Positions 1 to 32,000 of a stretch of 32,000 bases of DNA are shown in pieces. Source of the stretch: Telmatocola sphagniphila (GTDB taxonomy: Bacteria > Planctomycetota > Planctomycetia > Gemmatales > Gemmataceae). Below the pieces are notes generated by a model. It was not told where the DNA came from. It did not search any database and was given only the letters and a program-made list of their open reading frames with translations. A program made the translations under genes and the position numbers. Position 1 is the first letter of the stretch. Every line of letters begins with the position of its first letter. Where the stretch lies: assembly GCF_018398935.1 (NCBI RefSeq), contig NZ_CP074694.1, forward strand, positions 3,210,001 through 3,242,000. The letters run 5' to 3'.

Positions 1-774
1 GCGGGCACCAATATCCCGAAACTCGACGAAATCCAACGTAACAATGCCATTCTGGTTCGACAGAACATAGGCTTCGGCAAAGTGCTGTTTCTGGGTATCG
101 ATAGCACCTGGCGCTGGCGGTATCGCGAGGGGGATGCCACCCAATTTCGCTTCTGGGGACAATTAATTCGCTGGGCCGCCAGCGATCGACCGTTGAGTGC
201 GGGAAACGAATTTCTGCGCTTTGGAGTTCGCGAACCGCTCGCCGGAACGGAGCAGCCGCCCGAGATCATCCTGCGTTTGACCGAGGTGACCCTCAAGCAG
301 GCCAACATTACTCAGGTTCGGGTTCGAGTCAACAAAGCGGGTGAGAAATCGGAACTGAAAATCATCGATCTGAAGCAGCAGGCAGGAAATCCCCGCGAAT
401 GGCGGGCGCCGGTGATCGACTTACCGGTCGGTAAGTTCGAGATCGAACCGCTGGTGCCGGAGTTGAATAGTTCTCTGGTTCAATCCGATGGCACGCCATT
501 GAAATGCAGTTATGAAGTCTTCGCACCCATCCCCAAGGAGGACCGGGAATTGTCCGCTGACTTCGAACTGATGAAGACGCTGGCCGAGTCGACCGGCGGC
601 AACGCCTTCTGGGCGAAGGATGCGGATCAACTTCCCGCACTCCTGAAAAATCTTTCGGCCACCCGGGAAACGGTTCAGACCTGGAACCTGGCCGATTCCT
701 GGTGGCTCTTCGGTGTGATACTGTTCCTGCTCACAGTTGAATGGTCTCTCCGAAAGTGGCTCGGACTGGCTTGA
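1..774 (+). CDS. C-terminal part of a large membrane-anchored hypothetical protein (5'-truncated by window edge)
   Basis: Frame 1 is open from base 1 with no stop before the listed ORF 82..774, so the gene begins upstream of the window. The motif FLGIDSTWRWRYREGD..FRFWGQLIRW resembles the C-terminal region of planctomycete vWA/GATase1-like (BatA-type) membrane proteins; this is from memory and unverified. The protein ends in a hydrophobic anchor, WWLFGVILFLLTVEW, followed by RKW. Confidence 0.6.
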   Translation, partial: AGTNIPKLDEIQRNNAILVRQNIGFGKVLFLGIDSTWRWRYREGDATQFRFWGQLIRWAASDRPLSAGNEFLRFGVREPLAGTEQPPEIILRLTEVTLKQANITQVRVRVNKAGEKSELKIIDLKQQAGNPREWRAPVIDLPVGKFEIEPLVPELNSSLVQSDGTPLKCSYEVFAPIPKEDRELSADFELMKTLAESTGGNAFWAKDADQLPALLKNLSATRETVQTWNLADSWWLFGVILFLLTVEWSLRKWLGLA

Positions 775-2114
775 CCGAACTTGCTTGGGATATTGATCTG
801 CGGCACGTTATTCCGCGGATGATTGTGCTTGCTCCGCGTCAGATAGATGCCTAGCCCAACAATCGCCAGAATGATGACTACCAGCCGAATGATCTTCCAG
901 ATACTATAAGGTCGGAAGCCTTTCACTTCGCCGGTGCGCCCGTTCACCAGCACCTGATAATTGTTTTCATTGAATCGGTACGACGCCATCCAGACGGGCA
1001 GCAACAGATGCTTGAACGAGATTCCCATGTAGTTGGTCTGGCGGTGCAGCAGCTGCTGCTCGTCGCCGCCGATGTCCCGTTTGCACAGGGCGACCAGATG
1101 GTTCTCCATGATGTTCTTGGCCAACTGGAAACCTTCGGGCAACTCGATGGTATACCGCTCTGTTTTAAATCCGCTCAGAAAATCGGGAGTGAAAGGCACC
1201 AGGTGTTCGAGATCCCAGGAAATTAATCCATCGACGAGTTTCTGCGGCAATCTTCTCGAAGAACAAATTAGTACATCGTCGAAGAAATGCTCTATCTCCC
1301 CGGAAACGAAGGTCCAGTCCACTCGTGTAACAGTCCGCGATTTCCCGTCTGAATCAGTTTCCGATACTGTGTAGCGCACGCCACGACGGCCATCGTAATA
1401 GGTGTGGGTCATTGCGTCGTATGTGAAATACGGTAGATAGATCCCCTGCAACTGGCCGATGTTGGCGAGATCTTTTAACGCGTTGGGGGCAAACCAGAGA
1501 GATTTTACCCATTCCTGAAACTTGTTGATGGCATCCCGGTTGGAAACGGCAAACGGGAGGACCGATTCCGGCAGAATAACTTCATCCGCCTTTTGAGGCA
1601 GATTTTCCAGGTGAGTATGACAGTAGGGACACTGGTCGGCGACGATCTTGTCGTCAAAAGTCACCATCGCGCCGCAGCCGGTACATTTCACCTGAACGGC
1701 TTTGTCCCCTAGCGAACCCTTCTTCTGTTGTTCCAGCTTTTTAAGATAAGCTTCATAATCTCGTTCTTCGACTTTTTCCGTCGATTTCACAGGGATTTTA
1801 TCGATGTGCCCGCAGTAGGGGCACTTCAGAGCTTTGGCTTCCGGATCGTACTCCATCCGAGCGCCGCACTCCACGCAAGGATACTTCCGATCGGTAGAGG
1901 GTTTGGCGGGACCACCCGGCGAGGGGGGCGGATTGAGCGATGCGGCGGCCACGCCTCCCGCCACATTGCCTGCCGATTTCCCGCCGGGGCCAGACTTAGG
2001 AATCTCCGGCGGAGGTTGTACGGGGAAAGTCGAATCGGAAGGCAAGGGAGGAGGATTCATACGGCTAGCCTGTATCCCAGAGTTTCGCGAGCAGTGGGAC
2101 GGAATGGCTTCCAA
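675..2114 (-). CDS. Double zinc-ribbon protein with Pro/Gly-rich N-terminus and C-terminal transmembrane anchor (YdjG-like partner of SPFH protein)
   Basis: 479-aa ORF. It has two CxxC...CxxC ribbons: YPCVECGARMEYDPEAKALKCPYCGH and VKCTGCGAMVTFDDKIVADQCPYCHT. A C-terminal TM helix is present (IIRLVVIILAIVGLGIYL). It lies 36 nt downstream of the SPFH gene on the same strand. An alternative start is ATG at 2060 (MNPPPLPSD...). The 3' end overlaps the convergent CDS 1..774 by 100 nt. Confidence 0.75.
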   Translation of the reverse strand: MEAIPSHCSRNSGIQASRMNPPPLPSDSTFPVQPPPEIPKSGPGGKSAGNVAGGVAAASLNPPPSPGGPAKPSTDRKYPCVECGARMEYDPEAKALKCPYCGHIDKIPVKSTEKVEERDYEAYLKKLEQQKKGSLGDKAVQVKCTGCGAMVTFDDKIVADQCPYCHTHLENLPQKADEVILPESVLPFAVSNRDAINKFQEWVKSLWFAPNALKDLANIGQLQGIYLPYFTYDAMTHTYYDGRRGVRYTVSETDSDGKSRTVTRVDWTFVSGEIEHFFDDVLICSSRRLPQKLVDGLISWDLEHLVPFTPDFLSGFKTERYTIELPEGFQLAKNIMENHLVALCKRDIGGDEQQLLHRQTNYMGISFKHLLLPVWMASYRFNENNYQVLVNGRTGEVKGFRPYSIWKIIRLVVIILAIVGLGIYLTRSKHNHPRNNVPQINIPSKFGQASPSHFRRDHSTVSRNSITPKSHQESARFQV

Positions 2115-2150
2115 GCCATCCCGCGAAGAAATATCAATCTGTATTTCGTA

Positions 2151-3263
2151 TTACTGAGGTAGTGGTGGAGGTACAGTCGCGAAAAATGGCGTAAATTCCG
2201 GGACCGTCGAAGCGGCTACCCATCCTGCCATACCTTGCTTCCAAACCAGCGTATCGCGGGTTATGGTCCCTTCCTTCACTTTGCTAGCCAGTGTGGCAGC
2301 ATCGTATGGCCCCGTCTGAGCGCCATTGACAGCGACGAAGAAAGCCACGGCGGTTGGCAGCGGCGGAGGAACGACGTTGGTCGTCGCCACATGGCCAGCG
2401 GCCCCCGGTTGCAACGAGTTACCCATGGCGTTAGCCATCGCGACTCCGGCCCCCAAGCCCGCCCCAACGCCTGCAATTCCTCCTGGGTTGTTCGCGGCAT
2501 CTCCGATAGCCACGCCCGTCTGAAATTTGGTGAACTGATCCAGGTTACCCAGCACGGCCATACTGGATCGCTTGTCGAGCATCTGTTCCACTTCGGGTGG
2601 CAAACTGATGTTCTCAACGAAGAATTGGGTAACAGTAAGGCCCATGCCCTGCAGTTCCGGGGTGATCCGTTCGCGGGCCAGGCTGCTGATCTTCTCGTAA
2701 TTCCCGGCGAGATCCAGCATCGGGATCTTGGAGGAACCCAGAATGTCAACGAAGCGAGACACAATGTTATTGCGGAGCTGATTGGCAATTTCGAAGGTTT
2801 CGAAGGAGGGGTCCGTGGCCACCAGTTCCCGCATGAACACTGCGGCGTCTGTCACCCGAAATGCATAGGTGCCGAAAGCCCGGATGCGAATGGGACCGAA
2901 CTCCGGATCGCGTAGCATTACCGGATTCTGCGTGCCCCACTTCTTATCTGTCCACTGTCGGGTCGAGATAAAATAGACTTCCGCCTTGAACGGAGAATTG
3001 AAGCCGTATTTCCAACCTTTGAGGGTGGCCAGAATCGGCAGGTTCTTGGTTTCGAGGGTGTACATGCCGGGCTGGAAAACATCTGCGATTTTTCCTTCAC
3101 TGACGAAGACGGCATTTTGACCTTCCCGGACGGTCAACTTCGCGCCATTTTTGATTTCGTTCTTGTAGCGCGGGAATCGATAAGCCAGAATGTCGTTCTG
3201 AGCGGGCTCAGTCCATTCGATAATATCGATAAATTCGCCGGCCAACTTGTCAAAAATGCCCAT
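2151..3263 (-). CDS. SPFH/Band-7 family protein (YdjI / COG4260 'virion core protein-like' type) with C-terminal GYF_2-like domain
   Basis: I take the start at the internal ATG 3263 because MGIFDKLAGEFIDIIEW is the typical N-terminus of this family; the ORF track extends to 3326. An SPFH-like body is followed by a Gly/Ala-rich linker (GGIAGVGAGLGAGVAMANAMG). The tail FFVAVNGAQTGPYDAATLASKVKEGTITRDTLVWKQGMAGWVAASTVPEF is flanked by PPPLP motifs. Confidence 0.8.
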   Translation of the reverse strand: MGIFDKLAGEFIDIIEWTEPAQNDILAYRFPRYKNEIKNGAKLTVREGQNAVFVSEGKIADVFQPGMYTLETKNLPILATLKGWKYGFNSPFKAEVYFISTRQWTDKKWGTQNPVMLRDPEFGPIRIRAFGTYAFRVTDAAVFMRELVATDPSFETFEIANQLRNNIVSRFVDILGSSKIPMLDLAGNYEKISSLARERITPELQGMGLTVTQFFVENISLPPEVEQMLDKRSSMAVLGNLDQFTKFQTGVAIGDAANNPGGIAGVGAGLGAGVAMANAMGNSLQPGAAGHVATTNVVPPPLPTAVAFFVAVNGAQTGPYDAATLASKVKEGTITRDTLVWKQGMAGWVAASTVPEFTPFFATVPPPLPQ

Positions 3264-3453
3264 ATTCACTCTCCGCAATTGAAATTTTTGCTTATTCTGC
3301 ACGGATCGCGTCATTTTTTCAAACAAATACTTGGAGAGTATTTCGAAGTGGTGCGGAGAAATTTAAAAGTTTGCGAAGGGAATTACAAATCGGGGAATTT
3401 CCAACCGGTTTGGCCGGGCGAGGGCCGCCCGAGCCGAAATCTCAGCGGGTTTA

Positions 3454-3669
3454 TTAGCGGTTATTTGGACCGAAGGGATTGGTGTAGTTGCTGGAGGCAT
3501 TCTGAGTGTCTTGCGGCAGGGCATAGCGATCCCGACCGCGGCGCTGTTGTTCGTCCATCGTAAACAAAGGATCATCCGGTTTGTCGGTTCGTTTCATATT
3601 TTCGAAGGGACCGGTGGTACCTTTGCAACCCGCCAGACAGATGAAACCGAGCAGGATGAAACGTCGCAT
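3454..3669 (-). CDS. Small lipoprotein (71 aa)
   Basis: The internal start at 3669 gives MRRFILLGFICLAGC with a lipobox, LAG|C. The remainder is hydrophilic. The longer ORF reaching 3732 adds a non-signal-like extension. Confidence 0.55.
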   Translation of the reverse strand: MRRFILLGFICLAGCKGTTGPFENMKRTDKPDDPLFTMDEQQRRGRDRYALPQDTQNASSNYTNPFGPNNR

Positions 3670-3732
3670 AGGAAATCCTCGCTTTAAATATCCTACCCAT
3701 ATTATCGCCGTTATTTTCGAAATCGCTTTCAT

Positions 3733-3763
3733 ACGGTTTGCACCTTCGGTGCCGTTTTTTTTT
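3733..3763 (+). terminator. Terminator-like hairpin plus T9 tract with no upstream + strand gene
   Basis: ACGG(tttg)CACC-ttc-GGTGCCGT forms 8 bp with a 4-nt bulge. It is followed by a 9-T run (3755-3763). It sits in the divergent intergenic region 220 nt upstream of tatC. Confidence 0.25.
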
Positions 3764-3984
3764 AAATGTGCCTTAAATTCGGAAGACTTTACCCAGGCGA
3801 ATTTTCTGGAAAAGCGGAATAAACCGGAAACCTCGCGAATGCGAACCCAATTGGATAGGCAAGCCCGCCATCGTGTAATATAGTTTTCATTACCAATCTG
3901 GCGGTACCTTCGCCGTTGAGCTTGGCTCGCCTACCGTTCCCGCTGACCCGGCACCCTCGCCAGTTGCGGTTCCCATGAACCTGT

Positions 3985-5160
3985 TTGTACCCCCGGATCA
4001 TGCGCCAACGCGTTGAATACCCCGACGATTTTTTTGCCGATACCCGCATGTCCTTCGGCGATCACATCGAAGAACTGCGCACCCGGATGCTTAACGCCCT
4101 TAAAGCGTTGATGTTCTGCATGTGCATCGGTTTCGTTCTCGATGGCATCGGCACCCAACTCGATCTGCCCTGGTTCGGACTCGGCCGACCGGTCCTGGCA
4201 ATGATTCAGCAGCCGGTCGAAGACGCCATGCAGAATTTTTACAACGAACGCATCTGGGATGAGTCGGAGAAACTCCGCCCCGTTCCCACCACCTGGGAAG
4301 AACGCCGGGAAAGAGAGCAAGAAAGAAAGAAGTTTCTAAGCTCGCGCTTGAACCTGCAAAACGACAAATCGGTCGAAGCGGCCAAAGAAGTCAACAACTT
4401 CAGCCCGTTGGTGATTCGAATCCCCCGGGAAGAATTGCTGAAAAAGCGCGATCAAAAGTCGGATTCGGATACCATTGATATCACCGTCCAGATTCCGCCT
4501 TTGGATCTGGCGATTCTGCTGACTCAGGCAACGAATAAAATCGGCAAGAGCCATGCTTTGGCTACCATGAGTGCCCAGGAAGCATTTCTGGTCTACGTCA
4601 AAGTGACCCTCCTGTGCGGCGTCATTCTCGCTTCCCCGATAATATTCTGGCAGTTCTGGGCATTCGTCGGAGCGGGACTTTATCCCCACGAACGGGAGTA
4701 CGTGAATAAATTTCTCCCTTTCAGTCTGGGCCTTTTCATCGGCGGGGTAATTCTTTGCCAAGTTTGGGTGATTCCCGGCACCGTAAAAGGGCTGCTCGCT
4801 TTCAATTCCTGGCTCGGTCTCGATCCCGACTTGCGTTTGAGCGAATGGCTGAATCTGGCCTTGCTCTTACCTCTCGTCTTCGGCCTTTCCTTTCAGACGC
4901 CCTTGGTAATGCTGGCCTTGAACCAAATTGGCCTGCTTTCAGTGGAGGATTATCTGGCCAAATGGCGACACGCCGTGATGCTGCTCACCGTTTTTGCCGT
5001 GGTGGTCTCTCCCTCGCCGGATGTGGTCACGATGCTTTATCTGCTCATTCCCATGATCGCGCTCTACTTCCTGGGGATCTATCTGTGCAAGTTATTCCCG
5101 CAACCGGATTGGTTAAGCCCCGAACCAGGATCGGAAGAGTCGAGAGAGGTCGCCGTTTAA
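3985..5160 (+). CDS. tatC: Twin-arginine translocase subunit TatC (long form, expanded first loop)
   Basis: The N-terminal motif MSFGDHIEELRTRMLNALKAL matches the TatC consensus (MS..eHLeELR.Rl). It has multiple TM helices and the region FWQFWAFVGAGLYPHEREY. The exact start is uncertain; candidate start codons encode M1, M6 and M22. Confidence 0.85.
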   Translation: MYPRIMRQRVEYPDDFFADTRMSFGDHIEELRTRMLNALKALMFCMCIGFVLDGIGTQLDLPWFGLGRPVLAMIQQPVEDAMQNFYNERIWDESEKLRPVPTTWEERREREQERKKFLSSRLNLQNDKSVEAAKEVNNFSPLVIRIPREELLKKRDQKSDSDTIDITVQIPPLDLAILLTQATNKIGKSHALATMSAQEAFLVYVKVTLLCGVILASPIIFWQFWAFVGAGLYPHEREYVNKFLPFSLGLFIGGVILCQVWVIPGTVKGLLAFNSWLGLDPDLRLSEWLNLALLLPLVFGLSFQTPLVMLALNQIGLLSVEDYLAKWRHAVMLLTVFAVVVSPSPDVVTMLYLLIPMIALYFLGIYLCKLFPQPDWLSPEPGSEESREVAV

Positions 5161-5187
5161 TTTAGGCGCGGCGAATATAATTGCAGA

Positions 5188-6723
5188 ATGAAGATTGGCA
5201 AAGTTTATCTCGTGGGAGCGGGCCCGGGCGATCCGGACCTACTGACTCTTAAAGCAAAACGGCTTCTGGATCAGGCAGATTTCGTTCTCTATGATCAGTT
5301 GCTCTCCCCCGAGGTATTGCGACTCATCCCTTCCTCCGCTCAGGCTCAGGCCGTGGAATCACTGCCCGGCAAACATCCGGAACGTTTCCACTCGATCTAC
5401 CAGAGCCTGATTGAGCATGCTCAAGCTGGACAACAAGTCGTCCGGCTCAAGAGCGGCGACCCGATGATTTTTGGGAGGGTCGGCGAAGAGACGGAAGCCC
5501 TTCGCAAAGCGGGCATTCCATACGAAATTGTCCCTGGAGTGACCGCCGCTCTGGCCGCGGGGGCTTACCTCGAAATCCCTTTGACCCATCGACTGCATTC
5601 CAGTCTGCTGACCATCGTGACCGGCCACGAATGCACGGCCAAAGGAAATAGTTCGCTCGACTGGGATAACCTCGCGACCAATCGGGGAACTCTGGCCTTC
5701 TATATGGGCGTCAGCCGGCTAGCGAGTATTGCCGACAATTTGATCGCTCATGGCAAATCACCTGACACCCCTTGTGCCGTGATTCACCGCGCAACCTGGA
5801 GTCGGCAACGGACAATCCGTGCTCCTCTGCAGGCGATCGCCGATCAGGTCCAGGCGGCGTCGCTGGAAGCGCCCGCGATTCTCCTGGTCGGCGAAGTGGT
5901 GGGACTTGGGGAAATCGAAGGTTGGTTCGAGGAAAAACCCTTGCTCGGTCAACGTATTCTGGTCACCCGTCCCCTCCCTCAGGCCGAGGAGTTAGCCAGA
6001 CTCCTTCGGGACCGAGGGGCCGAGCCGGTAATTTGCCCACTCATTGAAATCGCAGAGCCCGCTTCCTTCCATGCTCTGGATGAACTGATTCACCGTTTAA
6101 ATTCTCCACCGGTAGCCGCGGCAAAACCCTGGCTGATTTTCACCAGCATTAATGGCGTGGAACGTTTCGCCCAACGCTATCGAACGCTTGGCTACGATGC
6201 TCGGACCTTTGGCTCCAGCCGTATCGCGGCCATCGGCAAACGAACCGCTCAGGCGCTCGGCCAGCTTGGCTTGAAAACAGACATCGTGTCCGAAAACGAC
6301 TCGAGTTCAGAAGCCTTGCTACCGCTTCTAAAAACCGCAGTTTTAGGTTCTCAGGTCTACCTTTGTCAGGCCGAGGAGGGCCGAGAGTTACTGCTTGAAG
6401 AGCTTTCAAAGTTGACGCAGATCACCAAAGTGCCGGTCTATAGCCAGCGACCGATCGAAAAGGTCGATCTATCCAAGCTTGAGTTCGATGTGGCGATTCT
6501 CACCAGTCCGCAACTTGCTAGATTGTTCCTGCAAAAATGCACTCCGGAAATTCTTCAGAAAACCCGCGACGGGAGGATTACTCTGGCGGTCAATTCCCAA
6601 CGTTCGCGAGCCATTTTCGCGGAGGCAGGACTTCCGGTGCGATTCCAATCAGCACAGCCTGACATGGAATCGGTTGTGCAGAGCCTGCAAGTAGAAAAGG
6701 CTGAAGTGAACTATCGATTCTGA
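5188..6723 (+). CDS. cobA-hemD: Bifunctional uroporphyrinogen-III C-methyltransferase / uroporphyrinogen-III synthase (CobA-HemD fusion)
   Basis: The N-terminus [19 protein letters not shown] is the SUMT/tetrapyrrole methylase signature. The second half starts [32 protein letters not shown], which is typical of HemD. The gene begins 27 nt after the tatC stop. Confidence 0.85.
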
Positions 6724-8195
6724 TTAAAAAACTGAAGGATAGTCTTCGCTTCGTCGTAACCCAGATTCGCTGCCTTTCTGAACAACGATAGGGCTTCCTT
6801 TTCGTCCTTCTCGACCCCCCATCCTTCCATATACATCTTCCCCAAACTTGTCATCGATTCAGGTTCGTTGTTTTTGATCTCTAACTTGTACTGTTCGGCA
6901 GCGCCGCGCCGTAATTTTAACGCTTCTTCTCGATTTTTTTCTACTCCCAGGCCATGTTCGTATCTGATTGCAAGTTGATTCATCGCGTCGGGTTCATTGA
7001 GTTCTACCGCTTTTTTCAGCCATCTTAGGGCTTCTCTGTCGTCAACATCTGTTCCTTTTCCCTCTTCGAAAAAATTGGCAAGCCATGTCATTGCTTTTCT
7101 TTCTTTCCTTTCAGCGGCACGAAGAAACCATTTCAAAGCTTCTTTTTCATCGACTTCTACTCCGAAACCCTGTGCGTGGAGCAGACCTATACCATACATG
7201 CATTTCGACTGTCCCACTTCAGCCCCTTTTTTGAACCAACTGAAAGCCTCTCTATAATTTTTTTCGACACCTATTCCCGCAGCATAGAACATCCCCAACC
7301 GTCCGAAAGCTTCCGCGTTATTCGCTTCCCCGGCTTTCAAAAGCCATTTGAAAGCCTCTTGCGGATTCTGCGAGTCGTCTTGATTGTTAAAATAAAAAAA
7401 AGCCATGTTAAGCATGGCATTACTATTACCAATTTCGCAAGCCTTCTGAAGCAATTGAAACGCAGCTCTTGAATCCTTATGGAGGCCATTTTTTCCTAAA
7501 AAGTACCAAAGCCCCAATGCAGTCATTGCATCGGAAGATCCCATCTCTGCCGCTTTCTTACACCATTTCAAAGTATCTTTTTCGCTTTTTTCCGTTCCTA
7601 CTCCGTTTTGGAAATTGATTGACAGAGCATAGGCCGCGTCTGGATTCCCAAGCTCTACAGCCTTGTAATACCACTTGAACGCCAATTTCAAATCTTTGTT
7701 TACAATGACGCCATTCTCATAGCTTATTGCCAAAGCGTAAGCCGCTTGAGGATCATCGAATGCGGCTGCTTTCGAATAAAGTTTGAAAGCTTCTTTCACA
7801 TCTTTTGGTACGATTCTACCTTCTTCGTAGAGCCACCCCAGCTGGTAGATCGCTGCTGGAAGACCAGCCTTGGCAGCTTGACGATAATAACTGAGAGCTT
7901 TGACTGGATTTTTTTCGATTGAATAGCCTTCTGCCAGACAGCAGGCAAAAAGATATGCAGCGAAAGGCGATTCTTTTTCCGCGCCGGTTTTCCATTGTCC
8001 GATTCTCTCAGGCGCTTGCTCTTCAAAAAACTTCTTCGAACTTCCGAAAGTTTTTTGGAGTTCTTTAGAGTGTTTGAATTCTTCCTCGAAGACATCCTTC
8101 TTAGGCCGAGGAGCCGATTCGGCGTTGCTCTGTGCCAGTAGGAAGCTTTCCGTCGAGATAAAATGAATGAGACTGATAAAAATAATCCATCGCAT
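6711..8195 (-). CDS. Secreted Sel1-like repeat (SLR/TPR-family) protein
   Basis: It has an N-terminal signal-like segment, MRWIIFISLIHFISTESFLLAQS. About 11-12 repeats of roughly 36 aa follow, of the form A..W..KAAe.G...A...Lg..Y..G.GV.kd..eA. The 3' end overlaps cobA-hemD by 13 nt (convergent). Confidence 0.85.
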   Translation of the reverse strand: MRWIIFISLIHFISTESFLLAQSNAESAPRPKKDVFEEEFKHSKELQKTFGSSKKFFEEQAPERIGQWKTGAEKESPFAAYLFACCLAEGYSIEKNPVKALSYYRQAAKAGLPAAIYQLGWLYEEGRIVPKDVKEAFKLYSKAAAFDDPQAAYALAISYENGVIVNKDLKLAFKWYYKAVELGNPDAAYALSINFQNGVGTEKSEKDTLKWCKKAAEMGSSDAMTALGLWYFLGKNGLHKDSRAAFQLLQKACEIGNSNAMLNMAFFYFNNQDDSQNPQEAFKWLLKAGEANNAEAFGRLGMFYAAGIGVEKNYREAFSWFKKGAEVGQSKCMYGIGLLHAQGFGVEVDEKEALKWFLRAAERKERKAMTWLANFFEEGKGTDVDDREALRWLKKAVELNEPDAMNQLAIRYEHGLGVEKNREEALKLRRGAAEQYKLEIKNNEPESMTSLGKMYMEGWGVEKDEKEALSLFRKAANLGYDEAKTILQFFNQNR

Positions 8196-8538
8196 GGCTT
8201 GTCTACTCGCACAGGCGCAAGAAATTTTCGGGATCGTAATTCAAAAAAGGAGTCTCAGCAAGTGGAATCCGTGCCAGTCGTATTTGTGAAGTAGGCAAAT
8301 TTGTTTCTCAATTGGCAGACGTTCGAGCAATTCTCAGGTTTGAGCTGATAATTCGCCCAGATCAGTTAAAGGACCTTACCCGGGTCATGATTTTTTCAAA
8401 AAGCCAAATCAATCGGTTATAGCTGAACGCTGACAACTGATCGCTGACCGCTAACCGAATTTATTTGAACCCTTCGTGAACGAACCGTTAAGATGACATG
8501 AAGTTATCCTCGTATCCCGAACTTCCGGATGGCCTCCC

Positions 8539-10371
8539 ATGCGAGCCGTATTCCTGAGTTTGCTCTGTCTGCAACTGGTTTTTCCCGTGCGATTGAGGGC
8601 AGATGATGAACCCGTTGTCAACGGCCTCAAAAAATCAGAATGGATCAAACTCCTCGACGATCCCAAGCTGCGCAATCGTCGGGCCGCCGTAGTGGCTCTG
8701 GGAATCATCGGCCCGTTGCACAAAGGGGTCGTACCAGCCCTGGCTCACGCACTCCGCGATAAAGAAATGGCCGTGCGCAACGAGGCAATACAGATACTTT
8801 CTGGAATGGATCGTAAGGATCTGCACGATTTGGTCCCGGATTTTGCGGACCTTTTGAAAGACGATCCGAATACGGCAATCCGACAGCAAACCGCCAATCT
8901 TCTGGGAAGAATCGGGCCGGAAGCCAAACCGGCTCTCAACCGGTTGATTATCGCCACAAACGACAAGGAACTCTCCGTACGGATCGCCGCCACCGAAGCG
9001 ATTGGCAAAATCGGTCCCGATGCTCATGAGGCCGTCACCAATTTGCTTCCGCTCCTGAAGGACAAGGAAGCGTCTATTCGGCTCGCTGCTGTATTTTCCC
9101 TCGGCCGCATCGGTTTGGACAACGACGCACAAATCGAAACGCTCACTAAACTCCTTTCTGGGGATAGCTCAGCCGATGTTCGAAAAGAAGTCGCCCGCTC
9201 CATTGGCATGCTGGAAATTCAAGGCAAATCGGCGATTCCTTCCCTAACCAAATCCCTGAAAACCGAACAGGTGGCCGAGGTCCGCCAGCAGATCGCCCTG
9301 GCTCTGGGTAAGATCGGCCCCGATATTCTGACGCAAAAAGATGCCCTCTTAATTGCACTGAAAAGCGATTCCGACAAAACCGTGCGGCTCTTTCTGCTCC
9401 GATCCCTAAGTAGCTCGATGAGCGAAAATCTGGTGAGCATCCTCCCGGATTTAACTCAACTTCTGAAAGTGGATCCCGAAGGAGAAATCCGGCTCGCGAT
9501 CATTCAGGAAATCAGCAATATGGGGGTCGCCGCCCGGTCGGCTCTGCCCGCTCTGATTCAAGCTCAACAGGATGTGCAAATCGCCGTCCGCGATGCCGCT
9601 CGAGCCACCATAAAAAAGATTCAGGATGCGATCGCCAAGATGCCCAAAGAGAATGCAGGAACCTCCAAATCCTCCGCAGCCAAGCCCCCCGAAGATCCCA
9701 ATGCCCCCACACAGGATCTGAAAATAGGCGACGACCCGAAGAAACGCTACTTTCTGATTGGGCCCAAACCGGCCGAAAAGGATCAGAAGATGGGTCTTTT
9801 GATCGTACTTCCGGGGGGAACCGGCGATGAATCTTTCCTGCCGTTCGTGAAGTCACTCTTCAAAGATTCGCTGCCCAAGAATTTTCTGATTGCTCAACTC
9901 GTCGCTCCCAAATGGACGGAAAAACAGGAGATCGTCTGGCCGACCCGGAAGCTACCCGCTTCGGATATGAAATTCGCCACCGAGGAGTTCATTCAGGAAG
10001 TCATTACGGATGTGGAGAAGAAATTTCAGATCGATCCCGAGCGAGTGCTGACTCTTTCCTGGTCCTCTGGCGGCCCGGCGGCTTACTTCGCCTCCCTGAG
10101 TTCCAAAAAAATCAAAGGATCGCTGATCGCCATGTCGGTTTTCAAACCGGAATTGTTGCCGCAATTGTCCAACGCCAAAGGTCACCGCTATTACCTGCTG
10201 CATTCCCCCGATGACGAGACCTGCCCTTACCCGATGGCCAAGAAAGCCCAACAGGATCTCACTGCTCAAGGAGCCAAGGTCGAATTAGTGGACTACGAAG
10301 GGATGCACGGCTGGCCAAGCAACGCGCTGGAACTGATTCATGATGGCCTCAACAAGTTACTGAGTAAATAG
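8539..10371 (+). CDS. Secreted HEAT-repeat protein fused to a C-terminal alpha/beta-hydrolase (esterase-like) domain
   Basis: Signal peptide MRAVFLSLLCLQLVFPVRLRA. About 10 PBS-lyase/HEAT-like repeats are present (...VR..A..aLG.IGP.a..a.p.L...L.D...). A Pro/Lys-rich linker follows. The C-terminal domain contains LIVLPGGTGDE, a nucleophile-elbow-like LSWSSGGPAAY, HSPDDETCP and GMHGW, giving a plausible Ser/Asp/His triad. Confidence 0.75.
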   Translation: MRAVFLSLLCLQLVFPVRLRADDEPVVNGLKKSEWIKLLDDPKLRNRRAAVVALGIIGPLHKGVVPALAHALRDKEMAVRNEAIQILSGMDRKDLHDLVPDFADLLKDDPNTAIRQQTANLLGRIGPEAKPALNRLIIATNDKELSVRIAATEAIGKIGPDAHEAVTNLLPLLKDKEASIRLAAVFSLGRIGLDNDAQIETLTKLLSGDSSADVRKEVARSIGMLEIQGKSAIPSLTKSLKTEQVAEVRQQIALALGKIGPDILTQKDALLIALKSDSDKTVRLFLLRSLSSSMSENLVSILPDLTQLLKVDPEGEIRLAIIQEISNMGVAARSALPALIQAQQDVQIAVRDAARATIKKIQDAIAKMPKENAGTSKSSAAKPPEDPNAPTQDLKIGDDPKKRYFLIGPKPAEKDQKMGLLIVLPGGTGDESFLPFVKSLFKDSLPKNFLIAQLVAPKWTEKQEIVWPTRKLPASDMKFATEEFIQEVITDVEKKFQIDPERVLTLSWSSGGPAAYFASLSSKKIKGSLIAMSVFKPELLPQLSNAKGHRYYLLHSPDDETCPYPMAKKAQQDLTAQGAKVELVDYEGMHGWPSNALELIHDGLNKLLSK

Positions 10372-10573
10372 TTATCTGAACATCGGGTCTGCAAATTTCG
10401 TTTAAGCCCGGTGAATACTGGTCATTGTTATGAACATTATGAGAATTCGATCAGATTGGGGCTTTTGACGATACCCAAAGGGATTCTCCGCGGTTAATAT
10501 ACTATAGATCATTCCATACCTACCCCTTCTCCTCTGGGGTTCGATTTTTAAGTTTCGTCCGGGAGTTTTCGAG

Positions 10574-12943
10574 ATGGGCTATCGCCCTTTCGTACTGTTC
10601 CTTTTCATTGCCCTCGCCGTATTTGTTTACTCGTGGGAATCGGTCTCTGCTGAGCAAGCCAAGGATACACCTGTTTTCGATGCGGCCGCCGCAGCTTCTT
10701 TCGAAAAAGAGGTGGTGCCCTTTCTTTCCAAATACTGCCTGAAGTGCCATAACGAGACCAAAAAATCGGCGGGCCTTTCACTAGAGAAATATCGCGATGC
10801 CAAAAGTGCTTTAAAAGATCGCCGCGTCTGGCTCGATGTTGTCAGTAATATCCACTCGCGGGAAATGCCCCCCGAAGATTCCAAGGTCAAACCAACGCCC
10901 GCCGAGCGCGAAAAAATCGAAGCGCTGATCACGGAATCCCTCACCAAAGTCGATTGCGGTGTGGCCCGCGATCCCGGTCGGCCCACACTTCGCCGGCTGA
11001 ACAAAGCCGAATATGCGAATACGATTCGCGACCTCGTCGGCGTCACCTTCAATCCCTCGGAAGATTTCCCTTCGGACGATGTCGGTTACGGTTTCGACAA
11101 CATCGGCGATGTTCTCTCCATGCCTCCGATTCTGCTCGAAAAATATATGCGGGCGGCCGAAAGAATCATGGAAGAAGCCATTATTGTTCAAACCGAGGTG
11201 AAGCCGACTAAGAACTTCTTCCGAGCTCAGGCCATGCAGGGATCCGCCAAAGGTTTCAAGGATCCCGCCGCCCGGCCCGTGCGAATGCACATGACTCAGG
11301 GCGGTATGAGCTTCGTGAATTTCGAACCGGATCGTGAGGGCGAATTCACTGTTAAAGTTCAGGCTTTTGCTGAGAACAATACATCCGAAGCCGTGAAAAT
11401 GAGCTTCCAGATCGACAAAAAAGAAATCAAGGCTATCGAGATCAAAGGCGGCACCCAGCAGAAGCCGGAAATACATGAATTCAAAGCGAAAATGACAGCC
11501 GGGAAACATCAGGTCGGCTTCGCATTCACCAACCCGCCCCCGGCTAAAAATAAAGACGAAAAACGCTCCCTCTCGATCGTGTTAATGGAACTGGAAGGCC
11601 CCTTCCATCCCGCTCCGAAGCCGCCGACCGAAGCTCAAAAACGGATCATGATTACAACTCCCAAGACTAAGCAGGACGAGGAGCCGGCCGCTCGCAAAAT
11701 CCTTCAGAACTTCGCCAGCAAAGCCTATCGCCGACCCGCCACGACCGAGGAAGTCGACCGACTGATGCGCCTCTATAAAGCGATGGTTCTGGAAAAAGAA
11801 CCGTTCGAGCTATCGGTCGCTTTCGCCCTCCGGGCCGTGCTGGTTTCCCCGAATTTCCTGTTTCGAATCGAACAAAATGGCGGACTGGGTGAGACCAAAG
11901 CGGCCGTGAATATCAACGATTATGAACTGGCGACCCGGCTCTCGTACTTCCTCTGGAGTTCGATGCCCGACGATGAACTCACCCAGTTGGCCAGCAAGGG
12001 ACATTTGCGCAGAAAAGATGTTCTGGAACTGCAAGTTCGCCGAATGCTGAAGGATCCTAAAGCTTCGGCTCTCACTCAGAACTTCGCTTCGCAATGGCTG
12101 CAGCTGCGAACGCTGGATTCCCACATTCCGGACCGCAAAACCTTCCCGGAATACGACACAGAAATTAAAAATCTGATGGTCAAGGAAACTCAGAGCTACT
12201 TCGATTACATCGTGAAGGAAGATCGCAGCATTCTGGAATTCCTCGACTCGAATTACACCTTCCTCAACCAACGGCTGGCCCGCTTCTATGGCATCAACGG
12301 CGTCAATGGCAATGACTTCAAAAAATACACCTTCAACGACCCAGCCAAAGGCGGTGCTCGCGGCGGCATTCTCAGCCAGGGGAGTATCCTGACGCTGACT
12401 TCCAACCCCACGCGAACTTCGCCGGTGAAACGGGGCAAGTGGGTGCTCGAGAATATTCTCGGAACTCCACCACCCCCACCGCCACCCGATGTGCCGCCTC
12501 TGCCGGAAGGCAGTGGCGCGGAATTGACCGGTTCGCTACGCCAGCGCATGGAACAGCACCGGGTCAACGCCATTTGTGCCTCTTGCCACGCCAAAATGGA
12601 CCCCATTGGCTTCGGCATGGAAAATTACACGGCTGTAGGAACCTGGCGGGCTAATGATGGAAAATACAAGATCGACGCTTCCGGAACCTTACCCAGTGGC
12701 GATAAATTTGATGGCCCGACTCAACTGCGGAAAGTACTGATCAGCAAGGCCGATCTTTTTCGTCGAAATTTAGCTGAAAAAATGTTAACATATGCTATAG
12801 GCCGTGGTACTGAATATTATGACAAGTGTGCAATAGACGATATCGTCAAAGGCACACTTGCAGGTAATGATCAATTTTCGGCGTTAATTCTTTCGATCGT
12901 TCAAAGCGATCCCTTCCAAAAACGCCGAGTGAAAGAGGACTAA
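10574..12943 (+). CDS. Planctomycete PSCyt/PSD-family protein (DUF1587/DUF1592/DUF1595/DUF1588/DUF1585 type) with N-terminal CxxCH
   Basis: It has a signal/TM segment and the heme-binding motif CLKCHN (10736-10750). Family-typical blocks include ATRLSYFLWSSMPDDEL, NFASQWLQLR, TSPVKRGKWVLENILGTPPPPPPPDVP and CASCHAKMDPIGFGMENY. Its stop lies 1 nt before the DUF1552 start. Confidence 0.85.
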   Translation: MGYRPFVLFLFIALAVFVYSWESVSAEQAKDTPVFDAAAAASFEKEVVPFLSKYCLKCHNETKKSAGLSLEKYRDAKSALKDRRVWLDVVSNIHSREMPPEDSKVKPTPAEREKIEALITESLTKVDCGVARDPGRPTLRRLNKAEYANTIRDLVGVTFNPSEDFPSDDVGYGFDNIGDVLSMPPILLEKYMRAAERIMEEAIIVQTEVKPTKNFFRAQAMQGSAKGFKDPAARPVRMHMTQGGMSFVNFEPDREGEFTVKVQAFAENNTSEAVKMSFQIDKKEIKAIEIKGGTQQKPEIHEFKAKMTAGKHQVGFAFTNPPPAKNKDEKRSLSIVLMELEGPFHPAPKPPTEAQKRIMITTPKTKQDEEPAARKILQNFASKAYRRPATTEEVDRLMRLYKAMVLEKEPFELSVAFALRAVLVSPNFLFRIEQNGGLGETKAAVNINDYELATRLSYFLWSSMPDDELTQLASKGHLRRKDVLELQVRRMLKDPKASALTQNFASQWLQLRTLDSHIPDRKTFPEYDTEIKNLMVKETQSYFDYIVKEDRSILEFLDSNYTFLNQRLARFYGINGVNGNDFKKYTFNDPAKGGARGGILSQGSILTLTSNPTRTSPVKRGKWVLENILGTPPPPPPPDVPPLPEGSGAELTGSLRQRMEQHRVNAICASCHAKMDPIGFGMENYTAVGTWRANDGKYKIDASGTLPSGDKFDGPTQLRKVLISKADLFRRNLAEKMLTYAIGRGTEYYDKCAIDDIVKGTLAGNDQFSALILSIVQSDPFQKRRVKED

Positions 12944-12944
12944 C

Positions 12945-14312
12945 ATGAATCATATTCTAACTCGTCGAGCGGCTTTAAAGGGCCTGGGTACCATTGTAAC
13001 CCTGCCCTGGCTGGAAACTTTCTCCGCCGCCGCACCTGGTTCGGCCGCGAAATCGGCTCCGATGCGCACTGCATTCTTCTACGTGCCCAACGGCGTGCAC
13101 ATGCAGGACTGGAAACCGGCCAAAGTCGGCGCCGACTACGAACTTCCCTGGATCCTGGAACCGCTCAAAGAGTTCAAAAAAGACCTCAACGTCTACTCCG
13201 GTTTAACCTTGGATAAGGCTCGCCCCAACGGCGACGGAGCGGGCGATCATGCCCGCGCTCAGGCCGCATTCCTCACCGGCCGGCAACCCAAGAAGACCAA
13301 TGGCGCGGATATCCGCGCTGGACAATCCGCCGACCAGTGGATTGCGAACCAATTCAACGAACAGACCCGTTTTGCTTCGCTGGAACTGGGCATCGAGGGT
13401 GGCAAGTCCTCCGGCAACTGCGACTCCGGTTACAGCTGTGCCTACCAGTCGAACTTCTCCTGGCGCGGCGATTCGACCCCCAACGCCAAGGAAGTCGATC
13501 CCAAGGTCGTTTTCGAACGGCTCTTCGGCAACGGCACCAACAATGAAAAGGACGCAACCCGAGCCAAACGGGAAAAGCAAAATAAGAGCATCCTTGACTT
13601 CGTTATGGAAGACGCCAAGTCGCTCGATAATCAACTGGGCACCCACGACAAGCACAAGATGGACGAGTACCTGACGGCCGTGCGCGAACTCGAAGGCCGC
13701 ATCGAACGGGCTCGCAAGATGCGCGATCAGAAACCGGTGGCCCCGCCCGCCGGTACGGCGATTCCCACGGGAATTCCCAAGGATCTGAAAGAACATATGC
13801 GGTTGATGGGCGACCTGATGGTTCTGGCCTTCCAGACCGATATGACGCGTGTCGTGACCCTTCCACTGGCCAACGACGGAAGCAACCGCTCCCATAGCTT
13901 CCTGACGATTGATTGGGAAGGGAAACAAAAGCCGGTCAGCGAAGGTCACCATGAGATTTCGCATCACCAGGGCAACAAGGAAAACTTCGCCAAGCTGCGC
14001 GTGATCAATCGCTTCCATATCGAACAACTGGCTTACATGGTAGGCCGGCTGAAATCGATCAAAGAAGGCGAAAAATCGCTGCTGGACAACTGCATGATTG
14101 TCTATGGCTCCGGCATCGGCGACGGTAACCGCCATAATCACGACGACCTGCCGATCATCAGCATCGGTTCCTACGGCGGCAAAGTGAAAACCGGCCAGCA
14201 CCTGGAGTACGCCAAGGATACGCCGTTGATGAATCTTTACCTGGCCATGTTCGACAAGCTCGGCTGCCCGGTGAAGAGCTTCGGCGACAGCACTGGCGTG
14301 CTGAAGATCTGA
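12945..14312 (+). CDS. DUF1552 family protein with twin-arginine (Tat) signal
   Basis: N-terminus MNHILTRRAALKGLGTIVTLPW. This is the usual partner gene of DUF1592-type proteins in Planctomycetes, and the two appear translationally coupled (1-nt gap). Confidence 0.85.
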   Translation: MNHILTRRAALKGLGTIVTLPWLETFSAAAPGSAAKSAPMRTAFFYVPNGVHMQDWKPAKVGADYELPWILEPLKEFKKDLNVYSGLTLDKARPNGDGAGDHARAQAAFLTGRQPKKTNGADIRAGQSADQWIANQFNEQTRFASLELGIEGGKSSGNCDSGYSCAYQSNFSWRGDSTPNAKEVDPKVVFERLFGNGTNNEKDATRAKREKQNKSILDFVMEDAKSLDNQLGTHDKHKMDEYLTAVRELEGRIERARKMRDQKPVAPPAGTAIPTGIPKDLKEHMRLMGDLMVLAFQTDMTRVVTLPLANDGSNRSHSFLTIDWEGKQKPVSEGHHEISHHQGNKENFAKLRVINRFHIEQLAYMVGRLKSIKEGEKSLLDNCMIVYGSGIGDGNRHNHDDLPIISIGSYGGKVKTGQHLEYAKDTPLMNLYLAMFDKLGCPVKSFGDSTGVLKI

Positions 14313-14328
14313 TTTTGAAGAGGCCATT

Positions 14329-15049
14329 ATGGCTATTGAGCCCACTCCCCGGGAGGAATTCGAAAGTGTCTCGCCGGAATAGGAGCGGGACACCCGCCTC
14401 CTGCAAGTCGAGGACGATTCGACAGTGGAAAGCCTGTTTCACGAGAAGCTTTACCGGCTTCTCACAGTTCCGGTAATCAATTTCTGGAAATAACCGACAA
14501 ACAAACCATTCCGGATTTACGCCAACTTCGGCTTTTTTTTACGAGTACAAAAATCCACCTCTAGCGCCTGCTGTGATGCTGGCTCTCAATGTCGAACCGC
14601 AGCCAGGATCGATTCAGGATGCGGATAATCGCTTTTATTTTGTCTGGCGCATGGGCAAAGTTCCCGATGTTGTCCTCGAAATTGTGTCCGATCGACGAGG
14701 TAGGGAAGCCTCGGGAAAATTTGAATCCTATGCACGGATCGGTGTGCCTATCAACGTGATCTTCGCCCCACAAGAATTCTTGAAAATCGGCCTTTTGAAC
14801 GCTTATCGACTTGAAGAGGGAGAATATCTCCCGATCGATCCGGTGCATCTGGGAGATACAGGACTAGGACTGCTGTTGTGGAATGGGGAGTTTGAAAACT
14901 GCCGAGAAACCTCGATACTCTGAATTGATGCCCACAGACAACTCATCCCAACACCCATCGATTGTGAAGAACACTTGCAAGCGAAGTTGCGGGTAGAGCA
15001 GGAGAAGATCCGTCAGTTAGAGGCGCGGGTGAGGAATGAGGGGAAGTAA
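14329..15049 (+). pseudogene. Uma2 (DUF820, restriction-endonuclease-like) family gene, disrupted
   Basis: The reading can be followed through four lesions: an in-frame TAG at 14380-14382, an in-frame TAA at 14491-14493, a frame 1 to frame 2 switch at the T8 run 14533-14540, and an in-frame TGA at 14921-14923. The spliced reading contains family-like blocks: LLQVEDDSTVESLFHEKLYRLL, FRIYANFGFFYEYKNPPLAPAVMLALNVE and YFVWRMGKVPDVVLEIVSD...KFESYARIGVP. It ends in a coiled tail, QLIPTPIDCEEHLQAKLRVEQEKIRQLEARV. Confidence 0.6.
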
Positions 15050-15510
15050 GAGTCTGTGCAGTATCTGTATCTCTCCGTTCAACGCGGGCTGATTTGGGAA
15101 CGCAAATCCCTGATTTTTTCATTATGAAATCTGTTCTTAACACCCCTAACCTTCGATTGCGATAGGGACAAACGGCCCTCTCAAATATGCTTTAGGCTGA
15201 AGAATTGTCTGCCAAAGTATTCCAAATCCAAACTTACGGCGATTAGCATGTACCCAAGAATGGGTACGTATTTACTATTGTTAATTTTTTTTTATTTTTA
15301 ATTTGACTTTATTTTTGTTCAGATTACATTCAGAGAAAGTAGCCATTTCGGCTACGACGACAAACTGCCTAACGCCCAGATTTTTTGGCGATTTCTATCA
15401 GCCGAAAATTGAGTACTCGCTAGTTCCTGGGCATTTACGCATTTTCGTCAACATCTTTCATTGTATCCAGAAAGTTCTCTGGTACTCAATTGTTCGGAAA
15501 GGGACAAAGT

Positions 15511-15846
15511 ATGAAAAAGGTCATTTCAGTATGTTTGATCGCGACGGCGATGATTTCCCACAGTTTTTTGGGCATGCCTAGCAGGTATGTGGGTGCTGCA
15601 CAGCAGGTTCCCAGTCTTTGTACAGGAAATGTTGGTGGATACTCCTGTAGCGATGCAGAAGGCAATTCTTGTTTGGATTCACGTCAATACATCGCAAATA
15701 CACGAGTGCGAGGAGTACTAGAAGAAAAAGATGCGGAGAACCATGTCATAATTTACAATTGCAGTAATGTGTCCGGGAAACGGGATTGTCTGGGTGCTTG
15801 GACAAAACCGTCTACGGGTACGTGCGATGCAGTTATAGTAGATTGA
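15511..15846 (+). CDS. Small secreted cysteine-rich protein (111 aa; 6 Cys after the signal peptide)
   Basis: The ATG at 15511 is preceded by GGAAAGGGAcaaagt. The N-terminus MKKVISVCLIATAMISHSFLG is signal-like. The mature part has Cys in SLC, YSC, NSC, YNC, RDC and GTC contexts. I recognise no family. Confidence 0.55.
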   Translation: MKKVISVCLIATAMISHSFLGMPSRYVGAAQQVPSLCTGNVGGYSCSDAEGNSCLDSRQYIANTRVRGVLEEKDAENHVIIYNCSNVSGKRDCLGAWTKPSTGTCDAVIVD

Positions 15847-15875
15847 ATGATTGACATTTTGAGTAGCTTTTTGAG

Positions 15876-15910
15876 CGCTATCCATTTATAGATTTGTCGG
15901 GCGGATAGCG
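15876..15910 (+). terminator. Hairpin downstream of the small Cys-rich gene
   Basis: CGCTATCC (15876-15883) pairs with GGATAGCG (15903-15910), with a 19-nt loop. It is followed by AATTCTTTATT. A second hairpin pairs AAACCCTCG (15957-15965) with CGAGGGTTT (15991-15999). Both have long loops, so the call is weak. Confidence 0.25.
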
Positions 15911-16064
15911 AATTCTTTATTCAAGATGACTTAAGATTAAATTAAAAGATCCTAACAAACCCTCGGTATTAGCAGTTTTCACTGGACAAACGAGGGTTTT
16001 GTCAGGACCTCTAAGTGCGAATAGGACTCTTTAAACAATAGCCCCATAGCCAAGGCTTCACAAA

Positions 16065-18074
16065 ATGCGCAATTGCTTCTATTTACTGATCTTCATTTCG
16101 TCAGCACGGAATTTTTGCAACTTAGTACACGCACAAAGTTTAGATAATTTTGGATGCATCGGGATAGCTACTGATATAGATAATCCTTCTGAGAAATTTG
16201 CGTTCATCTCAGCGAGGAGTCCAGAAAAGGCCATATGTGGATTCTCGAGAATATCGGCTAAGAGTAAAGAGCAAAGAATCGATTTTTATGTGGCGCGATT
16301 GGGTCGGAAAACGATCACATTAGAATTTTCACTGAAACAAAACTTCAATTCTATAACGGATTTCAAATCGTACAAATATGAAGGTTCCGTCTTGGTTTCT
16401 GAAGAGACCGGAAGCGAATTGGATCTCATCAAATATTCACAAAGAGGATTTCTAGACACAATCTGTTTTGCCGCGGCAAGATCTAGATTGTCCGCAGACA
16501 TTTCACCTAAAGAATTTCAGACGGTGTATGCAGACGCAAAACAGAAACAAGGGTTGGCAAATAAATCATTTGAGAAAGGTGAGTTGTCTATTACAGTCAC
16601 AAAAGCGGGAGATATTCAAAAAATTGATTTTGCTCCCACTGCAGCAAGTCGCAATAAATACGCCGCAAGCTACACTTTCAACACCCCAGTGTCCGAACAA
16701 TCGACTAAATCTTCAGGCATATACAAAATGCAATTGATTGGTCGCGATAATGCGATATTCAAAAATAATTATTCAATAGAAGTCAGTCAATACTTATACG
16801 ACAAAGCATCTATTGAAGCTGTTATTGATAGCGCTTTAAAATGCATACCTATAAAAGAACGAATCGTCGCAAAAACACCCATTGAATACGAATGGAACGG
16901 AGTCGATGCAGTAAAATCCATAGATTTAGTGGGAATTAATGCGGCAGAGAAATCTCGCTTTTCGAATGTGATTTCCAACAAAACTTTTATTGTAAGCTCG
17001 ATCGCCATATTATTGGTTGGTCTGATATATTTTAAGCCCTGGAAGCGATTCTCGAAACATAAAAATTATTTATTATGTGTAGGCATTACTCTTTGCTATG
17101 GCAATTTTTGTTTCGCCGACGATTCGCAAATTGGGCCCTATTGCGGATTGCACTGCGTTTACGCTTCCGCGCAGGCACTAAATGAGAAGATCGATTTTGA
17201 AACTTTGTTGTCCGAGAAATTTGTCAGTAGTCACGAAGGAAGCTCGACTGAAGATCTAATTCGAGCCATATCGGAAACAACAAATTTAAAATCATTCGAC
17301 TACGGTCAAATGAGTATTGCACAACTGCGAGCCACGCAGTCTCCGGTAATTTTACATACCAGATCGCCAGGAATGGCGAATTACGATCACTGGGTGACTT
17401 TTCTCGGATTTACAGAGTCCGGAAAAGTTACAATCTACGACCCGCCTAGAGCCACAATGGATATCTCAACTTCTGAGTTGCTCTCGATCTGGGATGGCTC
17501 CGGACTTATCGTGAGCAGAAAATCGTTCGATGGGTCTGTGTTCAACCCCCCGATGGAATGGATTGCAATCGTAGTAATTACTATGTTTGTATTCTCGTTA
17601 CTAAAAAAAATATTAGCAAATCGTTTTCTCGTCATTCCAATCGCGACGGTTAGTATCGCGCTCGGCTGGCATATATTTTCACCTGTTGGTTTCTGGAACG
17701 GCAAATCTGGAATAGCATATATTACTGCTTCATATTTTCATACTACTCCCGAAGAAATCGATTTTGAACATTTCGATAGCATTAGGTCAAATATGAATGT
17801 TGCCCTAATAGATGCTCGACCCAGCGACATATATCGACGCAAGACTATTCCGGGAGCCTTGAACCTTCCTATTAATACGGGCTATTTGGGTATGAAAGAA
17901 ATCCTCCATCAAATTTCTCCAGATAAAACTGTGATTGTATTTTGTCAAAGTGAAAATTGCCTTTGGGCGGACGAAATAGCTGGTTTGTTCGTTCCTCAAG
18001 GTTACAAACATGTATTAATTTACCGCGGCGGCATGAACGATTGGAATCATCGCACCTCAACCTCTGGGAAATAA
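16065..18074 (+). CDS. Polytopic membrane protein: unknown N-terminal domain + C39-like (papain-fold) cysteine peptidase domain + C-terminal rhodanese-like domain
   Basis: The peptidase-like block is DDSQIGPYCGLHCVYASAQAL (Cys360, codon 17142-17144) ... YDHWVTFLGF (His442) ... VTIYDP (Asp459). This matches the Q/C...H...D pattern of bacteriocin-processing C39 domains. The rhodanese-like block is VALIDARPSDIYRRKTIPGALNLPIN...KTVIVFCQSENCLWADEIA...GYKHVLIYRGGMNDW (Cys627, Cys632). Hydrophobic segments: N-terminal signal-like, FIVSSIAILLVGLIYF, YLLCVGITLCYGNFCFA, WIAIVVITMFVFSLL and FLVIPIATVSIALGWHIF. Confidence 0.7.
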   Translation: MRNCFYLLIFISSARNFCNLVHAQSLDNFGCIGIATDIDNPSEKFAFISARSPEKAICGFSRISAKSKEQRIDFYVARLGRKTITLEFSLKQNFNSITDFKSYKYEGSVLVSEETGSELDLIKYSQRGFLDTICFAAARSRLSADISPKEFQTVYADAKQKQGLANKSFEKGELSITVTKAGDIQKIDFAPTAASRNKYAASYTFNTPVSEQSTKSSGIYKMQLIGRDNAIFKNNYSIEVSQYLYDKASIEAVIDSALKCIPIKERIVAKTPIEYEWNGVDAVKSIDLVGINAAEKSRFSNVISNKTFIVSSIAILLVGLIYFKPWKRFSKHKNYLLCVGITLCYGNFCFADDSQIGPYCGLHCVYASAQALNEKIDFETLLSEKFVSSHEGSSTEDLIRAISETTNLKSFDYGQMSIAQLRATQSPVILHTRSPGMANYDHWVTFLGFTESGKVTIYDPPRATMDISTSELLSIWDGSGLIVSRKSFDGSVFNPPMEWIAIVVITMFVFSLLKKILANRFLVIPIATVSIALGWHIFSPVGFWNGKSGIAYITASYFHTTPEEIDFEHFDSIRSNMNVALIDARPSDIYRRKTIPGALNLPINTGYLGMKEILHQISPDKTVIVFCQSENCLWADEIAGLFVPQGYKHVLIYRGGMNDWNHRTSTSGK

Positions 18075-18079
18075 TTTTT

Positions 18080-18541
18080 ATGTTATATCGAGATTGGATT
18101 ATCGGCTTACCCGTTTCGGGAATATTGCTTTTTTCCTCATTCCCGCTTATCGACAATAGCTATCATTTTCTTTCCACTATTTATTCGTATCAGATTTGCA
18201 ACCAGTCATTTGGAATTGCGACCTCCATGTTACTTCCATTTTTTCAGTTAACAATAGGTTTAGCCTTGTTAACTGATGAGAGATTGCGAAGACCCGCATT
18301 TGTATTTTCAGCTTTCCTGTTTTTCTCCTTTGCCACTTTACAAATAATCACGCTCGCAAGAGGTTTGAATATATCTTGCGGTTCTTTCGGCGGCTCCGCC
18401 TCAAATCCTATAGGAATTAAATCGATTTCAATTTCGGCAATCGGATTTCTTCTCTCGTGTGTTGGGTTCTGCACCAAGTCATCGGCAGAGAGTCGGGAGC
18501 AGACTCGTTCGCCTGGATCGGCTCGAGAAAATCTCACCTAA
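18080..18541 (+). CDS. MauE/DoxX-family redox-associated membrane protein (153 aa)
   Basis: I take the start at ATG 18080, 5 nt after the upstream stop; the ORF track's extension to 17957 overlaps that gene. Four TM segments are present. The family-like layout is ...LLPFFQLTIGLALL..., ...FLFFSFATLQIITLARGLNISCGSFGG. As I recall, the canonical motif is CGCFG; here it is CGSFG, with Cys100 at codon 18377-18379. Confidence 0.65.
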   Translation: MLYRDWIIGLPVSGILLFSSFPLIDNSYHFLSTIYSYQICNQSFGIATSMLLPFFQLTIGLALLTDERLRRPAFVFSAFLFFSFATLQIITLARGLNISCGSFGGSASNPIGIKSISISAIGFLLSCVGFCTKSSAESREQTRSPGSARENLT

Positions 18542-18804
18542 ATACCTAATGGAAGGTTATTTAATCTGAATAGTTACGATTCTTGACATCTGCGGTTTCC
18601 ATTGGCTCCGCCTAGACCATGGATCCTGCAAGCACTTCTCTTGAAAAAGAGTTCCTTCGCGCGAAAGACCGATTTCGTCTGAATGCCAATGCCGCGGCTT
18701 CTCTTAACTGACACCTCCCTCCACCAAATTATCTCGCTTTTTCGAAAAATCGCGATTATCATTTTCAAGGATAACCCTCCCGCCCGCTTCTGTGAGACTC
18801 TCGC

Positions 18805-21800
18805 ATGCTTCGTCTGTTTCTCGTTGCCGCTCTGGCTCTGTCGCTTTGGAATAACCGGGCCGCCGCGCAAGTTCCGCCGGAAAAATCGATCTCGACCATG
18901 AAGGTCTCCCCCGATCTGAAAGTCGAACTGTTTGCATCCGAACCGATGCTCATCAACCCGACGGCCATGGACATCGATCATAAAGGGCGGGTCTGGATCA
19001 CCGAAGCCGTTAATTACCGGCGAAAGAACTTTGGCCGACCGATCCTGCGGCCCGAGGGGGACCGCATCGTCGTTCTCACAGACAAGACTGGCGAAGGCAA
19101 AGCGACCGAGGCCGTTACGTTCTACCAATCGCCGGAGTTGATTGCTCCTCTGGGCATTTGCGTCGTTCCCTATGCCGACGGCAAAGGACAGAAAGTGTTC
19201 GTGGCTCAGTCCCCGAATATCTGGGTTTTCGAAGACAAAGACGGCGATCTTAAGGCCGACGGACCACCCAAGGTACTGCTGACGGGCTTTGGTGGTTTCG
19301 ACCACGATCACGGCGTCCACGGCCTGAGCATCGGGCCGGATAACAAGCTCTATTTCACCGTGGGCGATCAAGGCGTTAAAGACTTACAATCGAGCGATGG
19401 CAAGGGCCGGAAGTGGACCAGCAATAATACCGATTGCCGCGCCGGTACGGTCTGGCGTTGCGATCAGGATGGCACCCATCTCGAATTGATCGCTCACAAT
19501 TTCCGCAACAATTACGAGTGCTGCGTCAACAGCTTCGGCGAAATCTGGCTCTCCGACAACGACGACGACGGCAACCAGCAAACTCGCATCTGCTACGTCA
19601 TGCCCGGTGGTAACTACGGCTATCATCCACGTGGGCCGGGCGAAAGTCACTGGCATGAAGAACAGCCGGGAATCGTTCACAAAGTCTTGCGAACCGGCTT
19701 CGGCAGCCCGACCGGAATCACCTTCTATGAAGGCACTCTGATGCCGGAAAGATTCCAAGGCGAACTGCTGCATTGCGACGCCGGACCACGAGAGGTGCGA
19801 CGATTCAAACGTATTCCGCGTGGTGCTGGTTACGAACTTGAGAAAGAAGTGATTCTGACTAGTACCGATAATTGGTTCCGACCAGTCGATGTGCGGGTGG
19901 CTCCCGATGGCAGTATTTTCGTCTGCGACTGGTACGACCCCGGCGTCGGCGGTCACGGCATGGGCGACTGGACCCGCGGCCGAGTCTATCGCATCACGCC
20001 GAAGGAGCATAAGGGGTATAAGATTCCCAGTTACAATCTCAACGCCGACGATGATTTGCTCGCCGGCTTCAATAACCCGAATTTGGCCACCCGAAACTAC
20101 ATCCGGGCCGCGCTCGTCAAAGCCAAAGAAGATCAACGATTCAGCGTATTATTTAATGCTCTGAGAAGTTCGGAGAACAAAAATACGACATCGGCTCGAG
20201 CTCTATATGCGTTTTCGACGATGATGTATCCGCAATATCTCGACCGGATCTGCGATACGGTTCTCTACAACAGCCACTTCCAACCGATTTGGACCACCCT
20301 GATTCGTATCGTCGATGAAACTCGGCACCCAGTTTCGTTCGACAAGTTTCTTCCCTCGGCGGAAAAGAAATCTTTCGAAAGCTGGCTGAACAATACGGAC
20401 ATTGAACAGCGTACAGAATTGCTTCTGGTTTCCCGAAATATGCCTGCGGAAGCGATCAGCAAGTTCTTTTACGAACAGGCCAAGAGTTGGAACGGCCAGG
20501 ACCGCTTCTACCTTTCTGCCCTCAACATCGCTTGCGGAACGGAACCAACGCGTCGCGCGGCCCTACTCGCCGATTTCGAGAAAAACTTCCCCGAATGGAA
20601 CGACAAAGTCGCCGATCTGGTCTGGGAACTCCGACCCAAATCGATGTTGACCAAGCTGGGAACCCTCCTCGATGATCCCAAACTCACGGCCACTCAGAAA
20701 TCTCGAGTCATTGATATCCTGGCTTCTTCGGATGAGGCCGAGGCAGGGAAATCGCTCCTGGCACTTCTCGGTAAAACAGCGAGCCCCGAGATTCGCGACC
20801 GCATTCTCGATAACCTGAAGCGATTCCTACCCGGCAAGTGGAACTCACTTCGTCAGGCCCCCGAATTGACTCAGGCTATCGCCAAGCTCATCGGCGATAA
20901 ATCGACGGCCGTGGCCGGGTTAGGATTAATTGCCGTTTCCAAGCGGAATGAAATGCTGGAGAAGGTCGAAAGCCTCATCCACAACAAGGAAATGCCGCTG
21001 GAAGTCCGGCAGAAGGCCGTGCTGACGCTGGGGAGTCTCTGGAATTCCAACACCATCGAAATTCTTCATCATCTGCTGATGGAGAAAGAATTGGCCCCCA
21101 AGGCGGTGGAAGCTCTCGGCGTCATTCTCGATGAAGCGGGCCGACGACAGACTGAAACCAGCGTCCATGCCATTAAGCTGTTAACCACGGCCTTGACTCA
21201 ACCGGAATTCGCCGCCCTACGATCTCAGATTCTCGGCGTCCTGGCCGGTAGCCGTCCGGGGGTGCAGTATCTGATTTCGGAACAGGAAAAGAAAAAACTG
21301 CCCGCAGAACTGGTAATGGAAGCCGGTCGACTGGCCCGCAACACTCCTCACCAGGATTTACGAAATCGGGCCATGATCGCTTTCCCGGTAACGGCGGGGA
21401 AGCTTGATCCCAAGAAACTTCCGGCCATTTCCGAACTGATTAAACGCAACGGCAATGCCGAGCATGGGAAAACGCTGCTTCTGGCGTCCTTGAAAAACGA
21501 ATCGCAATGCTTGCGTTGTCACATGGTACGCGGCATCGGGGGCAACATCGGACCCGATCTTTCGATGATCGGCAAGAAGGCCGCCGGGAAAGAAAACCTC
21601 TACGACTCGATTCTTACCCCGTCGAAGGCCATCGCCGATCAGTACATCCAATGGACGATCGTAGATGAAGGCGGTCAGTCGGTCACCGGCCTGCTGGTCG
21701 GCGAGACGGAAACCGAAGTCGCCATTCGCGATGCGAACGGGAAAGATACAAAAATCCCCTTGAAATCGATCGAACAGCGAAAGAAGAGTCTGGTTTCGCT

Positions 21801-22374
21801 GATGCCCGATAACCTGGTTGCCACCATGAGCGAATCCGATCTCATCGATCTCGTCGAATATCTGACCACGCTGAAAACCGCTTCGTTGACCCCCGAAAGT
21901 TTCCAGATCGTCGGACCATTCCCGAACGACGAATCCGATTCGGGACTGCGAACGGCCTTCGAACCTGAAAAAGGCCCTATCAATCTCGGGGCGAAGTATA
22001 AGGGCAAAGAAGGGGACGTCACCTGGCGGACCATCAAGAGCAACGGCGGCGGTTATTTCGATCTGAAATCTTTCCATGCACCGAAGAGCGATCTGATCAC
22101 CTCGTACGTCTACCAGACCATCGAATCCCCCAAGGATCAAGCGGCAGTTCTTCTTTTAGGTCACGACGATGGCGTGAAACTGTGGGTCAACGGCAAAGAA
22201 GTCTACAACGACGCCTCACACGTGGCTGCACAACCCGAGCAACAGAAGATCCCAGTGACGCTGAAGAAAGGTAAGAACGAAATTCTGATGAAGATTATCA
22301 ACGGGGATGGCGAGCACGGCTTCTACTTTGCCTTAACCAGCGAGGAAGAACTGAAGCTGGCCGGGAAGAAATAG
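18805..22374 (+). CDS. PVC-type heme-binding CxxCH protein: membrane-bound dehydrogenase-like beta-propeller + HEAT repeats + cytochrome c domain + C-terminal beta-sandwich-like domain
   Basis: Signal peptide MLRLFLVAALALSLWNNRAAA. The N-terminal block FASEPMLINPTAMDIDHKGRVWITEAVNYR is typical of the Pirellula/Verrucomicrobium 'putative membrane-bound dehydrogenase' domain. A central helical-repeat region follows. The heme motif CLRCHMVRGIGGNIGPDLS lies at 21508-21522. The C-terminal region is LLLGHDDGVKLWVNGKEVYND...GEHGFYFAL. Confidence 0.85.
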   Translation: MLRLFLVAALALSLWNNRAAAQVPPEKSISTMKVSPDLKVELFASEPMLINPTAMDIDHKGRVWITEAVNYRRKNFGRPILRPEGDRIVVLTDKTGEGKATEAVTFYQSPELIAPLGICVVPYADGKGQKVFVAQSPNIWVFEDKDGDLKADGPPKVLLTGFGGFDHDHGVHGLSIGPDNKLYFTVGDQGVKDLQSSDGKGRKWTSNNTDCRAGTVWRCDQDGTHLELIAHNFRNNYECCVNSFGEIWLSDNDDDGNQQTRICYVMPGGNYGYHPRGPGESHWHEEQPGIVHKVLRTGFGSPTGITFYEGTLMPERFQGELLHCDAGPREVRRFKRIPRGAGYELEKEVILTSTDNWFRPVDVRVAPDGSIFVCDWYDPGVGGHGMGDWTRGRVYRITPKEHKGYKIPSYNLNADDDLLAGFNNPNLATRNYIRAALVKAKEDQRFSVLFNALRSSENKNTTSARALYAFSTMMYPQYLDRICDTVLYNSHFQPIWTTLIRIVDETRHPVSFDKFLPSAEKKSFESWLNNTDIEQRTELLLVSRNMPAEAISKFFYEQAKSWNGQDRFYLSALNIACGTEPTRRAALLADFEKNFPEWNDKVADLVWELRPKSMLTKLGTLLDDPKLTATQKSRVIDILASSDEAEAGKSLLALLGKTASPEIRDRILDNLKRFLPGKWNSLRQAPELTQAIAKLIGDKSTAVAGLGLIAVSKRNEMLEKVESLIHNKEMPLEVRQKAVLTLGSLWNSNTIEILHHLLMEKELAPKAVEALGVILDEAGRRQTETSVHAIKLLTTALTQPEFAALRSQILGVLAGSRPGVQYLISEQEKKKLPAELVMEAGRLARNTPHQDLRNRAMIAFPVTAGKLDPKKLPAISELIKRNGNAEHGKTLLLASLKNESQCLRCHMVRGIGGNIGPDLSMIGKKAAGKENLYDSILTPSKAIADQYIQWTIVDEGGQSVTGLLVGETETEVAIRDANGKDTKIPLKSIEQRKKSLVSLMPDNLVATMSESDLIDLVEYLTTLKTASLTPESFQIVGPFPNDESDSGLRTAFEPEKGPINLGAKYKGKEGDVTWRTIKSNGGGYFDLKSFHAPKSDLITSYVYQTIESPKDQAAVLLLGHDDGVKLWVNGKEVYNDASHVAAQPEQQKIPVTLKKGKNEILMKIINGDGEHGFYFALTSEEELKLAGKK

Positions 22375-22401
22375 CCGGGTATTCTCGAAAAACCTCTAGC
22401 G

Positions 22402-22429
22402 TAAGCGAATGGACCTATCCATTCGCTTA
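22402..22429 (+). terminator. Perfect 12-bp hairpin downstream of the 1189-aa gene (no U-tract)
   Basis: TAAGCGAATGGA-ccta-TCCATTCGCTTA begins 27 nt after the stop at 22374. It is followed by TACGCCC rather than a T-run. Confidence 0.45.
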
Positions 22430-22545
22430 TACGCCCAAGCATCAGATTCCCCAATTGATGTAACGGTTACAGCTTTACTCCCTTGCCCATTCGGTTGGAA
22501 GCCTCTAAAGATACTAGTGCTAATTCTGCTGTAGTGGTAGGCACC

Positions 22546-23265
22546 ATGATTTCCGTCAAGAATCTCACCAAGTACTACGGCGATTACCCCGCCGTACGTG
22601 ACATTTCGTTCGAAGTCTCCAAGGGCCAGGTGGTTGGTTTTCTAGGCCCCAACGGGGCCGGGAAGTCCACGACCATGCGTATCCTGGCGGGCTTCTCGAC
22701 AGCCACTTCGGGACAGGCCACCGTCGATGGTAAAGATGTCTTCTGGAATCCCATCGAAGCTCGTCGCCGTATTGGTTACATGCCCGAAAGCTGTCCTCTG
22801 TACACGGAAATGCGAGTGGAAGAATACTTGCGTTTTCGCGGCGGTTTGAAAGGTCTGAACCGTTCGACCACCCGCAAGCGTATAGATTTCGTGCTGGAAC
22901 GCTGCTGGCTCAAAGATCAGCGCCGACAGTTGATTGGAACTTTATCTAAAGGTTATCGGCAACGCGTCGGTTTGGCGGATTCGCTGCTGGCCGATCCGCC
23001 CGTATTAATTCTCGACGAACCGACGGCCGGGCTCGATCCTACGCAGATTCGCGAAACCCGCAAATTAATTCGCGAGCTGGGCAACCAACATACGATTCTG
23101 CTTTCCACGCACATTCTCTCTGAGGTTGAGATGGCCTGCGATTCGGTCATCATGATCAATCAGGGGAAAGTAGCGATGGAAGGTACGCTGGAAAGTATCC
23201 GGCACATGGGCGGTAATCGCAGCCTCGAAGACATCTTCGTGCAGATTACCGGTGTAGTCGATTAA
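22546..23265 (+). CDS. ABC transporter ATP-binding protein (ABC-2 / GldA-like)
   Basis: I take the start at ATG 22546 (MISVKNLTKYYG). Motifs present: Walker A GPNGAGKST, signature LSKGYRQRV, Walker B VLILDEPTAGLD, and H-loop LLSTH. Confidence 0.9.
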   Translation: MISVKNLTKYYGDYPAVRDISFEVSKGQVVGFLGPNGAGKSTTMRILAGFSTATSGQATVDGKDVFWNPIEARRRIGYMPESCPLYTEMRVEEYLRFRGGLKGLNRSTTRKRIDFVLERCWLKDQRRQLIGTLSKGYRQRVGLADSLLADPPVLILDEPTAGLDPTQIRETRKLIRELGNQHTILLSTHILSEVEMACDSVIMINQGKVAMEGTLESIRHMGGNRSLEDIFVQITGVVD

Positions 23266-23287
23266 TTCTCAGGAAATTGAAGATACC

Positions 23288-24052
23288 ATGCGTCCGACAT
23301 ACAGCTTAATGAAACGGGAATTCTCGGCCTACTTCCTCTCGCCGATCGCCTATGTGGTGCTGTTCGTGTTCCTGCTGGTTACTGGCCACCTTTTTTACAT
23401 CACCACGAATCTGTTAACCGAGCACGGCCCGCGCGGCGTCGAATTTCCCATGCAGGTTCTGCTGGGGGATGAGCGATTCTGGCTGGTCTTTTTGTTTATT
23501 CCGCCGCTACTGACGATGCGATTGTTCGCCGAAGAACGGGGCTCCGGAACGCTGGAAGTTTTGCTGACCGCCCCCATTCGCGACTGGCAGGTGGTGTTCG
23601 CCAAGTTCTTCGCCTGCTTCAAGTTTTACATCGTCATGTGGCTACCCACGCTTCTCTACCTGCCAATTCTGCTCGACTGGAACTGGGAGACCATGAAGCC
23701 GGGCATCGATCCGGGCCCGGTGATTGCCTCCTATGTCGGGGTCATCCTGGCGGGAGCCATGTTCCTGGCGCTGGGGCTCTTCGTCAGCAGTCTGGTGAAA
23801 AGCCAGATGGTGGCTGCCTTAATCACTCTGATGTTATCTCTGCTCTTTATCGTCGCCGGCTTCTGGCGTCCCGACATGGATACCTCAAGCCTGTTTTATC
23901 GCATTCTTTATTTCGTCAGCGTGCCCTTGCATTTCAGCAAGGATTTCACACGCGGTATATTGGATACCCGACATCTGGTGCTTTACTGCACCGTAACTCT
24001 GTTTTGCCTGTTCCTGACCGTGCGAAGCCTGGAAAGCCGACGCTGGAAGTAA
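23288..24052 (+). CDS. ABC-2 type transporter permease (GldF-like)
   Basis: 254 aa with about 6 hydrophobic segments. The gene starts 22 nt after the ATPase gene. The N-terminus REFSAYFLSPIAYVVLFVFLL is typical of GldF-like permeases. Confidence 0.8.
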   Translation: MRPTYSLMKREFSAYFLSPIAYVVLFVFLLVTGHLFYITTNLLTEHGPRGVEFPMQVLLGDERFWLVFLFIPPLLTMRLFAEERGSGTLEVLLTAPIRDWQVVFAKFFACFKFYIVMWLPTLLYLPILLDWNWETMKPGIDPGPVIASYVGVILAGAMFLALGLFVSSLVKSQMVAALITLMLSLLFIVAGFWRPDMDTSSLFYRILYFVSVPLHFSKDFTRGILDTRHLVLYCTVTLFCLFLTVRSLESRRWK

Positions 24053-24118
24053 TTTTCGCAGTCCGTCTTATAAGGGCTTTGGTAACCGAAATCGACTTAG
24101 GAATTAACCCAGACAGCC

Positions 24119-26614
24119 ATGCCAAACGACGTTCGCTACAGACGATCTTTCGGAACCCGGTTGCGTTTTCTCTTGCGACTGCTGGGCTGCACCGGATTGT
24201 TCGCGGCCGGGGTCGGCGCTGCGCTTTACAGCTCCGAAGAAATGTCTTGGACCATCGGTACCCTGACCGACGCCGGGCATAACAAGCTCGGCCAAATGGC
24301 CTTGATCGCCAGTAGTTTAATGGCTTTCGGCGCCCTTTCGGTCGTGCTGATGTTGCTGGTCGAACTTCTGGCCGGATTGGGCAAAGCCACCGGCCGCCGC
24401 AGTTTCGTCGGCATCAATGCCGGGCTGCAAATCGTCCTGGCCATCGGTATTCTGGGCGCGGTGAATGTCTATTCCTTCACCTACCCCAAACGTTGGGATC
24501 TCACCAAAGATCAGCAGTTTACACTCCCGGACCAGGTGGTGGAGGAACTCAAAAAATTGCAGGGTGAGACTCAGATTGTCGTGCTGCAACAGCATAAAAC
24601 TTTTGGACAGCTGGCTTCCAAGCCGGATGCTTCCGACTACGCCGCGGAACGAAAAGTGGTCGAGAAAGTTCGCGATCTGGTCGATCAGTTCCAGAGCGTT
24701 GGACCGCAGTTCAAGGTGAGCGTGCTGGATGTCGAGGAAGAAGGCTACGATCAGAAGTTCGAAGCACTGACTAAAGATCGGCCAGCACTGAAAGAGGCCA
24801 TCAAATCGGCCCCCGAGAACAGCATCTTCTTCGCGGCCGAAGGCAAAGTTCAACGGCTGAGCTTCAATGAATTCTATCAGCTCGACAAATCGGCTTCGAA
24901 ATCCGCTAACGACCACAAAGGCAATCTGGTACTTCGTCCTCAAGGGTTAGCCCCGTTCACAAGCCGGATCACTTCGATCCAGGAACGCAAACCGCGCGTC
25001 GGCCTGGCGGTGATTCACCAGGTACTCACTTCCCGGGAAGGGGAAGGCTTCGATGAAGCCTACAGTTCCGCCGGGCTGCGAAAATGTCTGGAATCGTATG
25101 GTTTTGAAGTCACCGACATTATTCTCAAGAAGTGGGGCGAAGGCCCACCGCAACCGGGCGCGTACAACTACGACGAAACCGAGTTGGAACGGCTCGAGGG
25201 CGAACTGGAAATCGCCGAGACGGAAGTTCGCGAAATCCTCGAAGAGCAAGGCGAACTGAAAGAGTTGAAAAAGATCTTCGAAATGCCCAATCTGGAAGAT
25301 GTCAAATCGGCCCTTGTGAAGAAATTTGGCGCCCGGGTCCGAGGTGAATTGAGCGAGAAGGGTCGAAAAGAAAATTTGGCCAGCTTTACCGAAACGCTGG
25401 ATGCCTACGGCAAACGGCTCGAAGAAAAGAAGCAGGAACGGGATAAGAAACTCCAGGAAGTCAACGCACTCCTGGGCCGGGAACGAGCGTTTGAGGATCG
25501 CCGGGTCAGCGATGTGAAAACCAAGTTCGCCCGCATGATCGCTGACTGCGACCTGCTGATCCTCCCGCGTATGACCATCATGAACCCGGCCTCCGATAGC
25601 GCGGGAATTCCTGCCCGAATTTACAATTTGTCCAAAGAGCAGATCGAGGTCATCAAGGATTTCATGAAGGCCGGCAAACCGGTGCTGGCACTGATGGGGC
25701 CACTCAATGGCCCGAACAATCAGCCGCCGTCCGAGCCGGATGATTTCGAAAAACTTCTCGTCGACCGCGGCGTTGAACTCGGTCGGCAAACCATTCTCTT
25801 CGATGCCGACAGTAAAGCGTTCGCCAGCCGTATGACCGGGGAACAATTCGGGAATAAGCCGCTGGAAATTCCCATGGTGACCTTTAAATCGGGCAAGAAG
25901 AAAAATCCGCTGGCCGAAGCGATGCGCATCACCGGCCAGAGCGTCGATCAGGCTCTGGATATCCGACTGCGAGCCCCGCGACCGATCTACATTCTGCCGG
26001 GATACGAAGATCAGCAGAATTTCTCGGCGGAGTTTCTCTACACTTCCGCCGATAGCTGGAATGAGGAAAAGCCGATTGCCGGGGCGATGCAGCAGAATGG
26101 CCGCATGATGTTTTATCGACCTCGATACGAAGCGACTAAATTCAACGATCCCAAAAAAGATACGCACGACGAAGAACGCCGGGGGCCTTTCCCCATTGGT
26201 GTCGCCATCGAATCCAAGATCCCCGTGGAATGGGTGGATAGCAGTTATTGGCAGGGCAAAGCGATTTCCGGTTTGCTGGGCGGAGCCGATCAAGGCATTA
26301 TGGCCGCCGGCCTGACCGCTGCCGCCAGCCAGCTGAAACGTCCCACGGAGCGTCTGGTCGTTATCGGCCAAGGGGGCGTGTTCGTGAAACCGGAACTCGG
26401 GCCGGCTAAGGAAAAATTCCTGCTGCATACCTGCAACTGGCTACTCGGTCGCGAAGATCGCCTTCCCCAGACGGATGAAAAGACATGGGAATATCCTCGC
26501 GTTCAACTGACCGATAAACAAAAAAACCTCTGGTACCTAGGTACTTTCTTCGGTTTGCCGGCGCTGTTTGCCTACTTCGGCATCATCGTCTGGTTGATCC
26601 GCAATGTACGCTAA
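24119..26614 (+). CDS. GldG-like ABC-transporter auxiliary protein with N- and C-terminal TM anchors and a coiled-coil insert
   Basis: N-terminal TM segments and a C-terminal TM (LGTFFGLPALFAYFGIIVWLI) are present. Its position directly after the ABC-2 permease matches the gldF-gldG arrangement. A charged heptad-like region spans 25163-25530. Confidence 0.7.
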   Translation: MPNDVRYRRSFGTRLRFLLRLLGCTGLFAAGVGAALYSSEEMSWTIGTLTDAGHNKLGQMALIASSLMAFGALSVVLMLLVELLAGLGKATGRRSFVGINAGLQIVLAIGILGAVNVYSFTYPKRWDLTKDQQFTLPDQVVEELKKLQGETQIVVLQQHKTFGQLASKPDASDYAAERKVVEKVRDLVDQFQSVGPQFKVSVLDVEEEGYDQKFEALTKDRPALKEAIKSAPENSIFFAAEGKVQRLSFNEFYQLDKSASKSANDHKGNLVLRPQGLAPFTSRITSIQERKPRVGLAVIHQVLTSREGEGFDEAYSSAGLRKCLESYGFEVTDIILKKWGEGPPQPGAYNYDETELERLEGELEIAETEVREILEEQGELKELKKIFEMPNLEDVKSALVKKFGARVRGELSEKGRKENLASFTETLDAYGKRLEEKKQERDKKLQEVNALLGRERAFEDRRVSDVKTKFARMIADCDLLILPRMTIMNPASDSAGIPARIYNLSKEQIEVIKDFMKAGKPVLALMGPLNGPNNQPPSEPDDFEKLLVDRGVELGRQTILFDADSKAFASRMTGEQFGNKPLEIPMVTFKSGKKKNPLAEAMRITGQSVDQALDIRLRAPRPIYILPGYEDQQNFSAEFLYTSADSWNEEKPIAGAMQQNGRMMFYRPRYEATKFNDPKKDTHDEERRGPFPIGVAIESKIPVEWVDSSYWQGKAISGLLGGADQGIMAAGLTAAASQLKRPTERLVVIGQGGVFVKPELGPAKEKFLLHTCNWLLGREDRLPQTDEKTWEYPRVQLTDKQKNLWYLGTFFGLPALFAYFGIIVWLIRNVR

Positions 26615-26641
26615 ACGGCATAACTTCAAGATCTCACAACC

Positions 26642-29600
26642 ATGAACCTTCGAACGACTTTATTACTTCTGATACTCGCGGGTGGTTGCGTCGGCCTTTT
26701 CTATAAAGGCCCGGAGGTAGCGACGAAGCTGGGCTTGCCCACCCTCGAACCGGCTATCCCCGCGGAATCGGCGCAACTCCTGACGCAGATCCGTCCGGAT
26801 AACATCAAACGCATCGAAATCGCTACTGCCAAAGATACTTTGGAGCTGAAAGCGGATGCACCGGGTAAACCTCTGGAGATGACGGGCAACTGGCCGACCC
26901 GCCAGTCCGAAGTCGAACAATTGAAGTCGCTTCTGACCTCGCTGTACACCCGCTTTGCACCGATTCCGATTACCGGGGAATCGAAGCTGGAAGAATATGG
27001 GCTGGGCAAATCCAACCAGCCCGTGACTGTGAAAATTGAATCTTCCGGGGCAACTGAGACCTTGGTTTTTGGACAACCCGAAGTAAAGCCGGGCGAGAAT
27101 CCCTTTACCCGCCCAACTTATCTGCGCGTAGATAACAAGCCGGAACTGCTGCGACTGGGGCCGGACGTCATGCCCGTTCTCAACCGCAAACCCGACTATT
27201 ATCGGCGTCGTCAGTTGTTCCCGGATACCGAGCGGATTCGTTTCGATGAAGGCAACGGGGAATCTTCTACTTCGATTCCGGTTCTGACCGATGCCGTCCA
27301 GGAAATTGTAGTCAACGGACCGGCGGGCCGTTACGCCCTCAGCCGGACGCAACCCACCCCCAAACCGGCACCTCCGGAAGGCAAGCCCGGGGCCGATGCC
27401 ACACTGGCCGCGACCAAACTGGCCGATGCCTGGGAGATCAGTCAGCCACTCGTTGACCGCGTCGATCCCACCAAACTGAAAAATATCCTGACCACGATTC
27501 CCGATATTTGGGTCGAGCAATTCATCGAAGAAAAGGATTCGACCAAGACCGGCCTGGAGGAGAAGGATAAGCCGCTGGAGTTGACTTTGAAGCTGACCAA
27601 TGGCGGCAACCGCACCTTGCTGATAGGCAGAATCACTCGAGTGAATACTCGTACCGAAGCGGCTCCGCCGCCGCAGCCGGGCATGCCCCCGCAACCTCCG
27701 AAAATCATCGAAGAGAAGTTTTACCACGCCCGGTTGGCGAACAATCCGCAGCTTTTTGAAATCAAAGGCGACAAGCTGGCGGAGGTGTTCTTCAACGACT
27801 CTCCGCCAATGCCGCAGAACCCCGAAGAGATTGCCAGCGGTCCGAAACGAGCTCTCGACGAACTTCGCGATGCCAATCTCGTGCGCCTGGACGCCGATCG
27901 AGTGACCAAGATTCAGATTAATCGCCCCGATCAATCCCGTCTGGTGCTGGATAAGACCAAAGCCGATGGTAAAGACGCCACCAAGAAAGATCGCTGGGAT
28001 CTCGAACAACCTTTCAAGGGACTGGCGGAGAACCAGCCGGTCGAGGACCTGATTCGTCCCCTGGTGGGGCTGAAATCGGGCAAAAAGGAAATCCTCGACC
28101 GCCCGACCTACCAGATACTGCTGGGCGGCTTCGCGTTCGCCGATCTGCAGACACTCCATCTCGATCTTAACTCGGCCACCGAAGTTCGGCTGACTGCGGA
28201 TGGAAAAACCAAGACCTTATACATCGGCCGGCACGATCCGTTGAAGAAAAAAGTTTATGTGCGGGTCGAAGGCCAGGAACGCATCGATGTGGTGGGCGAC
28301 GATTTCCTGACCGCGATGAACAAACAGGCCCGCGCCTATCGCTCCCTGAAGCTGTTCGATCTGGGTGATAACCGGATCGATGCCATTACCGCGCAGCGCG
28401 GTGCTGTCGAAAAATTCGCCTTGCAGGAAATTCCAGGAGCGACCACCAAATGGCAACTTCTGGAGCCGGTGAAGACCGAAGCCGACACGAGTAAAGCCAG
28501 TTCCGCCATCTCGAATCTGGCGAATCTGGAAGCCACGGAATTCGTCTTCGATCCCCTCACGGAAAAAGAGAAGTCTCTTTACGGCAGCCTTCTCGGAGCT
28601 TCGGGACTGGCCGTACTCAACGGCGGCGATGGCTTCGGTTTTGGCCAGCCGACTCTCCAGGTAAAAGTCCATTTCGCCGGTCCGAAACCGCCCACTGAGC
28701 AGACTCTGCAAGTGGGCAATGCTCGCGCCGATAAGCCGGAACAGTACTATGCCCGGTTAGCCGGCTCGCCGACGGTCTTTTCCATCAATAAGAGTGCCAT
28801 CGAAAGCCTCAATCTCGGGTCGGTAAACTTCCTCTCCACTCAGCTTTGGGCCGGAGCGAATCCGACTAAGATTACCATTCAGAAGGGTACCGAACAGCCC
28901 TACACGCTGGTCAAAAATGAATTGACCTGGAAGATCACTTCTCCGTTCGAAAGCGGTATCGACATCGGTAGCGTCGCTCCGCTGCTCGGCAGCTTGTCCA
29001 GCGTCTCGGTGGTGAAGTATGAAGCCCATAACACCACCGACCTCAAGAAATATGGTCTGGATGCCCCCACCCTGAAAATTACTTTCCAGGCTACGGAAAA
29101 AGGACCACAACCCGATGCCAAGGAAGTGACCCAGGAACGCACACTTTTGATCGGCAACGCCGATGGCCCGGCCAAAGAACCCGCCAAGCCGAACTACTTC
29201 GCCAAACTGGCAGATAAACCGGCGATTTTCGTCGTGCCCGACATTCTGTTCGCCGATGCCAACAAGTCGGCTTTCGATCTGCTTTCCAAGAATCTGCTCA
29301 ATATTCCGCTCAACGAAGTGAACAAGATTCAGACAAATATCGGCAGCGAAGCCGTCACTTTGATTAAGTCGGGAGCCGAATGGAAACCGGAGGGAGCGAC
29401 TTTCGCCCTGGATAGACCGGCCATCGAAGGTCTGCTTCGAACGGCCGCGAATTTGTCTGCGGAAAAGTTCGTCGCGTTCGGTCCCAAAGTCGAATTCGCC
29501 AAATACGGGCTCGATGACGCCAGCAAACCGGCAAAAATCACAATCGGCTCCAGCGACAAATCGCACGTCATTCTTCTGGGCAAAGAAACCGAAAACAAGC

Positions 29601-30928
29601 TAGGACGCTTCGTTCGAATCGATACCAGCCCCGGTGTCGCGGTGGTCCCCATCCCCACAGCCTCCGAATTGAATAAAACCAAACTCGACTTCGTCGACAA
29701 GTCGCTCATCCGGTTCGATCCGCTGGAGTTGCAGGCCATCCACCGAACGATGAATGGCAAAGAACTGGAACTCGTCAGCGATACCCGGGGTTGGAAGATA
29801 GCCGCTCCCACCAAAGAAAAGGCCGACCAACCGACTCTGGAAGAATTGGCGGATCGCTTAACCAACCTGCGAGCCATCCGCTGTGCGGCGCTGGATGTGA
29901 AGGATTTCGTGCCCTTCGGTCTGGATAAACCGGCCTCCGTGGTGACGCTGGATCGACTCGACGCCAAGGGCAAAGAGTCGAAATACACTCTGAAAATCGG
30001 CAAGCCCGTCAATGATAAATCGCCCGATCGATTCGTAGCACTGGACGGTTCCTCAACGGTACTAGTTCTGGCCGGGAGCACGGCTACGAAACTCCTTGCC
30101 GAACCGGTAGCCTTCCGGGATCGCACGCTGGCAACCTTCCTGAATGCTGACAAGATTGTCGTTCAGACTCCGCAGAATACCCGCACCTTCACCAAGGGGG
30201 ACACCGGTTGGAAAGTGACCGAACCAGTGAAGGCAGATGCCGATGATGAATCGCTTCGAGAACTGCACGACATTCTGGCCAAACTGCGGGCCGATGAATT
30301 TGTGGCGGAAAAAGCTGCCAAGCTCGAAGATTATGGTCTCGATAAACCGACTCACTGGAAACTTTCCGCAAGCGGCAAAGAAGTTCTGGATCTGCTGGTC
30401 GGTAAGAAGGAGTCGGGGCCGGGCCAACGCGTCTACGCCAAACTGGCGAACGACGACCGCATCGCCCTGCTCGATTCGGCAACCAGTACAAAACTGACTC
30501 AGGAATATCGCAAGCGAACACTCTGGGAAACTTTGGACGTGGCTCAGGCCAATTCGATTTCGGTCGACTTCAAAGATGATAAAGGAAGTTACCGGTTCAT
30601 GAAGGGACCAGCCGGCTGGCTCGACGCCAACAAGCCGGCAGATCCGATCAAAGCCGAAACGGTAACCGATTTCCTCGATTGTATGGCCGGCTTGAAAGCG
30701 GAAAAGTTCGTCACCGACAAGGAAGGCGACTACAAACTCTATGGCCTCAAACCGGCCGAACGAGTAATCACGGTGGCTACCCCGGCTGGGAAGCGAACTC
30801 TGGAAATCGGCCGGGTCGATGACTCCAAACGGGCCTACGCCAAGCTCCCGGACAAGCCGGAAATTTTGTTGCTGAGCGAGAAGGATACTCAGCGATTGCT
30901 GAAAGACCGGGCGGGTTTCGCTAAATAG
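26642..30928 (+). CDS. Giant DUF4340-like protein (1428 aa, about nine tandem modules), N-terminally anchored
   Basis: N-terminal TM/signal MNLRTTLLLLILAGGCVGLF. A recurring module has W(K/E/Q)(I/L/V)..P...(A)D......L...L..L.A..FV......yGLD.P...(I/V)t(I/L/F), followed by ..L.IG......yAKL...P.(I/V)F.(I/V). The gene is the last in the ABC operon, with a 27-nt gap. Confidence 0.75.
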   Translation: MNLRTTLLLLILAGGCVGLFYKGPEVATKLGLPTLEPAIPAESAQLLTQIRPDNIKRIEIATAKDTLELKADAPGKPLEMTGNWPTRQSEVEQLKSLLTSLYTRFAPIPITGESKLEEYGLGKSNQPVTVKIESSGATETLVFGQPEVKPGENPFTRPTYLRVDNKPELLRLGPDVMPVLNRKPDYYRRRQLFPDTERIRFDEGNGESSTSIPVLTDAVQEIVVNGPAGRYALSRTQPTPKPAPPEGKPGADATLAATKLADAWEISQPLVDRVDPTKLKNILTTIPDIWVEQFIEEKDSTKTGLEEKDKPLELTLKLTNGGNRTLLIGRITRVNTRTEAAPPPQPGMPPQPPKIIEEKFYHARLANNPQLFEIKGDKLAEVFFNDSPPMPQNPEEIASGPKRALDELRDANLVRLDADRVTKIQINRPDQSRLVLDKTKADGKDATKKDRWDLEQPFKGLAENQPVEDLIRPLVGLKSGKKEILDRPTYQILLGGFAFADLQTLHLDLNSATEVRLTADGKTKTLYIGRHDPLKKKVYVRVEGQERIDVVGDDFLTAMNKQARAYRSLKLFDLGDNRIDAITAQRGAVEKFALQEIPGATTKWQLLEPVKTEADTSKASSAISNLANLEATEFVFDPLTEKEKSLYGSLLGASGLAVLNGGDGFGFGQPTLQVKVHFAGPKPPTEQTLQVGNARADKPEQYYARLAGSPTVFSINKSAIESLNLGSVNFLSTQLWAGANPTKITIQKGTEQPYTLVKNELTWKITSPFESGIDIGSVAPLLGSLSSVSVVKYEAHNTTDLKKYGLDAPTLKITFQATEKGPQPDAKEVTQERTLLIGNADGPAKEPAKPNYFAKLADKPAIFVVPDILFADANKSAFDLLSKNLLNIPLNEVNKIQTNIGSEAVTLIKSGAEWKPEGATFALDRPAIEGLLRTAANLSAEKFVAFGPKVEFAKYGLDDASKPAKITIGSSDKSHVILLGKETENKLGRFVRIDTSPGVAVVPIPTASELNKTKLDFVDKSLIRFDPLELQAIHRTMNGKELELVSDTRGWKIAAPTKEKADQPTLEELADRLTNLRAIRCAALDVKDFVPFGLDKPASVVTLDRLDAKGKESKYTLKIGKPVNDKSPDRFVALDGSSTVLVLAGSTATKLLAEPVAFRDRTLATFLNADKIVVQTPQNTRTFTKGDTGWKVTEPVKADADDESLRELHDILAKLRADEFVAEKAAKLEDYGLDKPTHWKLSASGKEVLDLLVGKKESGPGQRVYAKLANDDRIALLDSATSTKLTQEYRKRTLWETLDVAQANSISVDFKDDKGSYRFMKGPAGWLDANKPADPIKAETVTDFLDCMAGLKAEKFVTDKEGDYKLYGLKPAERVITVATPAGKRTLEIGRVDDSKRAYAKLPDKPEILLLSEKDTQRLLKDRAGFAK

Positions 30929-31406
30929 ACCAGGTAATTTCGCACTTCACCGAATTGGCGATGTAACACTCTTCGTGCGAGTGGTGATGCAGATTTTCGA
31001 TCTCTTCACCACTGGGAAGTTTATCACCCGAAAAAACAATTTTCGGATGCAGCATCACGCGGGTGATGCCCATCCGACCCTCTTGAATTGTTTCCAGTAC
31101 TCCCATGGCCTCATCTACATACGAATCGACTCGGAACCCCTTTTTGGCCGCAAGATAAAGAAACGTGAGCATGTGGCAGGAACTCACCGCGGCCACAAAC
31201 GCCTCTTCCGGATCGACCGCACTGGGATCGGAGAAGGGTAATCTCACTGCGTGAGGGGAAGAAGAGGCTCGTAGTTGGATGCCGCCATCGAAAGCCCATT
31301 CGTGAACCCGAGAATACTGATTGTCGGTGAATTTCTGATCTGAGCGAGACCAGCGCACCACGGCCGTGTGATTCGACATATGTTTCGCCCCTATAGTTTT
31401 CGCCAT
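30921..31406 (-). CDS. OsmC/Ohr-family protein (peroxiredoxin-like)
   Basis: About 150-160 aa with the two conserved Cys contexts AAVSSCHMLTFLYLAAKKG and HEECYIANSV. An alternative start is ATG at 31379 (MSNHTAVVRW). The 3' end overlaps the DUF4340 gene by 8 nt (convergent). Confidence 0.75.
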   Translation of the reverse strand: MAKTIGAKHMSNHTAVVRWSRSDQKFTDNQYSRVHEWAFDGGIQLRASSSPHAVRLPFSDPSAVDPEEAFVAAVSSCHMLTFLYLAAKKGFRVDSYVDEAMGVLETIQEGRMGITRVMLHPKIVFSGDKLPSGEEIENLHHHSHEECYIANSVKCEITWSI

Positions 31407-31602
31407 CGTATTAAACTACCCAGTTTTACAATGAAAATTTGCTCAGATTTCGTCGGAAGTTGCACTTTCATCAATTTTCCACCTATGGTAATTTTACATC
31501 CGGTGAATGGTATCACCTGGTCCTCTGGCGAATGGAATCGTCATCGTGCTTCCCATCGAATCTCTATCTAACTCTTTATATTCCAACGGCGTAGCCCGTT
31601 TC

Positions 31603-32000
31603 ATGGCCCATTTCGCTAAGCTGTTCCCCGACATTCATATGAAGGACCTAACGGTCGATGTAGCGGGACCTGGGCGAGAAGTCACCATCGATGGTCACAA
31701 AGTGATCAACTTCGGCTGCGATTCGTTTCTCGGACTCGATCGCGATCCACGAGTCTGGGACAGCCTCAAAAAAGGCATCGACCGCTGGGGCTCGCATAAT
31801 GGCGCTTCCCGCATGTTCAACAGCGTCCGCTCGAACGTGGATGCGGAAAACAAGATCGCCGAATGGCTGGGAACCGAAGCCAGCGTCATCTATCCTTCGG
31901 TCACTCTGGCCAACGCCGGCGTCATCCCGGGGCTAGTAACCAAGGGCGATGTCATTGTGTGCGATGAATTCGCGCACAATTCCATTCAGGAAGGCATCAA
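31603..32000 (+). CDS. PLP-dependent alpha-oxoamine synthase family enzyme (BioF/KBL/SPT-like), 3'-truncated by window edge
   Basis: This ORF is absent from the ORF track because it runs off the window. My own translation from ATG 31603 is MAHFAKLFPDIHMKDLTVDVAGPGREVTIDGHKVINFGCDSFLGLDRDPRVWDSLKKGIDRWGSHNGASRMFNSVRSNVDAENKIAEWLGTEASVIYPSVTLANAGVIPGLVTKGDVIVCDEFAHNSIQEGI. The pattern (I.F..n.YLGL......g...G.gs.gsR...G.......lE..la.f.g.e.a......g..aN) fits the family. The specific member cannot be told from 132 aa. Confidence 0.7.
   Translation, partial: MAHFAKLFPDIHMKDLTVDVAGPGREVTIDGHKVINFGCDSFLGLDRDPRVWDSLKKGIDRWGSHNGASRMFNSVRSNVDAENKIAEWLGTEASVIYPSVTLANAGVIPGLVTKGDVIVCDEFAHNSIQEGI

What the first reader, a model, noticed from the sequence alone, without database searches (positions are those of the whole stretch)
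15100..18590. AT-rich 3.4-kb island: Cys-rich secreted mini-protein + C39-like/rhodanese membrane protein + MauE-like protein, a candidate undescribed envelope peptide-maturation or thiol-redox module
Seen in the sequence: a sharp drop in G+C and a shift to A/T-ending codons between the decayed Uma2 gene and the 1189-aa gene. Three genes lie on the same strand, and the last two are only 5 nt apart. No mobility genes are present. From established knowledge: C39 papain-fold domains cleave leader peptides of secreted bacteriocin-type peptides. MauE is required for maturation of the disulfide-rich small subunit of methylamine dehydrogenase. Rhodanese domains carry a reactive Cys used in sulfur or thiol chemistry. 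Inference: the 6-Cys secreted mini-protein encoded immediately upstream is the obvious candidate substrate. The set would then be a self-contained processing and oxidative-folding (or persulfide-handling) unit acquired horizontally. I do not know of a characterised system with this exact combination.
Basis: partly seen in the sequence, partly recalled or inferred. Interest (0 to 1): 0.75.

Follow-up and report, generated by a model that had tools for sequence, protein, structure and literature searches.

The report
Planctomycete cysteine-rich peptide maturation operon
This AT-rich stretch of the Telmatocola sphagniphila chromosome carries one copy, probably impaired, of an undescribed operon found across Planctomycetota that most likely cuts and disulfide-bonds a small secreted cysteine-rich protein in the periplasm.

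Summary
GC falls from about 0.54-0.60 to 0.37-0.43 across 15001-18500. Three same-strand genes lie there: a 111-aa secreted 6-Cys protein, a 669-aa membrane protein with Peptidase_C39 and Rhodanese domains, and a MauE protein that starts 5 nt later.

The module is real and widespread. The C39-rhodanese architecture has 279 cluster representatives at E<=1e-30, nearly all from Planctomycetota. In about 35 independent loci, MauE follows directly in about 33. A small secreted Cys-rich ORF lies upstream in about 30 of 33. A G-[G/A/S] motif precedes the first mature Cys in 23 of 24 of these small proteins.

Relatives carry two further parts. One is a roughly 400-aa anchored periplasmic "mid" protein, which is fused into the 669-aa gene here. 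The other is a DUF1559 pseudopilin, sometimes fused to MauE and absent here.

A 2026 preprint shows that MauE is a DsbB-like disulfide generator with an essential CXC site. All relatives keep CGC. This window alone has CGS, so the local copy may be impaired.

Best reading: a periplasmic cut-and-oxidise machine in which a rhodanese CX4C domain stands in for DsbA. No biochemistry supports this yet.

The parts
15001..18560 (.). AT-rich segment: GC 0.37-0.43 against about 0.54-0.60 in the flanks, and GC3 0.39-0.41 against 0.58-0.73
15511..15846 (+). Gene for a 111-aa secreted mini-protein. It has an N-terminal signal or anchor sequence, a short pro-region and a domain with 6 conserved Cys (C-x8-C-x7-C-x29-C-x8-C-x11-C-x6-end).
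   Evidence: ORF and sequence. Homologous mini-proteins sit next to the other long-form loci. A leave-one-out HMM gives E 2.2e-8, the only hit among 416 window ORFs. No Pfam or NCBIfam match.
15586..15594 (+). Codons 26-28 (Val-Gly-Ala), a candidate double-glycine-type processing site. It lies 12 aa after the hydrophobic core and 7 aa before the first mature Cys.
   Evidence: G-[GAS] lies within 12 aa upstream of the first mature Cys in 23 of 24 cargo proteins. Shuffles give mean 9.9, sd 2.3, and 0 of 2000 reach 23. Cleavage itself is inferred.
15855..15928 (+). RNA hairpin just after the mini-gene stop codon, a possible intra-operon attenuator
   Evidence: Minimum free energy -21.9 kcal/mol, z -2.34, 1 of 200 shuffles as stable. 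The terminator scan did not flag it.
16065..18074 (+). 669-aa long-form membrane protein, annotated by NCBI as the 560-aa KIH39_12795. It is a fusion of the 'mid' domain with the C39-2TM-rhodanese core.
16065..16970 (+). Signal peptide plus an N-terminal periplasmic 'mid' domain (aa 1-302). The fold is unknown. It is homologous to the separate roughly 400-aa gene found in short-form loci.
   Evidence: hhalign gives probability 63.6% and E 6.7e-5 over 64 columns. L039 has a separate gene that hits the long-form N-domain HMM at 3e-12. AF2 confidence is low. No PDB or Pfam hit.
16971..17120 (+). TM1 (aa 303-321), a K/R-rich cytoplasmic loop, and a second hydrophobic segment (aa 335-352) that corresponds to the signal peptide of the short forms
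   Evidence: Hydropathy and positive-inside count; alignment with short forms
17136..17522 (+). Peptidase_C39 domain (aa 358-486), predicted periplasmic. Cys360 (17142-17144), His442 and Asp459 are conserved.
   Evidence: Pfam 40.5 bits. Invariant columns. The Cys motif is present in 139 of 142 homologues. Profile hits to PCAT1 4ry2 at 6e-7 and ComA 3k8u. Foldseek. pLDDT 75-93.
17538..17666 (+). Transmembrane hairpin (aa 492-510 and 516-534) with a short KK-containing cytoplasmic turn
   Evidence: helices 497-516 and 520-538 in the model
17793..18047 (+). Rhodanese domain (aa 577-661), predicted periplasmic. The active-site loop is CQSENC, with Cys627 (17943-17945) and Cys632 (17958-17960) invariant.
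   Evidence: Pfam 51.1 bits. Invariant columns. CX4C is present in 140 of 142 homologues. BH2092 shows the same CX4C.
18080..18541 (+). 153-aa MauE-family protein with 4 TM segments. The TM3-TM4 loop is predicted periplasmic.
   Evidence: Pfam 47.1 bits; topology
18377..18385 (+). Codons 100-102, Cys-Gly-Ser (TGC GGT TCT). This is the CXC active site with the second Cys replaced by Ser.
   Evidence: Sequence. All 24 complete neighbour MauEs have CGC, and the window is the only CGS. Both Cys are essential in the two MauEs tested (preprint 10.64898/2026.03.05.709764).

Best explanation
The segment carries the 'long-form' version of an accessory operon conserved in Planctomycetota. The operon builds an inner-membrane machine that faces the periplasm and matures a small, hypervariable, Cys-rich protein exported by the Sec pathway.

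Proposed steps:
1. The mini-protein is exported, or anchored, by its N-terminal hydrophobic sequence.
2. MauE, a DsbB-like membrane protein that probably uses quinone, generates disulfides at its periplasmic CXC loop.
3. MauE passes the disulfides to the invariant CX4C loop of the periplasmic rhodanese domain. This domain plays the carrier role that DsbA or MauD thioredoxin-fold proteins play elsewhere.
4. The rhodanese domain oxidises the 6-13 Cys of the cargo.
5. The adjacent periplasmic C39 papain-fold domain cuts the pro-region at a conserved hydrophobic-G-[G/A/S] site just before the first Cys. This releases the folded domain.
6. The 'mid' domain, fused here, and the DUF1559 pseudopilin, absent here, are accessory parts. 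They may hold the cargo or hand it to a type-II-secretion-like export step.

What is shown: domain identities, conservation of the catalytic residues, gene order across about 35 loci, the cargo motif, and the compositional anomaly. What is inferred: topology, from hydropathy and signal peptides, and every biochemical step.

In this genome the MauE active site reads CGS. The local module may therefore be unable to make disulfides on its own.
For: - Domains pass curated cut-offs.
- The family is large: 279 representatives at E<=1e-30, and the top 150 all share the C39-rhodanese core.
- Catalytic residues are conserved: the C39 Cys motif in 139 of 142 and the rhodanese CX4C in 140 of 142, with C360, H442, D459, C627 and C632 invariant or nearly so.
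- The C39 part matches bacteriocin-processing peptidases by profile and by fold: PCAT1 and ComA.
- MauE directly follows the core in about 33 of 35 loci, often with overlapping stop and start codons.
- A small secreted Cys-rich ORF lies upstream in about 30 of 33 loci.
- The window's mini-protein belongs to the family that travels with long forms (E 2.2e-8).
- G-[GAS] precedes the first mature Cys in 23 of 24 cargoes against 9.9+/-2.3 in shuffles. It usually lies 12-27 aa beyond the hydrophobic core, which is too far for signal peptidase I.
- Short forms begin with signal peptides directly before the C39 domain. K/R-rich loops place C39, rhodanese and the MauE CXC loop all in the periplasm.
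- MauE complements E. coli dsbB through a periplasmic CXC and normally needs a carrier protein. The gene calls and Pfam hits for these loci list no thioredoxin-family protein.
- decRiPPter had already flagged mauE next to precursors with >=8 Cys in Streptomyces.
Against: - There is no experimental evidence for any step.
- The G-[GAS] motif with a hydrophobic residue at -3 also resembles a signal-peptidase-I site. In a few cargoes, such as L035, it lies close to the hydrophobic core.
- Cargo sequences are not phylogenetically independent, so the shuffle statistic overstates significance.
- I know of no rhodanese domain shown to act as a disulfide carrier. Its usual chemistry is persulfide transfer.
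- The role of the DUF1559 pseudopilin is unexplained. It is fused to MauE in 5 loci, which could mean it is the true client.
- In the window MauE reads CGS and the pseudopilin is missing. A 98.7%-identical strain has a stop at codon 13 of the large gene, and the non-synonymous to synonymous ratio is about 10:4. Function in this genome is therefore doubtful.
- Topology rests on hydropathy alone. The aa 335-352 segment falls below the TM threshold used.
Confidence: 0.5

Rival explanations
1. This is a sulfur-transfer module rather than a disulfide module. The rhodanese domain carries a persulfide on Cys627, with Cys632 as the resolving residue. It would either insert sulfur into the Cys-rich protein, as trisulfides or persulfides, or handle periplasmic reactive sulfur. 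MauE would act as the quinone-linked electron sink, by analogy with the DoxD/DoxA thiosulfate:quinone oxidoreductase and the mycobacterial DoxX-SseA complex. Both analogies come from my own knowledge.
For: The rhodanese fold and catalytic Cys are conserved. The nearest structural neighbours include persulfide reductase and CoADR rhodanese domains. NCBIfam lists rhodanese/DsbD-type fusions (TsoB). MauE belongs to the family NCBI annotates as MauE/DoxX (my own knowledge, not tested here).
Against: Classical sulfurtransferases do not need the invariant second Cys at +5. MauE has been shown to be a DsbB-like disulfide generator. The cargo is defined by many Cys in even or near-even numbers with conserved spacing, which is typical of structural disulfides. 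The gene calls and Pfam hits for these loci list no sulfur-metabolism gene.
Confidence: 0.2
2. The true client is the DUF1559 pseudopilin or a type-II-secretion-like pseudopilus. MauE and rhodanese would oxidise the pilin-like protein, which has 6-9 Cys. The Cys-rich mini-protein would be a minor or tip subunit, or a secreted cargo of that pseudopilus. The window, lacking the pseudopilin, would then hold only a remnant.
For: A DUF1559 gene lies next to the module in about three quarters of loci. It forms a single ORF with MauE in L024, L029, L033, L036 and L043. The fusion keeps an internal prepilin GFxxxE cleavage motif and a GspG-like N-terminus. The DUF1559 copies carry 6-9 Cys.
Against: DUF1559 is absent from several otherwise complete loci (W, L020, L023, L044, L045), whereas the Cys-rich ORF is almost always present. 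From my own knowledge, not counted here, DUF1559 genes are very numerous in planctomycete genomes, which raises chance adjacency. This reading does not explain the G-[GAS] motif or the need for a C39 peptidase.
Confidence: 0.15
3. In this particular genome the module is a decaying, non-functional remnant of a horizontally acquired island, whatever the family does elsewhere.
For: MauE reads CGS where all 24 complete relatives read CGC, and both Cys are essential in tested MauEs. No DUF1559 gene lies in the window. A 98.7%-identical Logan contig has TAA at codon 13 of the large gene and roughly neutral substitution ratios: 4 non-synonymous to 1 synonymous in the mini gene, and 5 plus 1 nonsense to 3 in the large gene. 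A decayed Uma2 gene lies next to it.
Against: All three ORFs are intact in the window. The C39 triad, the rhodanese CX4C and all six cargo Cys are kept. A host DsbB, VKOR or second MauE could supply oxidising power, which cannot be checked from a 32-kb window. The stop codon in the other strain rests on one short assembled contig.
Confidence: 0.4
4. The three genes are unrelated neighbours, and the small ORF is not a real gene.
For: No Pfam or NCBIfam family covers the mini-protein. NCBI's record does not appear to hold it: the only match in the 5.8-billion-protein collection was a Logan contig.
Against: The same gene order recurs in about 30 independent loci across several planctomycete orders. 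The Cys spacing is conserved and the leave-one-out HMM is significant.
Confidence: 0.02

Closest known systems
MauE/MauD maturation of the MauA light subunit in the methylamine dehydrogenase (mau) cluster
   Same: A MauE membrane protein and a periplasmic redox partner are encoded next to a small periplasmic protein packed with disulfides. The MauE Pfam family is matched above threshold.
   Different: The loci hold no MauA, MauB, MauG or MauD. The partner is a rhodanese CX4C domain, not a thioredoxin-fold CXXC protein. A C39 peptidase, a 'mid' domain and a pseudopilin are added. The cargo proteins are hypervariable and unrelated to MauA. The window's MauE lacks the second active-site Cys.
DsbB-DsbA and VKOR-thioredoxin oxidative folding pathways, and MauE as a third DsbB-like enzyme (bioRxiv 10.64898/2026.03.05.709764)
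   Same: A four-helix membrane protein with a periplasmic redox-active Cys pair would feed disulfides to a periplasmic carrier. The relatives keep the CGCFG signature reported in the preprint.
   Different: This is a dedicated, operon-encoded system with its own client rather than a housekeeping pathway. The carrier is not of the thioredoxin superfamily. The preprint does not mention rhodanese, C39 or Planctomycetes.
C39 double-glycine leader peptidases of bacteriocin and quorum-peptide ABC exporters (PCAT1, ComA, LahT)
   Same: The papain-fold C39 domain has a Cys/His/Asp triad. Profile and fold matches to PCAT1 and ComA are significant. The candidate substrates carry a G-[G/A/S] site before the mature part.
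   Different: The domain is not fused to an ABC transporter. It is predicted to be periplasmic and to act after Sec export, rather than cytoplasmic and coupled to transport. The cargo has a Sec-type hydrophobic N-terminus instead of a cytoplasmic amphipathic leader. The hydrophobic residue sits at -3 rather than the classical -4/-7 pattern.
decRiPPter candidate RiPP families with mauE (and mauD) in Streptomyces (Kloosterman et al. 2020, PMC7794033)
   Same: mauE sits outside any mau cluster and next to a predicted precursor with at least 8 Cys. The authors read this as peptide modification.
   Different: The phylum differs. That description reports no C39-rhodanese protein, 'mid' protein or pseudopilin. 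It is also purely computational.
Rhodanese paired with membrane thiol-redox proteins: NCBIfam NF045694 TsoB (rhodanese/DsbD fusion-like selenoprotein) and the M. tuberculosis DoxX-SseA-SodA complex (own knowledge)
   Same: A rhodanese-fold domain is physically or genetically coupled to a membrane redox protein of the DsbD or DoxX/MauE type. There is a weak NCBIfam hit to the TsoB rhodanese part.
   Different: The scores are far below the family cut-offs (27.8 against 805). The membrane partner and cell side differ. SseA is cytoplasmic, and no peptide cargo or protease is involved.

Membership tests
Peptidase C39 (bacteriocin-processing papain-fold peptidases) | Match to the PF03412 profile above the gathering score | tested here: met
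   40.5 bits against a cut-off of 22, aa 360-486. The family profile hits PCAT1 and ComA in the PDB.
Peptidase C39 (bacteriocin-processing papain-fold peptidases) | Catalytic Cys, His and Asp are present | tested here: met
   C360 (GPYCGL), H442 (HW) and D459 (YDPP) are invariant or nearly so. The Cys motif is present in 139 of 142 homologues.
Peptidase C39 (bacteriocin-processing papain-fold peptidases) | N-terminal cytoplasmic domain of an ABC exporter | tested here: not met
   No ABC transporter domain is present. Short forms put a signal peptide directly before the domain, and positive-inside counts place it in the periplasm.
Peptidase C39 (bacteriocin-processing papain-fold peptidases) | Cleaves a leader after a double-glycine-type site | tested here: inconclusive
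   G-[GAS] lies upstream of the first Cys in 23 of 24 candidate cargoes. The motif is also compatible with signal peptidase I, and no cleavage data exist.
Rhodanese / sulfurtransferase | PF00581 match and an active-site Cys at the start of the cradle loop | tested here: met
   51.1 bits against 22.2. C627 is invariant. The fold matches BH2092 and other rhodaneses.
Rhodanese / sulfurtransferase | Persulfide-forming sulfurtransferase activity | not testable with these tools
   The invariant second Cys (CX4C) suggests dithiol/disulfide chemistry instead. An enzyme assay is needed.
MauE (DsbB-like disulfide-bond-forming protein) | PF07291 match above the gathering score, with four TM helices | tested here: met
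   47.1 bits against 27. Four hydrophobic segments were found, with K/R-rich loops on one side.
MauE (DsbB-like disulfide-bond-forming protein) | CXC active site in the periplasmic TM3-TM4 loop, with both Cys essential | tested here: not met
   The window reads Cys-Gly-Ser (18377-18385). All 24 complete neighbour MauEs read CGC. The requirement for both Cys comes from the preprint.
mau (methylamine utilisation) gene cluster | MauA, MauB, MauD or MauG genes nearby | tested here: not met
   None were found among Pfam or NCBIfam hits for the window genes or the related loci.
DsbA/DsbB-type oxidative folding pair | A thioredoxin-fold carrier protein partners the membrane oxidase | tested here: not met
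   The gene calls and Pfam hits returned for the loci list no thioredoxin-family protein. The only conserved periplasmic Cys pair is the rhodanese CX4C.
Genomic island (horizontally acquired) | Composition deviates from the host | tested here: met
   GC is 0.40-0.45 against about 0.54, and GC3 0.39-0.41 against 0.58-0.73. The module has lower GC than its flanks in 24 of 28 other loci, with p = 2e-5.
Genomic island (horizontally acquired) | Integrase or transposase, tRNA target, flanking direct repeats | tested here: not met
   None are in the window. Some relatives lie next to IS66, an integrase or toxin-antitoxin genes.
Class II bacteriocin / RiPP operon | A precursor together with a dedicated exporter and an immunity gene | tested here: not met
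   No ABC exporter or candidate immunity gene is conserved in the loci. There are no PADLOC or NCBIfam family hits.

The most novel reading that the evidence does not exclude
Planctomycetes have a previously unrecognised, dedicated post-Sec maturation pathway for a large and hypervariable class of disulfide-rich secreted mini-proteins. In it a rhodanese-fold CX4C domain has replaced the thioredoxin fold as the disulfide carrier for MauE. A C39 peptidase works in the periplasm instead of on an ABC exporter. A dedicated pseudopilin hands the product to a type-II-like secretion step. The products could be a new family of planctomycete bacteriocins, toxins or adhesins.
Probability: 0.3. Interest if true: 0.8.

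Novelty: new variant of a known kind. Interest (0 to 1): 0.62.

Why it matters
If the model holds, it matters in four ways:
- It would be the first case of a rhodanese-fold domain acting as a periplasmic disulfide carrier.
- It would be the first C39 leader peptidase shown to act after Sec export.
- It would give MauE, only just recognised as a third bacterial disulfide generator, a defined client system. That system has a natural partner and a substrate that can be tested by co-expression and mass spectrometry.
- It points to an untapped pool of hypervariable, disulfide-rich secreted peptides in Planctomycetota, a phylum with few characterised natural products, and links them to the unexplained expansion of DUF1559 pseudopilin-like genes.

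For genome annotation, it corrects the start of KIH39_12795. It also shows that hundreds of proteins labelled 'rhodanese-related sulfurtransferase' belong to a distinct multi-gene system.

Tried and rejected
- A word-indexed protein search with the 669-aa protein and with the mini-protein found only self or a near-identical strain. The exhaustive HMMER search was needed to find the family.
- The search for related loci with broad alignments A2 and A3 failed because no stretch was conserved enough. It worked with the tighter alignments A7 and A9. A metagenome scan with the single window protein found no close relative, so I could not test whether CGS is fixed in the Telmatocola lineage.
- AF2 on a 10-sequence alignment gave confident C39 and rhodanese domains, but pLDDT was below 50 for residues 1-144 and 193-247 of the N-terminal 'mid' domain. 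I make no fold assignment for it. Profile searches of the PDB with the mid-domain alignments found nothing.
- Literature searches combining MauE, rhodanese, C39, DUF1559, Planctomycetes and VKOR found no description of this system.
- I rejected an anti-phage defence reading, because PADLOC gave no hits.
- I rejected a classical integrative element. There is no tRNA, no att-like repeats and no integrase in the window.
- I rejected a functional link to the neighbouring DUF7133-HEAT-cytochrome c gene. The same families flank the module in L002, but the two proteins are only 25% identical, so this is probably chance between abundant planctomycete families.
- Promoter and terminator consensus scans were at background level.

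Full report
**1. What is in the window**

The window comes from the Telmatocola sphagniphila chromosome (Gemmataceae, Planctomycetota). The large ORF is 100% identical to NCBI protein KIH39_12795. The flanking genes are typical planctomycete families: DUF1552, PSD/PSCyt, and DUF7133-HEAT-cytochrome c.

GC falls to 0.37-0.43 in every 500-nt window from 15001 to 18500. The flanks read 0.53-0.61 before and 0.57-0.58 after. GC3 is 0.39-0.41 for the three genes against 0.58-0.73 for neighbouring genes.

The three same-strand genes are:
- 15511-15846, a 111-aa protein with a hydrophobic N-terminus and six later Cys.
- 16065-18074, a 669-aa protein.
- 18080-18541, a 153-aa protein that starts 5 nt after the preceding stop.

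Pfam places Peptidase_C39 at aa 360-486 (40.5 bits) and Rhodanese at aa 577-661 (51.1 bits) in the large protein. The third protein matches MauE at 47.1 bits. All three exceed the gathering thresholds. The mini-protein matches nothing in Pfam or NCBIfam. The segment has no tRNA, flanking repeats or mobility genes.

**2. The large protein belongs to a big, unstudied family**

An exhaustive HMMER search of 1.84 billion cluster representatives gave 279 hits at E<=1e-30. Most are 330-400 aa 'short forms', built as signal peptide, C39, two TM helices and rhodanese. A few are 650-680 aa 'long forms' like the window protein.

Source names are only 'rhodanese-related sulfurtransferase' or 'hypothetical'. 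Where an organism is named, it is almost always a planctomycete: Isosphaerales, Pirellulales, Planctomycetaceae, Sedimentisphaerales, Limnoglobus or Kuenenia.

The C39 Cys/His/Asp (C360, H442, D459) and two rhodanese Cys (C627, C632, in the loop C-Q-S-x-x-C) are invariant or nearly so. Among the full-length top hits, the C39 Cys motif is present in 139 of 142 and CX4C in 140 of 142.

The family profile matches the peptidase domains of PCAT1 (4ry2, E 6e-7) and ComA (3k8u). It also matches many rhodaneses, including BH2092, which has the same CX4C. An AF2 model is confident for both domains, and Foldseek returns the same neighbours.

**3. Topology**

Short forms carry a signal peptide immediately before the C39 domain. 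In the window protein the K/R-rich loops follow TM1 (aa 303-321) and sit inside the 492-534 hairpin. By the positive-inside rule this puts the N-terminal domain, the C39 domain and the rhodanese domain all in the periplasm.

By the same logic, the MauE TM3-TM4 loop that carries the active site is periplasmic. TOPCONS gave the same result for other MauEs in the preprint. This is inference from sequence. The aa 335-352 segment is only weakly hydrophobic.

**4. Gene neighbourhoods**

I recovered about 35 distinct loci with exact-protein look-ups and two pattern scans.
- MauE follows the C39-rhodanese gene directly in about 33 of 35 loci, often with overlapping stop and start codons. The two exceptions, L031 and L046, are visibly truncated copies.
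- Upstream lies a roughly 400-aa protein with a signal peptide and a C-terminal TM anchor and no Pfam family. I call it 'mid'.
- In long forms this mid protein is fused to the core. hhalign links the window's N-terminal domain to the separate mid proteins (probability 63.6%, E 6.7e-5). The closest relative, L039, still has a separate gene that hits the long-form N-domain HMM (3e-12).
- About three quarters of loci also have a DUF1559 (SBP_bac_10) protein with a GspG-like prepilin N-terminus right after MauE. In five loci (L024, L029, L033, L036, L043) MauE and DUF1559 form one ORF that keeps an internal prepilin cleavage motif. The window has no DUF1559 gene.

**5. The cargo**

A small ORF of 97-147 aa lies upstream on the same strand in about 30 of 33 loci that have enough upstream sequence. 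It has a hydrophobic N-terminus and 6-13 Cys. Two loci carry tandem pairs.

These small proteins fall into at least four sequence families. The family seen with long forms shares the window protein's Cys spacing. An HMM built from four other members finds the window mini-protein as the only significant hit among 416 window ORFs, at E 2.2e-8. The mini gene is therefore real, and it travels with the enzyme.

In 23 of 24 cargoes a G-[G/A/S] dipeptide lies within 12 residues upstream of the first mature Cys, usually with a hydrophobic residue at -3. Shuffles give 9.9+/-2.3, and none of 2000 reach 23. The further cargoes show the same pattern.

The site usually lies 12-27 residues beyond the hydrophobic core. 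That argues for a pro-peptide with a double-glycine-type site rather than a signal-peptidase-I site, although the two cannot be fully separated by sequence. In the window the site is ...SRYVGA|AQQVPSLC.

**6. What MauE does**

A March 2026 preprint (10.64898/2026.03.05.709764) reports the following:
- MauE from two phyla replaces DsbB in E. coli.
- Its active site is a periplasmic CXC, usually CGC-F-G.
- Either Cys-to-Ala change abolishes activity.
- Quinone binding is predicted.
- MauE is expected to act through a carrier protein.

The preprint does not mention rhodanese, C39 or Planctomycetes. The gene calls and Pfam hits for the loci studied here list no thioredoxin-family protein. The only other conserved periplasmic Cys pair is the rhodanese CX4C, which makes that domain the obvious candidate carrier. 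An earlier genome-mining paper had noted mauE next to predicted precursors with at least 8 Cys in Streptomyces (PMC7794033). No paper in the searched library describes the present combination.

**7. State of the window's copy**

All 24 complete neighbour MauEs read CGC. The window alone reads Cys-Gly-Ser (TGC GGT TCT, 18377-18385). On the preprint's mutagenesis, this should inactivate disulfide generation.

Three further points suggest relaxed constraint or decay:
- The pseudopilin gene is missing.
- A 98.7%-identical Logan contig carries TAA at codon 13 of the large gene.
- That contig's substitutions are mostly non-synonymous.

Against decay, all three ORFs, the C39 triad, the CX4C and the six cargo Cys are intact. 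Another oxidase elsewhere in the genome could compensate. The evidence suggests decay but does not establish it.

**8. The island question**

The compositional break is sharp, with a difference of about -0.13. However, the module is also AT-richer than its flanks in 24 of 28 other loci (mean -0.045, Wilcoxon p = 2e-5), and most strongly in the long-form clade. Several loci sit beside IS66, an integrase, toxin-antitoxin genes or Uma2 genes.

This fits an accessory module that moves between genomes or resists amelioration. The window itself offers no integration signature, so horizontal acquisition remains an inference.

**9. Verdict**

The region is one copy, fused, lacking the pseudopilin and possibly impaired, of a conserved planctomycete operon of four to five components. 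The operon most likely cleaves and disulfide-bonds a Sec-exported Cys-rich mini-protein in the periplasm.

The main rivals are persulfide chemistry by the rhodanese domain and the pseudopilin as the true client. All biochemical steps are inferred. The system combines known parts in an arrangement not described in the searched literature or in the curated family libraries searched here. I rate it a new variant of a known kind, of moderate to high interest.

Noticed in passing
window 6711-8195 (- strand): A 494-aa protein with 11 Sel1 repeats forms a second low-GC patch (GC 0.443, GC3 0.438) in an otherwise roughly 0.54 GC window. It is probably another compositionally foreign gene.
   Followed up: partly
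window 16065-16391: NCBI annotates the large gene as 560 aa (KIH39_12795, start about 16392). Homology to P0003 begins at residue 37, and a conserved signal peptide supports the ATG at 16065 (669 aa). The mini gene 15511-15846 appears not to be in NCBI's protein set.
   Followed up: yes
L001 (Logan SRR12193040), equivalent to window 15352-16588: This strain-level relative is 98.7% identical and has TCA->TAA at codon 13 of the large gene. It also has four non-synonymous changes clustered in codons 24-36 of the mini-protein, around the proposed processing site.
   Followed up: partly
L024 2803-4296; L029 1066-2529; L033 6052-7422; L036 5837-7351; L043 4830-6341: These are single ORFs that fuse MauE to a DUF1559 pseudopilin. 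The L024 fusion keeps an internal prepilin GFxxxE cleavage and methylation motif at aa 207-229, so prepilin peptidase might split the two halves.
   Followed up: partly
L025 2874-3612; L044 441-1359: Two tandem, diverged Cys-rich cargo genes lie upstream of a single processing module. This resembles multi-precursor bacteriocin or RiPP loci.
   Followed up: no
L023 1279-2391; L045 258-1391: A second C39-rhodanese core gene lies about 2 kb upstream of the complete module, with no MauE or mid hit recorded between it and the main module.
   Followed up: no
window 14573-14923 and 18805-22374; L002 4874-8776: A Uma2 gene and a DUF7133-HEAT-cytochrome c gene flank the module both here and in an Isosphaerales MAG. 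The DUF7133 proteins are only 25% identical and the orientation differs, so this is probably coincidence between abundant families.
   Followed up: yes
window 15855-15928: A stable RNA hairpin (-21.9 kcal/mol, z -2.3) lies directly after the mini-gene stop and ahead of the 669-aa gene. It could raise the amount of cargo transcript relative to enzyme transcript.
   Followed up: partly
L010 8872-12312; L011 5877-9317: A 1146-aa ORF with no Pfam, NCBIfam or PADLOC match follows the pseudopilin gene in one lineage. In L011 a phage-type integrase lies next to it.
   Followed up: no
window 22483-30928: This is an operon of an ABC ATPase, an ABC-2 permease, an ABC_transp_aux-like 831-aa protein and a 1428-aa protein with eight DUF4340 repeats. 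From memory it resembles a gliding-type (Gld-like) ABC transporter cluster. It is unrelated to the finding.
   Followed up: no
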